NCBI GenBank assembly: GCA_963787125.1
Contig: CAWBBV010000001.1
Location: forward strand, 608,001 to 672,000
Origin: an uncultured delta proteobacterium
GTDB taxonomy: Bacteria; Desulfobacterota; Desulfuromonadia; Geobacterales; DSM-12255
Direction of reading: 5' to 3'
DNA length: 64,000 bases
A model generated the notes under the pieces. The model saw nothing but the letters and a program-made list of their open reading frames with translations. It had not been told where the DNA came from and made no database searches. The translations under genes and the position numbers were made by a program. Below, in pieces: positions 1-64,000 of the stretch (positions are counted from its first letter, which is position 1; the number at the start of each line of letters is the position of its first letter).

Positions 1-1
1 T

Positions 2-148
2 TATTCCTGGCGGTTTGACCAGTTGGGCGCCGGGGAAAAGCGAACCATCACGGTTTCATACAGAGTTAAACAGGGTACGGCAGTCGGGACATCACTGTCG
101 CTGAAAAACTCCCTGACATATCAGGATCATATAGGGAACAGCTACTGA
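2..148 (+). CDS. 3' end of a gene entering from the left; DUF11/Ig-like beta-sandwich C-terminus
   Basis: Frame 2 reads YSWRFDQLGAGEKRTITVSYRVKQGTAVGTSLSLKNSLTYQDHIGNSY* (W..L.aGe..t.t..V....Gt...N pattern); TGA 146-148 overlaps the next ATG. Confidence 0.6.
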   Translation, partial: YSWRFDQLGAGEKRTITVSYRVKQGTAVGTSLSLKNSLTYQDHIGNSY

Positions 149-813
149 TGATGAATGAATGGCGATTGGTTCTGTTACTGTTGTCAGTTCCTCTGCTTTC
201 TCTGGAGGCGCACGGTTCTGAGTATATGCTCTTTTCTCCAAACCAGCAGGAGGAAGTGTCTCAGCTGCCTGAAGCCGGCAAAGGGGTGCTGGTGCGACGG
301 ATTACCGTTAAACCTGGTGATACATTAAGTAAAATATCTAAAGAGTTTGCGGGGCGGAGTTCCTACTTCCCCCAGATCCTTCTTTTTAACAATATTCACA
401 ACCCGGACCTTATCCGTGCCGGCAGAGAACTGCTTGTTCCCGTCAGCAGGCAGAAGGCCATCGCCAAGAACCCAGCTTCGCAACAGTCTGTTTCTCCTGG
501 AGTAAATAACGTCTCGACTCCTGAACTTCACTCTGCTGAAGCGACTCGGGTGAAAACCAAAGCTCCTGCTAAAAAGAGTCGGCAAAAGAGTGCAGTTTTG
601 AAGCCGGAGAGAAAACAGACGCCGCCCGGGCAGACTGTCTCCAGGGAAGAGAACGACTCTTATTCGCAGGCAATCAACTCATATCGCAGTGGCAAGTATA
701 AGGAGTCGTTGTTATTATTCACCCGTTTCCTTGAGAAATACCCATCATCTCCACTTGCAGCTGACGCTTTACTCTACAGAGCAGAATCGCTTCTCAAACT
801 TTCCGGTCAATAA
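148..813 (+). CDS. Exported LysM peptidoglycan-binding protein with C-terminal TPR (CpoB/YbgF-like) domain
   Basis: Signal peptide; VKPGDTLSKIS...NPDLIRAGRELLVP LysM; YSQAINSY...FLEKYPSSPLAADALLY TPR. Confidence 0.85.
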   Translation: MMNEWRLVLLLLSVPLLSLEAHGSEYMLFSPNQQEEVSQLPEAGKGVLVRRITVKPGDTLSKISKEFAGRSSYFPQILLFNNIHNPDLIRAGRELLVPVSRQKAIAKNPASQQSVSPGVNNVSTPELHSAEATRVKTKAPAKKSRQKSAVLKPERKQTPPGQTVSREENDSYSQAINSYRSGKYKESLLLFTRFLEKYPSSPLAADALLYRAESLLKLSGQ

Positions 814-824
814 ATCAGGTTCCC

Positions 825-1790
825 ATGAACAGAGTAATCACCACACTAATTCTGGCTTTTGCCATATGTTTTATTGCGACCGTATCTCTTGCCGAGACAC
901 TTAACGGCATTGCGGCTATCGTCAACGACGAGATAATAACTTCCCTGGAACTGAATCGTGAATATGCCATGGTTCTGAAAGAGGAGGAGAAGCGTGGCGC
1001 GTTCTCCCCAGAAGCGGCAACCAAGCTCAAGCGTGATATTCTCGACGCCATGATTGACCGGAAGTTGGTTAAGCAGAAGATAAAAGAGCTGAACATTGTT
1101 ATCTCCGAAGAGGAGATTCGTCAGTCTATCGAGGATGTCAAGCGTCAGAACAAGCTCAGTCAGGAAGCGCTAACCTCGGCACTGCTCGCTCAAGGGATGA
1201 CTTTCGATCAGTATAAAGCGCAGATGAGAGAGCAGTTGGAGCGCCTTCGACTTATGAGTCAGGAGGTTAAGTCCAAGATTCAGGTGAGCGAGCGGGAAAT
1301 CCGCGAGTATTATGATGCGAACAAGTCGCTTTACACAGAAGAGCCGACCTACCGAGCCCGCCACATCTTCATCAAAGTTAATAAGAACGCTTCAAACGAA
1401 GAGATAAAGAAGCTGATGGCCAAAGCGGTTACTGTCATGACCGAAGCAAAGAGCAGTAGTGACTTTATCGCGTTGGCGAAAAAGTACTCCGATGAAGCCA
1501 GTGCAGCAAAGGATGGCGGAGATCTGGGGACGTTCAAGAAAGGGGATATGCTCCCTGAGATAGAAAGTGCTGTCATCACCATGACGCCGGGAGAGATAAG
1601 CGATCTGGTCACCACTCCGGCGGGTTTTCATATCATCAAGCTTGAAGAGAAGAGTGCCGAGAGACTAAAACCCTTTGATTCAGTCAAAGCAGCGATTGAT
1701 GAGATCCTTTATAAGAAAAAATCTGAAGAGCGCTTTAAACAGTGGGCTGAAGAGTTGCGCAAAGCTGCAGCTGTGGAGATAAAACCGTAA
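825..1790 (+). CDS. surA: SurA-like periplasmic chaperone / PpiC-type peptidyl-prolyl isomerase
   Basis: IAAIVNDEIIT SurA-N; YRARHIFI, AKKYSD, GGDLG, GFHIIKL parvulin motifs. Confidence 0.85.
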   Translation: MNRVITTLILAFAICFIATVSLAETLNGIAAIVNDEIITSLELNREYAMVLKEEEKRGAFSPEAATKLKRDILDAMIDRKLVKQKIKELNIVISEEEIRQSIEDVKRQNKLSQEALTSALLAQGMTFDQYKAQMREQLERLRLMSQEVKSKIQVSEREIREYYDANKSLYTEEPTYRARHIFIKVNKNASNEEIKKLMAKAVTVMTEAKSSSDFIALAKKYSDEASAAKDGGDLGTFKKGDMLPEIESAVITMTPGEISDLVTTPAGFHIIKLEEKSAERLKPFDSVKAAIDEILYKKKSEERFKQWAEELRKAAAVEIKP

Positions 1791-1823
1791 CACCCAGAAT
1801 GGCAGCGTCCCGAAAGCTTCTGT

Positions 1824-2906
1824 TCACGTCCCGCTTTTAAGTTCACAGCTTTTTATAACCGCTGCTGATATCCCCTGTAGCGGGAGAACTCGATCCACTC
1901 CTCCCATCTTGATGGCCTCGCACGGCATACCGAAAACAACCGAAGTCGCTTCGTCCTGAGCAATGGTTTTTGCCCCCGCTTCTTTTAGTTCCAGCATCCC
2001 CCTGGCACCATCGTCACCCATGCCTGTCATGATTACCCCGACAGCATTCTTGCCGGCGTAGCGGGCTGCGGAGCGAAAGAGGACATCAACTGACGGTCGG
2101 TGGCGGCAGACAAGCGGCCCGTCCTTGATCTCAACAAAATAGCGGGCACCGCTTCGCTTCAACAGTATATGGCTGTTTCCTTGCGCAATGAGGGCCCGAC
2201 CGGACATGACCGTGTCGTTGTTCTCCGCCTCCTTGACACTGATACGACAGAGTCCGTCCAAACGCCTGGCAAATGCCGAGGTGAAATGTTCCGGCATATG
2301 CTGGACAATAACGACACCGGGACTGTCTTCCGGTAGGCTCTCCAGAAAGACACGCAACGCCTCGGTCCCACCGGTGGAGGCTCCCACAACTACAACTTTT
2401 TCCGTGGTCCGGATCATGGCCTCCGACTTGGACCTGAATAACACCGCGTCGGCAGTCAGTTTCGGTTGAACCGGATTGAAGTTGACGGGCACCCGCTTGA
2501 GCCTGGCCTGGCTGGCCGCCTTGAGCGCCGTGCAGATAAGTAGTCGCGATTCTTCGAGGAAATGCCGGGTGCCGAGGCGCGGTTTCTCGATTATTTCCAC
2601 GGCCCCGTATTCAAGGGCTTTCATGGCTGTTTCTGAGCCGTGCCCGGTCAGACTCGAACAGATCACCACCGGAATCGGGTGCTGACTCATGATCCGCTGC
2701 AGGAAGGTAATACCGTCCATTCTTGGCATCTCCACGTCCAGGGTTATTACGTCAGGGCGAACAGTTTTTAGCCGTTCAGCAGCAATGAAAGGGTCTGCTG
2801 CCGTGCCGAGTACCTCCAGTTCCGGGTCGGCGGAGATTATTTCTGTCATAACCTGGCGCACCACGGCAGAATCGTCAATAATGAGTACGCCAATTTTCTT
2901 TTTCAT
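1824..2906 (-). CDS. cheB: Chemotaxis methylesterase CheB (REC + methylesterase)
   Basis: [38 protein letters not shown] 2906 preferred over GTG 2915. Confidence 0.97.
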
Positions 2907-2932
2907 ATCTACCACCCTTTTTAAACCCCAGG

Positions 2933-3811
2933 TCAGGACATCCTACGGTAGATTGTCGGACTGACCTGCATTAGCGGGACATCCAGACCGCTCAGGGTCT
3001 CCGAATGGCCCATAAAGATAAAACCGCCCGGTGCCAGATGGGTACAGAAACGTTGCAGCAGACGCTCCTGGGTTGGCCGATCAAAGTAGATGATCACATT
3101 GCGGCAGAAGATGATGTCGATTTCTTCCCTGATAGCGAAATCTTCTCCCATGAAGTTCAAGCGGCGGAATTCAACTTTTTCCCTGAGTTGCGGCACAATT
3201 CGCACCAATCCTTCACTGCGATCCCTGCTGCGGAGGAAATATTTCTTTTTGAGAGCGGTCGGAACCGGAGCAGTCCTCTCTTCGCTGTAAACAGCCAGTC
3301 GACCGGATGCGAGTACTCTTGTGGAGATGTCGGTAGCCAGTATCCGGAAGTCGAAGCCGGGTGACTGCTCGGCGAACTCCTGCAGAACCATGGCCAGCGT
3401 GTAAGGTTCCTCACCGGTGGAACAGCCGGCGCTCCAGACTCTCAAAGTGCGCGAAGCTCCGGTGCCTTTTTGCACGTAACCGGGCAGAACTGACGCCATA
3501 AGGTACTGAAAATGATCGGCTTCACGGAAAAAGTCGGTCTTGTTGGTGGTGACCAGGTCGAGCATTGGCACCGCTTCCTGCGCCAGCCCTTCGCTACTGA
3601 AGAGATAGGCGCAGTAACGGGTGAAGGACTCCATCCCCAAGGTGCGCAATCTTTTCTGGAGACGCGATTCAAGCATCGTCTTTTTAATAGGGGGCATTCG
3701 GATGCCGCTTTCAGCGTAAATGAATCGACCCAGTCGCAGAAAGTCGCTTTCTGACAAACGATTGCCTTTGTCTGCCAGAGGTCGCCTCTTGCTGATCACC
3801 GTTCTCAGCAT
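2933..3811 (-). CDS. cheR: Chemotaxis methyltransferase CheR
   Basis: [36 protein letters not shown]. Confidence 0.97.
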
Positions 3812-4185
3812 TAGCTCATCACCTTGCTGATAATACGCAGCAACTCTTCCTGCTTGAATGGTTTGGTTAGCCAGGCGGTGGCTCCCGCTGCCACACCTGC
3901 CTGTTTCATGGTGGTCTGGTGTTCGGTTGTCAAAATTATGATAGGCAGAAAGCGGTAAGCGGGATTTTTGCGAACCTCATTGATAAGCCCGATGCCATCC
4001 ATGAAGGGCATATGCAGATCGGTAATGATCAGGTCAGCATGCTCTGCTGCCAGTTTTCCCAGTCCATCCCTGCCGTCTACCGCTTCGATGACCCGGTAAC
4101 CTGACTGGGAGAGGATAGATCGCAGCAATTGCCGGATACTTGATGAATCATCAACTGCCAGAATAGACTTAATCATGTAATACAT
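3811..4185 (-). CDS. cheY: Single-domain response regulator CheY
   Basis: ILAVDDS, ITDLHMP, LTTE, WLTKPF. Confidence 0.9.
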   Translation of the reverse strand: MYYMIKSILAVDDSSSIRQLLRSILSQSGYRVIEAVDGRDGLGKLAAEHADLIITDLHMPFMDGIGLINEVRKNPAYRFLPIIILTTEHQTTMKQAGVAAGATAWLTKPFKQEELLRIISKVMS

Positions 4186-4191
4186 CCTCTC

Positions 4192-4713
4192 TTATGCTGT
4201 TCTTGTGCCGTCAGGGAAGGTTATTGGTGTTCTCTTGATTCCCGGCGGTTCATTCGCTGCAGTTCTCAGCTGCCTTCGGAGGAGCACTTCGCCGGTGTTA
4301 CTGGAAAAGATGATTTTCCTGCTGGCGCCACCGCCCAGATCACTAGCCACGACCGGTATGTCGAATTGCGCCAGAATCCGCCAGGCCAAATCAATATTTC
4401 CGGTGCCGATCGGCATGAACCTGTCGGCATTCTCCCACATTGCTGCGCCGCCAAAGAGCTTTGCCTGCAGGCGCGAGACGAGACAACCGAGCCCGGACAA
4501 CCGGTCAATAAGGGTATCGATGGCAATATTGCCGTAGCGGGGGGTAGGGAGCCCTTCACCGTTCCAGAGAGGCAGCATGAAGTGATTGATGCCGCCGACG
4601 CGCCGCACCGGATCGAAAAGGCAGACACTGACACACGAACCGAGAATGGTCGTAACCCGGTGGGGTTCCTGTTCGGCAAATAGCATCCCCGGATATAGAT
4701 AATGTTCTTTCAT
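4192..4713 (-). CDS. cheD: Chemoreceptor glutamine deamidase CheD
   Basis: TILGSCVSVCL, GGINHFMLP, AKLFGG, SDLGG; start at MKEHYLYPG (4713). Confidence 0.95.
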   Translation of the reverse strand: MKEHYLYPGMLFAEQEPHRVTTILGSCVSVCLFDPVRRVGGINHFMLPLWNGEGLPTPRYGNIAIDTLIDRLSGLGCLVSRLQAKLFGGAAMWENADRFMPIGTGNIDLAWRILAQFDIPVVASDLGGGASRKIIFSSNTGEVLLRRQLRTAANEPPGIKRTPITFPDGTRTA

Positions 4714-4794
4714 GGCATCGTTATTCCTGAACGGTGTGCAACTGCCATGACAGCAGTTATCAAGCCGCTTTTGCAACCGTTTCTGATCTGGCGG

Positions 4795-5670
4795 TCAGTA
4801 CTGCTCTTCTTCAGATAAAAAGCACAACTCACCTTCCGGAACCATTGTTGCGGCTGTTCCGCCAGGACGTGGCAAGGTCAGAGTAAAGGTGCTCCCTGCG
4901 CCGAGAGAGCTGTCAACGCAGACCTCTCCACCTGACAATTCGGCAAGGGCGCGGCAGATGCTCAGTCCGAGACCGAGACCACGGTGGCTTTTGCACGGAC
5001 CCTGGTCTAACTGCCGGAATCGATCGAATACGGTTTCATGGTTGGTGGAATCGATGCCGGGACCATCGTCACGGATGGCAATCTTCAGAAGAGAGTCATC
5101 AATGAACTGAGTGATGGTAACTATTCCCCCCTGCGGACTGAACTCCATTGCATTGGCGACGAGGTTTCTCAGCATGAGTTGCAGGAACCTCGGGTCAACG
5201 GTGAATGGCATGGATCGCGAAAAATCGCCACGCAGTTCCAGCTCTTTAGCAAAACGCCGATGTTCCAGACTGGCGAGAACTTCAGGGAGAATAACCGCTA
5301 CATCCGTCTCTACAAGGTGCGGCATCTCCTGGCCCGCTTCAAGTCCGGCAGCGGTAAAGACATTCTCCAGCTGAAAATGCAGTTCGAACGCCTCGTCATA
5401 GATCAGTCGGCCGTTAAGAGACGCCTGGTGAGGGTCGCTGTTGCCGGCCATCAACTGGTAGGCAAAACCCATGATTGTCGCCAGAGGGTTATTGATCTCG
5501 TTACGGATATTGGAGAGGAAGTGCCCCTTGAGCGCTTCCGATTCCTGTAACCGGTTATTGGTCTCTTCCAGCTTTTCGGTGAGTTCGCGCAGTTCATTGA
5601 TGACCCGTCGCTGCAGATCAAACCGCTCCCGGAGGGCAGCAATCAGCTCTTCATCGCTTAGCTTCGTCAT
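4795..5670 (-). CDS. Cytoplasmic histidine-kinase-like protein lacking the H-box His
   Basis: Coiled coil; FLSNIRNEINNPL; NLVANA N box, DDGPGI G1, FDRF F, GLGLGL G2. Confidence 0.85.
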   Translation of the reverse strand: MTKLSDEELIAALRERFDLQRRVINELRELTEKLEETNNRLQESEALKGHFLSNIRNEINNPLATIMGFAYQLMAGNSDPHQASLNGRLIYDEAFELHFQLENVFTAAGLEAGQEMPHLVETDVAVILPEVLASLEHRRFAKELELRGDFSRSMPFTVDPRFLQLMLRNLVANAMEFSPQGGIVTITQFIDDSLLKIAIRDDGPGIDSTNHETVFDRFRQLDQGPCKSHRGLGLGLSICRALAELSGGEVCVDSSLGAGSTFTLTLPRPGGTAATMVPEGELCFLSEEEQY

Positions 5671-5705
5671 GATTGTCTCCCCTTTAGTTCACCCAAACAG
5701 GGGCT

Positions 5706-7403
5706 CTAAAACTTTTCAAATGATGCATCAAGCTTGTCGGTGCCTGTGCCCATATCCAGATTGACTCCGGCAGCCAGCGACGCTGCGGCGGGGCGCCACC
5801 TGTGTGGCTGGGCCATGGCATAATTGTGTTGGTTGACTGTTCTGCGCTGATTATTCACTGTTAGTGACTGCAGCGGCGCCGGGACGTTTTGCCTGATGTC
5901 TCTGTTGTCCAGGCGGAAGAAGGCGATTGCGTTCTGCAGCTGTTCAGCCTGTGATGAGAGCTCTTCGGCTGTCGATGCCATCTCTTCGGAAGCTGAGGCG
6001 TTCTGCTGAATTACCTGGTCAAGTTGCTGGATTGCCTTATTGATCTGCTCAGCGCCAAGATCCTGTTCGCGACTGGCCGCATTGATTTCCTGTACAAGTT
6101 CGGCTGTTTTTTGAATGTCCGGCACCATTCTGCCGAGAAGTTGCCCGGCTTTTTCCGCAACATCTACACTTGAAGCGGAAAGGCTGCTAATCTCTGCCGC
6201 TGCTTTCTGGCTCCGTTCAGCCAGCTTACGTACCTCGCTTGCTACCACGGCAAACCCTTTGCCGTGCTCGCCGGCTCTGGCTGCTTCAATGGCCGCGTTC
6301 AGAGCCAGGAGGTTAGTCTGCCGGGCGATCTCCTCTATTATGGAAATCTTGCCGGCAATATCCTTCATGGCAATCACCGTCGCTTCCACGGATTTACCAC
6401 CTTCAATAGCCGCCGCCGCAGATTTTACGGCAATTTTATCGGTCTGCAGGGCATTATCGGCATTCTGACGAATATTGGAGGTCATCTGCTCCATGGATGC
6501 CGAGGCTTCCTCGGCAGCTGCTGCCTGTTCACTGGCTCCCTGGGACATCTCTTCAGCGCTGGAGGAGAGTTCCTGGCTACCGGAAGCTACATTACCCGCG
6601 GCGCTCTTTACCTCACCGACAATCTCCCGGAGTTTTTCCAGCATATTCTGCATGGAGCTCAGGAGCAGTCCGGTTTCATCCTTACCGCTGGATGTTATGG
6701 ATACAGTCAGGTCTCCCTCTGCCAGGCGGTTGGAAACCAAAACCGCTTCCCTGAGTGGGTTGGTGATGCTCCTGGTAATGAGGAAGCTGATGATCATGCC
6801 GGACAGCAGGGCAAAAAGCGCCACTCCGAAAGTCATGATCCGCGTAGATTTGTAAAGTTTCTTTGCCTCGTGATGACTTGCAGCCATCTGCTCTTCCTGA
6901 TACTTGACCAGTTCGGCAAAAGGGATAAAAATTTTCAGAATAAGAGGATGCGCTTCTTTGTTGTAAACATCTTTGGCTGCGGCAACTTTGCCGGCAAAAC
7001 AGAGTTCTTCAACCCTGAGATCGGCCGCCTTGGCATTGGCTATATTGGTGTTGATCTGAGCCATCAGATCTTTCCCCTTCTCGGAAGATTCCAGTTTTTC
7101 CAGCTGGCCAATGAGCTCTCGGTAATCGCCGCGATTTTTATCAATCTCGGCTTTCACATCTTTGAGGGAGGTCTGATCGACTATGAGCATGCTCTTGATG
7201 TCCTCTACCACGACCTTGAGCGCTTTCTGGGCATCTGCCGCCAGTTTTATCTTGACGTAACTCACCTGGACGATCTTTTCCAGATTTTCATTGACCTTAC
7301 CGAGATTACTCACGGCAATACCGGTAATTGCTACCAGAAGCATGAGCACCGCCCCGAATCCCAGCCCTAAACGCACCCCAATCTTCATATTGTTAAGTTT
7401 CAT
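5706..7403 (-). CDS. Methyl-accepting chemotaxis protein (2 TM, four-helix sensor, HAMP)
   Basis: [38 protein letters not shown]-terminal pentapeptide SFEKF. Confidence 0.97.
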
Positions 7404-7454
7404 GCTGCCGTTCTCCTTTTGGTGAAAATAAATATTTGAAGCAGATTAAGTTGT

Positions 7455-7955
7455 TTAAAGTTGCAGGCTTGGTTCCTCATCTGCACCGCAAGCGGCCAGT
7501 TCATCTGCGGAAAAGACCCGGTCGACATCGAGAATCATGACGAAGCCTTCGTCACGCTTCCCCATCCCCCGGATGAATTCTATGTTGAGTCTGGCACCGA
7601 TGCGCGGCGCCGGTTCGATCTGATGTGGTTCCAGGTCCAGCACCTCCTGTACCGAATCAGCCAGGGCTCCAAGGACAGTCGTCTCTTCGTCAACTTTCAC
7701 CTCCACAATGATGATGCAGGTATTGACCCCTTTTTCGGTCGCTGCCATGCCGAATTTCAGCCGCATATCAACAACCGGCAGCACATTGCCGCGCAGGTTG
7801 ATAACGCCGCACATGAATTCGGGGGTTCGTGGCACCCGGGTAACAGCGGTGTAATCAAGCACCTCCCGCACTGTACTGATATCGAAGGCAAACAGCTCAT
7901 CAGCCAGGGTAAAGGTCAGATACTGGGCTGTTTCTGTCACCGTTTCATCATGCAT
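7455..7955 (-). CDS. cheW: Chemotaxis adaptor CheW
   Basis: QYLTF, TRVPRTP, GVINLRG. Confidence 0.97.
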   Translation of the reverse strand: MHDETVTETAQYLTFTLADELFAFDISTVREVLDYTAVTRVPRTPEFMCGVINLRGNVLPVVDMRLKFGMAATEKGVNTCIIIVEVKVDEETTVLGALADSVQEVLDLEPHQIEPAPRIGARLNIEFIRGMGKRDEGFVMILDVDRVFSADELAACGADEEPSLQL

Positions 7956-9975
7956 GTGTTATCCCCTTCTTCATTGATATTGTGTCGCTTTCAGACCTGC
8001 GTTTTTCGGCAAGCTCTTCCTCGCTGACCAGTTGCAGCAGATCCAGAATCAGCGCCACACTGCCGTCACCCAGTATGGTCGCCCCGGAAACACCCTGCAC
8101 CTGGCGAAATAGTCGCCCGATGGACTTGATCACTGTCTGGTGCCCCCCTATGACGTGATCTACCACAAAACCGACCCGCTTGCCGTCGACCTCGACAATG
8201 ACAATCTGTTCGATGGCAGGTCTGGTGCCGCCTATGCCGAACCGCTCCCTGAGGGGAATATACGGGACAATGGTGTCACGGACGTTGATGAGGTGGCGGC
8301 CATGGGTCCGGGCCAGATCTTCACTGGTCAGTTCGATGCACTCTTCAACCAGTGACAGGGGGAGAACGTAATGATCCGGGCCGACCCGCACCAGCAGGCT
8401 TTCAATTATCGCCAGGGTCAGGGGGATTTTGACAGTTACTCGTGTCCCTTCTCCCTGATTGCTGGAGACGCTGATGGTGCCACGGAGTGCATCGACCCCT
8501 TTTTTAACCACATCCATTCCGACACCACGCCCCGAAATGCTGGTAATTTTGTCCGATGTTGAAAATCCCGGGGCAAAGATCAGGTTGAGCAGTTCCCTGT
8601 CGGACACTTCGGTTCCAGACTCAATCAGGCCCTTTGCCTCCCCTTGGGCGTGTAAAAGTTCCCTGTTGATGCCGGCGCCATCGTCACTGAGAGAAATCAG
8701 GACACTGTCCCCGGAATGAGTGGCCGAAAGGCGGATTGTCCCACGTGCTGATTTACCCGCTGCCTGGCGGACCTCCGGTGATTCAATGCCGTGATCGACG
8801 CAGTTCCTCACCAGGTGCACCAGTGGATCGGCGAGCCGCTCAATAACTGTCTTGTCCAACTCTGTTTCCGCCCCTTCGGTGAGCAATTCGATATCCTTAC
8901 CGAGTTCGTGGGACAGATCGTGTACCAGGCGCCTCAGTTTGCTGAAGGTGACGCCGATGGGGATCATTCTGATATTGAGGGTTGTGTCGCGCAGTCCCTC
9001 GGTCAGCCGCTCGACTTCTTCGGCCAGGGTGGAGAGTCCGACATCGTTGTGGTTTGCGGCAATCTGGTTAAGACGTGCCTGTGCTGTTACCAGTTCCCCG
9101 ACCAGATTCACCAACTGATCGAGTTTCCTGGCTGCAACTCTGATGCTGGAGATTGTCTGCACCTCCCGGGTTTCGCTGTCCCCGAAAAAATCCAGCCCGG
9201 CAGAGGGTGGCGATTGGGCTGCTGGTTTTTCAGCAGCATCACCGCTCGGCTCGTTCTCTGAGATAACTGTAATCTCGACCGAACTCTCTTCGCCGATAAA
9301 CATGAAAACATCGTGGATAGCATCCACGCCTTGTGCAGTTAAAAGCGTCACATCCCAGTAAAGGTAACAAAGCTCCGGATCCAGTTCGGCAAGCGGCGGA
9401 ATTTTGTCGGTATGCACCGTAATCCGGCATGGCCCGAGATCTCGCAGTTCATTCAGAAGCTGGAGAGGATTGAGTCCGCGCCTGAAAATATTCCTGTCCG
9501 GATGAAAACGGATGGCATAGGTTTTCGTGATGACGGAGTCTGACTGACTGCCGGGCTCAACCGGCAAGGTATTCGTTGTCACAGCCAGCGAAACCGTCGC
9601 GCCTGCAAGCTGGCGAAAGGCAGTGACGAGTTCTTCCTCTCGCGCCTCTTTGAGCCCATTGCCGAGCGGTGAGATTCTCAACATCTCCTTGAGCAGATCA
9701 CGCGCCTGCAGGGTAAGGAAGATCAGATCCTTGCTGACAGCCAAACTGCCATCGCGAACAAGGGCAAAAACCGTTTCAATTTCGTGACTGAATGTTGCCA
9801 CTTCATCAAAGCAGAACATGGCGCTTGTCCCCTTGATGGTATGCAATGCCCTGAAAACCCGGTCAATCAGACCGCTGTCACTCGGGTTTTGCTCAAGTTC
9901 CAGCAGCGCGGTTTCCAGTTCGACAAGTAGCTCCGCCCCCTCATCGAGGAACGCCTGCCGGTAATGATCAATCAT
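7948..9975 (-). CDS. cheA: Chemotaxis kinase CheA
   Basis: FRALHTIKG Hpt; LVHLVRNCVDHGIE; SGRGVGMDVV; C-terminal CheW domain. Confidence 0.97.
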   Translation of the reverse strand: MIDHYRQAFLDEGAELLVELETALLELEQNPSDSGLIDRVFRALHTIKGTSAMFCFDEVATFSHEIETVFALVRDGSLAVSKDLIFLTLQARDLLKEMLRISPLGNGLKEAREEELVTAFRQLAGATVSLAVTTNTLPVEPGSQSDSVITKTYAIRFHPDRNIFRRGLNPLQLLNELRDLGPCRITVHTDKIPPLAELDPELCYLYWDVTLLTAQGVDAIHDVFMFIGEESSVEITVISENEPSGDAAEKPAAQSPPSAGLDFFGDSETREVQTISSIRVAARKLDQLVNLVGELVTAQARLNQIAANHNDVGLSTLAEEVERLTEGLRDTTLNIRMIPIGVTFSKLRRLVHDLSHELGKDIELLTEGAETELDKTVIERLADPLVHLVRNCVDHGIESPEVRQAAGKSARGTIRLSATHSGDSVLISLSDDGAGINRELLHAQGEAKGLIESGTEVSDRELLNLIFAPGFSTSDKITSISGRGVGMDVVKKGVDALRGTISVSSNQGEGTRVTVKIPLTLAIIESLLVRVGPDHYVLPLSLVEECIELTSEDLARTHGRHLINVRDTIVPYIPLRERFGIGGTRPAIEQIVIVEVDGKRVGFVVDHVIGGHQTVIKSIGRLFRQVQGVSGATILGDGSVALILDLLQLVSEEELAEKRRSESDTISMKKGITHA

Positions 9976-10337
9976 CCAATCACCTTACGTACCACCGCCA
10001 GCAGCTGTTCCGGCTGAAAAGGTTTGGTTATCCAGCCGGTCGCACCTGCTGCCCGGGCTTCGTTTTTTCTGATATCATGGGATTCGGTCGTCAGCATGAT
10101 AATCGGGGTGAACCGGGACGCAGGATTTAACCTTACCCCGCGGATAAGGCCGATACCGTCCATGTGAGGCATATTCAGATCGGTGATGACCATGTCGACT
10201 TTCTCATTTTGCAACTTGGCAAGCCCGTCTCTGCCGTCCTTGGCCTCTATTACGCGATAACCTTTCTCCTTGAGGGTGAAAGAAAGCATCATCCGGATAC
10301 TTGCAGAGTCATCAACTGCCAGAATGGTTTTGTTCAT
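9972..10337 (-). CDS. cheY: Chemotaxis response regulator CheY
   Basis: ILAVDDSASIR, ITDLNMP, GATGWITKPF; overlaps cheA start. Confidence 0.95.
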   Translation of the reverse strand: MNKTILAVDDSASIRMMLSFTLKEKGYRVIEAKDGRDGLAKLQNEKVDMVITDLNMPHMDGIGLIRGVRLNPASRFTPIIMLTTESHDIRKNEARAAGATGWITKPFQPEQLLAVVRKVIG

Positions 10338-10342
10338 AGGTG

Positions 10343-10690
10343 TTACTCCTTCCAGCGCGTCTGGATGCTCTGGTAATTGTTGTCATCTTCAGGCATAAAT
10401 CCTGCTGCAATTGCCGTTTCGTGAAAAACAGCGCCAGATTCACCTGCCAGTGTAAAAGTGATGCCGGCGCCGATTGAGGTGAGGCGAGCCGCGTGAATCA
10501 GCTGCAACAGCGCAGTGTCTGCGCCGGTAATATGACCGATGTCGAGCTGCAGCTCATTGCAATCGCTCATGGCGGCAAGCAAAGCCGTTTTTATCTTCCC
10601 GACTTCACTAATGGTCGCAAGCCCTGCCAGGGCAACGATGACCCTGGCTTCTGTTCCTGCCGGTGCGTTTTTCGTTATGGTTAATTCCAT
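10343..10690 (-). CDS. STAS-domain protein of chemosensory cluster
   Basis: LDIGHITGADTALLQL; SD AGGAG before ATG 10690. Confidence 0.8.
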   Translation of the reverse strand: MELTITKNAPAGTEARVIVALAGLATISEVGKIKTALLAAMSDCNELQLDIGHITGADTALLQLIHAARLTSIGAGITFTLAGESGAVFHETAIAAGFMPEDDNNYQSIQTRWKE

Positions 10691-10779
10691 GCTTGGCTCC
10701 TGCAGGTTTTGCCTGTCCTGATAACCCGGAATAAAGGGTGATTCCGCGGTTATTTTCAGCGGCATAAATGAGGGAATAA

Positions 10780-12627
10780 CTAAAAAAACTCGATGTTGTT
10801 GTCAAAGTGGCCATCGCCACCAGCGGAGCCTTTCCATCCGCCGGGAACAACCGCGCCGGTAAGCTCTTGATGAACGGCCCGTTCGCTCCCCATTGTGTAG
10901 CGGAGTTCGGCATCCTGAATACCTTCAGTCCAACGGCCCTGCAGGCCTTTTGGGACTCCGGCAGGCAGTCCCGTCGCAAATCGTTCAATCTTTGGAATTA
11001 GGTCATTTTGCACGGTTCCAATGAGTTCACGGCTTGCCAGGGCTGCCGTAGCGGCGTCGATTGCTTCAGTCAGGGATTTTGCGGCCATATCCGTGCCCAG
11101 CAGCAGTTCACCGGTTTCATTAATTAAACCCTTGAGCTTGTCAACGGTCATAGCAAGTTCATCACTGCGCAGCGTGGTAGAGCCCTGATCCTGCCCGAGG
11201 GCACCATGACGCAAGTCGGTAACGTGCCGGGTGATGGCCCGGATAGTGGTATTGATTGTGGTCGCTTGACTGCAGATATCATCGGATTGTTGCTTGATGG
11301 TTGCGGCGATCACACCGAATGCCGCTCCTTCTTTGCCAGCCTGGGCTGCCTTGATAATGGCGTTGAGGGCAATCAGGCGAATTTCGGAGCCGACTAAATC
11401 GATCTCCTCGGCAAAGCCGGTGATTTCTCCCATGGCCAGAGTTGTTGCCTGAACGATGCCGGCGAGCTTCTCTCTGACTGACATGTTCTCGGCAAATGCT
11501 GCCAGCAGAGACTTAAGTCCCAACTCGATATCTGCAAGGGAGGATCTGCCGACACCATCTGCCTGACTGAAAAGGCCATGGATTCTTGCCGCAGAGTCGC
11601 TCGCTTCCCGTGAAACCGCTTGCAGACCGGAGTCTATTCCGCTTACGGCGCTCACCAGTTCAGCCGCACTGTTGGAGATTTGCGCCACCTGCAGCACGCA
11701 GATGCCGGCCAGATCAGCTGAAAGCAGTCCAGTGTCAGCACCCCCCGCAGCCGGGGCAAGACGTTTTTCAACTTCGATAAGCGCGTCCCTGGCGTGTTCC
11801 AGCTGTTGCCTGGTGATGTCCTGAAACTGTAGTGACACAACTATCGAGCCGACATTGCGGGACATCTCGCCTGAGCGGTTGGAGAGATTGGTTGCTATAT
11901 TTGTGCATTTGGCATGCATGTCAGCCATGATGACGATCTTGGTCCGGACAGCGCCGACCATTGTGCGGTTGAGCTTTTGCTGGGTAATGCCCAGACCTGC
12001 AACCATCGCGCTACCTTTAATCAGGTCGGCATTCAGGGCTCTCCCTCGGGAGAGGATAGCGTTAGATTTTAGCTGGATATTCTCCGACAGCGTGCCGATA
12101 TCGCTGGCTACGTTCTTTAAGCTCATTCCTTTTTTTGTCAGCGATGCCACTTGAATATTGGTAAGCAGTTTCAGCATGCGCAGGTTGCCGACATGCCTTT
12201 TGAAACTCTCCATCAGTCGTCCCATGTCAGCCAGTTCGTCAACTATTCCGTTCAGGAGATCGCTGACCTGGCCGACGGTCCGGTCAGCGGCGATAAAGTC
12301 TTCCTCCAACCGGTCAAGGAGCAGCGCCATCTCCTGGATAACCGCCTGAGTCTCCTCACCTGACACCTTTGCTGCTGTCCGGTCCGCGGCGGCGCCGACT
12401 GCCAGTAACCGGGCGGAAATCTCCTGTAGTCTGGTGCCGGCCTGCAGAAAACGAAGCTCTGTCAGTGCCGGTAATCGCTCCAGATCAGCAATCAGGCCGA
12501 GAAGAGAGAGGCGCCACTGGGGAGTGGTTCTGGTGTCTGCCGGTATGCAGAATTGCCGATCATCGCCGCAGATCTTTGGCAAATACTGCGCGGGCGTTGC
12601 TATTGTTCGACTGCTGACATTCAACAC
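10780..12627 (-). CDS. Cytoplasmic MCP-like coiled-coil protein with two degenerate signalling tips
   Basis: No TM; LRMLKLLTNIQVASL and IRLIALNAIIKAAQAGKEGAAFGVIA; LQFQDITRQQLEH; ends NIEFF; start uncertain. Confidence 0.8.
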   Translation of the reverse strand: MLNVSSRTIATPAQYLPKICGDDRQFCIPADTRTTPQWRLSLLGLIADLERLPALTELRFLQAGTRLQEISARLLAVGAAADRTAAKVSGEETQAVIQEMALLLDRLEEDFIAADRTVGQVSDLLNGIVDELADMGRLMESFKRHVGNLRMLKLLTNIQVASLTKKGMSLKNVASDIGTLSENIQLKSNAILSRGRALNADLIKGSAMVAGLGITQQKLNRTMVGAVRTKIVIMADMHAKCTNIATNLSNRSGEMSRNVGSIVVSLQFQDITRQQLEHARDALIEVEKRLAPAAGGADTGLLSADLAGICVLQVAQISNSAAELVSAVSGIDSGLQAVSREASDSAARIHGLFSQADGVGRSSLADIELGLKSLLAAFAENMSVREKLAGIVQATTLAMGEITGFAEEIDLVGSEIRLIALNAIIKAAQAGKEGAAFGVIAATIKQQSDDICSQATTINTTIRAITRHVTDLRHGALGQDQGSTTLRSDELAMTVDKLKGLINETGELLLGTDMAAKSLTEAIDAATAALASRELIGTVQNDLIPKIERFATGLPAGVPKGLQGRWTEGIQDAELRYTMGSERAVHQELTGAVVPGGWKGSAGGDGHFDNNIEFF

Positions 12628-13772
12628 GCGTAAAACTTCTTCAGTTTGATCGATTCACCGGGCGTACGGGGGCTGTCTTCGTTATTGGCGGCGTAAATTT
12701 CTGCAAGGCGGTCGGCAGACAGTCGAAATGCGCGGATAACTTCCGGATCAAAATGTTCCGGCCTGGTCTGGTCATCACCCTCAAGAATGATCCGACAGGC
12801 GGTCGCATGATCAAAGGCCGGCTTGTAGACACGTCGGCTGCGTAGAGCTTCATACTGGTCAGCCAGGATGACGATCCTGCCTTCAAGCGGGATCTCTTCG
12901 CCTTTAAGACCATGGGGGTAGCCGGAACCATCCCAGCGCTCGTGATGGCTTAAGGCAATGGTGGCAGCCATTTCGATCAGCGGGTGGGTAGCGCCGCGCA
13001 AAATCTGGCAACCTATTTCGGCATGAGACTTGATGATTTCGAATTCAGCGGCAGTCAGTGCCCCCTGCTTGAAAAGCACGGCATCCGGAACCCCTATCTT
13101 GCCGATATCGTGCATGGCGCTTGCACAGCTGATATGCTCGATGTATTCATCCGGCAGATTCATGGTGCGGGCAAGCTCAGCTGTAAGCATCCCAATCCTT
13201 TTGATATGCATACCGGTATCTTCATCACGCAGCATGGCTGCCATGGTGAGTCGTTCGATAATCTCCCCGTTCATTCGCTTATGGTTTTGCAGCATTTCCG
13301 CCAGGTCTTCGATATTCTGGTCCACGATCATATTCAGGTCGTCACGACTTTTCTTCTCCGCCTGGATCAGACGTTTGGCGCTGATACCGCGTTCCACGGC
13401 ATCCACCAGGCCCTTCTCGGAAACCGGCTTGACAATGAATTCGAAGGCCTTTAGCCGGATTGCGGATAGCGCTACATCCAGTTCGGCGTTGCCGGTAATG
13501 AAAATTACCGGTGTTTCATTGTCGAAATTGCGAATCTGTTCCAGTAGCCTGAAGCCGTTGATGACCGGCATGTTTATATCCGTAAGAACCACCTCTGTGG
13601 GAGTCTCCCGGAACGTGGAGAGAGCAATGAGTGCGTCTCTGTGCGCCGACACCTCGAAACCGTTACTGCTGAGCAGCATGGAAATCGAATCAAGGGTCAA
13701 CGGGTCATCATCCACTACCATTACGCTGCCTGCGTTGCTTTGTCGCACGGCTAACCCCACCCGTAAATTCAA
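12621..13772 (-). CDS. REC + HD-GYP response regulator (cyclic dinucleotide phosphodiesterase)
   Basis: LTDINMP; RDEDTGMH, MHDIGKIG, HHERWDGSGYP; start uncertain. Confidence 0.92.
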   Translation of the reverse strand: MNLRVGLAVRQSNAGSVMVVDDDPLTLDSISMLLSSNGFEVSAHRDALIALSTFRETPTEVVLTDINMPVINGFRLLEQIRNFDNETPVIFITGNAELDVALSAIRLKAFEFIVKPVSEKGLVDAVERGISAKRLIQAEKKSRDDLNMIVDQNIEDLAEMLQNHKRMNGEIIERLTMAAMLRDEDTGMHIKRIGMLTAELARTMNLPDEYIEHISCASAMHDIGKIGVPDAVLFKQGALTAAEFEIIKSHAEIGCQILRGATHPLIEMAATIALSHHERWDGSGYPHGLKGEEIPLEGRIVILADQYEALRSRRVYKPAFDHATACRIILEGDDQTRPEHFDPEVIRAFRLSADRLAEIYAANNEDSPRTPGESIKLKKFYAC

Positions 13773-13806
13773 GGTCGATGCATTTAACTCCGATCACATT
13801 CATTAG

Positions 13807-13823
13807 AGCACAGGGCGTGCCAA
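13807..13823 (-). promoter_or_regulatory. Sigma54 (-24/-12) promoter of the chemosensory operon
   Basis: Minus strand TTGGCACGCCCTGTGCT matches TGGCAC-N5-TTGC with GG and GC correctly spaced. Confidence 0.8.
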
Positions 13824-13850
13824 TGGCTGCCAGCGGATATTTGCTATATA

Positions 13851-13863
13851 TATCAGCATGTTA
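13851..13863. promoter_or_regulatory. IHF site
   Basis: TATCAGCATGTTA fits WATCARNNNNTTR, between the sigma54 promoter and putative enhancer. Confidence 0.6.
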
Positions 13864-13888
13864 ACCGAAGGTATGCGTAACTGATGAT

Positions 13889-14003
13889 TGCGACAAAAGT
13901 AGCCACCATTAAGTGGTCTGGAAGTTAAGGCAATCGCAACTAGCTGAGAAGTAACGGTATAATGCGGAGTGCGACATAATTTGCGCGGATGCTAAATGTC
14001 GCA
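13889..14003. promoter_or_regulatory. Putative enhancer (UAS) for a sigma54 activator
   Basis: TGCGACA at 13889 and 13970; inverted ATGTCGCA at 13996-14003. Confidence 0.5.
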
Positions 14004-14090
14004 GTTTCTTAGCAGATTGAATTTGGCAAGGGTATCACAGCGTGGGGACAATGACAGGTGTTGAGCGGCAGGGGAGCGATGGGCAACAGG

Positions 14091-15500
14091 CTATTTACGA
14101 CAGAGTCTTTTGTTCAAGGCCTGCCGGGTTAGTCCCAGCATGGTTGCTGCCGCCCCCTGATTCCCTTCGGTACGTTGCAGCGCTGTGGCGATGAGATACT
14201 GTTCCATCTCCTTAAGAGTTGGAAAACAACCGGTAACTGCGAAGGCTGTTTCAGCTTTAGGCGCCAAATGCGTCGGAGGAATAGGGGCTGAGTCTTTGGT
14301 GACTGACAATTTGTCGAAGTTTGCCGAAGTAAGATTCCCACCCTGGTGCCTGGTCATGGCATCGAAAATCATCCCCTTCAGTTCACGGATATTGCCGGGG
14401 AAGTGATACGCCTTGAGGTGAGTCAGGATTTCAGGCCGGTACGTCGGTTTAGCTTTTTGTAGAGTTAGGCAGGCTTCCTCCAGAAAAGTTTCCAGAAGGA
14501 GGGGTATGTCCTCCAGCCGCTCCCGCAGGGGCGGAATCTCCACTCTATGAGCGCAGAGTCGATAGTAAAGATCCTTGCGAAACAGTCCGTCAGCCATGAG
14601 CTGTTCGAGATTCTGATTGGTGGCAACGACAAACCGGGCCCGGCTCTGCACCCCCCGGTCCGCGCCGATAGGGAAGTATTCCCCTTCCTGGAGGAGTCGC
14701 AGGAGTTTTACCTGGGAAGCCGGGCTAAGGTCGCCGATTTCATCCAGAAAGAGGGTGCCGCCGGCGGCACGGGCGATCATCCCCTCCCGGGCTTCGGCGG
14801 CCCCGGTGTAAGCTCCTTTGCGGTGGCCGAAGAGGGTGTCGGCAAACATCAGGTCGTCGAGTCCGGCAGAGTTGATCGCCACGAATTCACCGCCGGCACC
14901 GCTGAGGGAATGGGCGGCCCGGGCTATGAGCTCCTTGCCGACCCCGGTTTCTCCGGTAATCAGGATCGGTTGCCCGGCAACGGCGGCTGCTTCCAGATAA
15001 CTGAACAGCGCTTCCATCCTGGTACTGCGGGTCTGAATGGCGGCAAAGGCAGCTTTGTTGCGTAATCGGCCGGTCAGGAGCGATTCCTTAAGGGAGGATA
15101 TTTCCCGGCGGAGAGTATGCAGTTCCAGCGCCTTCTTGACGGTTGCCACCAGTCTGTTGATCTCAACCGGTTTTACCTGGTAATCGAAGGCGCCGGCCTT
15201 CATGCAGTCGACGGCAGTATCGAGCTGGTTGGCTGCGGTGACAATAATGACTGGCAATTGGGGATAATTGGCGGTTATTTCCTTAAGAAGGTCAGTCCCG
15301 GAAAAGTAAGGCATCTGCAGGTCGAGAACAACGACTCCCGCCTCCTGTTCGGCAAGGAGCGGCAGCAGCTTCCGACTGTCTGAACAGGTGCTGATGGTAG
15401 TGATACCCGCACCATGCAGCATCACTTCATAACTGAACAGAATTTCATGTTCGTCATCAACGAGAACCACGGTCGGCGATGTTGGTGGTAATGTTTCCAT
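14091..15500 (-). CDS. Sigma54-dependent response regulator (REC-AAA+-Fis HTH, NtrC family)
   Basis: LDLQMP; GETGVGKE; GAYTGA; LFLDEIG; FPGNIREL; GNQGAAATMLGLTR. Confidence 0.95.
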   Translation of the reverse strand: METLPPTSPTVVLVDDEHEILFSYEVMLHGAGITTISTCSDSRKLLPLLAEQEAGVVVLDLQMPYFSGTDLLKEITANYPQLPVIIVTAANQLDTAVDCMKAGAFDYQVKPVEINRLVATVKKALELHTLRREISSLKESLLTGRLRNKAAFAAIQTRSTRMEALFSYLEAAAVAGQPILITGETGVGKELIARAAHSLSGAGGEFVAINSAGLDDLMFADTLFGHRKGAYTGAAEAREGMIARAAGGTLFLDEIGDLSPASQVKLLRLLQEGEYFPIGADRGVQSRARFVVATNQNLEQLMADGLFRKDLYYRLCAHRVEIPPLRERLEDIPLLLETFLEEACLTLQKAKPTYRPEILTHLKAYHFPGNIRELKGMIFDAMTRHQGGNLTSANFDKLSVTKDSAPIPPTHLAPKAETAFAVTGCFPTLKEMEQYLIATALQRTEGNQGAAATMLGLTRQALNKRLCRK

Positions 15501-15787
15501 AATGCGACTCCCTGGTGAGGATTGTAGCCAACTATCCCTTCCCCGGCAAGGTGAAACTCCGGGAGAATTACTGCAAGGCAGCGGTTTTCATGGCTGAGCG
15601 GTTGTGACGGCAAGAAATCAGGTCAGCATAAAAACCATTATTTACAGCTAATTCGGCAGATAACTCTTTTATTCCCCCCGGCGGAAACAGTATCATTCTC
15701 ATTAATATATCTGCTCCGACCCCGCCACGGATGATCCGACTTTCTCTCCTTTTGGTGCGGCGCACACTTAACCAGGGAGGATTCCCC

Positions 15788-18700
15788 TTGAAGATCAGGC
15801 TCAATCTTTTCTTTTTCAGCTGCACCATTATAACCCTTGCCCTGACCATCAGCACCCTGATGTTTCTGATCCAGATGCACGCCGATGCTGTTAAATGGGC
15901 GAAGACAGAACAGGAACAGGCGATCCAGACCTTTTGGCAGTTCCTGCACGCCAAAGGGGACGGCTACCGGGTCGTCAACGGCAAGCTGATGGTGGGCGAC
16001 TACGTGATCAACGGAAATTTTGAGCTGCCTGACAAGGTGCAAGAGATCTTCGGCGGCACCGCGACAATTTTCCTGGGAGATACGCGGGTTTCGACCAACG
16101 TGCTCAAGGAGGACGGCACCCGGGCAGTCGGCACTAAACTGCTGGGCCCGGCCTACGATGCCATCTTCAGGGCCAATCGTTCCTACCGTGGTGAAGCGCC
16201 GATTTTTGGCATATCCTACTATGCTGCCTATGATCCGATTCGCGATGCAAGCGGCAATATCATTGGCGTTCTTTACGTCGGCAGCAAGAAGGGTGATTTT
16301 CTCGTCGACTACAATCGTCGGGAAAAAGAGATTGTTGCCGGCACCTCACTGCTGGGAATTCTGCTTATCGCCTTTGCCTGGAGCGCCCTGCGTGAGCGGA
16401 GCAGAGCTGAAGCTAAAATTCGGCAAATGGCCGATCAGACCAGACTGATTGCCGATTCGATTCCTGCTGCTATCGCCTATATTGACATCGACCTTCGCTA
16501 TCAATTTGCCAACAGGCGTTACTATGAACTGTTCGGTGGCGAGTTTGTGGATCTGGTTGGTAAATCGGTCAAAGAGGTGCTCGGCGAAGCGCTGAGTGCT
16601 GAACGCGAAGAGAATATTCGTCAGGTGCTGGCGGGTAATAAAGTTGTTTTTACCGGTCAGATAGCACCGCAGGATGGTGACATTATCCATCTTCAGACCG
16701 CTTTTATTCCCCATCTGACAATTAACGGTGAAGTGCTCGGTTTCTTTATCCAACATTACGACATCACTGATCTAACTTTGACACAAGAGGCGCTCCGAAC
16801 CTCAGGGGAGCATTACCTGACGCTCTTCAATACCACCGGAACCGCTACTCTTGTCAGCGAGGAAGACACTACCATGTCGCTGGTCAACGAAGAGCTTGTC
16901 AGCCTTACCGGCTACTCCCGTGAGGAGCTGGAGGGTCAGCTCAGCTGGACGATATTTGTTGCTCCCGAGAGCCTGGAGAGAATGCTCGGCTACCATCGCG
17001 CCCGCAGAGCCGACACGGCAGCAGTTCCCCGCGTCTATGAGTGTGATGTCATCCGCCGCGATGGTACGCTCCGCCATATTCTTGTCCATGTAAACATAAT
17101 ACCCGGAACCAACCGGAGTATCATCTCCCTGCTCGATATTTCCGACCAGAAGCAGTTACAAGCCAGCCTCCAGAGCCAGTTGACATTCCTTCAGACCCTG
17201 ATTGATACCATTCCAAGTCCGATATTTTACAAGGACCGGGCCGGCCGCTACCTCGGCTATAATCTGGCTTTTCAGCTAATGCTCGGGCTCAAGCGGGACC
17301 AAGCCATCGGAAAAACCACTCATGATATTGCCCGGCCGGAGCTGGCCGACAACTACTCTGCAATGGATGATGCGCTTTTTTCCAATCCGGGGACACAGGT
17401 TTACGAGTCGTCTATCATTGATGCCAATGACAGGCGGCTCGACGTCATTTTCTACAAGGGTACTTTCATCGGTGAAGATGGTCTTGTGGCGGGTTTAGTC
17501 GGTGTTATCCTCGATGTAACCGGGCATAAGCAGTCTGAACGGCTGCTGGCCGGAGAGAAGCTGGTCATGAAGATGATCGTCAGTGACGCGCCGCTACCAG
17601 AAGTTCTGGCGGCGATCTGCGTGAACATCGAGGAACAGACGTCAGGCGGGCTCTGCTCGCTGCTACTGCTTGATGACGACGGGCGCCACCTTCGCCATGC
17701 CGCTGCCCCGAGTCTGCCCGAGGCTTATAATAGAGCGATAGACGGCACGCGTATCGGTCCGCTTATCGGTTCCTGCGGCACCGCTGCTTATAGCGGGCAG
17801 CAGGTAATAGTGAGCGATATTGCTACAGATCCACGCTGGGCAAAATACCGCAAACTCCCATTGAGCTTTGGTCTGCAGGCTTGCTGGTCACAGCCGATTA
17901 AAGCCAGTAGCGGCAAAATTCTGGGAACCTTTGCTATTTACTACTCTCTGCCACGATCGCCGAATTCTGAAGAGTTGTTGCTTGTGGAGCGGGCGGCTCA
18001 TCTTGCCAGTATCGTGATCGAGCGAAAACGAGCCGCCGAATCGCTAAGGGAAAGCGAGGATCGCTTCCACCGGATTTTTTCCCAAAACGATGACGCCGTT
18101 GTCCTGTTCCGCATGGATGACCTTGTTCTTATAGATGTCAACCCGGCTGCATTGGCGTTATTCGAGTACGACCGTTCCGAATTGCTCGGGCTGAAAGCGT
18201 ATATGCTGATTGCCAATAAAGATTTTGAAGCCCTGGTCGATGCCATCCCGAGGGACAATCCGACAGAGGCTTTCCAGCTCGATCAGGCCTACGGCATACG
18301 CAAGGACGGCAAACAGATTATGATCGTTATCCGTTGTAAGGTCCTGATGCTCCGTGAAGAGTACGTCGTACACTGCTCCATCAGGGACATCACTGAAAAA
18401 ATGCGACTGGAGGATGAGGTTCGGGGCACTCAGGCAAAGCTGATTCATACCAATAAAATGACCTCAATCGGCATGCTCGCATCGAGCGTTGCCCATGAAA
18501 TCAACAACCCGAACAACTGCATTTCTGTAAATGCCGCAATGCTGGACGATGTCTGGCAGGATGCTGTGCCGTTACTGGAGACCATCCATGCCACGCAGGG
18601 TGAATTCATGCTCAGGGGGATCCCGTTTACCAAGATGCGGGAATTTGCCCCAAGGCTCCTCGGCGGTATTAGAGAAGGCTCCCGGCGGATTACCGCCATC

Positions 18701-19234
18701 GTCCAGAACATGAGAGATTACGTTCGGGAGGATAAAAGCGGTTCCGACGGTAGCGTTGATGTCAACCAACTGCTGCAGAATGCAATGTCGATCCTCTGGC
18801 ATCATATTCATCTCCATACGGACCATTTCAACACTGAGCTGGGAGAAGAGCTGCCTTTGGCGCGGGGAAACGGTCAGCAGGTCGAGCAGGTTCTTATCAA
18901 CCTGCTGACGAATGCTCTGCAGTCGCTCCCGGACAAGAAAGCCGGAGTAAACATCGCTACCTTTGTGGAAAGCGGGGGGGATATAACTGTCAAGGTCAGG
19001 GATGAAGGAAAAGGGATGGACAATGCGACGCTGGCGCGTCTTACCGAACCGTTTTTTACGACACGCACCGATGAAGGGGGGACCGGGCTTGGCCTTTATA
19101 TCTCCGCCTCAATCATCAAAGAACATGGCGGGACTCTGGAATTCAAGTCAGAGCCGGGAAAAGGGACGACTGCCACTGTCCGGTTGCCGGTATCGGGGAA
19201 AAGCAGCATTTGCGCAGCTGATTCGAGGGCTTGA
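15788..19234 (+). CDS. Membrane sensor histidine kinase (Cache, multiple PAS, GAF, HisKA, HATPase)
   Basis: TATIFLGDTRVSTNV Cache; GSCGTAAY GAF; VAHEINNP; GTGLGL; SD AGGGAGG favours TTG 15788 over ATG 15731. Confidence 0.93.
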   Translation: MKIRLNLFFFSCTIITLALTISTLMFLIQMHADAVKWAKTEQEQAIQTFWQFLHAKGDGYRVVNGKLMVGDYVINGNFELPDKVQEIFGGTATIFLGDTRVSTNVLKEDGTRAVGTKLLGPAYDAIFRANRSYRGEAPIFGISYYAAYDPIRDASGNIIGVLYVGSKKGDFLVDYNRREKEIVAGTSLLGILLIAFAWSALRERSRAEAKIRQMADQTRLIADSIPAAIAYIDIDLRYQFANRRYYELFGGEFVDLVGKSVKEVLGEALSAEREENIRQVLAGNKVVFTGQIAPQDGDIIHLQTAFIPHLTINGEVLGFFIQHYDITDLTLTQEALRTSGEHYLTLFNTTGTATLVSEEDTTMSLVNEELVSLTGYSREELEGQLSWTIFVAPESLERMLGYHRARRADTAAVPRVYECDVIRRDGTLRHILVHVNIIPGTNRSIISLLDISDQKQLQASLQSQLTFLQTLIDTIPSPIFYKDRAGRYLGYNLAFQLMLGLKRDQAIGKTTHDIARPELADNYSAMDDALFSNPGTQVYESSIIDANDRRLDVIFYKGTFIGEDGLVAGLVGVILDVTGHKQSERLLAGEKLVMKMIVSDAPLPEVLAAICVNIEEQTSGGLCSLLLLDDDGRHLRHAAAPSLPEAYNRAIDGTRIGPLIGSCGTAAYSGQQVIVSDIATDPRWAKYRKLPLSFGLQACWSQPIKASSGKILGTFAIYYSLPRSPNSEELLLVERAAHLASIVIERKRAAESLRESEDRFHRIFSQNDDAVVLFRMDDLVLIDVNPAALALFEYDRSELLGLKAYMLIANKDFEALVDAIPRDNPTEAFQLDQAYGIRKDGKQIMIVIRCKVLMLREEYVVHCSIRDITEKMRLEDEVRGTQAKLIHTNKMTSIGMLASSVAHEINNPNNCISVNAAMLDDVWQDAVPLLETIHATQGEFMLRGIPFTKMREFAPRLLGGIREGSRRITAIVQNMRDYVREDKSGSDGSVDVNQLLQNAMSILWHHIHLHTDHFNTELGEELPLARGNGQQVEQVLINLLTNALQSLPDKKAGVNIATFVESGGDITVKVRDEGKGMDNATLARLTEPFFTTRTDEGGTGLGLYISASIIKEHGGTLEFKSEPGKGTTATVRLPVSGKSSICAADSRA

Positions 19235-19254
19235 ACTGTGGCTTCAGGCAAGAG

Positions 19255-20145
19255 CTATAACCCTGCAATTGCCAACTTTTCCAAGAGTTCCAGCTGCTGA
19301 GATGAAAGAGATTGCGGCACCGCTATTTGAACCATAACGTAGAAATCACCCCTGATCCCTTTGCCTTGTTGTGGAAAACCGAGCCCTTTCAGCCTGATCT
19401 TCATGCCGGGCTGAATGCCGGCCGGCACCTTTATCCTCTTTGTCCCGTCAAGGGTTGCAACATCCAGAGAGCCGCCCAGGCAGGCATGGCTGAATGAGAT
19501 CTGCTGTGGAAAGATGATGTCCGCGCCTTCCCTGCTGTATCTGGCATCCGCTTTTACAATGATATTAAGATAAAGATCACCGCTGGCTCCGCCACCGATG
19601 CCGGCACCCCCCTTTCCTGCAAGCCGCAGGCGCGCACCGCTTTCTATGCCGGCCGGGAGTTTTACCGAAACCTCTTCGCTGCGTCCTTCTCTACTGAAAG
19701 ATATCCGTTTTTCGCCGCCTGAAAAAGCCTCCATGAAGCTGATGGCAAGCTCCATTTCGAAATCCTGCCCTTTTCGGCTCATGCTGCGCCCGCCCTGCCT
19801 GAAACCTCCTCCTCCACCAAAGATTCTGGAGAAGACATCATCTGAGCCACCAAGATTGAACTCCTTGAAAATATCTCCGGCATTGAAGTTACGAAAGATG
19901 TCTTCCTGTGAATAACGCTGGTGAAACCCGTCAGAGCCGAAACGGTCATACTGGGTTTTTTTCTCGGGATCCGAAAGCACGGCGTAAGCTTCGTTGATCT
20001 CCTTGAAGCGGTCTTCGGCCTTTTTATCGCCTGGGTTCTTGTCCGGGTGGAACTTGACTGCAAGTTTGCGGAAAGCCTTTTTCAGTTCGTCAGCAGTCGC
20101 CCCTTTTTTTAGTCCCAATACTTCGTAATAATCCTTATCTGCCAA
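19255..20145 (-). CDS. cbpA: DnaJ-class chaperone (CbpA-like, no Zn finger)
   Basis: DYYEVLG, HPD, G/F-rich linker, DnaJ_C; TTG start. Confidence 0.88.
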
Positions 20146-20175
20146 TTTAAGCGCCCCTTTTTTCAGTTTGAAAAG

Positions 20176-20204
20176 AATCTAACCATTGGCACAGCTCATG
20201 TCAA
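20176..20204 (-). promoter_or_regulatory. Sigma70-type promoter for cbpA
   Basis: TTGACA-17 nt-TAGATT on minus strand. Confidence 0.65.
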
Positions 20205-20353
20205 TGATTCGCTAATCCAAATTTGTACCGTCGAAAAATTATCTGCTAATTTTTAATGCATCGCTGAAATTTCGTGTTATATTTCCGTGGTTGATTTTAT
20301 CGAGCCAGAAGATAAAAACTGATCATTAAACCTGCAAAGGAGACGTATTAGGT

Positions 20354-20971
20354 ATGTTCGGACTGATCCCGAAAGAAGAGAAGTTTTTCCAGATGTTCCA
20401 GGAAATGGGTGGAATTATTGTTGAAGGGGCGAAAGAGCTCAAGAACATGCTCGATCACTACGCTGATCCGCCTGCAAGCCAGAAGCGGATCAAGGATATA
20501 GAGCACCGGGGTGACGTGCAGACTCATGACATCATCAAGAAGCTGAATAAAAGCTTTATCACTCCTTTTGACAGGGAAGACATCTACTCCCTGGCGTCCT
20601 CCCTTGATGACATACTTGACTTGATTGATGGCTGCGCTCAACGTCTCGTCATGTATAACGTCGAAAACACCACGCCGGAGGCAAAAGAGCTCGCTTTTCT
20701 TATTCTCAAGGGTGCTGAGGCTATTAATAAAGCGCTTCATGTTATCGGCGGGAAGCTTGAGCCGATAGCCGAGTACTGCGTCGAGGTCAATGCTCTGGAA
20801 AATGAGGCTGACCGTGTCTGCCGCGAAGCTATCAGCCGCCTCTTTGACGAAGAGAAGGATCCTATCCAGCTGATAAAATGGAAGGAGATTTACGAGACTC
20901 TGGAGAAGGCGACGGACAAGTGTGAAGATGCTGCCAATATTCTCGAAAGTGTGGTAGTCAAAAATGCCTGA
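20354..20971 (+). CDS. DUF47 / PhoU-like phosphate transport regulator
   Basis: IEHRGD, FITPFDREDI, LENEAD, LEKATDKCED. Confidence 0.92.
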   Translation: MFGLIPKEEKFFQMFQEMGGIIVEGAKELKNMLDHYADPPASQKRIKDIEHRGDVQTHDIIKKLNKSFITPFDREDIYSLASSLDDILDLIDGCAQRLVMYNVENTTPEAKELAFLILKGAEAINKALHVIGGKLEPIAEYCVEVNALENEADRVCREAISRLFDEEKDPIQLIKWKEIYETLEKATDKCEDAANILESVVVKNA

Positions 20972-21965
20972 TGCAACCATGATAATGCTGGTGCTGGTAA
21001 TTCTCGCGGCGCTGGCGTTCGATTATATAAACGGTTTTCATGACACGGCCAATGCCATTGCCACCTGTGTTTCTACCAGAGCGCTGACTGTAAAAGCAGC
21101 TATTTTAATGGCTGCAGTGCTTAATTTTGCCGGGGCAATGGTATCGACAAAAGTAGCAGCGACTATTGGAAAAGGGATAGTCGACAAGGATCACATCACT
21201 CAGATGGTTGTGCTTGCCGGAATTCTGGGGGCGATAATTTGGGACATCATAACCTGGTATTACGGACTCCCCTCTTCGTCCTCCCATGCGATCATCGGCG
21301 GCCTGATGGGCGCAGTGATGGCGCACGCTGGTGCTTCGGCGCTTCACTGGACGGGACTCAAGAACATCGTCCTTGCCCTCTTGATCTCGCCGGTAATAGG
21401 CACTGCATTAGGCTTTACCTTTATGGTCATAATCTATTGGGCTTTTCGCAACAAAGCTCCTTCCGGGCTCAATAAGGGCTTCCGACGGATGCAGATTGTT
21501 TCTGCTGCATTCATGGCATTCTCTCACGGCACTGCCGATGCCCAGAAGTCAATGGGCGTAATTACCATGGCGCTCCTGAGCTACGGACTGATTCCATCTT
21601 TTGATGTTCCGACCTGGGTAAAAATCGCTTGTGCGGTTTCAATGGGCATAGGAACAGCTGCCGGAGGATGGAGGATAATAAAGACGGTAGGTCACGACTT
21701 CGTCAAGCTGCAACCGGTGCATGGGTTCTGCGTGGAGACAGCCTCAGCAGGGGTAATTCTGGGGGCTGCTTCAATGGGTATGCCGGTCAGTACAACCCAC
21801 GTCATCACATCGGCAATACTTGGTGTAGGCCTTTCCAAAAGAATATCCGCAGTGAACTGGGGAGTTGCCCAGCGGATTCTGATAGCTTGGGTACTTACCA
21901 TCCCGGCATCGGCAATCGTTGCCTACGCCTGCTATCTTCTTCTGTCACCCTTTCTCGGCACGTAA
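20964..21965 (+). CDS. pit: PiT-family inorganic phosphate transporter
   Basis: NGFHDTANAIAT, GLPSSSSHA, HGTADAQK, PVSTTH. Confidence 0.95.
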   Translation: MPDATMIMLVLVILAALAFDYINGFHDTANAIATCVSTRALTVKAAILMAAVLNFAGAMVSTKVAATIGKGIVDKDHITQMVVLAGILGAIIWDIITWYYGLPSSSSHAIIGGLMGAVMAHAGASALHWTGLKNIVLALLISPVIGTALGFTFMVIIYWAFRNKAPSGLNKGFRRMQIVSAAFMAFSHGTADAQKSMGVITMALLSYGLIPSFDVPTWVKIACAVSMGIGTAAGGWRIIKTVGHDFVKLQPVHGFCVETASAGVILGAASMGMPVSTTHVITSAILGVGLSKRISAVNWGVAQRILIAWVLTIPASAIVAYACYLLLSPFLGT

Positions 21966-21966
21966 A

Positions 21967-22004
21967 ACCAGATAGGGCATGCCTGAAGGCATGCCCTATC
22001 TGGT
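21967..22004. terminator. Perfect 18-bp inverted repeat between convergent pit and hemL
   Basis: ACCAGATAGGGCATGCCT-GA-AGGCATGCCCTATCTGGT. Confidence 0.7.
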
Positions 22005-22059
22005 AATCCCAAAGAAAACCTACGACAACCCTCCATTTTCAAGAAAGTTCGGCGCAGAA

Positions 22060-23343
22060 TCAGAGGCTCTTGAAACATTTGCCGGCAGCGGCAATTGTCC
22101 GATCCAGATCATCAGGCGAGTGGGCGATTGAAACGAAACCGGTTTCATACTGTGAGGGGGCGAGATAGATCCCCTCTTCAAGCATGCCACGGAAGTAAGT
22201 GGCAAAAGCTTTGGTGTCGCTTGTGGCGGCGCTCTCCCAGTCAGTTACTACATTGGCGGTGAAAAATGTACAAAACATGCTGCCAACTCGGGTTGAATAA
22301 ACTGGATAACCGGCGTCTTTGGCGGCTTTGGCGATGCCTGCAGCAAGGTAGGCGCTCTTCTCTTCAAGCTGTTGATAGAATCCAGGTTTTTTGATGAGGT
22401 TGAGGGTCGCGATACCGGCGCTCATTGCCAGCGGGTTGCCGGAAAGAGTTCCTGCCTGGTAGACACCGCCGGACGGCGAGAGCAGAGCCATTATCTCTTT
22501 CTTGCCACCAAAAGCGCCAACGGGCAGGCCACCGCCAATGATTTTGCCGAGAGTAGTCATGTCGGGAGTAACTCCGTAAACCTCTTGTGCGCCGCCGTAG
22601 GCGACTCTGAAGCCGGACATGACCTCGTCAAATATCAGGACGATGCCTTCATCAGTGCAGAGTTTGCGCAGGCCTTCAAGGAAGCCTGGCTGAGGCGGAA
22701 CGGTCCCCATGTTGCCTGCAACCGGTTCAATGATAATACAGGCTATCTGGTTGCTGTTTTCACTAACAAGCTGCTTTACGGAATCAAGGTTGTTGAAAGT
22801 TGCTGTAAGGGTAAGTTTGGCAAAGTCCTGTGGCACTCCGGGAGAGTCTGGAACACCGAAAGTGGCAGCGCCGGAACCAGCCTTGACGAGCAGAGCATCT
22901 GAATGGCCATGATAGCAGCCGGAAAACTTGATGATCTTGTCACGACCGGTATAGCCGCGGGCAAGGCGAATGGCGCTCATTGTGGCTTCGGTCCCTGAAC
23001 TGACCATTCTGACCATCTCGATTGAGGGGACAGCATCGATAACCATTTGCGCAAGAGTGATCTCTTTTTCAGTCGGGGCACCAAAGCTTGCACCGCTGTC
23101 AGCGGCGGATTTTACTGCAGCAACAACATCGGGATGACAATGTCCAAGAATCATTGGTCCCCATGAGCCGACATAGTCAATGAACTGATTGCCGTCTACA
23201 TCAAAAACGTTACAGCCTGAAGCTCTGGTTATAAAAAGCGGGTCGGCGCCAACTGATCTGAAGGCCCGAACAGGGCTGTTGACCCCTCCGGGGATAGACT
23301 CTTTTGCTAATGAAAACAGCTGACTTGATTTAACATAATTCAT
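22060..23343 (-). CDS. hemL: Glutamate-1-semialdehyde 2,1-aminomutase
   Basis: [34 protein letters not shown]. Confidence 0.98.
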
Positions 23344-23456
23344 TTGCTACCTCACAGGCCATAATGTAATTAAAGTATGATTTTCTCGGAGTTAGCATAG
23401 TTTTCTCAGAACTGTCAAGGATCGATTCCCGGTGCTATAATTAAAGATATTTTTTC

Positions 23457-23485
23457 TTGACATGGAAGATTAAATGCCCTAAATT
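23457..23485 (+). promoter_or_regulatory. Sigma70-type promoter of nuo operon
   Basis: TTGACA-17 nt-TAAATT. Confidence 0.7.
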
Positions 23486-23493
23486 ACGCGGCG

Positions 23494-23510
23494 TTGTATA
23501 CAGTATACAA
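23494..23510. promoter_or_regulatory. Palindromic operator just downstream of the nuo promoter (HgtR-like)
   Basis: Perfect 8-1-8 palindrome TTGTATAC-A-GTATACAA. Confidence 0.7.
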
Positions 23511-23596
23511 AAGAGAGTTTCACGTACAACTCGTTGATATTTGGATAGTTGCACTAAGAGCAAATAAACTTTTTGAAAGAGCAGGCGGAGGTTCAG

Positions 23597-23953
23597 ATGT
23601 TAGGGGCATATCTCCCGATAATTTTACTTTTGGTCATTGCGGTCTGTTTCGGACTCGGTTCTCTCGTATTTTCTTCCCTTATTGGACAGAAGAAGTTGTC
23701 AGCTGTAAAGCTGCAGCCTTACGAGTGCGGCTGTGAGCCGGTAGGGAGTGCTCAAGAGCGTTTCTCAATCAAGTTCTACCTCATCGCGATGCTCTTTATA
23801 CTGTTCGATATCGAATGTGTATTCCTTTACCCATGGGCGGTTCTTTTTAAGCGTCTAGGGGTTTTTGGTCTTCTGGAGATGGGGGCTTTCATGCTGATCC
23901 TCTTCGTTGGCTATATTTACATATGGAAAAAAGGAGCCTTGGAATGGGAGTAG
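23597..23953 (+). CDS. nuoA: NADH-quinone oxidoreductase subunit A
   Basis: [27 protein letters not shown]. Confidence 0.97.
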
Positions 23954-24459
23954 ATAATCCGCTTGGCGACAACATTATCACTGCTTCTCTTGACGGTCTC
24001 GTCAACTGGTCACGGAAATCATCAATCTGGCCGATGACCTTTGGTCTTGCCTGCTGTGCTATCGAAATGATGGCAACCGGTGCATCACACAACGACCTTG
24101 ACCGCTTCGGCATCATCTTCCGGGCATCACCACGTCAGTCTGACTGCATCATTATAGCGGGTACGGTTACCAAGAAGATGTTACCCGTCATCAAGACTGT
24201 TTATGAGCAGATGCCTGAGCCGAAATGGGTTATTGCGATGGGTGCATGTGCCTGCTCCGGTGGTATTTTTGACACTTACAGTGTTGTTCAGGGAATAGAT
24301 GAGGCGTTGCCAGTTGATGTTTATATCCCCGGCTGTCCTCCTAGGCCTGAAGCGCTTTTATTCGGACTAATGAAGCTTCAGGACAAGATAATGTCAGAAC
24401 GCAATTCGTTCGGTGCGACCATTGGTCTTGGCGAACGTTACATACCTGAAGCAGCATAA
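23944..24459 (+). CDS. nuoB: NADH-quinone oxidoreductase subunit B
   Basis: [27 protein letters not shown]. Confidence 0.97.
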
Positions 24460-24485
24460 AAGATATCACGACCAAAGGAAAAGGT

Positions 24486-24980
24486 GTGGCTGATATGGCT
24501 GAAAACAATCGTGCAGTAATCAAGCTTAAAGAGCGTTTCGCTGCTGATATAGTTGAAGTTAAAGAGTTCCGTGGTGAAGTTACCGTGACGGTCAAGAAAG
24601 AGAACATTGTAGAAATTTGCACTTTTCTCAAAACAGTTCTGGCGTATAACCTTCTGACAGATGTTACCGCAGTAGATTATCTCGGTCAGGATCCTCGTTT
24701 TCTGGTTGTTTACAATCTCTACTCAATTCCTAACAAGGACCGGCTTCGCCTGAAAGCACAGGTTGCAGAGTCTGCCAGTTCAATTGACACAGTTTCAAAA
24801 GTCTGGTCTTCAGCTGATTGGTTGGAGCGCGAGGTTTTCGACCTTTTCGGGATAACATTCAATGGCCATCCTGATCTTCGCAGGATTCTTATGACTGACG
24901 ACTGGGTAGGTCATCCGCTTCGCAAGGATTATCCACTACAGGGGCCTGACCGGGAGCCATATAAAGGGCGCCTTTCCTGA
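24486..24980 (+). CDS. nuoC: NADH-quinone oxidoreductase subunit C
   Basis: WLEREVFDLFGI, GHPLRKDYPL. Confidence 0.97.
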   Translation: MADMAENNRAVIKLKERFAADIVEVKEFRGEVTVTVKKENIVEICTFLKTVLAYNLLTDVTAVDYLGQDPRFLVVYNLYSIPNKDRLRLKAQVAESASSIDTVSKVWSSADWLEREVFDLFGITFNGHPDLRRILMTDDWVGHPLRKDYPLQGPDREPYKGRLS

Positions 24981-25022
24981 TTAACAAATAGCAGTTCTAC
25001 ACTCTGCAGGGGTGATAAACCA

Positions 25023-26195
25023 ATGGCAAAAAAAGAGACAATGACAGTAAATATGGGACCACAGCATCCGTCAACTCACGGTGTTCTGCGTCTTGTAATC
25101 GAGCTTGACGGAGAGATTATCGAGAAGATTACTCCGCATATCGGTTATCTCCATCGTGGCGTAGAGAAACTTTCTGAACACCGCACCTATCATCAGACTA
25201 TTCCTCTTACTGATAGACTCGACTATTTGGCGCCGATGAGCAACAACCTCGGTTATGTTCTGGCCGTCGAAAAGCTGCTAGCTATAGAGATTCCTGAACG
25301 TGCGGAAACCGTCAGGGTTATTCTTGCCGAGTTGACACGACTCAAGTCTCACCTTGTCTGGATTGCCTGTCACGCTCTTGACATCGGCGCAATGACAGTC
25401 TTCATTTATGCTTTCCGTGAGCGCGAGAAGATCATGGAACTGTATGAGAAGATCTCCGGTGCACGTATGACAAGCAATTACTTCCGTATTGGTGGTCTTT
25501 CAAGCGATGTATATCCTGGCTTTGAAAAGGATGTTCAGGAGATACTTGATACCTTCCCGGGGCATCTGGATACTTACGAGGGACTTCTTACAAAGAATAC
25601 CATCTGGCTGCAGCGCACAATCGGGAACGGTGTGATCTCTGCAGAAGACGCCATTGATGCCGGTATCACCGGTCCGGCGCTGCGCGGTTCGGGTGTTGAT
25701 TGGGATCTCCGCCGTGATAATCCTTACAGTGGCTACGAGAAGTACAGTTTCAAGGTTCCGGTAGGTGAAAATTGTGACACTTTCGACCGTTATAAGGTCC
25801 GTCTGGTCGAAATGCGTCAGGCAATGAACATTATTGCGCAGGCACTCAAAGCGCTGAAGCCGGGACCGGTTCTTGCTGATGAGCCGCAGGTTTGCTATCC
25901 GCCGAAAGAGAGTGTCTATAACTCGATAGAAGGTCTTATTCACCATTTCAAGATTGCCAGTGAAGGTTTTCCTGTCCCAGAAGGAGAAGTTTATCAGGGG
26001 ATTGAAGCTCCAAAAGGTGAACTGGGCTACTATCTGGTAAGCGATGGCAGCAACAAACCTTACAGAATGAGAGTGCGTCCGCCTTCATTTGTAAATCTGT
26101 CGGCAATTGAGAAGATGGCAAAAGGTGGAATGATCGCAGACTTGGTAGCAGTAATCGGAACCCTTGACATAGTTCTGGGTGAAATCGACCGTTAA
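25023..26195 (+). CDS. nuoD: NADH-quinone oxidoreductase subunit D
   Basis: GPQHPSTHGVLRL, GYLHRG, GEIDR. Confidence 0.97.
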   Translation: MAKKETMTVNMGPQHPSTHGVLRLVIELDGEIIEKITPHIGYLHRGVEKLSEHRTYHQTIPLTDRLDYLAPMSNNLGYVLAVEKLLAIEIPERAETVRVILAELTRLKSHLVWIACHALDIGAMTVFIYAFREREKIMELYEKISGARMTSNYFRIGGLSSDVYPGFEKDVQEILDTFPGHLDTYEGLLTKNTIWLQRTIGNGVISAEDAIDAGITGPALRGSGVDWDLRRDNPYSGYEKYSFKVPVGENCDTFDRYKVRLVEMRQAMNIIAQALKALKPGPVLADEPQVCYPPKESVYNSIEGLIHHFKIASEGFPVPEGEVYQGIEAPKGELGYYLVSDGSNKPYRMRVRPPSFVNLSAIEKMAKGGMIADLVAVIGTLDIVLGEIDR

Positions 26196-26221
26196 ACTCC
26201 CTGCAAAGGAGATGGAAGTTC

Positions 26222-26746
26222 ATGAGTAACGTAGCCACCCAAAACAGTGCAACTGAAGAGAAAGTTGAAGAGACTGTCGATTTGACAGCCGCGAATGCGG
26301 TGATTGATAAATATCTCACGCTTCATGGAAATCTTATGCCGGTCCTTCAGGGGATTCAGGATGAGTATGGTTATGTTCCGAAGCCAACAATCGATCTGGT
26401 TGCTGAAAGGCTGAATGTTTATCCAAGTCAGATTTTTGGCGTTCTTACCTTTTATGCCCAGTTTCACCTCAAGCCTCGCGGTCGTTTTATTATCCGTGTT
26501 TGTGTTGGGACCGCCTGTCATGTTCAGGGTGCAACCAGAATTGTAGAAACTTTTTTTGACAAACTACGTATTGGCCATGCGGAAACATCACCTGACCTGC
26601 GCTATACGTTTGAGAAGGTTGCCTGTCTGGGAGCCTGTGGCATGGCACCGCTGGCGATGGTCAATGACGCTACCTACGGCGCGATGACAGTGCAAAAGGT
26701 CGAAGCGATCGTTGCTGATTACAATCAGCGACCAATGAAAAAATAA
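26222..26746 (+). CDS. nuoE: NADH-quinone oxidoreductase subunit E
   Basis: CVGTACH, CLGACGMAP. Confidence 0.95.
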   Translation: MSNVATQNSATEEKVEETVDLTAANAVIDKYLTLHGNLMPVLQGIQDEYGYVPKPTIDLVAERLNVYPSQIFGVLTFYAQFHLKPRGRFIIRVCVGTACHVQGATRIVETFFDKLRIGHAETSPDLRYTFEKVACLGACGMAPLAMVNDATYGAMTVQKVEAIVADYNQRPMKK

Positions 26747-26783
26747 GTAGCTCGATACTATTTCGGTAAGGGACAATTCAGTC

Positions 26784-28565
26784 ATGAGCGAAAATGCAGC
26801 AATAAAAATTCTGATCTGCCAAGGTACCGGCGGCGTATCGATGGGTGCCAAAGAGGTTGAGGCCGAGTTTGTCAGGGTCATTGCGGATAAGGGCGTTGAT
26901 GCCACTGTCGGCAAACGTTGTGACGTTATCAAGACCGGTTGCCGCGGACTTTGTGCCAACGATGTTCTGGTTGATATTATCACCGAAGATCAGGGGCGCG
27001 TTACCTACGACTTTGTTAAGCCGGAAGAAGTCGAAAATATCGTCAATGAGCATATTGTCAATAAAACGGTATTGGAGAAGCGTAAGGCAAAGCCTTATTA
27101 CAATACATTTGTTGATCAGCAGATGCGCGTCGTCATGACTGGTTGCGGTCAGATAAACCCGGAGAGTCTTGACGCATATCTTGCGGAAGACGGCTTCAAA
27201 GCTGTACAGCAGTGCGTCAAGCAGATGACCCCGGCTTCAGTCATCGATGAAGTGAAGAAGTCAGGTCTCAGAGGCCGTGGGGGCGGAGGTTTTCCCACTG
27301 GTATGAAGTGGTCCTTCTGTGCGGCTTCGCCAGGCAAGCTTAAATATGTAATCTGTAATGCTGACGAGGGTGATCCTGGTGCGTTCATGGACCGATCAAT
27401 ACTCGAAGGTGACCCATACTGCATCATCGAAGGGATGATGATAGCCGGTTTTGCAATCGGTGCAACTTATGGTTACGTTTATGTACGTGCTGAATATCCT
27501 TTGGCAATCGATCGTCTTCAGATGGCTATTGATGTCTGTTATGAAAAAGGGTATCTGGGTAAAAACGTCATGGACCTCGGCTTTGACTTTGATCTGAGAA
27601 TCAAGAAGGGCGCTGGAGCATTCGTCTGCGGTGAAGAAACAGCTCTCATGGCTTCCATTGAAGGTGAGCGTGGGATGCCTCGCCCTCGTCCCCCATTTCC
27701 AGCGGTTAAGGGTCTATGGGGCAATCCGACCAATATTAATAACGTCGAAACATTTGCAAATATTCGTCATATTATCCTCAAAGGCGCTGAATGGTACGCA
27801 TCGCTTGGTACTGAGACAACCAAAGGTACAAAGATCTTTGCCGTTACCGGCAAAGTTAAGCATACAGGCCTTGTTGAAGTCCCTGCCGGTATGATGGTTA
27901 GTGATGTTATTTACAAGGTTTGCGGTGGCATTGCCAACAACCGCAAGTTCAAGGCTGTTCAGGCCGGTGGGCCGTCAGGCGGCTGTATCCCTGCTGATAT
28001 TCTCGATACACCGGTTGATTATGACTCACTGATCAAGGCCGGAGCCATGATGGGGTCAGGTGGTCTGGTCGTCATGGACGAAACAACCTGTATGGTAGAC
28101 GTTGCCAGATTCTTTTTAAATTTCACTCGTGATGAGTCCTGCGGTAAGTGTGTTCCCTGCAGGATCGGCTTAAAGGCGATGCTGGATATTCTGGAGAGAA
28201 TAACAGAAGGCCGCGGAGAGATATCTGATATCGACAAACTGCTTGAAATGGGGACTACGATCAAGAAGGCTTCACTTTGTGGCCTCGGTCAGACAGCGCC
28301 TAATCCGATACTCTCTACTATAAAGTATTTCCGCCATGAATATGAGGCGCACATAAATGATAAGCGTTGCCCTTCAAACTGCTGCAAAGAGCTCCTTAAG
28401 TGGGAGGTTATAGCAGAGAAATGTGTCAAATGCGGTGCCTGTCTGAAAGCCTGCCCGGTTGACGCAATAAAGTGGGAAAAAGGGCAGATTGCTGAGCTGA
28501 TCAAAGAAAAATGTACTAAATGCAAGTCCTGCTATGATGCCTGCCGTTTCATGGCCATAGAGTAA
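26784..28565 (+). CDS. nuoF: NADH-quinone oxidoreductase subunit F, long HydB-like form
   Basis: GLRGRGGGGFPTG, NADEGDPGAFMDR, ESCGKCVPCR; extra N-terminal thioredoxin-like and C-terminal 2x[4Fe-4S] domains. Confidence 0.93.
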   Translation: MSENAAIKILICQGTGGVSMGAKEVEAEFVRVIADKGVDATVGKRCDVIKTGCRGLCANDVLVDIITEDQGRVTYDFVKPEEVENIVNEHIVNKTVLEKRKAKPYYNTFVDQQMRVVMTGCGQINPESLDAYLAEDGFKAVQQCVKQMTPASVIDEVKKSGLRGRGGGGFPTGMKWSFCAASPGKLKYVICNADEGDPGAFMDRSILEGDPYCIIEGMMIAGFAIGATYGYVYVRAEYPLAIDRLQMAIDVCYEKGYLGKNVMDLGFDFDLRIKKGAGAFVCGEETALMASIEGERGMPRPRPPFPAVKGLWGNPTNINNVETFANIRHIILKGAEWYASLGTETTKGTKIFAVTGKVKHTGLVEVPAGMMVSDVIYKVCGGIANNRKFKAVQAGGPSGGCIPADILDTPVDYDSLIKAGAMMGSGGLVVMDETTCMVDVARFFLNFTRDESCGKCVPCRIGLKAMLDILERITEGRGEISDIDKLLEMGTTIKKASLCGLGQTAPNPILSTIKYFRHEYEAHINDKRCPSNCCKELLKWEVIAEKCVKCGACLKACPVDAIKWEKGQIAELIKEKCTKCKSCYDACRFMAIE

Positions 28566-28604
28566 CAGTTCAACCTGAGAAATTCGAGGGAGACAGAGGT
28601 CGAG

Positions 28605-31085
28605 ATGGTTAATCTTACTATAGACGACATACAGGTTTCCGTAGCTCCTGATGCTACGATATATGACGCTGCCAAGGCTGTCGGCATTCGGATTCCTATA
28701 CTTTGCCACGACAAAAAGCTGCATCCGTTCGGCGGTTGTCGTATGTGTCTGGTCGAAATTGAGCAGATGAAAGGGCGTCTTATTCCAGCTTGTACAACCC
28801 CTGTTTCAGAGGGGATGATTGTCCGTACAACAACTGACGAGATTATGAAGGCAAGAAAGCTAGTGCTTGAACTTCTGCTCCTCAAGCACCCGCTTGATTG
28901 CCCGGTTTGCGACGCGGCTGGAGACTGTGACCTTCAGAATCTTACCTATGAATATAAGGTAGATAAAAACAACTTTACAGATGAAAAATTTCGGTGGGAT
29001 ATCGACTATGATAATCCACTGATCGAGCGTGATCAGAACCGTTGTATCCACTGCGGTAAATGTTCTCGAATCTGTGATGAAATTGTCTCTTTTGGTGCCT
29101 ACTCCTTTATTAATCGGGGTATTGAGGCAAAAATCGGTACTCCTTTTGACGAGAAACTCGACTGTGAATACTGCGGATCATGTATATCTGTCTGCCCAGT
29201 GGGTGCACTAATTGCCAAACCGTTTAAATTCAAGGCACGATGGTGGGCGCTGAAAAAAGTCAACTCTGTCTGCTCTTACTGCAGCACCGGCTGCCAATTG
29301 ACTCTCGGCGTAAAGGACGACAAAGTTCTGACAACCATTTACAATGAGGACCAGGGTTTCCATAATGGTCAGCTCTGCGGCCGTGGACGTTTTGGTTATC
29401 AGTTCATAAACAGTGAAAAGCGTTTGCAGGCCCCGCTCATTCGTAAAAATGACCAGCTTGTGCCCGCAACCTGGGACGAGGCTATTGAACTGATTACAAC
29501 TAAACTTGCTGGGCAGAAAGCAACAGATGCCTCAGCTGTAGCCGCTCTGGTCACGCCAAGACTAACCAATGAGGAGCTACTGCTCTTTAGAAAACTTTTC
29601 AAGGAAACTATCGGTACTGACAGTATCGATCATTCAGCAGGATACGCTCATGAAGCGCTTACCATCGGGATGAAGGAAAGTTTTGGCTTAACAGCATCTC
29701 CTTCCGTAATTGCTGATATACGGAAAACAGATCTGCTTCTTGTCGTTAAGACAGACGCCTATGAGACGCATCCTGTAATAGGTTTTGAAGTAAATCTTGG
29801 CGTTAAACGTAAAGGCGTTGATCTAAGAATTATCTCAGACAAGAGTGGCAAACTTTCCAAACTTCCAGACGCTAAGACTCTTGTGCATAAGCCTGGCAGC
29901 GAATTGATGCTGGTAAATGCGCTTGCAAAAATACTAATAGAAGAAAAACTTGCAGTCACCACTGCAGATGGTTTTGAAGCTCTCGAGTCTTTTCTTGATA
30001 AGATTTCTCTCGATCAGGTTGCCACAGCAACTGGACTTTCTGCAGAAGCAATGACTACGTTGGCACGTGACTATGCAAAAGCTGAAAAAGCGCTGATACT
30101 CATGCCGCTCGGACTTGCCTATCCCGGTCATAATAGTGAGTTGGCGCAGGCCCTTGCAAACCTTGCTATCCTGACTGGTAAGTTCGGGAAAGAGGGTTGT
30201 GGAATTCTAATCCTTGGTGAGAAGAACAACAGCCAGGGCGCAGCTGACCTTGCTATTCATCCAACTGCAGGCGGAATGAATGCGACGGCCATTATTGACG
30301 GCTGTATCAGCGGAGCTGTAAAGTTTCTCTATCTAGCCGGTGAAAATCCGCTTATATCCTACCCAGATAGAGCCAATACCCAGAAAGCGCTTGATACGGT
30401 ACCTTTCATTGTGGCTCAGGATCTATTTTTGACTGAAACAGCTCAGATGGCTGACGTTGTGCTGCCAGTGAAGTCTTTTGCCGAGAAGTGCGGCACATTC
30501 ACCAGTGCCGGTCGCGCTGTTCAGCGTGTGAGAAAAGCAATCAAGGCAGTAGGTCAGTCAAGAAGTGACGGGGAAATATTTGCTTCACTAATCAGCTCTC
30601 TATCCGGTGTGACCGTTTCTGATGATGCTGACCAGCTGCTGAAAGAGATTGCCTCAACAACTCATGGCTATGAGGGCTTAACTTTTGAAAAAATCGGTGA
30701 AACAGGCTCAGTATACCCGGTTACCGTCTCACCAAAACTTCGCATAGTTTCCGGAGTTAACATAGCTCATGAAACTGGAAAGTTCTCACTTGTAATCGGC
30801 AGTTCACTATATCATTGCGGCACGATGTCCCGTTACGGAGTAGGGCCGCTACTTGTCTGTCCTGAGCAGTATTTAGAACTTGGACGCAAAGATGCAGCAA
30901 AATTAGGTGTAGTTGAAGGTGATAAGGTAAAGGTGAAATCAATTGCCGGCGAGCTAGTTCTTCCGGTTAAAGTCGGTTTGCGTATGCCTGAAGGTGTTGT
31001 CTTTGCTCCATATCACTTTGATGAGAATTCGATTAACAGTATTGCAATCGGTTCAACTGTAACTTACGTAACGATCAGTAAATAG
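28605..31085 (+). CDS. nuoG: NADH-quinone oxidoreductase subunit G
   Basis: GGCRMCLVE, HPLDCPVCD, CIHCGKC, CEYCGSCISVCP, CSYCSTGC; Mo-bisPGD-fold C-terminus. Confidence 0.93.
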   Translation: MVNLTIDDIQVSVAPDATIYDAAKAVGIRIPILCHDKKLHPFGGCRMCLVEIEQMKGRLIPACTTPVSEGMIVRTTTDEIMKARKLVLELLLLKHPLDCPVCDAAGDCDLQNLTYEYKVDKNNFTDEKFRWDIDYDNPLIERDQNRCIHCGKCSRICDEIVSFGAYSFINRGIEAKIGTPFDEKLDCEYCGSCISVCPVGALIAKPFKFKARWWALKKVNSVCSYCSTGCQLTLGVKDDKVLTTIYNEDQGFHNGQLCGRGRFGYQFINSEKRLQAPLIRKNDQLVPATWDEAIELITTKLAGQKATDASAVAALVTPRLTNEELLLFRKLFKETIGTDSIDHSAGYAHEALTIGMKESFGLTASPSVIADIRKTDLLLVVKTDAYETHPVIGFEVNLGVKRKGVDLRIISDKSGKLSKLPDAKTLVHKPGSELMLVNALAKILIEEKLAVTTADGFEALESFLDKISLDQVATATGLSAEAMTTLARDYAKAEKALILMPLGLAYPGHNSELAQALANLAILTGKFGKEGCGILILGEKNNSQGAADLAIHPTAGGMNATAIIDGCISGAVKFLYLAGENPLISYPDRANTQKALDTVPFIVAQDLFLTETAQMADVVLPVKSFAEKCGTFTSAGRAVQRVRKAIKAVGQSRSDGEIFASLISSLSGVTVSDDADQLLKEIASTTHGYEGLTFEKIGETGSVYPVTVSPKLRIVSGVNIAHETGKFSLVIGSSLYHCGTMSRYGVGPLLVCPEQYLELGRKDAAKLGVVEGDKVKVKSIAGELVLPVKVGLRMPEGVVFAPYHFDENSINSIAIGSTVTYVTISK

Positions 31086-31135
31086 AAGAGCCTTCGGCAC
31101 AGTTCTAACTTTCTGGAAGAGGGGAAGAGGATAAT

Positions 31136-32185
31136 ATGGAAATATTTGGCGGTCAACCCTGGTACATATATTGTGGAGCCATGCTCTTAAAGGTTTTATT
31201 GGCGTTCTTATTTGTACTTCTGACAGTAGCATATGCAACCTATGCCGAGAGAAAGCTGATCGGATTTATGCAGGTGCGAATAGGACCTAACAGGTGCGGC
31301 CCAAAAGGACTTCTCCAGCCGATAGCTGACGGAATTAAACTCTTTTTCAAGGAAGAGATTATCCCTGCACAGGCCAGCAAGTTCGCCTTTGTTCTTGCTC
31401 CACTTGTTGCCCTAATCCCTGCATTTATATCTTTCGCGGTAATCCCTTTCGGGGACTCTATCGAAGTTGCCGGTTATAAGTTTCCTCTTCAGATTGCTGC
31501 TTTTGCAGACACTACAGGCGCAATCCTAGATCTTAATATCGGCGTGCTTTATATTCTTGCCATGGCTTCGCTCGGGGTATACGGGATAGTTCTTGCCGGT
31601 TGGTCGTCGAACAGCAAGTACTCACTTCTTGGTGGACTCCGCGCCTCTGCACAGATGATCTCCTACGAGTTGGCAGCCGGACTGACGATAGTCTGTGTAT
31701 TCATGGTTTCCGAGTCACTCTCTTTGCAAGCAATAGTTGCTGGTCAGAGCGGTCTTTTCGGCTGGTACATTTTCCGCAATCCTTTTATGTTTGTTGCCGG
31801 GATCATCTTCTTCATCTGCTCACTGGCTGAGATCAACCGTACGCCTTTTGATCTACCTGAGGCCGAGACTGAGCTTGTCTCAGGTTTTTGCACCGAGTAC
31901 TCCAGTATGAAGTATGCAATGTTCTTCATGGCAGAGTACGCCAATATGGTGACCGTCTGTGCTGTGACAACTACTCTTTTCCTTGGCGGCTGGCATGGCC
32001 CTCTGTGGCCCGTTTTTAACTTCGTTGCGAAAGTCTATGTGCTGATGTTTGTCTGTATGTGGATTCGTGCTACCTACCCACGCTACCGCTATGATCAGTT
32101 GATGAAGCTCGGTTGGAAGTGTTTCCTCCCGATAGCCCTGTTTCTGATTATGGGCAACGCAATCTGGATGACTCTGTTCAAATAA
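31136..32185 (+). CDS. nuoH: NADH-quinone oxidoreductase subunit H
   Basis: GLLQPIADGIKL, RTPFDLPEAETELV, PRYRYDQLM. Confidence 0.97.
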   Translation: MEIFGGQPWYIYCGAMLLKVLLAFLFVLLTVAYATYAERKLIGFMQVRIGPNRCGPKGLLQPIADGIKLFFKEEIIPAQASKFAFVLAPLVALIPAFISFAVIPFGDSIEVAGYKFPLQIAAFADTTGAILDLNIGVLYILAMASLGVYGIVLAGWSSNSKYSLLGGLRASAQMISYELAAGLTIVCVFMVSESLSLQAIVAGQSGLFGWYIFRNPFMFVAGIIFFICSLAEINRTPFDLPEAETELVSGFCTEYSSMKYAMFFMAEYANMVTVCAVTTTLFLGGWHGPLWPVFNFVAKVYVLMFVCMWIRATYPRYRYDQLMKLGWKCFLPIALFLIMGNAIWMTLFK

Positions 32186-32231
32186 TAAGTTTATTAAACT
32201 TCCCGACTGAATCTGTGGAGAGGATACGCAA

Positions 32232-32630
32232 ATGATAGTACCCCTGATCAAAGGCCTGCAAATAACATTCAGCCATCTCTTCAAGAAGGCGGTAACGCTT
32301 CAGTATCCTGAGGAAAGGCCGAATGTTGCTCCTAATTTCCGTGGACTGCACACCCTCAAGGTTTCGCACGACAATGCAAAGTGTGTTGCCTGCTATCTCT
32401 GCCCGACTGTCTGCCCTGCAAAGTGCATAATTGTCGAGGCAGGTGAGGATGAAAACCATGAGAAATTCGCAGCTAAATACGAAATTGACATGCTACGGTG
32501 CATTTTTTGTGGCTTCTGTGTAGAAGCGTGTCCAGTTGATGCGCTCGGCATGACACAGAATTTTGAACTTGCCAATTACAAACGCGAAGATTTTATTTTT
32601 TCCAAAGAACGACTGCTAGAAAAGAGATAA
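32232..32630 (+). CDS. nuoI: NADH-quinone oxidoreductase subunit I
   Basis: CVACYLCPTVCP, CIFCGFCVEACP. Confidence 0.97.
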   Translation: MIVPLIKGLQITFSHLFKKAVTLQYPEERPNVAPNFRGLHTLKVSHDNAKCVACYLCPTVCPAKCIIVEAGEDENHEKFAAKYEIDMLRCIFCGFCVEACPVDALGMTQNFELANYKREDFIFSKERLLEKR

Positions 32631-32640
32631 AGGAGCAGCA

Positions 32641-33144
32641 ATGGAAACCCTGTTTTTCCTGATTGTCGCAGCAATAGCCGTAATCTCCGCAATCCTTGTG
32701 ATTACGAATAAAAACCCGCTCAACAGTGCGCTATCGCTCATAATGACATTTTTCTGTCTTGCAACCCTGTACGTCATGCTTGAAGCACCTTTCATGGCAG
32801 CAATCCAGATAATTGTTTATGCCGGTGCGATTATGGTTCTGTTTGTCTTTGTCATTATGCTTCTGAATGTCAGAACAGAGTCTGCCCGCAGAGGCAAGCA
32901 TGCTCTCTTCCTTGGTACAATGACGGGATTACTGCTCCTTATTCAGACCTGGTATACAATCGGCAGAAGTTCACTGACCGGAATGAACGGCCCAGTTGAC
33001 TCAGCTCTCATTGCCAAGGTAGGTCACACCGAGCTCATAGGAAAATCACTCTTTACTGATTTCCTCTTGCCGTTTGAAATCACGTCTATTCTGCTTCTGG
33101 CTGCCATTGTCGGTGCAGTAATACTTTCCAAGAAAAAACTGTAA
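32641..33144 (+). CDS. nuoJ: NADH-quinone oxidoreductase subunit J
   Basis: [24 protein letters not shown]. Confidence 0.97.
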
Positions 33145-33161
33145 GAGTCAGGAGATATATA

Positions 33162-33464
33162 ATGGTTTCCCTAAACAGCTATCTTATTCTCAGCGCAATA
33201 CTCTTCGCAATCGGTACTATTGGTGTTCTGACTCGCAGAAATGCTATTGTAATTTTCATGTGCGTCGAACTGATGCTGAATGCAGTCAATCTGACCTTCA
33301 TCGCTTTTTCAAAGTTCCATGGCAATCTTGACGGGCAGATTTTCGTTTTTTTCGTCATGACAGTTGCAGCGGCTGAAGCTGCGGTCGGTCTTGCCTTGAT
33401 GATCGCCTTCTACAAAAATCGAGAATCGATTGATGTGGAAGATATGAATATGATGAAGTGGTAG
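33162..33464 (+). CDS. nuoK: NADH-quinone oxidoreductase subunit K
   Basis: [20 protein letters not shown]. Confidence 0.97.
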
Positions 33465-33509
33465 TCCGATCCTGCTTAAAACGAATCATTTTACTCGAAG
33501 GAGTCCGTA

Positions 33510-35498
33510 ATGCTTGACAATGTATGGCTCATACCACTGTTCCCTCTCATTGGGTTTCTGATTAACGGCTTATTAGGCAAGAAGATCAAAAATGAGGCGA
33601 TTATAGGCGGAATTGGTACAGCAGCGATTTTTTGCTCCTTTCTGGTCTCTTGCGGAATATTGAAAGACCTGATTGCTCTTGATCCTGAACACCGCGTATT
33701 CGAGAAGGTTGTATTTCCATGGATTCAAGCCGGCGTTTTCAAAGCCGACATGGCTTTTTTGGTTGACCCCCTATCTGCTGTCATGATTATGGTGGTAACA
33801 GGTGTTGGCTCCCTGATTCACCTTTACTCAATCGGCTATATGCATGGCGAAGAGGGCTTTTACAGGTTTTTCGCTTACCTAAATCTTTTTTGCATGTCGA
33901 TGCTGCTTTTGGTTCTTGGCGCAAATATGCTTGTCATGTTTATCGGCTGGGAAGGTGTAGGTCTGTGCTCTTACCTTCTTATCGGGTATTACTTTGAGAA
34001 AAAATCTGCCGGTGATGCGGCCAAAAAAGCATTTGTTATGAACAGGGTGGGTGACTTCGGTTTCCTTATCGGTCTTTTTATCCTTTTCTGGTGGCTTGGC
34101 AGTAACCATGGCATCTGGACTGTCAACTTTACAGAGATCAAAGCAGCTTCCCACCTTCTCCCTTACGGTGGAGTAGTGACAATCGCGACTCTCTGCTTTT
34201 TCGTCGGCGCAACCGGTAAATCGGCCCAGATTCCACTCTATACATGGCTCCCTGACGCGATGGAAGGTCCTACACCTGTTTCCGCACTCATCCATGCTGC
34301 CACTATGGTAACTGCAGGTGTATACATGATCGGCCGGATGAGTTTTGTTTTCATCAAGGCGCCGGAAACAATGCTGGTAATAGCCGTGATAGGTGCTGCT
34401 ACTGCCATTTTTGCTGCGACAATCGGCACAGCACAAAATGACATCAAACGTGTCCTTGCCTATTCTACTGTGTCGCAGCTCGGATTCATGTTTCTTGCAA
34501 TGGGTGTCGGCGCATTCGGCGCGGGTATTTTCCACCTGATGACACACGCCTTCTTTAAAGCCTGTCTGTTCCTTGGTTCAGGTTCGGTTATACACGCCAT
34601 GCACCATGCTTTACATAAGGGGCATTTGAATGATGATGCTCAGGATATGAGAAATATGGGCGGACTGCGTAAGGCAATGCCAATTACGTTCGCTACATTC
34701 TTTGTGTCAACTATTGCTATTGCGGGTATCCCACCGCTTTCAGGTTTCTTTTCCAAGGATGAAATACTCTGGCAAGCATTTAGCAACCCTTTCCACGGTA
34801 GTGTTAACTTTTATTTATGGCTGGCTGGTGCAGTTGCTGCCTGCTTTACCGCGTTTTACATGTTCAGACTTGTCTTTATGACATTTTTCGGTGATTGCCG
34901 CATCAATCCGAAAGTAAAGGATCATCTGCACGAGTCACCTTTAGTCATTACTATCCCCTTGATGGTGCTTGCTTTCCTGGCTGCTGTCGGTGGATTTATT
35001 GGTGTCCCGAAGCTTCTGGGTGGGCTGAATCATTTTGAACATTGGCTTGATCCAGTATTTGAATTGGCAGGTGAATACAGTAAGCAGTATGCACATGTAC
35101 ATGAACATGGCCATTCTCTTGAAGTTGGGTTAATGGTCGGGTCAGTTATTATTGCCACTATCGGTATTTCACTTGCTTATACAATGTACATGGCAAACAG
35201 GACTCTTCCTGGGAAATTCACATCCACATTCCCTGCACTGCATAAAGCAGTTTATAACAAGTGGTATGTAGATGAGATTTATGATTTCCTTTTTGTGAAC
35301 CCGTGCAAGTCTTTTGGCAATCTTCTCTGGAGAGGGTTTGATGTAGTGATCGTAGATGGCATTGTCAATGGCACAGCAAAGTTAGTGATGGCTTTTTCTG
35401 CAGGACTTAAAGGCCTGCAGTCCGGTTATGTTCATAATTATGCCATGGGAATGGCGCTCGGTGTTGTCGGTATTCTGGCGTTTTACATATTCCGTTAA
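33510..35498 (+). CDS. nuoL: NADH-quinone oxidoreductase subunit L
   Basis: WEGVGLCSYLLIG, WLPDAMEGPTPVSALIHAATMV. Confidence 0.97.
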   Translation: MLDNVWLIPLFPLIGFLINGLLGKKIKNEAIIGGIGTAAIFCSFLVSCGILKDLIALDPEHRVFEKVVFPWIQAGVFKADMAFLVDPLSAVMIMVVTGVGSLIHLYSIGYMHGEEGFYRFFAYLNLFCMSMLLLVLGANMLVMFIGWEGVGLCSYLLIGYYFEKKSAGDAAKKAFVMNRVGDFGFLIGLFILFWWLGSNHGIWTVNFTEIKAASHLLPYGGVVTIATLCFFVGATGKSAQIPLYTWLPDAMEGPTPVSALIHAATMVTAGVYMIGRMSFVFIKAPETMLVIAVIGAATAIFAATIGTAQNDIKRVLAYSTVSQLGFMFLAMGVGAFGAGIFHLMTHAFFKACLFLGSGSVIHAMHHALHKGHLNDDAQDMRNMGGLRKAMPITFATFFVSTIAIAGIPPLSGFFSKDEILWQAFSNPFHGSVNFYLWLAGAVAACFTAFYMFRLVFMTFFGDCRINPKVKDHLHESPLVITIPLMVLAFLAAVGGFIGVPKLLGGLNHFEHWLDPVFELAGEYSKQYAHVHEHGHSLEVGLMVGSVIIATIGISLAYTMYMANRTLPGKFTSTFPALHKAVYNKWYVDEIYDFLFVNPCKSFGNLLWRGFDVVIVDGIVNGTAKLVMAFSAGLKGLQSGYVHNYAMGMALGVVGILAFYIFR

Positions 35499-35537
35499 CA
35501 GATTCAAGACTGTTGAGATATTAAAGGAGCAGATTCA

Positions 35538-37142
35538 ATGAATGAAGTTATCCTGAGCCTGATCACCTTTTTGCCGCTTGCAGGGGTTATTCTTCTGCTG
35601 TTTATACCAAGCGGCAATCATGCCCTGTTGAGAGGGTTCACACTGGCGGTTACGGTCGTTACTTTTATAGCCTCTCTTCCGCTTGCGACCGGTTTTGTAA
35701 CCAATGCAGATTATCAGTTCGTCCTGAAAATGCCCTGGATCAGTGCCGGACCTTTTAAAATGAACTATCATGTCGGTATTGACGGTATCAGTCTCTGGCT
35801 GGTCATGCTTACTACCTTCATCATGCCAATTGCAGTTCTCTCAACATGGAATGCAGTTCATGAGAAAGTAAAAGGTTACATGTCCTGTCTCCTGCTTCTT
35901 CAGGTAGGTATGCTAGGAGCGTTCATTTCGCTTGACCTCTTTCTTTTTTATATCTTCTGGGAAGTCATGCTGATTCCGATGTACTTTATCATTGGTATAT
36001 GGGGCGGAAAGAACAGAATTTATGCCGCTGTCAAGTTCTTCATCTATACAATGGTTGGCTCACTCCTGATGCTTGTTGCGATAATCGCCCTTTATTTCAA
36101 GGGTCTTAGTGCCGGAGTAACAGATTTCAGCCTGTTGAATTTCTTCGGGCTGAATCTTGATCCTGTAACCCAAACATGGATGTTTCTGGCGTTTGCCCTT
36201 GCCTTTGCCATTAAGGTTCCGATGTTTCCTCTCCATACATGGTTGCCTGACGCACATACCGAAGCTCCTACAGCCGGTTCAGTTATTCTGGCTGCAGTTC
36301 TGCTGAAAATGGGTACCTACGGTTACGTTCGATTTGCTATGCCGCTCTTTCCAGATGCAGTTGATAAGTTTACACCGCTTATCGCCACTCTTTCAGTTAT
36401 CGGTGTTATCTATGCTTCCCTGGTGGCTATGGTTCAGGAGGATGTAAAGAAACTCGTTGCCTACTCATCTGTTGCTCACCTGGGATTTGTGATGCTCGGT
36501 GTTTTTTCTCTCAACCAGATGGGGCTTCAAGGTGGCATGCTGCAGATGCTTAATCATGGGGTTTCTACAGGTGCACTCTTCCTTATCGTCGGCTTTATTT
36601 ATGAACGCCGCCATACAAGGTTGATTACAGATTTTGGTGGACTTTCGAAGCAGATGCCGATCTTTGCAACAATATTTATGATTGTTACTTTTTCTTCCAT
36701 TGGCTTGCCAGGTACTAATGGTTTCGTCGGTGAATTTCTCGTTCTGCTTGGTGCTTTTGAGAGTAAGCTCCGCTGGTACACTGTTGTTGCTTCCAGCGGC
36801 GTTATCCTCTCTGCTGTGTATATGCTCTGGATGTTTCAACGTGTCATGTTCGGCAAGCTCGACAACCCTAAAAATCAGAAGCTTGAGGATTTGAACGGGC
36901 GTGAGATCGCTATTATGTTGCCTCTTGTATTTCTTATCTTCTTTATGGGGCTTTACCCTACGCCATTTATTAAAAAGATGGCCCCTGCTCTGGACAAGGT
37001 TATCGCTCAGAGCCGCGTTAACCAGCCAGCTCCACCGCAGGCAATGCAGATGATACCTCAGGGTATGATGCCGCAAAGTCATCCAGGTGTGCCAGCAGGG
37101 CATCCTGATATGCCGTCTGGTAAGCCAGCTGGGCATCCTTAA
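35538..37142 (+). CDS. nuoM: NADH-quinone oxidoreductase subunit M
   Basis: HTWLPDAHTEAPTAGS, GLPGTNGFVGEF; low-complexity C-tail. Confidence 0.97.
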   Translation: MNEVILSLITFLPLAGVILLLFIPSGNHALLRGFTLAVTVVTFIASLPLATGFVTNADYQFVLKMPWISAGPFKMNYHVGIDGISLWLVMLTTFIMPIAVLSTWNAVHEKVKGYMSCLLLLQVGMLGAFISLDLFLFYIFWEVMLIPMYFIIGIWGGKNRIYAAVKFFIYTMVGSLLMLVAIIALYFKGLSAGVTDFSLLNFFGLNLDPVTQTWMFLAFALAFAIKVPMFPLHTWLPDAHTEAPTAGSVILAAVLLKMGTYGYVRFAMPLFPDAVDKFTPLIATLSVIGVIYASLVAMVQEDVKKLVAYSSVAHLGFVMLGVFSLNQMGLQGGMLQMLNHGVSTGALFLIVGFIYERRHTRLITDFGGLSKQMPIFATIFMIVTFSSIGLPGTNGFVGEFLVLLGAFESKLRWYTVVASSGVILSAVYMLWMFQRVMFGKLDNPKNQKLEDLNGREIAIMLPLVFLIFFMGLYPTPFIKKMAPALDKVIAQSRVNQPAPPQAMQMIPQGMMPQSHPGVPAGHPDMPSGKPAGHP

Positions 37143-37185
37143 TAGGTTTAAAACAGATCCGCTAAAAAGATACCGGAGGAGATAG

Positions 37186-38646
37186 ATGGTAGCAATTGAT
37201 ACTTCATTGATGATGATTAAGATGTCTGTGATAGCGCCTGAGGTGATACTTTCACTCTTTGCGATGGCGCTTCTCTTGATCAACGTTTTTGTTAAAAGCG
37301 AGACTAAGGGTTATCTTGGCTACCTAGGCATAGCGGGTATTGTCGTAAGTCTCTTAACCCTTTTGTCTGGATGGGGAAGCCCGACAGAAGCTTTTAGCGG
37401 GACTATTGTACAGGATAATTTTGCGATCTTCTTCAAAGGAATATTCCTGATTTCAGCGGCAATGAGCATTCTTATCACTGACAAGTATCTGGTGCGCGAA
37501 GAGTGCAATCAGGGTGAGATTTATCCACTGATTCTCTTTGCAACAGTCGGCATGATGCTGATGGCTGCAGGCACAGATCTGATGACTATTTTTCTCGGTC
37601 TTGAAGTTCTCTCAGTTTCTCTTTATATCTTGGCTGGTTTCAACCGTGCTTCTCTTAAATCCAATGAAGCAGGGCTTAAATATTTCCTCCTCGGCGCATT
37701 CTCTACCGGGTTCCTTCTCTACGGTATGGCCCTTATTTACGGCGCAACTGGTACAACCAAAGTTGCCAAAATCGCTGCGGTCATTTCACAAACAGGAATG
37801 GGAACATCTAATTTAGTGCTTGTTGCCGGCATGCTCCTAATGGCAACCGGGTTCGCATTCAAAATAGCAGCAGCACCATTTCATATGTGGACACCTGACG
37901 TTTACGAGGGTGCCCCAACACCGATGACTGCTTTTATGTCTGTCGGGCCAAAGGCTGCGGGTTTCGCTGCGTTCCTCCGGGTGTTTCTTGTCGCGCTTCC
38001 TGCACTTAAGCCGGAGTGGACTTGGCTTATATGGGGACTTGCTGTTTTGACAATGACGATTGGTAACATCACTGCTCTTTATCAACAGAATATCAAACGG
38101 ATGCTTGCATACTCTTCTATAGCTCATGCAGGCTATGTCCTTGTCGGTTTTACTGCTGGAAATGCAGTTGGAACGGCCGGCATTCTATTTTATATGCTTT
38201 CGTACGCCTTTATGAATATTGGTGCCTTTGCGATAATTATCCTTGTCGGTAAAAAGGGAGAAGAGAACAATAATGTTTCTGATTACGCAGGGTTTGGTTA
38301 TAAACACCCGATTCTCGCTATAGCAATGTGTATCTTCCTTTTTTCACTTGCCGGCATTCCCCCGGCAGCCGGTTTTATCGGCAAATTCTATCTATTCTCC
38401 GGTGCTATTCAGGCAGGTTATATCTGGCTTGCTATCATTGGTGTGCTAAACAGTGCAGCATCAGTTTATTATTATCTCAGGGTCATGGTTTTTATGTACT
38501 TCAAGGACCCTACGGAAGAGTTTGCGTGGGTTAAGTTGACACCAGCTTTTGTAGTCTGCCTCATTATCGCGGTTGCTGGTGTTCTCATCCCTGGCGTGCT
38601 ACCCGGCGTTTTCCTTGAGATTGCTCAGAAAGCAGTATTCATGTAA
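37186..38646 (+). CDS. nuoN: NADH-quinone oxidoreductase subunit N
   Basis: EAGLKYF, PFHMWTPDVYEGAP, KRMLAYSSIAH. Confidence 0.97.
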   Translation: MVAIDTSLMMIKMSVIAPEVILSLFAMALLLINVFVKSETKGYLGYLGIAGIVVSLLTLLSGWGSPTEAFSGTIVQDNFAIFFKGIFLISAAMSILITDKYLVREECNQGEIYPLILFATVGMMLMAAGTDLMTIFLGLEVLSVSLYILAGFNRASLKSNEAGLKYFLLGAFSTGFLLYGMALIYGATGTTKVAKIAAVISQTGMGTSNLVLVAGMLLMATGFAFKIAAAPFHMWTPDVYEGAPTPMTAFMSVGPKAAGFAAFLRVFLVALPALKPEWTWLIWGLAVLTMTIGNITALYQQNIKRMLAYSSIAHAGYVLVGFTAGNAVGTAGILFYMLSYAFMNIGAFAIIILVGKKGEENNNVSDYAGFGYKHPILAIAMCIFLFSLAGIPPAAGFIGKFYLFSGAIQAGYIWLAIIGVLNSAASVYYYLRVMVFMYFKDPTEEFAWVKLTPAFVVCLIIAVAGVLIPGVLPGVFLEIAQKAVFM

Positions 38647-38668
38647 TCCTCTTTATATACTCTTAAAG

Positions 38669-38701
38669 AACCCCTCTGTCCAACTACAGAGGGGTTTTTT
38701 T
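38669..38701 (+). terminator. Rho-independent terminator of nuo operon
   Basis: AACCCCTCTGT...ACAGAGGGGTT followed by T run. Confidence 0.85.
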
Positions 38702-38769
38702 GTGTATGGCAATTGTCATCGCTGCTATATGATTGACAGAGATTTCTTCAGCTGTTAGGATTTTTAACT

Positions 38770-41447
<2,678 letters not shown>

Positions 41448-41450
41448 AGC

Positions 41451-41479
41451 TTGACGTGAAAAGTTCGATTTGATATAAA
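41451..41479 (+). promoter_or_regulatory. Sigma70-type promoter for tRNA-Lys
   Basis: TTGACG-17 nt-TATAAA. Confidence 0.7.
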
Positions 41480-41496
41480 AATTAACTGGTCACGAC

Positions 41497-41572
41497 GAGC
41501 CGCTAGCTCAGTAGGTAGAGCACCTGACTTTTAATCAGGTGGTCGTTGGTTCGATCCCAACGCGGCTCACCA
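41497..41572 (+). tRNA. tRNA-Lys (UUU)
   Basis: GAGCCGCTAGCTCAGTAGGTAGAGCACCTGACTTTTAATCAGGTGGTCGTTGGTTCGATCCCAACGCGGCTCACCA; cloverleaf, anticodon TTT, encoded CCA. Confidence 0.98.
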
Positions 41573-41581
41573 TAAAAAATC

Positions 41582-41616
41582 AAGGGGTTACAGCAAATGC
41601 TGTAGCCCCTTTTTTT
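41582..41616 (+). terminator. Rho-independent terminator after tRNA-Lys
   Basis: AAGGGGTTACAGCA-AA-TGCTGTAGCCCCTT plus T run. Confidence 0.85.
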
Positions 41617-41691
41617 GCAAAGTTTTACCTGATAACCGGATAATGTAAAATCAGTTCGGATATAAAAATGCGAATGCTCAAATAAAGCCTT

Positions 41692-43248
41692 TCACCACCT
41701 TATTGTCAGTTCTAAAGCGCCTTCAGCCCCATCCGGAAGTTGCGGCAACTCCTGAATAACCCCGATTTTTTCAAGACGACTCATTAGTTCGAAAAATCTA
41801 TCAACTTCAACTCTTGTGTAGAGGAGATCATTCCCGCCGTTGTAGGCCCTTCCATTGACTTTTCCTCCTAGTGAGGTAACTGCATTTTCTATATCATGCC
41901 CTGCAGCAACAGGATCGACAGTTTTCAATGCAACAGCTAATTCACCGCTTCTGGTACGAGGTAAAGGAACCTTGTTGAGCTGGGAGCGACTTGGAGCGGG
42001 CGCATCACCCCACTCAGGCAGAACGGTAGGGGGTGCCCCGACCTTTTCATTTTTTTGAACTGAATCTATTTTGCTTGTCGGTATCAGCGGCGGTAATTTA
42101 GAAGTAATTGCCGCTTGTGGTGCTGGTTCAGAAGGCAGTATTGCTGGAGGAAGAGGAACGTTGCTGACTACTGTATCAGGCTTAGACACTGTATCAGCTC
42201 TATTGAAAGAACCTTTAAAAACGCCTTTGAACAGAGCTGTAAAGTCAGATCCAATCTGCTCCGGTCTCTTTTCGGCAGAGAGCGGCTGCGTTGGTTGACT
42301 TAGGTTTCGAGGGAGAACAGAATCGGACTTGGATTTGATTAGCAGCAGATAGGAAGAGATGCCGATAAATGAGGTAAGCAAGATAGCAACGGTAATCATA
42401 ATGCGCAACTGTGAAGGAGCCTGAACTCTGACAGTTTTACCGGGAGTGCTCTTAACCTTCTGCATTATTACGGCAGCAAGCCAATGAGGCGGCTCTGCAT
42501 CAGGGAGGCTTTTGATGTCCTCAATCATCCATTCAAGCTCTGCGAGAGCTTTACGACAACTACCACAGTTTTTCAGATGGTTTTTAATATGCTCTTTCTC
42601 GTCACTCTTTATTGAGCTGTCGAGGTAAGCCGAGAAGTTGCGCTGTATCTCGGGGTGAATGACAGCGTCATCGGTTTTCATGACTGAAAATTCTTCGGGG
42701 TTATCAGTCGTGCTCTTAAGCCAGATGGCAAGTGTGCACTGAGCTTCAAACAGCCTGGCGAGCAGCAGTTCACCGCTTATTTTAAGAATTTCCTCAATTC
42801 GCTCAAGAGAGTAACCCCTTACGTAACGGAGCAAGATGAGCTCGCCTAATTCGACAGGAAGCGCCCTTATGCAGAGTGCAAGTTTCTTGTTCATCGCTGC
42901 GGAATAATTGGATTCGTCGGGGGTAGGTTCAGCTAAACCAGCTTGAAAGTCTGACCCTTCAGGTCGATAATCATTAAACTCTCTGCACTCGTTAAGTGCA
43001 ATGGTAACGAGCCATGAAGAAAAGCGGACAGAACCTTTTTGAGTTCTTATGTTCTGAAATGCGGTCAGAAATGAGTTTTCAGTGGCTTCGCATGCACTCT
43101 TCTGCGCGCCAGTGAGCAGCAGAGTGAGATTGAAAATCCTTTTCTGGTATTTCCAGATAAGAGTTTCAAAAGCAGAAAGATCGCCACGATGCCATGATAT
43201 CAGCAGCGGTGCGTCTTCATCAGGGGTAAAGTGGCGGAAATTTCGCAT
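41692..43248 (-). CDS. ECF sigma-like domain fused to zinc-finger anti-sigma (ZAS), TM and extracytoplasmic domain
   Basis: GDLSAFETLIWKYQKRIF, FSSWLVTIALNEC, LRYVRGYS; then SAYLD...HLKNCGSC, a TM segment and a Pro-rich linker. Confidence 0.75.
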   Translation of the reverse strand: MRNFRHFTPDEDAPLLISWHRGDLSAFETLIWKYQKRIFNLTLLLTGAQKSACEATENSFLTAFQNIRTQKGSVRFSSWLVTIALNECREFNDYRPEGSDFQAGLAEPTPDESNYSAAMNKKLALCIRALPVELGELILLRYVRGYSLERIEEILKISGELLLARLFEAQCTLAIWLKSTTDNPEEFSVMKTDDAVIHPEIQRNFSAYLDSSIKSDEKEHIKNHLKNCGSCRKALAELEWMIEDIKSLPDAEPPHWLAAVIMQKVKSTPGKTVRVQAPSQLRIMITVAILLTSFIGISSYLLLIKSKSDSVLPRNLSQPTQPLSAEKRPEQIGSDFTALFKGVFKGSFNRADTVSKPDTVVSNVPLPPAILPSEPAPQAAITSKLPPLIPTSKIDSVQKNEKVGAPPTVLPEWGDAPAPSRSQLNKVPLPRTRSGELAVALKTVDPVAAGHDIENAVTSLGGKVNGRAYNGGNDLLYTRVEVDRFFELMSRLEKIGVIQELPQLPDGAEGALELTIRW

Positions 43249-43412
43249 TTTTCGCCCGTAATAATTAAGAGGTCGAAAGAGATATTCTGGCTGATTATAT
43301 CATTAATAAGATAAATAGGAAGAAGTGATCGTGCGTGGGGGATGAAAGACACTTGCTGTACAAAGACAAAAAGGCTATCTTCAAAAAAATTCACATTTCA
43401 AGAGGATTATTC

Positions 43413-44012
43413 ATGTATCGTTTTTTTGCAAGAGCAGTGTTTGTGATAATTCTTTCTTTACCGACATTAGTCTCTGCCGAAACAGTACCGGTTCCGACGG
43501 CTGCTGCAGCAGTTTCTCAAATTCCCGGTGAACAGAAAGCGTCGCCATCTTTGCCGGTTGAAAAACGCTTTCGGGTTGGCTATGCAGACTTAATGAAAAT
43601 AGCAGAACAGTCTGATGCGGGAAAGATCGCCAAGAGTCATTTTGAGGCTAAGGCAGATCGTTATAAAGCGCAACTTGATACAAAGCAGAAGCTGTTGGAA
43701 AAGCAAAAGGCGACACTTGAAGCAAAACTGCCTACGTATACTCCTGAGCAGCGGACAACAAAAATCAAGGAATACGAAAAGAAGGTAGATGAACTCAGAA
43801 AAATGCTGCAAAAGGCCGATAAAGAGATGCGGCCGATGCAGGAGGAGCTTGTCAAGGAGGTTTACGGCAAGATTGAAACAGCAGCGCGCGAGTATGGCGC
43901 AGCTAACGGGTTTTCGGTCATTCTTGAAAAAAAGGAGCTGCTCTATCTTGGCAAAGGAATTGATGCTGAGGACGTTACAGATGCATTGTTGAAGGAGCTA
44001 AATAAAAAGTAA
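43413..44012 (+). CDS. skp: OmpH/Skp periplasmic chaperone
   Basis: Signal peptide; VGYADLMKI, coiled coil, GFSVIL...DVTDALL; SD before ATG 43413. Confidence 0.85.
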   Translation: MYRFFARAVFVIILSLPTLVSAETVPVPTAAAAVSQIPGEQKASPSLPVEKRFRVGYADLMKIAEQSDAGKIAKSHFEAKADRYKAQLDTKQKLLEKQKATLEAKLPTYTPEQRTTKIKEYEKKVDELRKMLQKADKEMRPMQEELVKEVYGKIETAAREYGAANGFSVILEKKELLYLGKGIDAEDVTDALLKELNKK

Positions 44013-44028
44013 ATCGGTACTGAGGCGG

Positions 44029-44700
44029 TTAAATGCTTTCGGAGATAAATTTTTCGATCGAACTTTTGTGCTCTGGCAAAAGAGAAGTGAATCTGATTCC
44101 GCACTGGTGTTTTCCGTCCAGCGTAACCACGGTTCTTGCAATCTCGCCATCAACGGTTATATGTGCCGATCCCGGAAGAAAAAAGGAGCAGTTAAGCTGA
44201 TTGCCAACCAAGAGTTTACGATCAGTTTCGATAAGCATTCCAGAATCACTTATATTCTGCGATGTGCAGAAAAATACCGCATCATCCTTTGATCCCTTCA
44301 CTTTTGCTCTTAGAAGTACCCGATATCCTCTTCTCACCGCGATAGTCAGCAGTTTTTCTACATGTTCGAGTAGTACCCTGGCGCTAAACGGTTTTTTAAG
44401 GCAGATATTGGCGCCGCAGTTTTTGGCGCGTTGTAACTCTGCCGGCTTGTCGTGGCAGACAATGATGAAAGAGACTTCCCTGGATACGCTCTCTTCACGG
44501 AGGCGTGTGCAGAGGAGATCACCGCCCATCTCTGGCAGGTCCAGATCTGAGACAATGAGGTCTACGTTCTCCTGGCGATGAATTTGTAGGGCTACCATGG
44601 CGGACGGCGCCATCAAAACCTGAAACTCTTTTCTGTCAAGCAGGCTCTTGCCCTCATCAAAAAAATAGCGTGATGAATTAATTAGAAGAATTTTTTTCAT
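44029..44700 (-). CDS. Atypical receiver + PilZ domain protein
   Basis: SDLDLPEMGG REC; RRGYRV and NISDSG PilZ motifs. Confidence 0.85.
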   Translation of the reverse strand: MKKILLINSSRYFFDEGKSLLDRKEFQVLMAPSAMVALQIHRQENVDLIVSDLDLPEMGGDLLCTRLREESVSREVSFIIVCHDKPAELQRAKNCGANICLKKPFSARVLLEHVEKLLTIAVRRGYRVLLRAKVKGSKDDAVFFCTSQNISDSGMLIETDRKLLVGNQLNCSFFLPGSAHITVDGEIARTVVTLDGKHQCGIRFTSLLPEHKSSIEKFISESI

Positions 44701-44834
44701 ATGAGCTCAGTTATATCTGGAAGCTGTCAGCAAAGTCAAGCAGGCAGCAGATATTGAACAGGGCTTCACTTCATCAGGAAGCCCCTCAATTTAAATATTT
44801 TACGACAAGCTTGCATAAGCTTATCGGTCCAATG

Positions 44835-47342
44835 TTATTTGACGACAAAAGCCGGCGTTGGTTCAAGCCCCCAGATGTCGCTGTTGTATTCTGAAATAGT
44901 CCTGTCAGTTGAAAAGCGACCACTCTTGGCACTGTTGATAATGCTCATTTTTACCCAACGCTCCTCGTTCCGATACGCTTTTGCCACCTGTTCCTGAGCA
45001 GCAACGTATGAAGTGAAGTCAGCTGCAGTCAGCCAGGGATCGTAAGGACTTTTTATGGCGTTGATGATCGGGTCGAAAAGACCTGGCTCAAACATATTGA
45101 AATGTCTGCTCTGCAGAAGATTGAATACACGCTTGAGATTAAGGTCAGCAGCAATAATCTGTTCCGGATCGTAATGCCTTCTGGTATTTTCAACCTCTTC
45201 AGCAGTCAGGCCGAACATGAAGAAATTGTCATCTCCCACCTCTTCCAGAATCTCTATATTTGCTCCGTCCAGCGTCCCGATGGTGAGCGCGCCATTCATC
45301 ATGAATTTCATGTTGCCAGTGCCGGAAGCTTCTTTGCCGGCAGTTGAGATCTGCTCGGAGAGGTCAGTGCCGGGACAGATGATCTCCATGGCGCTCACCC
45401 GGTAGTTTGGCAGGAACGCCACCTTCAACCGATCCCCGACGTCCGGATCACTGTTCACCACTTGGGCGATATTGCTCACTAGCTTGATTATCAACTTTGC
45501 CATGAAGTAGCCAGGTGCAGCTTTGCCGCCGATAAGAACGCAGCGGTTGGTCCACTCCGCTGTATCGCCCCGTTTTATCCGGTCATAAAGGTGAATGACA
45601 TGAAGCGTGTTAAGTAATTGGCGTTTATACTCATGAATTCTTTTTACCTGTACGTCGAAAAGAGAATCCGGATTAAAAACAACACCGCAGTCATCGTAAA
45701 CGAGTGTGGCAAGCCGCTCCTTGTTCTTTCGCTTGACAGCCTGCCAGCGATTACGGAATTCAGGCTGCTCTGCGAGTGGAATTATGGCTGAGATCTCCTG
45801 GAGATCCTTTACCCAGCCACTGCCGATAGATTCGGCAAGCAGAGCCCGGAGCCCGGGATTGCACCACGAAAGCCAACGTCGTGGGGTTACACCGTTAGTC
45901 TTGTTGTTGAATTTATTTGGCCAGAGCTCATAGAAATCTCTGAAAAGCCCTTCCGCAAGGAGTTTCGAATGGAGCGCAGCGACTCCGTTCACCGAGAAAC
46001 TGCCGACTATTGCCAGGTACGCCATTCTCACCTGCGGGGAGGCACCCTCTTCAATGATCGACATTTTTCGCTGACGATCAATATCTCCGGGCCAATGGTT
46101 GGCAACTTCTGCCATAAAACGGGCGTTGAGCTCCAGGATTATGTCGAGGATTCGTGGCAGCAGCCTTCTGAAAAGCTCCAGGGGCCATTTTTCCAGCGCC
46201 TCTGGTAATAGCGTGTGATTGGTGTACGCCATCGTTTTGCTTGTAATTTTCCAGGCGTCGTCCCAACTTAACCTGTGTTCATCCATGAGCAACCGCATCA
46301 ATTCGGGCACCGCACAGCTTGGATGGGTATCATTGAGCTGAAAGACGTTTTTATCGGCGAATCCCGTGAAATCACCCTTTTTTACAATCAACCAGCGGGC
46401 AATGACATCCTGAAGGCTTGCTGAAGCTAGAAAATACTGTTGTTTGAGCCTGAGCTCCTTGCCGTTTTCGCTGGCATCATTTGGATAAAGAACCATGGTA
46501 ATGTTTTCAGCGGCATTCTTGGTGGCAACAGATTCAGGGTAGCTGCCCGCATTGAACTCGCCCAGGTCGAACTCGTCAGTTGCTGCCGCCTTCCAGAGCC
46601 TCAGCGTGTTGACAGTACCGTTCATGTAGCCAGGAACAGGGATGTCATAGGGGACTGCCAGAACATCAAGGGCGTCTACCCAGCGGACGCGAGTTTTGCC
46701 TTCAGCATCATTATAAAACTCGCTTCTACCGCCATAATGAATTTTCTGGCTGTATTCAGGGCGTGCAAGCTCCCATGGATTGCTGCCGCTGAGCCAGTGA
46801 TCAGGCTCTTCCACCTGCCTGCCATTCTCGATCTTCTGGCGAAACATGCCGTACTCATAGCGAATGCCATAACCGGTAACAGGGAGCTGAAGTGTGGCGC
46901 AACTATCGAGGAAGCAGGCCGCCAGTCTTCCCAGGCCGCCATTACCAAGCCCGGCATCATGTTCTGCCTCGACCAGATCTTCAAGATCAAGGCAGACAGA
47001 GTGGAGCGCAGCGCCTATCTCTTCTGTTATCCCCAGACTTAAGGCGGCATTGCCGAGAGTCCGTCCCATAAGGAATTCAAGTGACAGGTAGTAACCCCGC
47101 TTGCAATCACTCTCTTCGTAGGCGTAGCGGGTGTTTTTCCAACGCTCCATAAGCCGGTCGCGTATCGTCAGTGCCAAAGCAACATAGCGATAGTGAGCCG
47201 AGCAACAGTATTTGTCACGGCCGAGATTGTGAGTGTAGTAATGGCGAAACCCTCTGGTGATACCGGCAACATCCATTGCCAGTGCCGGGGCGTCGGTAAG
47301 TGAATGGCTGTAGATTTTCTTCCGAATTTTTATAGCGCTCAT
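44835..47342 (-). CDS. glgP: Glycogen/maltodextrin phosphorylase
   Basis: LGNGGLGRLAACF, QLNDTHP, KRIHEYKRQ, EASGTGNMK. Confidence 0.98.
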   Translation of the reverse strand: MSAIKIRKKIYSHSLTDAPALAMDVAGITRGFRHYYTHNLGRDKYCCSAHYRYVALALTIRDRLMERWKNTRYAYEESDCKRGYYLSLEFLMGRTLGNAALSLGITEEIGAALHSVCLDLEDLVEAEHDAGLGNGGLGRLAACFLDSCATLQLPVTGYGIRYEYGMFRQKIENGRQVEEPDHWLSGSNPWELARPEYSQKIHYGGRSEFYNDAEGKTRVRWVDALDVLAVPYDIPVPGYMNGTVNTLRLWKAAATDEFDLGEFNAGSYPESVATKNAAENITMVLYPNDASENGKELRLKQQYFLASASLQDVIARWLIVKKGDFTGFADKNVFQLNDTHPSCAVPELMRLLMDEHRLSWDDAWKITSKTMAYTNHTLLPEALEKWPLELFRRLLPRILDIILELNARFMAEVANHWPGDIDRQRKMSIIEEGASPQVRMAYLAIVGSFSVNGVAALHSKLLAEGLFRDFYELWPNKFNNKTNGVTPRRWLSWCNPGLRALLAESIGSGWVKDLQEISAIIPLAEQPEFRNRWQAVKRKNKERLATLVYDDCGVVFNPDSLFDVQVKRIHEYKRQLLNTLHVIHLYDRIKRGDTAEWTNRCVLIGGKAAPGYFMAKLIIKLVSNIAQVVNSDPDVGDRLKVAFLPNYRVSAMEIICPGTDLSEQISTAGKEASGTGNMKFMMNGALTIGTLDGANIEILEEVGDDNFFMFGLTAEEVENTRRHYDPEQIIAADLNLKRVFNLLQSRHFNMFEPGLFDPIINAIKSPYDPWLTAADFTSYVAAQEQVAKAYRNEERWVKMSIINSAKSGRFSTDRTISEYNSDIWGLEPTPAFVVK

Positions 47343-47533
47343 CCGTTTTTGTCCTTTTTGGGTAAAATAGAAGTTATTTCAATAGTTTCCGACAGAAAAA
47401 ATAACCTAATTAATGTACGTATCCTGATTTTCAGGGTTAAGTCGCTGTTTTCTGATAGTATAACGCCACTGGCAAGATTTTCATCTTACATCTTTTTATT
47501 GTTTAGGGTAATTTTTACATCAAAGGAGTCACC

Positions 47534-48001
47534 GTGACTAATCTTATCACAGCTGAAGGGCTGAATAAATTGCAGGATGATTTCGATTATCTCTGGAAAG
47601 TGGAGCGGCCGAAAGTTGTCCAAGGAGTTTCTGACGCCGCTGCCGAAGGAGATCGTTCGGAAAATGCAGAATATATTTACGGCAAGAAGCGCTTGCGGGA
47701 GATAGACCGGAAACTGAAACATCTTAGCAGCAGGCTGAAACTGCTTAAAGTGGCTGCTCCGCCGGCAAACCCGCACTCAGTATCGTTTGGCTGCTGGGTC
47801 ACCTATGAAGAGGAAGATGGCACCGAACGCTGCTACCAACTGGTAGGCGCCGACGAGTTCGATGTGACCCTTGGCAGAATCAGCGTCGACTCCCCAGTCG
47901 GGCAGGCGCTTCTGCAAAAGAAGGTGGACGACGAAGTAACCATCCGTCGCCCTTCCGGCGAACTTGTGGTGGTAGTAACCGGGATCAGGGGCGCAGCTTA
48001 G
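47534..48001 (+). CDS. greB: Transcription elongation factor GreB
   Basis: LWKVERP, GDRSENAEYIYGKKRLREIDR. Confidence 0.95.
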   Translation: MTNLITAEGLNKLQDDFDYLWKVERPKVVQGVSDAAAEGDRSENAEYIYGKKRLREIDRKLKHLSSRLKLLKVAAPPANPHSVSFGCWVTYEEEDGTERCYQLVGADEFDVTLGRISVDSPVGQALLQKKVDDEVTIRRPSGELVVVVTGIRGAA

Positions 48002-48075
48002 TCAAAAACACTTTCTCCGTGCACCTATAAGAGTCATGCACAGATATTAAGAGCAGGAATCAGGAAGATAGCCCC

Positions 48076-49827
48076 ATGACCATTTTGCTGCATAAATCAA
48101 GAATCGGCCAGATAGTTTCCCGAAAGGTAGTAACTGTTGCCCCGGAAACATCCCTGCAAGAAGCCATTACCCTCATGGCCAGTTCCCAAATCAGCTGTCT
48201 CGTTGTTGCCGAAAAGAAAAGGCCAATCGGTATTTTCACGGAACGGGATCTGGTCAGGGCGATTGCCCGGCGTGCCGAGATGGGCGCCAGGCCGATACGT
48301 GAACTGATGACCAGTCCGGTGGTTACCATTCATGGCAATCTGAGCCTGTATGAAGCGTACAGTATCATGCTTTCCAATAAAATCCGTCACCATGTAGTGG
48401 TTGATCATACCGGCAAGATTATGGGGGTCATGAGCCAGTCCGATCTGATCAACGTGCTCGGTCTGGAATATTTTGTGGAAATGCGTCTGATTGACCAGAT
48501 TATGACCAAAACCGTCATGACAATACCGCTGCAGCTACCACTCTGCGAAGCCCTGACGAGGATGGCCGCCGCCGGGATCAGCTGCGTCGTGGTCGTGAAC
48601 GGCAAATCTCCCGTCGGTATTCTGACCGAACGGGATGCAGTCAGGTTGGTGGCCGAGGGGGTCGATCCGGATTCGGTGCTGATTGGTTCGCTCATGAGCA
48701 GGCCGGTACTGACAGTGCCTCTAGGTGCAACACTCCACAGGGTCGCTCTGCTCATGAAGCAGGAGCGAATCCGTCACATAGTGGTAGTAGATGCCAAAGG
48801 CGAAATCAACGGCATTGTCACTCAGACTGATATCGTCAAGGGTTTGGAAGGGAAATACATCGAGGCGCTGAAGGAGATCATCCGGGAAAAGGAGGATATC
48901 TTCCGCCAGACCGCCCAGGAGCTGCTCGACAAGACCTTTTACCTGGACAACATTCTCAACTCCTCCATCGACATGGCTATTGTTGCCACTGATAGTGATT
49001 TCCACATTAAATATTTCAACCCGGTTGCGGAAAAAGTGTTCAATAGAAGTCCGGCGAGCGCCATCGGTCGTTCTGCCCTGGAACTGAATGACCTGAAGGG
49101 TGCTGCCGGTTCCTATCTGGAACGGGCTTTGAAGATTGTTCGCCGCCGGGGCAAGCACGATTTTGCCACGGAAATCACGCGCAAAGGTCAGACCCGTTAC
49201 TACCAGGGCTCCCTCTCCAGCATTCTCGACCGGCAGAAAAAACTGGTCGGTTACGTCCTGATGCTGCAAGACGTCTCAGAGCGGCGGCAGCAGGAGCGAA
49301 CCATTCATCATATGGCCTATCACGATTCCCTGACCGGCCTCCCCAACCGGGTTCTGCTGGCTGATCGCCTCAATCAGTCACTGGCAGCGGCAAAACGGAA
49401 CTCCGCTGCCGGGGCGCTGATGATTCTCGACCTTGATCGGTTCAAAGATATCAACGACACACTTGGTCACAGTACTGGCGACGAACTGCTTAAAGCTGTC
49501 AGCACCAGACTGACAGAACTGCTGCGCAAGAGTGATACCGTCTCGCGCATGGGCGGCGACGAGTTTGTGCTGCTACTGCCGATAATTGCCAGCAGTGAAA
49601 GTTCGGCACTGATTGCTGCCAAGATCGTCCGGGCCTTCCGCAAACCGTTTTTCTGTGACGGCCATACCCTGAATGTGACGACCAGTATCGGCATTGCCAA
49701 TTTTCCTGCGGATGGCGAGGACGCGGGGACCGTCCTGAAAAATGCCGATATCGCACTCTACCGGGTCAAAGAGACCGGCCGGGACAATTTTCAGCGGTAT
49801 ACGCAAACCGGGTTAAATGGAGAATAA
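48076..49827 (+). CDS. Diguanylate cyclase with two CBS pairs and a PAS domain
   Basis: GIFTERD / GILTERD CBS repeats; [15 protein letters not shown]-site; GGDEF. Confidence 0.93.
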
Positions 49828-49831
49828 TTGC

Positions 49832-51238
49832 ATGACAGAACAGCCTGTGAGGTTAAAGTTGCGCAGCGAATCCGACAGTATGGGTGAAATAGAAGTTCCG
49901 GCGGATGTCTACTGGGGTGCCCAGACCCAACGAGCGCTCGTTCATTTCAGGATAGGTAACCAGCAAATGCCGCTGGAAGTGGTTCGGGCTATGGGAATCC
50001 TGAAGAAGGCTGCCGCGATCGTAAACATGGAGCTTGGACTCCTTCCGGCGGACAAAGGCGAACTGATAATCCAGGCTGCTGAGGAGGTCATCTCCGGTCT
50101 GCTTGACGATCATTTCCCGCTGCCGGTCTGGCAGACAGGCAGCGGCACCCAGAGTAACATGAATGTCAACGAAGTCATCTCCAACCGTGCCATTGAACTC
50201 TCCGGCGGCATCATGGGGAGTAAAGCCCCGATCCATCCGAACGATCATGTCAACCTGTCCCAATCCTCCAACGACACTTTCCCGACTGCCATGCATATCG
50301 CTGCCGCCCAAAGGGTTGTGAGCAGCCTGATCCCGGCTGTTACCAGGGTTCACGCTGCCATAACCTCGAAAGCAGAAGAGTTTAGCGACGTTGTCAAGAT
50401 AGGGCGGACTCACCTCCAGGATGCGGTCCCCCTGACGGTCGGCCAAGAGATGTCAGGCTGGGCCAGCCTGCTGGAGCGGGACATCAACCGCCTGCAGCTG
50501 TCAGTCGCTGGCCTGTATGACCTCGCCATCGGCGGCACCGCTGTCGGCACCGGACTGAATGCACCACCAGGTTTTGCTGAAAAGACCGCCGCCAGGATCG
50601 CCGAACTGACCGCGCTGCCTTTCCGCTCCCATCCGAACAAATTTGCCGCGCTCTCAGCTCATGACGAGCTCCTCTTTGCTCATGGAGCGGTCACCACTCT
50701 CTCTGCCTCACTGATGAAGATTGCCAATGATATTCGCTGGCTCGCTTCCGGCCCCCGGTGCGGCCTGGGAGAGCTGCTGCTTCCGGAAAACGAGCCGGGC
50801 TCATCCATCATGCCCGGAAAGATAAACCCGACCCAGTGTGAAGCCCAGACCATGGTCTGCGTTCAGGTACATGGCAACAATTCCGCAATTGCCTTTGCCG
50901 GCAGTCAGGGGAATTTCGAGCTGAACGTCTTCAAGCCGGTTATCATTCATAACTTTCTCCAGTCGGTAAACCTGCTGACCGACGCCTGTCACTCCTTTGT
51001 CGAGCATCTTCTGGAAGGTCTGACCATCAACCGGGAGCAGATACAAAATCATCTTGATAATTCACTGATGCTCGTTACCGCACTGTCCCCAAAACTTGGC
51101 TATGACCGGGCGGCAAAAATCGCCCATACCGCTCTGCACGCCGGCCTGACGCTCCGTGAGGCCTGTTTGCAGCTGGGTTTTCTGACGGGAGAGGCGTTTG
51201 ATGAGTTAGTGAAGCCGGAGGAGATGACAGGCCGCTAA
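49832..51238 (+). CDS. fumC: Class II fumarate hydratase
   Basis: [39 protein letters not shown] before ATG 49832 (alternative 49817). Confidence 0.97.
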
Positions 51239-51279
51239 AAATAGCTGTAACGCTGTTGCAGCAATCGTTACAGCTATTT
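51238..51279 (+). terminator. Hairpin terminator after fumC
   Basis: AAATAGCTGTAACG...CGTTACAGCTATTT. Confidence 0.7.
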
Positions 51280-51286
51280 ATTGCTA

Positions 51287-51320
51287 ATGACACAATATTG
51301 TAACATTTTTCTGTCAGCAT
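51287..51320 (+). promoter_or_regulatory. Pho-box promoter of phoBR
   Basis: ATGACAC-AATA-TTGTAAC-N10-CAGCAT. Confidence 0.65.
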
Positions 51321-51340
51321 GACTGCTGAGGTCCGAACTG

Positions 51341-52018
51341 ATGAAAGTCGTTATTATTGAAGATGAAAAAGATCTGGCCGAACTGCTTGCGTTCAATCTT
51401 GAAAAAGAGGGTTGGCAGACGCTCATAGCCCTTGACGGTAAATCCGGCTTGGAGCGAGTCTCAGCTGAACTTCCTGACATTGTAATTCTGGATCTGATGT
51501 TGCCGGAGATAAGCGGCACAGAGGTCTGCAAGCAGCTCAGGAAGCAGGCAAGCACCGCTGCAATCCCGATCATTATGGTTACCGCCAAGGGGGAAGAGAT
51601 TGACAGGGTCGTCGGCTTTGAGGTCGGCGCCGATGATTATCTGGTCAAGCCATTTTCTTCTCGGGAGCTTTTGCTCAGGATTAAAGCCATTCTGCGTCGT
51701 TCAACCGCAGAAATAAAAACTGAAAAAAATCTTGTCCTTGGGTGCGTAGAAATTGATCCTTCGCGGCACACGGTCCTGGTAAGCAGGGAAGAAATCGTAC
51801 TTACTTCAACGGAATACAAACTGCTGGTTACCCTGGCAGAGCGCCCCGGCAGGGTTCAGAGCCGTGAACGCCTGCTGCAGGACGTTTGGGGGTACAGCAG
51901 TGACGCCGATACCCGCACGGTGGATACCCACATAACCCGCTTGCGGGGCAAACTTGGCGAGGCCGGCGAGATGATAATAACCGTGCGCGGCTTCGGCTAC
52001 AAAATGGAATGCCGATGA
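51341..52018 (+). CDS. phoB: Phosphate regulon response regulator (OmpR family)
   Basis: LDLMLP, GEEIDRVVGFEVGADDY, TRTVDTHITRLR, TVRGFGY; near pst genes. Confidence 0.92.
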   Translation: MKVVIIEDEKDLAELLAFNLEKEGWQTLIALDGKSGLERVSAELPDIVILDLMLPEISGTEVCKQLRKQASTAAIPIIMVTAKGEEIDRVVGFEVGADDYLVKPFSSRELLLRIKAILRRSTAEIKTEKNLVLGCVEIDPSRHTVLVSREEIVLTSTEYKLLVTLAERPGRVQSRERLLQDVWGYSSDADTRTVDTHITRLRGKLGEAGEMIITVRGFGYKMECR

Positions 52019-53793
52019 GAATATCTTTCCGCTTCAAGCTGATGATCTCTTATCTTCTTATCCTTCTGGTGATGGGGGGATCGGTTTATTTTTATCTCAA
52101 CCGCACTCTGCAGAGCTCTTTTGTCACCTCGCTGACAGATAATCTTTTAAGCCAGACCAGGCTGGCAGCGTTAATGTTGGGCCGGAACCTGAATAGTCTG
52201 GAAACGGATGCGCCCCCCCTGGCCGCTCAACTGGGGAAAACTCTTACCGCACGAGTCACGATAATTGCAGCGAATGGCACCGTTGCCGGTGATTCGGAAG
52301 TCGCTCCGGCCCAGCTGCACGAGCTGGAAAATCATCTGGGCAGACCCGAGGTTCAAGATGCCTTGATGCACGGTACAGGTAGAGCCGTCCGCTACTCCGC
52401 GACACTTAGACATGAAATGCTCTACACCGCTGCCACCTTCGGCAATAACGGTCATGTTGCCGGTATTGTCAGACTGGCACTGCCACTTTCGGCCCTGCAA
52501 AGCGTTCGCAGCGGCTTGCACCAGACGCTCGGCAGCGCCCTCCTGTTATCTTTTCTTTTGACGCTGATCTTCAGCTATATTCTTTCCCGCCTCACTTCGC
52601 GCCCGTTGCAGCAGGTTGCGGCCATTGCCAAAGAGATCGGCAAGGGTAACTTCAACCGGCGCCTGCCGGCAGAATGGCATGATGAACTTGGGGATCTTGC
52701 CGGCATCATGAATGATATGGCGGCCAAGCTGGATGAACAACTTTCACGGTTGACCGCCGAGCGTAACCGGCTTGATGCGATTCTTTCCGGTATGGGCGAA
52801 GGATTGATGGTGACGGACAAGAGCGGCAGGGTGGCGCTGGTTAATCCGGCGTTCTGTGAGTTGTTCAGAGTGAATGAGGGGGTGGTCGGCACCCCTTTAA
52901 GTCATATTTCCCGGCACCCGGCGCTGCTCGCAGCGTATGATCTAGTCAGGAGCGACAAACGCGAGCTGCAGCAGGAGATGACCGTCCAGACCCCTGAGGA
53001 GAGGTTTCTCAGCACCCACTGGGTTCCGCTATTGGCTGAAAGCGGCATGCAGGGAGTCGTCGCGGTTTTCCATGATGTGACGGATCTGAAACGGCTGGAA
53101 AATATCCGCCGGGATTTTGTTGCTAATGTTTCTCACGAACTCCGCACCCCGGTTACCGTTATCAAGGGTTATTCAGAAACCCTCCTTGACGGGCTTATAA
53201 TTGAGCAACCGGAAAAAGCGACAGAGTTTGTCAGAATAATCCTCAGCCACTCCGAAAGACTGGCCGCACTCTTGAACGATCTCTTAAGTCTCTCTGAGAT
53301 GGAGTCCCCGGCTTTTTCATTCCAGATGAACTCGATCTCTATTGAAGGGACCGTCCGTAAGGTTTGTACGCTGTTGCAAAGCAAGGCAGCCGCCAAAGAG
53401 GTCAGCATCAGCAGCTCTGGTCTTGGGTCACTTTCGTCTGTCATGGCCGATCAGGGGAGACTTGAACAGGTACTGGTCAATTTACTCGATAATGCTGTCA
53501 AGTACTCAGCAGTAGGTGGAAGGATCTTTATAGCCGCCCATGAAGAAGCCGATCATGTTCGGATTTCAGTTAGCGATACCGGTCCGGGAATCCCGGCTGC
53601 CAGTATTCCCCGACTATTTGAGCGGTTCTACCGGGTCGATTCGGGCAGAAGTCGCAACGAGGGTGGAACCGGGCTTGGACTTGCAATCGTCAAGCATATT
53701 GTCCAGTTGCATGGCGGGACAGTCTGGGTTGAAAACAATGTCGCGGGGCCAGGCGCTACCTTCAATTTCACCTTGAAAAAAGTGATCACGTAA
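52015..53793 (+). CDS. phoR: Phosphate regulon sensor kinase
   Basis: ENHLGRPEV, HAMP, PAS, RRDFVANVSHELRTP, FERFYRVD, GGTGLGLAIVKH. Confidence 0.92.
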   Translation: MRISFRFKLMISYLLILLVMGGSVYFYLNRTLQSSFVTSLTDNLLSQTRLAALMLGRNLNSLETDAPPLAAQLGKTLTARVTIIAANGTVAGDSEVAPAQLHELENHLGRPEVQDALMHGTGRAVRYSATLRHEMLYTAATFGNNGHVAGIVRLALPLSALQSVRSGLHQTLGSALLLSFLLTLIFSYILSRLTSRPLQQVAAIAKEIGKGNFNRRLPAEWHDELGDLAGIMNDMAAKLDEQLSRLTAERNRLDAILSGMGEGLMVTDKSGRVALVNPAFCELFRVNEGVVGTPLSHISRHPALLAAYDLVRSDKRELQQEMTVQTPEERFLSTHWVPLLAESGMQGVVAVFHDVTDLKRLENIRRDFVANVSHELRTPVTVIKGYSETLLDGLIIEQPEKATEFVRIILSHSERLAALLNDLLSLSEMESPAFSFQMNSISIEGTVRKVCTLLQSKAAAKEVSISSSGLGSLSSVMADQGRLEQVLVNLLDNAVKYSAVGGRIFIAAHEEADHVRISVSDTGPGIPAASIPRLFERFYRVDSGRSRNEGGTGLGLAIVKHIVQLHGGTVWVENNVAGPGATFNFTLKKVIT

Positions 53794-53882
53794 CCCGGAT
53801 AAACTTGATAAGTGGGATAGCAACGTTATTTTCTGCCAGAAAAGCGCAGTAAAAACGGCTAGATCACTAAAAGCGGGTTAAA

Positions 53883-54164
53883 TCAGCTCTCTTCTTCATA
53901 GATATCGATAAAAACTTTCTTGTCGATCCGGTCGAGTCCTTTTGCCATCAACCGCAGGCCGAACATTATCAGTACCAGTCCGAAAAATGCGAACACCGGG
54001 TCTCTCCAGGCAAGTGCCATTATACCGATAACGGTGTAGCCTATCCCGAGTTTCTGGCAACGATCCTGCTTGTCTTCCCCTTTACGGCTGGAGCTGAACC
54101 GGTAAATCTGGTAGCAGATAATTAGCAGCGGGATAATAACGAGCAACTGAAAGAAAAGTACCAT
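53883..54164 (-). CDS. Small membrane protein of unknown function (about 3 TM)
   Basis: SD GGAG before MVLFFQLLVII; hydrophobic segments. Confidence 0.6.
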   Translation of the reverse strand: MVLFFQLLVIIPLLIICYQIYRFSSSRKGEDKQDRCQKLGIGYTVIGIMALAWRDPVFAFFGLVLIMFGLRLMAKGLDRIDKKVFIDIYEEES

Positions 54165-54376
54165 AATGCTTCTCCGATATATTTTGTTGATTGTTAAAAT
54201 ATAACTATCAGTTTTTAATCTAGTGTAGCCTTTATACTCCCCACTGCGAGGCAATGCAAGTGTAAGTTGCTGATTTCATGTATTTTGCATGTGTGAGGCG
54301 ACAGTTATCTCAGCTTCCCGCCTATCCCAAGCTCCAATTGATCCGCACCAGCACTCTTTGCATAATTTTTTAAAAC

Positions 54377-54410
54377 CTGTAACTGATCCGCAACATCTCC
54401 ATTCTATGCT
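54377..54410 (+). promoter_or_regulatory. Pho-box promoter of the Cys-protein / psiE-like operon
   Basis: CTGTAAC-TGAT-CCGCAAC-N10-TATGCT. Confidence 0.65.
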
Positions 54411-54443
54411 GCCTATAACACGAACAATATGAATGGAGGCGAT

Positions 54444-54647
54444 ATGAAACTGATTCCGTTGGGCGATTATTACGTTTGGCACTGCGACTGGTGCGATAGC
54501 ACCAACTACACGATCTGGACACGCATGGAGCTGGATGGTCTTGCCTGCGCCGCCTGTCACAAAAAAGCCACTGCTTTTAGCGAAAGCTCAGCGGCATTCA
54601 GCCGCCAGCATGGTGCTGACAGAAGCGCTAATAATCTGACACTGTAA
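54444..54647 (+). CDS. 67-aa protein with CxxC...CxxCH (zinc-ribbon-like)
   Basis: SD GGAGG; WHCDWCDS...LACAACH; no signal peptide. Confidence 0.7.
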   Translation: MKLIPLGDYYVWHCDWCDSTNYTIWTRMELDGLACAACHKKATAFSESSAAFSRQHGADRSANNLTL

Positions 54648-54681
54648 ATCTGGTGACTCTTTAGTTGTAACGGGAGGTCTT

Positions 54682-55119
54682 ATTTTTACTGCAGCCGTTG
54701 ACGACCTGAAAGTAACGCGGTTTTTTGAAACATCTGCCAGGGTACTCCTGTCGTTTCTGATTATGGCGATCATGTGCGCCATTCTCATCGGCATAGGTTT
54801 CACCTTTTACGATCTGCGCCTGGTATTCCGGAGCGAATTCCACGATTTTTTCAGGAAAATTCTGGTCGATACCCTGACGGTCCTTGCCATGGTTGAAGTG
54901 CTGCGAACTGCTTTGGCCTATTTTAGCGAAGGGAGGGTGAAGGTTACCTACATCATCGACACGGTCATTGTCACCGTGCTAACGGAAGTTATGGCATTCT
55001 GGTATCAGGAGATGGAATGGCAGCAGATCGGCATGGTGATTGCGCTGGTACTATCGCTGGCGGGAGTTAGAATCGTCGCCGTCCGCTTCTCGCCGCGCAA
55101 AGCTCGGGAAGAGTTGTAA
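54682..55119 (+). CDS. PsiE-like phosphate-starvation-inducible membrane protein (start ATT 54682 or ATG 54763)
   Basis: VEVLRTALAYF, YIIDTVIV; four TM; between phoBR and pstS. Confidence 0.75.
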   Translation: MFTAAVDDLKVTRFFETSARVLLSFLIMAIMCAILIGIGFTFYDLRLVFRSEFHDFFRKILVDTLTVLAMVEVLRTALAYFSEGRVKVTYIIDTVIVTVLTEVMAFWYQEMEWQQIGMVIALVLSLAGVRIVAVRFSPRKAREEL

Positions 55120-55143
55120 AGAGTTATCTGAACTTTAGCAGGG

Positions 55144-55177
55144 TTGTAACAAGATTGTAACATCCGCCTGCTACCTT
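55144..55177 (+). promoter_or_regulatory. Pho-box promoter of pstSCAB-phoU
   Basis: TTGTAAC-AAGA-TTGTAAC-N10-TACCTT. Confidence 0.8.
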
Positions 55178-55210
55178 GAAATCAGCTGAAAAAGTCAATT
55201 CCAAGGAGAA

Positions 55211-56233
55211 ATGCTGATGTTCAAAAAAATTGTTATTTTAGTAAGTGCCTGCCTTATGGCAACCGCCTCACTGGCAGGAGCCGAAACGCTCGTAAACGGC
55301 GCCGGTGCGACTTTCCCTTATCCCCTTTACTCGAAATGGTTCAGCGAGTACGCCAAGATCGATAAATCGGTCAAGTTCAATTACCAGTCCATCGGCAGCG
55401 GCGGCGGCGTCAAGCAGATTACCGCCCAGACCGTTGATTTCGGCGCCTCAGACGCCTTTCTCTCCGATGCGCAGCTGAACGCCGCCCCGGGCAAGCTGCT
55501 CCATATCCCGACTGTCATGGGGGCGGTTGTCGTTACCTATAATCTTCCGGGCGTAGCCAAAGGGCTGAAGCTTAACTCGGAAGATGTAGCCAATATTTTT
55601 CTCGGCAAGATCACCAAATGGAATGACAAGCGAATTGCCGATGACAACCCTGGAGTGAATCTTCCGGACAAGGCAATCATCGTTGTCCACCGCTCTGACG
55701 GTAGCGGCACTACCAGTATCTTCACCGATTATCTTTCGGGTGTAAGCAACGAATGGACCCAGAAAGTAGGCAAGGGAACCGCTGTCAAGTGGCCGGTCGG
55801 TCTTGGCGGCAAAGGAAACGAAGGGGTAGCCGGACAGGTAAAGACCACCCAGTACACTATTGGCTATGTAGAGCTTGCCTATGCCTTTGAAAACAAACTC
55901 CCTTTTGCCACCCTGAAGAACGTGGCAGGCAGTTGGGTCGAACCATCCATCCAGAGCACCAGCTCTGCTGCCGCTGCTGCTATCAAGCATATGCCTGCTG
56001 ACTACCGGATCTCCCTCGTCAACCAGCCGGCAAAAGATGCCTACCCGATTGTCGGTTTTACCTGGTTGCTGGTGTATCAGGATCAGAAAGACAAGGTTAA
56101 AGGTAAAAAGATTGTCGAGTTCCTCAACTGGAGCCTCCATAAAGGCCAGAAGATGGCAGCACCGATGCTGTATGCGCCGCTGCCGGAAAGTGTTCTGAAA
56201 ATGGTTGAAAAGACAATCAAGACGATCAACTAG
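55211..56233 (+). CDS. pstS: Phosphate ABC transporter substrate-binding protein
   Basis: GAGATFPYP, YQSIGSGGG, HRSDGSGTT. Confidence 0.98.
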   Translation: MLMFKKIVILVSACLMATASLAGAETLVNGAGATFPYPLYSKWFSEYAKIDKSVKFNYQSIGSGGGVKQITAQTVDFGASDAFLSDAQLNAAPGKLLHIPTVMGAVVVTYNLPGVAKGLKLNSEDVANIFLGKITKWNDKRIADDNPGVNLPDKAIIVVHRSDGSGTTSIFTDYLSGVSNEWTQKVGKGTAVKWPVGLGGKGNEGVAGQVKTTQYTIGYVELAYAFENKLPFATLKNVAGSWVEPSIQSTSSAAAAAIKHMPADYRISLVNQPAKDAYPIVGFTWLLVYQDQKDKVKGKKIVEFLNWSLHKGQKMAAPMLYAPLPESVLKMVEKTIKTIN

Positions 56234-56253
56234 AAGTTTTTTCAAATAAGGTC

Positions 56254-56290
56254 AGCCCGGACGGATGCAGCCATCGTCCGGGCTTTTTTT
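56254..56290 (+). terminator. Stem-loop with U-tract between pstS and pstC
   Basis: AGCCCGGACGGATG...CATCGTCCGGGCT plus T run. Confidence 0.75.
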
Positions 56291-56312
56291 CGCTAAATGG
56301 AGTGTTACAGCC

Positions 56313-57305
56313 ATGCAACAACATGATTCTGCCGGTTCGGGAAAAGCTTTGGCTACGGGTAGCGACTCTGCCGCGGCAAATCGCAGAGGAGTTGACGGCG
56401 ATCGGCTTTACCGTTGGCTGACCGCTGCGTTTGCCGCGGCTATTCTGCTGATCCTTGCTCTGATGATCTATGAGATGACCAGGGAGAGTCTCCCTTCCAT
56501 CGCCAAATCCGGCTGGAGTTTTCTTTCGGGAAGTAACTGGGATGCCGTGCAGGAAGACTTTGCCGCACTGCCGTTTCTCTACGGTTCGGTCGTCTCATCC
56601 ATCCTGGCCATCCTCCTTGCTACCCCCTTAAGCGTTGCTACGGCCCTGTTTATAACAGAAGTGGCCCCGCAGAAATTTGGCGGAATTGTTGCGACACTGA
56701 TCGAGCTATTGGCGGCGATTCCCAGCGTTATCTACGGTCTCTGGGGGATTCTGGTGATGGCGCCCTGGCTGCAGAAGAGTGTTCAGCCCTGGCTTGTGGA
56801 CCACTTTGGTTTTCTCCCGTTTTTCAACGGCGCTCCGTACGGGGTCAGCATGATGGCCGGAGTGCTGATTCTGGCGATCATGATTGTGCCCATTATCACC
56901 GCTATCAGCCGGGAAGTGCTGCTGGCTGTGCCCCAAAGCCAGCGGGAGGCGGCAGTCGCCCTTGGCGCCACCAAGTGGGAAACGATCAAGATAGCGGTAC
57001 TCCCCTATGGCCGCTCCGGGATTCTTGGCGGAGTCATTCTCGGTCTGGGAAGAGCAATCGGCGAAACCATGGCTGTAACCATGGTGATCGGTAATACCCC
57101 GCAGATCTCACTATCGCTCCTTTCGCCTGCCTATACTATGCCGAGTGTTATCGCCAATGAATTTGCCGAAGCCACTAACAAGCTGCACTCCTCAGCCCTG
57201 ATGGAAATCGGCCTGATGCTGCTGGTGATGACTTTGATCATTAATGCCTTTGCCAGGATTCTTATCTGGAAAGTAACCAAGGGTCATAAGGGGGGGATGG
57301 TCTAA
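56313..57305 (+). CDS. pstC: Phosphate ABC transporter permease
   Basis: ELLAAIPSVIYGLWG, GRAIGETMAV. Confidence 0.97.
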   Translation: MQQHDSAGSGKALATGSDSAAANRRGVDGDRLYRWLTAAFAAAILLILALMIYEMTRESLPSIAKSGWSFLSGSNWDAVQEDFAALPFLYGSVVSSILAILLATPLSVATALFITEVAPQKFGGIVATLIELLAAIPSVIYGLWGILVMAPWLQKSVQPWLVDHFGFLPFFNGAPYGVSMMAGVLILAIMIVPIITAISREVLLAVPQSQREAAVALGATKWETIKIAVLPYGRSGILGGVILGLGRAIGETMAVTMVIGNTPQISLSLLSPAYTMPSVIANEFAEATNKLHSSALMEIGLMLLVMTLIINAFARILIWKVTKGHKGGMV

Positions 57306-58144
57306 TGCAGAATCTTTCCTTTCGGCACGGCAAGAGTTACACCGCAACAGCGTTGATGCTTTTGGCGACTTTTATTGTTCTAACGCCGTTGTGTCTCATT
57401 TTTATTCACATTTTGAAGATGGGGTTCAGTTCACTTTCGCTCGATTTTTTTACCCAGATTCCCAAGCCTACCGGTGAAAGTGGCGGCGGCATGGCTAACG
57501 GACTTTTCGGCTCGGCTTTATTGATAGCGCTTGCTTCCTGTCTCGGTCTGCCGATAGGGATTCTGGGAGCGATCTATCTTACCGAGTTTGCCGGCGGTCG
57601 GCTGGCTACAGTTATCAGATTCAGCGCTGACGTCCTCGCCGGGATTCCGTCCATAATCACCGGCATGGTTGCCTACACAATGCTGGTGCTCCCCATGAAA
57701 GGTTTTTCGGCTCTTGCCGGAGCTGTCGCCTTGTCGCTGATAATGATTCCGATTGTCCTGCGGACAACTGAGGAACAGCTAAAAATGGTGCCGGGAACGC
57801 TGCGCGAAGCATCACTGGCACTGGGAGTGCCCTTGTGGCGAACCAGCCTGAAGGTTATTCTGAAAAGTGCCAGTAAAGGGGTTGTTACCGGAATACTCCT
57901 GGCAGTTGCCAGAGTCGCCGGCGAAACAGCGCCGCTGCTCTTTACCGCCCTTGGCAACCAGTTCTGGAGTCGTAAACTTACCGAGCCGATAGCGGCGCTG
58001 CCGCTGCAGATTTTCAGCTTTGCCATTGCTCCGTACGACGACTGGCATAAGCTGGCCTGGGCAGGTGCGCTGGTTCTGGTGGTAATCATGTTTACCCTGA
58101 ATCTGGGTGCACGTCTCCTGGGCAGACAGAAGAAATATTCGTGA
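57305..58144 (+). CDS. pstA: Phosphate ABC transporter permease
   Basis: [25 protein letters not shown]. Confidence 0.97.
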
Positions 58145-58151
58145 GGAAAAA

Positions 58152-58910
58152 ATGAACGCAATTATCAAACTTGAAAATATGAGTGTCCATTTCGGGACTA
58201 ATCATGCGGTAAATGATGTTTCCCTTGATTTTATCGAGAACAGTGTCACAGCGATAATCGGTCCTTCAGGCTGTGGTAAATCGACCCTGCTGCGCTCCAT
58301 AAACCGGATGCATGATCTTGTCCCTTCTGCCAAGGTTAGCGGGCGGATCCTTTTCGATGGCCGGGATCTTTATGATCGCTCCGTCGATCCGGTAGCGGTG
58401 CGGCGCAAGATCGGCATGGTTTTTCAGAAACCTAATCCGTTTCCGGCCATGAATATTTATGATAATGTTGTGGCCGGGTACAAATTAAATAACCGTATGA
58501 AGCGCAGTGATGCCGACGAGATCGTCGAAACCTGCCTGAAGCGGGTTGCTCTTTGGGATGAAGTCAAGGACCGGCTTAAAACCAGCGCTGTCGATCTCTC
58601 CGGCGGCCAGCAGCAAAGGCTCTGTATCGCCAGAACCATTGCCGTCCAGCCGGAAGTGATCCTGATGGACGAGCCCTGCTCGGCCCTTGATCCGATTGCC
58701 ACCCTCAAGATTGAGGAGTTGGTCGAAGAGCTTAAAGAGCGCTTCACCATCATCATCGTGACGCACAACATGCAGCAGGCCGCCAGAGTTTCTGACGCCA
58801 CCGCTTTTATGTATATGGGTGAGCTTATCGAAAGCGGGCCGACCAAGAAGATTTTTACTACTCCGGAGAGGAAGCAGACTGAAGATTATATTACCGGGCG
58901 TTTTGGCTAA
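58152..58910 (+). CDS. pstB: Phosphate ABC transporter ATPase
   Basis: [36 protein letters not shown]. Confidence 0.98.
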
Positions 58911-58923
58911 AAAGGCGGGAACA

Positions 58924-59025
58924 GTGAACTGTAAACTGTGAACTGTGAACTGTAACATCTATAAAAACATCGGTTGGGTATGGTTTTAGCTTTTACTGAT
59001 TCCGGATCCCGGATCCCGATTCACG
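58924..59025. repeat. Two short heptamer tandem arrays in the pstB-phoU spacer
   Basis: GT(G/A)AACT x4 at 58924-58951 plus partial copy; GATCCCG-like x4 at 58998-59025. Confidence 0.8.
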
Positions 59026-59036
59026 AGGTTCAATAA

Positions 59037-59708
59037 ATGGAAAGAGAACATTTCAGCAAACAGTATGACGCCGAGTTGAAAAACATCAGGGAAAAGCTTC
59101 TGGAGATGGGGGGCAAGGTCGAGCTGATGATCAATGATGCCCTTAAGGCGCTTGTGGAGCGGGATTCCGCCCTGGCTGACAGGGTTATTATCTATGACCA
59201 CGAGATTAACCGGCTGGAGATGCATATCGATGAGAAGTGTCTTGAGGTGCTGGCGCTGCGGCAGCCAGCAGCCCGGGATCTCCGTTTCATTACCCTGGCG
59301 CTGAAGATCGTCACCGATCTTGAGCGGATTGGCGATCAGTGCCGCAATATCGGCAAACGTGTCAAGGAGTTGAACGAAGAGCCCCCCTTGAAACCTTATA
59401 TCGATCTGCCGAGAATGGCCACCTGGGCCGGTGTTATGGTGAAAGAGGCGCTGGATGCCTTTGTGCGCGGCGACGCTGACCTGGCTATCAAGGTTTGCCG
59501 GGATGACGACTTTGTCGATCAACTCAACGAGCAGATTCAGCGGGAACTCCTGACCTTCATGAGCGAAGACGCCAGCACCATCAGCCGTTCCCTGAAAATC
59601 ATCTATGTCTCTAAATGTCTGGAGCGTATTGCCGATCATGCCACCAACGTGGCGGAGATGGTTATTTTCATGGTCAAAGGGAAGGATATCAGGCATACAG
59701 AGGTGTAG
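59037..59708 (+). CDS. phoU: Phosphate signalling complex protein PhoU
   Basis: QPAARDLR, DLERIGD, LERIADHATNVAE. Confidence 0.98.
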   Translation: MEREHFSKQYDAELKNIREKLLEMGGKVELMINDALKALVERDSALADRVIIYDHEINRLEMHIDEKCLEVLALRQPAARDLRFITLALKIVTDLERIGDQCRNIGKRVKELNEEPPLKPYIDLPRMATWAGVMVKEALDAFVRGDADLAIKVCRDDDFVDQLNEQIQRELLTFMSEDASTISRSLKIIYVSKCLERIADHATNVAEMVIFMVKGKDIRHTEV

Positions 59709-59716
59709 TCGCAGGG

Positions 59717-59760
59717 TTTAAATAGCTGGCTTTAAGTAGCTGGCTTTAAGTAGCTGGCTT
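59717..59760. repeat. 14-bp tandem repeat x3
   Basis: TTTAA(A/G)TAGCTGGC at 59717, 59731, 59745. Confidence 0.85.
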
Positions 59761-59768
59761 GCCTTGAT

Positions 59769-59799
59769 AAGGTCTGAAAACGTTCTGTTTTCAGACCTT
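59769..59799. terminator. Hairpin between convergent phoU and EAL gene
   Basis: AAGGTCTGAAAAC-GTTCT-GTTTTCAGACCTT. Confidence 0.75.
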
Positions 59800-59807
59800 G
59801 TTTTGTT

Positions 59808-61112
59808 TCAGCTGCAAAGGGGATTTGCTGATGGTTTGGCCAGCAGATACCCCTGGCCGAAATGGATGCCGATCGTTTGCAGATATGCCAGTTCTTCAGG
59901 CCGCTCTATCCCCTCGGCAATGACTTGCGCCCCGATTTTATTGCAGAAAGTTACCAGACATTCGACCAGCGCCTGTTTCGTAGAGGATTGATCGATATTG
60001 GCGATCAGGAATCTGGCCAGCTTCACGTACTCGGGTTCAAGACTTGCCAGCATCTGCAGGCCTGCATAGCCGGAACCCAGATCATCAATGGCGATTGAAT
60101 ACCCCTGCTCCCGGTAATGAGCCACTCCCCGCAGGAACAGATCATAATCTTCAATGACCGTTCTTTCCGTCAGTTCAAAGACAATCCGGGAACGCTCGAT
60201 CTGCAGCTCATCCAGAAGACTCGCCGTCAGGCCCCGTTCGTGGTCGCTGGACTGGAAAAGGGCCGGACTGACATTGAGGAATATCTTGCCGGGAATCTCC
60301 AGATTTCTGACATTGCCGAGCGCTTTTTTCCGACAGAGGATCTCCAGCGCCGAAGCGAGTCCATACGCTCCCGATTTGGCGAACAGCTCTTCGGTATTGT
60401 CGATGATGCCGGGCCGGCTGACGCGACTCAAGGCTTCATAACCATAGACTGTGCCGCTCTCCAGGTGTACGACCGGCTGATAGACCGGCGTGATCAGCTC
60501 GCAGCTGATGATCTTTTCAATGGCGGCCAGTTCGCTATTGTGGCCGCTTTCGGGCTGAACCGGCGCGCCGAAGAGTTCCTGAAACGCCCTGAAGAGGGCG
60601 TTATCACTGCTCTCACCGATCCGGTTGGTGAGGTAGACCCCCTCAACCTTGATGGAGACTTCGCGGTCGCTGCCAAGGGGGAGAATCTGTCTGGCCATGA
60701 GCGTATGCTCGTCAAGCAGCGCGAGTTCGGCCTGCATCAGGGCAAGGTCCTGGCGAAACAGCCGGTCATCGTAGACGCTAACAGGCACCAAGAGGAGAAA
60801 AAAGTCCTTCATCCCTGACTTGTAAGCCCCCGCAACCCGTCCGGACAGTTGGCGTCCCAGTTTACGGAGCAGAATTGCTACCCTGCTCATAAGGTCGTCG
60901 GGGAGAAATTCACCATAGTTAAGATGGATGGCGACAATGCCGGCATGGCCTGATTTTTCCAGAGTGGCTTTAAAGGTGGTAAACAGGTGCGTACAGTCGC
61001 CGATGGACTCTTCAAGCCGCGGTTGCCGTACCGACGCTAGCGGAAGTGACGGCAGGGGAGGCAGGACGTGACTACTCCCCCCCGGGTAGCCTACCATCTG
61101 CATAGCCATCAT
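59808..61112 (-). CDS. EAL c-di-GMP phosphodiesterase with a degenerate GGDEF-like N-terminus
   Basis: YEALSR, NVSP, ELTE, IDDLGSGYAGL, AEGIE, QGYL. Confidence 0.9.
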   Translation of the reverse strand: MMAMQMVGYPGGSSHVLPPLPSLPLASVRQPRLEESIGDCTHLFTTFKATLEKSGHAGIVAIHLNYGEFLPDDLMSRVAILLRKLGRQLSGRVAGAYKSGMKDFFLLLVPVSVYDDRLFRQDLALMQAELALLDEHTLMARQILPLGSDREVSIKVEGVYLTNRIGESSDNALFRAFQELFGAPVQPESGHNSELAAIEKIISCELITPVYQPVVHLESGTVYGYEALSRVSRPGIIDNTEELFAKSGAYGLASALEILCRKKALGNVRNLEIPGKIFLNVSPALFQSSDHERGLTASLLDELQIERSRIVFELTERTVIEDYDLFLRGVAHYREQGYSIAIDDLGSGYAGLQMLASLEPEYVKLARFLIANIDQSSTKQALVECLVTFCNKIGAQVIAEGIERPEELAYLQTIGIHFGQGYLLAKPSANPLCS

Positions 61113-61276
61113 TTTTCATCCAGCAGGGCAAAAAGATGCTCGCCGAAATATTCCCTGTTGGCCTGGCGATATTCATCGCGCAGTTCACGGAATTTGGCTA
61201 TGGATGAGTCCAGGTCTTTCAGTCCGGAAGCTTCGGAAAATGTGACTTTTTTGAAGTTGAAAAATAATAACTTCAT
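61109..61276 (-). CDS. 55-aa protein of unknown function (not in the ORF track)
   Basis: SD AAGGAG; MKLLFFNFKKVTFSEASGLKDLDSSIAKFRELRDEYRQANREYFGEHLFALLDEK*; ATGA overlap with the EAL gene. Confidence 0.75.
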   Translation of the reverse strand: MKLLFFNFKKVTFSEASGLKDLDSSIAKFRELRDEYRQANREYFGEHLFALLDEK

Positions 61277-61288
61277 TTTTGGATCTCC

Positions 61289-61600
61289 TTATTTTTCGTG
61301 ACTGGCCAGCATGAAGATGCCGGTCATTTTGAAAAGTATCGTGTTGGTCGGATTCAACTGCCGCAGAAAAATCTCGGCCTTTTTTTCGTCGCGAATATTC
61401 TTGAAGCAGCGGAGCAGTAGAGCTATTCCCATGGAATTTATCCGCCCGGCCTGACTGAAATCGATGCGGACAACCTGATTGCTCACCATGGCGGGAAGTC
61501 CCTGCAGCTCTTTTTCGGCAGCAGCATCGATGTTGCCGTGCAGCTCAATGTGGTCAATTAGCTCCGCAGAGCGGGCGGTGATTTTGAATAAATCAGCCAT
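61289..61600 (-). CDS. STAS anti-sigma-antagonist-type protein
   Basis: IDFSQAGRINSMGIALL with phosphorylatable Ser; SD AGGAGG. Confidence 0.88.
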   Translation of the reverse strand: MADLFKITARSAELIDHIELHGNIDAAAEKELQGLPAMVSNQVVRIDFSQAGRINSMGIALLLRCFKNIRDEKKAEIFLRQLNPTNTILFKMTGIFMLASHEK

Positions 61601-61614
61601 GAAACCTCCTTTTG

Positions 61615-62589
61615 TTACAGGTAGTTGTAGTCGGTGGAAATGGAAAACCCTTTGGGGCTTTCACAGTCGAGTGGCGAAGAGGCTTTGAGATGCCCGCCGA
61701 GCACTGTCTGCATGCCGGGGAGGATATTCACATGCAGATGGTCCAGAAATCGCCAGATAATGAAAAGTCCGCGGCCGCCGACTTCTTCCTGCGCCGTCTC
61801 CATGCCATCTTGATTACGCGCCAGAAAATCGACGACCATCCCCGGCGCCAGGGTTCCCCAGCCGTCGGTAATTTCCATGGCCAGAGTCTCGCCGTCAAAG
61901 GCGAAGCGAAATTTTATCTTTTCGTCGGCGTCTATGGCCCGATTCTCTCCCTTACTGTAAAGCTTTCTGCCGTCATCACCCTGAGGCGCCCCGTAAAGAG
62001 CGTTTTCCACCATTTCGTCTGCCAGCAATGCTGCCCTTTGCCGGAGTAATTCCATCTCCTCGGAATCACCGCTGATAGTGGTTACCAGGGCAGCGATGAG
62101 AGACTCTTTCTCGTTGGACGATGTCAGCGAAAACTCATGAACCGGACTGCCCGCGCTGACATAGTCATGCAACTCCCAGGGAGATCTCACCAGTAGTCTG
62201 GTTATGGCCTCATGCAGAGAAGCAATTCCGCTCTCATCGTCTGCGGTCGGGGTAACAAGCAGATGTCTGATACTGTCGGCTGCGAGCTGTTGGAGTGGCG
62301 GCAATGGGTCTGTTGCCAAGGTAACCAGCAGTATTTCGGCTCCAGGGTATAATTTATTGATTTCTCTGACCAGCTCCGGGCGCGACTCGGGATAAAGCCT
62401 GCTGGAGAGGATCACCAGCGCCGGCTGCAGCTGTAACAGGGCCATTTTTTCACCGAACAGCTTTTGCTCCGGAGGATTGCCAATACATAGCAGCCCGGGA
62501 AGCCCTGTTAACAGGGGCAGGAACGCATCTTCATCAATTACGCTGTTAAATAGTGCCAGGACGAGGTGACGGTCCGTAATGCCCTTCAT
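61615..62589 (-). CDS. RsbW/SpoIIAB-like Ser kinase (GHKL) with degenerate receiver-like N-terminus
   Basis: DEMVENAL, ITDGWG, GGRGLFII; SD AAGGAGG before ATG 62589. Confidence 0.8.
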   Translation of the reverse strand: MKGITDRHLVLALFNSVIDEDAFLPLLTGLPGLLCIGNPPEQKLFGEKMALLQLQPALVILSSRLYPESRPELVREINKLYPGAEILLVTLATDPLPPLQQLAADSIRHLLVTPTADDESGIASLHEAITRLLVRSPWELHDYVSAGSPVHEFSLTSSNEKESLIAALVTTISGDSEEMELLRQRAALLADEMVENALYGAPQGDDGRKLYSKGENRAIDADEKIKFRFAFDGETLAMEITDGWGTLAPGMVVDFLARNQDGMETAQEEVGGRGLFIIWRFLDHLHVNILPGMQTVLGGHLKASSPLDCESPKGFSISTDYNYL

Positions 62590-62602
62590 AGTGCCTCCTT
62601 GG

Positions 62603-62722
62603 TCCAATCCTAAATCAAAGCGCTATCTTCGTTGGCTCGTCTTCGGCTCCTCAGCGTACTGATGTACTGCTTCGTTGCCTCAATCCTCGCCGCCTTGATT
62701 TCATCTTTGATTTAGAATCGGA
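62603..62722. repeat. ~120-bp palindromic REP/MITE-like element
   Basis: Terminal inverted repeats TCCAATCCTAAATCAAAG / CTTTGATTTAGAATCGGA (16/18); central GTAC-TGAT-GTAC. Confidence 0.6.
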
Positions 62723-62723
62723 A

Positions 62724-63917
62724 TTAAATCTCTGTTGCCGCAATCAGCAGGGTTACATCATCTTCAAAGGCCGTGGTTTCCGTAAAGAGTTCCGCTGATC
62801 TCCGTAATAGATTACGCAATTCCAGCGGTGAGTAATCCCCGGCTTTGGCCAGAATCCTCTCCAGGCGCTCATAACCGAATTCTTCTCCTTGCGGGTTTGT
62901 GCATTCCACGATGCCATCGCTGTAAAGAAAAAGGGTATCACCGGGATGGAAATCACAGGTCAACTCCTGGTAAGAACAGTTTTCCTCAAAGCCGAGCGGA
63001 AAGCCGGCCACCTCCTGGATCATTTCAGGAGCAAAATCCCTCCGGCGGATGATGTAGGGGAAGTTATGGCCGGCGTTGGCCAGAATTATTTTATTGGCAG
63101 TGCGATCAATGACAATGATCAGGCAGGTCATCAGCAGGCTCTGGCGGGCGGTGGCCAGGATGGCGTTATTCATGCCGTAGAGCAGCTCTGCCGGAGTTTT
63201 TACTCCAAGGCCTATCAGTGAGTGGAGGCTGGCTTTGGCAGCGGTGGTCACCATGCCTGCCTGCACCCCATGACCGCTGACATCGGCAACTACCAGTCCC
63301 AAAAGATCTTCGCCAAGGGGAAAATAATCATAAAAGTCGCCGCCGATTTCCGATGAAGTAACCACCCCGGCACTGATGCTGATGTCGCCATGACGACACT
63401 CTGCCGGGGGGAGAAGGTCCCGCTGGATCTTGCTCGCCTTGTCAACTTCCGCAGAAATTCTTGCACTGAGTAGTTGCAGAGTGTTGAAAAGCTTCACCTG
63501 GGTTTCCGAGATTTTCATCATCAGATCGGAAACGGCGACGATACCGAGACAGGCGTCAGCCCCAACAACGGGAAAAGAGTCGATCGTCAAGCCGGGGTCA
63601 ACCTCAAGCAGTCTGACCAGGGCGGCGTTGATATCAAGCTCTGCTGCCAGCGCCAGCTGGCTTTCTGCCAACAGCACCCGGATTGCTTTTTTGCCATACA
63701 GGTCAACGGCAAAAGGACGGCCCAGCTGTTCGAAGAAGAGCACCTTGCGGTTGATTACCCCGATGAATTTCCCCTCCGCGCTCACCGGCAGGGCAAGCAG
63801 GGACTGATCCCTCTGGAAGAGCTCCATAACATCTTTTACCTGGGTTGTTGCAACGATCTCCGGCGCAGTGCGCATGATATCGAACAGCGTCGGGACAACT
63901 TGAAGCAGATGATTCAT
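62724..63917 (-). CDS. CBS-domain SpoIIE/RsbU-type PP2C phosphatase
   Basis: N-terminal CBS pair; IQRDLLP, GGDFYD, ADVSGHG, NAGH, SDG, EDDVT. Confidence 0.92.
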   Translation of the reverse strand: MNHLLQVVPTLFDIMRTAPEIVATTQVKDVMELFQRDQSLLALPVSAEGKFIGVINRKVLFFEQLGRPFAVDLYGKKAIRVLLAESQLALAAELDINAALVRLLEVDPGLTIDSFPVVGADACLGIVAVSDLMMKISETQVKLFNTLQLLSARISAEVDKASKIQRDLLPPAECRHGDISISAGVVTSSEIGGDFYDYFPLGEDLLGLVVADVSGHGVQAGMVTTAAKASLHSLIGLGVKTPAELLYGMNNAILATARQSLLMTCLIIVIDRTANKIILANAGHNFPYIIRRRDFAPEMIQEVAGFPLGFEENCSYQELTCDFHPGDTLFLYSDGIVECTNPQGEEFGYERLERILAKAGDYSPLELRNLLRRSAELFTETTAFEDDVTLLIAATEI

Positions 63918-63971
63918 ATATCCCCCATTTGTATGACGGGCGGCCGCAGAATGCCCTTTGCAACCCCTAAG

Positions 63972-64000
63972 AAATTAACAGCGCCATGTTGCAGGGAAGT
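63972..64000 (-). promoter_or_regulatory. Putative pho-box promoter (truncated by the window edge)
   Basis: Minus strand ...AC-TTCC-CTGCAAC-N10-TAATTT. Confidence 0.55.

Follow-up and report, generated by a model that had tools for sequence, protein, structure and literature searches.

Analysis of a 64,000-nucleotide stretch of DNA from an uncultured delta proteobacterium of the order Geobacterales (hereafter the window) revealed a gene module whose conserved core is composed of four genes. They encode a CBS-PP2C phosphatase, a kinase combining a pseudo-receiver with an RsbW-like half, a STAS protein and a mini-protein. With a probability of roughly one half, we consider the module to be a partner switch without a sigma factor, placed in a phosphate-starvation gene island of Geobacterales and constituting a new variant of partner switching. 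A literature search covering sources other than subscription journals found no published description of it. A fifth gene of the operon, encoding an EAL protein, is an optional attachment to the core, because five complete genomes keep the four genes without an EAL protein of this type; it was absent from anywhere in these genomes, and the positive control was recovered (4/4). A preliminary description of this locus had presented all five genes as one unit and had named operon conservation as a check. Conservation was found for the four-gene core and does not extend to the EAL gene, and the conserved client of the core is therefore not this enzyme.

Table 1. Features of the module and of the adjacent phosphate genes (positions within the window).
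Feature	Position	Strand	Basis
CBS-pair + PPM/SpoIIE-type serine phosphatase (397 aa)	62724..63917	-	Pfam SpoIIE, CBS
Pseudo-receiver + RsbW/SpoIIAB-like GHKL serine kinase	61615..62607	-	longest ORF 330 aa; fold match
STAS-only protein (103 aa), candidate phospho-serine S56	61289..61600	-	Pfam STAS
Conserved mini-protein, 55 aa	61109..61276	-	conserved ORF after STAS
Degenerate-GGDEF + EAL protein (434 aa), predicted active c-di-GMP phosphodiesterase	59808..61112	-	Pfam EAL, fold
Promoter with Pho-box-like geometry	63972..64000, continuing past window end to about 64027	-	heptamers + -10-like hexamer
Hairpin, 17-bp stem, between convergent phoU and EAL genes	59766..59802	strand-neutral	
pstS-pstC-pstA-pstB-phoU (context)	55211..59708	+	two-repeat Pho box upstream of pstS
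phoB-phoR (context)	51341-53793		

The positions of all five genes were confirmed, and the genes are co-oriented and converge on pstSCAB-phoU, as had been described. The stop codon of the mini-protein gene overlaps the start of the EAL gene, and the hairpin listed in Table 1 is likely to be a two-way terminator. The statement that the operon lacks a sigma factor was also upheld, and no sigma-family match was obtained among the 164 neighbouring proteins (136 + 28) that were scanned.

The phosphatase matches the Pfam families SpoIIE (7e-42) and CBS (1.2e-7), and a second CBS domain is visible in its orthologues. Its closest solved chains are RssB, Rv1364c, a SiaA-type phosphatase and SpoIIE. The Asp-containing (metal-binding) motifs of the PPM domain align with those of RssB, in agreement with the earlier annotation of a CBS-PP2C phosphatase with intact metal motifs. 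There is some basis for the resemblance between the CBS segment and EAL-CBS-GGDEF proteins that the same description points out: the CBS pair of the phosphatase aligns (22% over 133 residues, E 2e-5) with that of one such protein, whose gene comes after the module at its Geobacter argillaceus locus.

Assignment of the second protein to the RsbW/SpoIIAB-type kinases rests on its modelled fold. In the AlphaFold model (pLDDT 86.7) the C-terminal half resembles RsbW and SpoIIAB (Foldseek E 9e-6 to 3e-4, TM 0.58-0.66), the matches being RsbW 6m37, SpoIIAB 1tid, 1th8 and 1l0o, and receiver domains. The Pfam HATPase_c_2 score (6e-4, 20.3 bits) lies under the 27.4 cut-off, and a profile search against solved RsbW and SpoIIAB gave no sequence match. 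The Glu and Asn of the N-box and both Gly boxes are unchanged in 18 orthologues (E198, N202, D248, G251, G278 and G280); these invariant N-, G1- and G2-box residues, together with the fold, speak for the RsbW-like GHKL serine kinase proposed previously. The N-terminal half adopts a receiver-like (beta-alpha)5 fold in the model (Foldseek). No phospho-acceptor Asp follows strand 3 in this half; because Ser, Gly or Ala takes its place in all orthologues having the domain, it is designated a pseudo-receiver. The probable start codon is ATG 62589 (324 aa), preceded by an AAGGAGG ribosome-binding site.

The STAS protein (Pfam STAS, 8e-6) carries a loop, R-x-N-S-M-G, in which R53, N55, S56, M57 and G58 are unchanged in 27 sequences. 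The S56 loop aligns with a solved chain of the SpoIIAA family. The NSMG site pointed out in the preliminary description is thus an invariant (27/27) candidate phospho-serine loop.

No family match was found for the mini-protein in Pfam or NCBIfam, and its best score in a protein atlas was 0.82, with no named family. A word-based search recovered only five close relatives, the query included, and a profile search of 1.84 billion proteins gave 38 cluster representatives, all except one of 36-86 aa. The protein has 55 aa here and about 48 aa in most relatives (48-55 aa), and D23, N40 and G45 are unchanged across a 30-sequence alignment. A homologous ORF follows the STAS gene in 41 of the 64 loci described below; an iterative HMM search of six-frame ORFs, which was contaminated by the STAS gene read in another frame, contributed locus L059 only. 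These data support the 55-aa ORF as a real gene. Its interpretation as a spurious ORF or as the split N-terminus of the EAL protein was rejected, because the ORF is kept in loci without EAL and a fused form is absent from the profile-search matches listed.

The EAL protein (Pfam EAL, 2.3e-48) is, judged from its sequence, predicted to be an active c-di-GMP phosphodiesterase. Residues E226, N280, E313, E316, D343, D344, K364, E400 and Q420 are unchanged in 17 sequences, and all the catalytic positions are kept; these are the catalytic and metal-binding residues that matter in EAL domains according to the RocR and TBD1265 literature. The EAL enzyme of the preliminary description is thereby sustained. 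Its N-terminal domain has no Pfam GGDEF match and lacks the GG(D/E)EF motif, although the fold is present. Comparison with five real GGDEF domains (hhalign) gave the expected register at E 0.031 and a probability of 1.6%, which is too weak alone, so the GGDEF-like nature of the domain was settled by fold. The full-length fold is shared with the tandem GGDEF-EAL proteins MorA, PA0575, RbdA, DosP and LapD (412-443 alignment columns, ten best Foldseek matches); the module's enzyme differs from them in the lost GGDEF signature and in having no PAS or other sensor domain.

Among 60 relatives belonging to this order, 21 carry the kinase, and across Geobacterales the module was located at 64 loci of the species collection. 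Its cultured carriers include strains of Geotalea, Geomonas, Citrifermentans bremense, Geobacter argillaceus and Oryzomonas japonica. A phosphatase gene adjoins the kinase gene in 56 of these loci and a STAS gene follows it in 60. Genes for EAL-containing proteins lie directly beside the module in 25 loci, and the remaining 39 have no adjacent c-di-GMP gene. The adjacent enzymes represent four architectures (14, 2, 5 and 4 loci), which fall into different clades of the tree built from the kinase. A c-di-GMP output, as put forward in the preliminary description, is plausible but not obligatory. Histidine kinase genes follow the mini-protein gene in several loci, and in remote relatives the STAS protein is paired with a phosphonate-binding-like protein.

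The link of the module to phosphate is well supported by gene order and promoter sequences. Genes of the pst, pho, ppx or psiE type occur within about 9 kb in 30 of the 64 loci, compared with 1.7% of same-sized windows of the own genome that hold a Pho gene; the genomes are related and not independent, so this count and the promoter counts given below overstate the evidence. The module is placed downstream of phoU, of pstS or of ppx, or convergently with phoU, and the linkage recurs across genera in differing gene orders, which bears out the predicted association with pst/pho.

Promoters of 55 orthologous phosphatase genes were scored, as percentiles against a null, with a matrix derived exclusively from pstS promoters. 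Among these related, not independent, genomes, 11 of 55 promoters exceeded the 99.9th percentile, 15 the 99th and 26 the 95th. Strong Pho-box-like sites are present in several named genera, and 23 of the 55 upstream regions contain the exact heptamer (0.06 expected per region). That many loci have Pho-box-like sites ahead of their phosphatase gene agrees with the PhoB-type control suggested before.

The site within the window is less pronounced. Its proximal heptamer (63994-63988) is separated by 10 nt from a -10-like hexamer (63977-63972), and the geometry of the site, with heptamers at 11-bp steps, is that of the genome's own pstS promoter. The distal heptamer was expected to be completed by T(A/G)CA(A/G) at positions 64001-64005 of the plus strand; the bases are CTCAT, matching at two of five positions, and this prediction failed. 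The distal heptamer fits the local consensus at four of seven positions and the upstream region stands at the 97.45th percentile of the matrix. Of the promoter first described at 63972-64000, the proximal heptamer and the spacing are retained, and the distal half is poor. No sigma-70 -35/-10 pair was found at this promoter. A 60-nt block containing the promoter is kept in six close relatives with diverging flanks, and an insertion on its upstream side has left it in place. When the whole genome was scanned with the two-repeat pstS matrix, pstS, phoB and a few others were recovered, the remaining top matches being uninterpretable with a crude ORF finder; the phosphatase site was missing from the 424 matches scoring 9 or more.

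Partner switches of the RsbU/RsbW/RsbV and SpoIIE/SpoIIAB/SpoIIAA type resemble the module in that a PPM phosphatase is encoded together with a GHKL-type serine kinase of the RsbW/SpoIIAB fold and with a STAS protein bearing a conserved serine loop. The module differs from them by the absence of a sigma factor, a CBS pair as input, an N-terminal pseudo-receiver on the kinase, a protein of roughly 50 aa encoded after STAS, and its embedding among Pho genes. Sigma-less switches are exemplified by SiaABCD of Pseudomonas aeruginosa, HptB-HsbR-HsbA-HsbD and BgrSTUWV-BgrR of Sinorhizobium meliloti, in which, according to the available text of PMC8457831, a c-di-GMP enzyme is governed by whether a STAS-type protein is phosphorylated. 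The outputs given there are diguanylate cyclases and that text describes no Pho linkage, whereas the enzyme attached to the module is an EAL phosphodiesterase and the module is Pho-linked. Moreover, the partner protein SiaC belongs to DUF1987 and that of the module to STAS, and the SiaA equivalog model NF038263 gives the phosphatase 48.5 bits, its cut-off being 700. RapA is a Pho-induced EAL phosphodiesterase whose Pho box causes phosphate starvation to lower c-di-GMP, and the parts of PMC3032545 and PMC3032553 available to us describe PhoB-dependent expression alone. In comparison with RapA, the module adds a layer of phosphatase, kinase and STAS protein.

The following course of events may be envisaged. 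When phosphate is scarce, PhoB~P would turn the operon on, and the kinase would hold the STAS protein phosphorylated at S56. The CBS pair of the phosphatase would read an adenosine-type or phosphate-related metabolite and so set the rate of dephosphorylation. Unphosphorylated STAS protein would then swap partners, with or via the mini-protein, and in this genome the change could release or activate the degenerate-GGDEF/EAL phosphodiesterase and lower c-di-GMP. This would parallel, by analogy, the action of SiaC, HsbA or BgrV on diguanylate cyclases, although the enzymatic effect would be the reverse. Where this EAL protein is missing, the core would be directed at other clients. Tentatively, the real switched client, or else the adaptor, may be the mini-protein, in a hitherto undescribed partner-switch class wired into the Pho regulon, which would combine starvation sensed at transcription with a metabolite sensed by the CBS phosphatase. 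Its interchangeable clients would be a c-di-GMP phosphodiesterase here and PAS-GGDEF-EAL proteins, histidine kinases or a chemoreceptor elsewhere. If so, this would be the first partner switch acting on an EAL enzyme.

Relatives of Geobacter live on minerals and electrodes in the phosphate-poor subsurface. As a sigma-less switch adjoins phosphate-uptake genes, often together with an enzyme degrading c-di-GMP, the module may link phosphate hunger to surface attachment; a true connection of phosphate status with c-di-GMP would matter for how these organisms regulate attachment and biofilms. Phosphate limitation of Geobacter species in the subsurface is mentioned in the accessible part of the Geobacter bemidjiensis genome paper (PMC2996986). 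The partner switches covered by the available text of PMC8457831 drive diguanylate cyclases, and a phosphodiesterase client, CBS input, pseudo-receiver and mini-protein would widen this known range.

A less probable reading than the course of events envisaged above is that the switch controls a client encoded elsewhere, for instance some sigma factor or other regulator; the EAL protein would then be a co-transcribed member of the Pho regulon, with control exerted through transcription, as for RapA, and no gating by STAS. The persistence of the core in the 39 loci without an adjacent c-di-GMP gene and in the five complete genomes without this EAL type is consistent with such an arrangement, as is the fact that classical RsbW-type kinases hold sigma factors. 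RapA, as far as the available parts of PMC3032545 and PMC3032553 go, requires PhoB only. However, four EAL architectures have been recruited beside the module in separate clades, the mini-protein stop codon overlaps the EAL start, none of the scanned loci has a sigma factor nearby, and the known sigma-less switches, in the available text of PMC8457831, work through STAS on enzymes.

Feedback of the module on phosphate signalling or polyphosphate metabolism (PhoR/PhoU/Pst, Ppx/CHAD), with the mini-protein as effector, appears unlikely. It would suit the many loci in which the module abuts phoU, pstS, phoBR or ppx-CHAD, the histidine kinases after the mini-protein and the phosphonate-binding-like protein of remote relatives, but these arguments are of adjacency only, and no Pho gene is present in the fetched flanks of 34 of the 64 loci. 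Still more improbable is an operon outside phosphate control that lies next to pst through chance or shared ancestry and has fortuitous promoter repeats. The modest score of the site in the window, the failure of the predicted distal bases and the kinship of the genomes would agree with this; against it stand the recurrence of the linkage in varied arrangements, far above background, and the strong sites across several named genera.

Five ORFs lie back-to-back on the minus strand and converge on the plus-strand pstSCAB-phoU genes, which confirms the genes noted in the preliminary description. Features of this operon and of the related loci are summarized in the Table. The hairpin is placed between the stop codons of the convergent EAL gene and phoU, and no site resembling a terminator was reported within the operon on the minus strand. 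No NCBIfam model reached its cut-off with any of the five ORFs (SiaA, 48.5 against 700; RssB, 55.2 against 700; RimA, 128 against 430). The kinase start was chosen on the basis of an AAGGAGG motif 5′ of the ATG.

Table. Coordinates and assignments of the operon, its promoter and features of other loci (L handles, fetched loci numbered separately; G000, own genome).
Feature	Position	Strand	Assignment
Operon	59808-63917	minus	five ORFs
First ORF (phosphatase)		minus	Pfam SpoIIE-type PPM phosphatase, 7e-42, preceded by CBS, 1.2e-7
Second ORF (kinase)	ATG at 62589 (most likely start)	minus	Pfam HATPase_c_2, sub-threshold (6e-4; 20.3 bits vs cut-off of 27.4)
Third ORF (STAS)		minus	Pfam STAS, 8e-6
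Fourth ORF (mini-protein, 55 aa)		minus	no Pfam match
Fifth ORF (EAL)		minus	Pfam EAL, 2.3e-48, residues 207-427
Hairpin	59766-59802		17-bp stem
-10-like hexamer	63977-63972	minus	
Proximal heptamer	63994-63988	minus	6/7 match
Second heptamer	64005-63999	minus	4/7 match
72-aa ORF	54429-54647	plus	Zn-ribbon-like
L002 (G000:C1, past window end)	5386-13451		transposase and restriction-modification block
L032	3714-6373		~360-aa protein and GH3-family gene
L035	6908-8542		Mu-type transposase gene
L053 (Geotalea toluenoxydans record)	7781-11731		phosphatase and EAL genes
L102 (Methylococcaceae)	9792-10946		PF12974 protein
L104 (Acidithiobacillus)	9935-10810		PF12974 protein
G000:C16	79963-80947		second SpoIIE-family phosphatase with kinase

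The closest solved chains to the phosphatase are RssB, Rv1364c, a SiaA-type phosphatase and SpoIIE, with which its Asp motifs align. The kinase belongs to a divergent family: a sequence-profile search matched no solved RsbW or SpoIIAB chain. In an 18-sequence alignment, both glycine boxes are invariant, as are Glu and Asn of the N-box. Its AlphaFold model is confident (pLDDT 86.7, pTM 0.86), and in Foldseek the C-terminal half resembles RsbW (6m37), SpoIIAB (1tid, 1th8, 1l0o) and a mycobacterial anti-sigma-F factor (E 9e-6 to 3e-4, TM 0.58-0.66). The N-terminal half of the model matches receiver domains. Since the acceptor-Asp position after strand 3 is Ser, Gly or Ala in all orthologues with this domain, it was assigned as a pseudo-receiver. 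In the STAS protein, R53, N55, S56, M57 and G58 are invariant among 27 sequences, remote ones included. Alignment to a solved SpoIIAA-family chain suggests that S56 is equivalent to SpoIIAA Ser58, the phosphorylated residue of a conserved loop (review, PMC8256260).

A homologue of the mini-protein is encoded by a small ORF 3′ of the STAS gene in 41 of the 64 kinase loci, and D23, N40 and G45 are invariant in a 30-sequence alignment. When 1.84 billion representatives were searched with a profile, 38 were retrieved at E ≤1e-3, all but one (37/38) of 36-86 aa; no family name was found in Pfam, NCBIfam or the protein atlas. Residues E226, N280, E313, E316, D343, D344, K364, E400 and Q420 of the EAL protein, which correspond to the catalytic residues described in the literature, are invariant in 17 sequences. 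Its model (pLDDT 75.1) aligns over the full length with the tandem GGDEF-EAL proteins MorA, PA0575, RbdA, DosP and LapD, so residues 35-200 form a signature-less GGDEF-fold domain; this region has no Pfam match, and hhalign against GGDEF domains was weak (E 0.03).

The kinase is present in 21/60 relatives of the same order and in 64 loci of a one-genome-per-species collection, adjacent to the phosphatase in 56 and to STAS in 60 of them. Almost all records are titled Geobacteraceae, Geobacter, Geotalea, Geomonas, Citrifermentans, Oryzomonas or Desulfuromonadales; none titled Geobacter sulfurreducens or G. metallireducens matched the kinase query used. Four distant loci belong to a Desulfobulbus-titled MAG, a Methylococcaceae MAG, Acidithiobacillus sulfuriphilus and Parvibium lacunae. 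In the Methylococcaceae and Acidithiobacillus loci, a phosphonate-binding-like periplasmic protein is fused to or encoded 3′ of STAS.

Pho genes (pstS/C/A/B, phoU, phoB/R, psiE, ppx, CHAD or phosphate porin) occur in the fetched flanks of 30/64 loci, and of 20/39 loci of at least 15 kb, whereas the same thresholds applied to 18.5-kb windows across the own genome give 1.7%. The module is convergent with phoU, as here, or lies downstream of phoU, pstS, ppx-CHAD or psiE. In the own genome, genes for an IS-type transposase of 382 aa and for a type III restriction-modification pair of 856 and 529 aa, together with two small genes, separate the phosphatase promoter from the ppx-CHAD genes; this block looks inserted, because in close relatives ppx is directly 5′ of the phosphatase gene. 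In one relative (L035) a transposase gene splits the kinase gene from the STAS gene. A Pho box of two heptamers and a -10 precede the Zn-ribbon-like ORF, whose homologues recur in Pho islands of many relatives.

In pstS promoters of this clade, a 10-nt spacer separates the -10 from two upstream CTGTAAC-type heptamers 11 bp apart. Upstream of the own phosphatase gene there are four heptamer positions in 11-bp steps, then 10 nt and the -10-like hexamer; the fourth, 33 bp 5′ of the proximal one, is a good match. The preliminary description had predicted plus-strand bases 64001-64005 as completing the distal heptamer: they read CTCAT, two bases agreeing with the prediction and three departing from it. 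A 60-nt promoter block is kept in six close relatives, with diverging flanks, and contains no sigma-70 -35/-10 pair, as expected of an activator-dependent promoter. A matrix built solely from pstS sites, ten in number, was scored at 55 loci over the 200 nt 5′ of the phosphatase gene, with 41,422 own-genome windows, coding sequence included, as the null. Upstream regions exceeded the 99.9th, 99th and 95th percentiles in 11, 15 and 26 cases, respectively, counts that take in related, non-independent loci and several in which another gene lies 5′ of the phosphatase, so that the promoter may sit elsewhere. An exact heptamer occurs in 23/55 regions (0.06 expected per region). The own region is at the 97.45th percentile, and a genome-wide scan did not single it out.

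A c-di-GMP gene directly adjoins the module in 25/64 loci, in four architectures: degenerate-GGDEF/EAL after the mini-protein gene (14 loci and the window), EAL-CBS-GGDEF in the same place (2 loci), PAS-GGDEF-EAL of ~800 aa where the mini-protein is missing and the gene follows STAS directly (5 loci, and one truncated at a contig end), and EAL-only of ~320 aa directly 5′ of the phosphatase gene (4 loci). They fall in separate clades on a kinase tree, which came from a quick search and has SH-aLRT as its only measure of support; two rows were omitted (internal stop; shortness). Five complete genomes (99-100%) carry the core with no adjacent EAL gene, and the N-terminal domain of the own EAL type was not found in them at E ≤0.01. 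The same query gave exactly one match, at the module, in each of 4/4 control genomes with that type, and none in the fifth genome searched, which has the EAL-CBS-GGDEF type. The core thus works without the degenerate-GGDEF/EAL enzyme, and the EAL gene is a recurrent, optional attachment.

Beyond the observed anatomy, conservation, Pho linkage and promoter motif statistics, we propose that PhoB would induce the operon, that the CBS pair of the phosphatase would sense a metabolite, that STAS would be phosphorylated at S56, and that partner exchange would control the EAL enzyme. This CBS pair is homologous (E 2e-5) to that of the EAL-CBS-GGDEF protein that takes the place of EAL at the locus of Geobacter argillaceus, which hints that the same ligand may be relevant to both. 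As precedents, STAS-type proteins bind and control c-di-GMP enzymes, each of them a cyclase, in SiaC-SiaD, HsbA-HsbD and BgrV-BgrR (PMC8457831). RapA is a phosphodiesterase driven by a Pho box (PMC3032545, PMC3032553). Full-text searches of literature outside subscription-only sources found no account of the module or of partner switching directed at an EAL enzyme. We have filed the module as a variant form of partner switching, set apart by the absence of a sigma factor, the CBS input, the pseudo-receiver on the kinase, the conserved mini-protein, Pho-island residence and phosphodiesterase-type neighbours.

At the other loci the next gene encodes a hybrid/PAS histidine kinase, a chemoreceptor, a glycosyltransferase, or a ~360-aa uncharacterised protein together with a GH3-family gene. 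The last pair, with a GH3-family adenylating enzyme, stands beside the module and Pho genes in L032, L029, L033, L035, L041 and many more loci; a GT4 glycosyltransferase of 800 aa is another recurrent product, as is a large LGT-like membrane protein. These genes may serve phosphate-starvation lipid or envelope remodelling. In L053 the matches to the phosphatase and EAL genes are spread over several frames, which indicates frameshifts or sequencing errors. The own genome has four SpoIIE-family genes in total, and the second phosphatase, on contig C16, adjoins a short RsbW-like kinase of canonical type (55.7 bits, above the cut-off).
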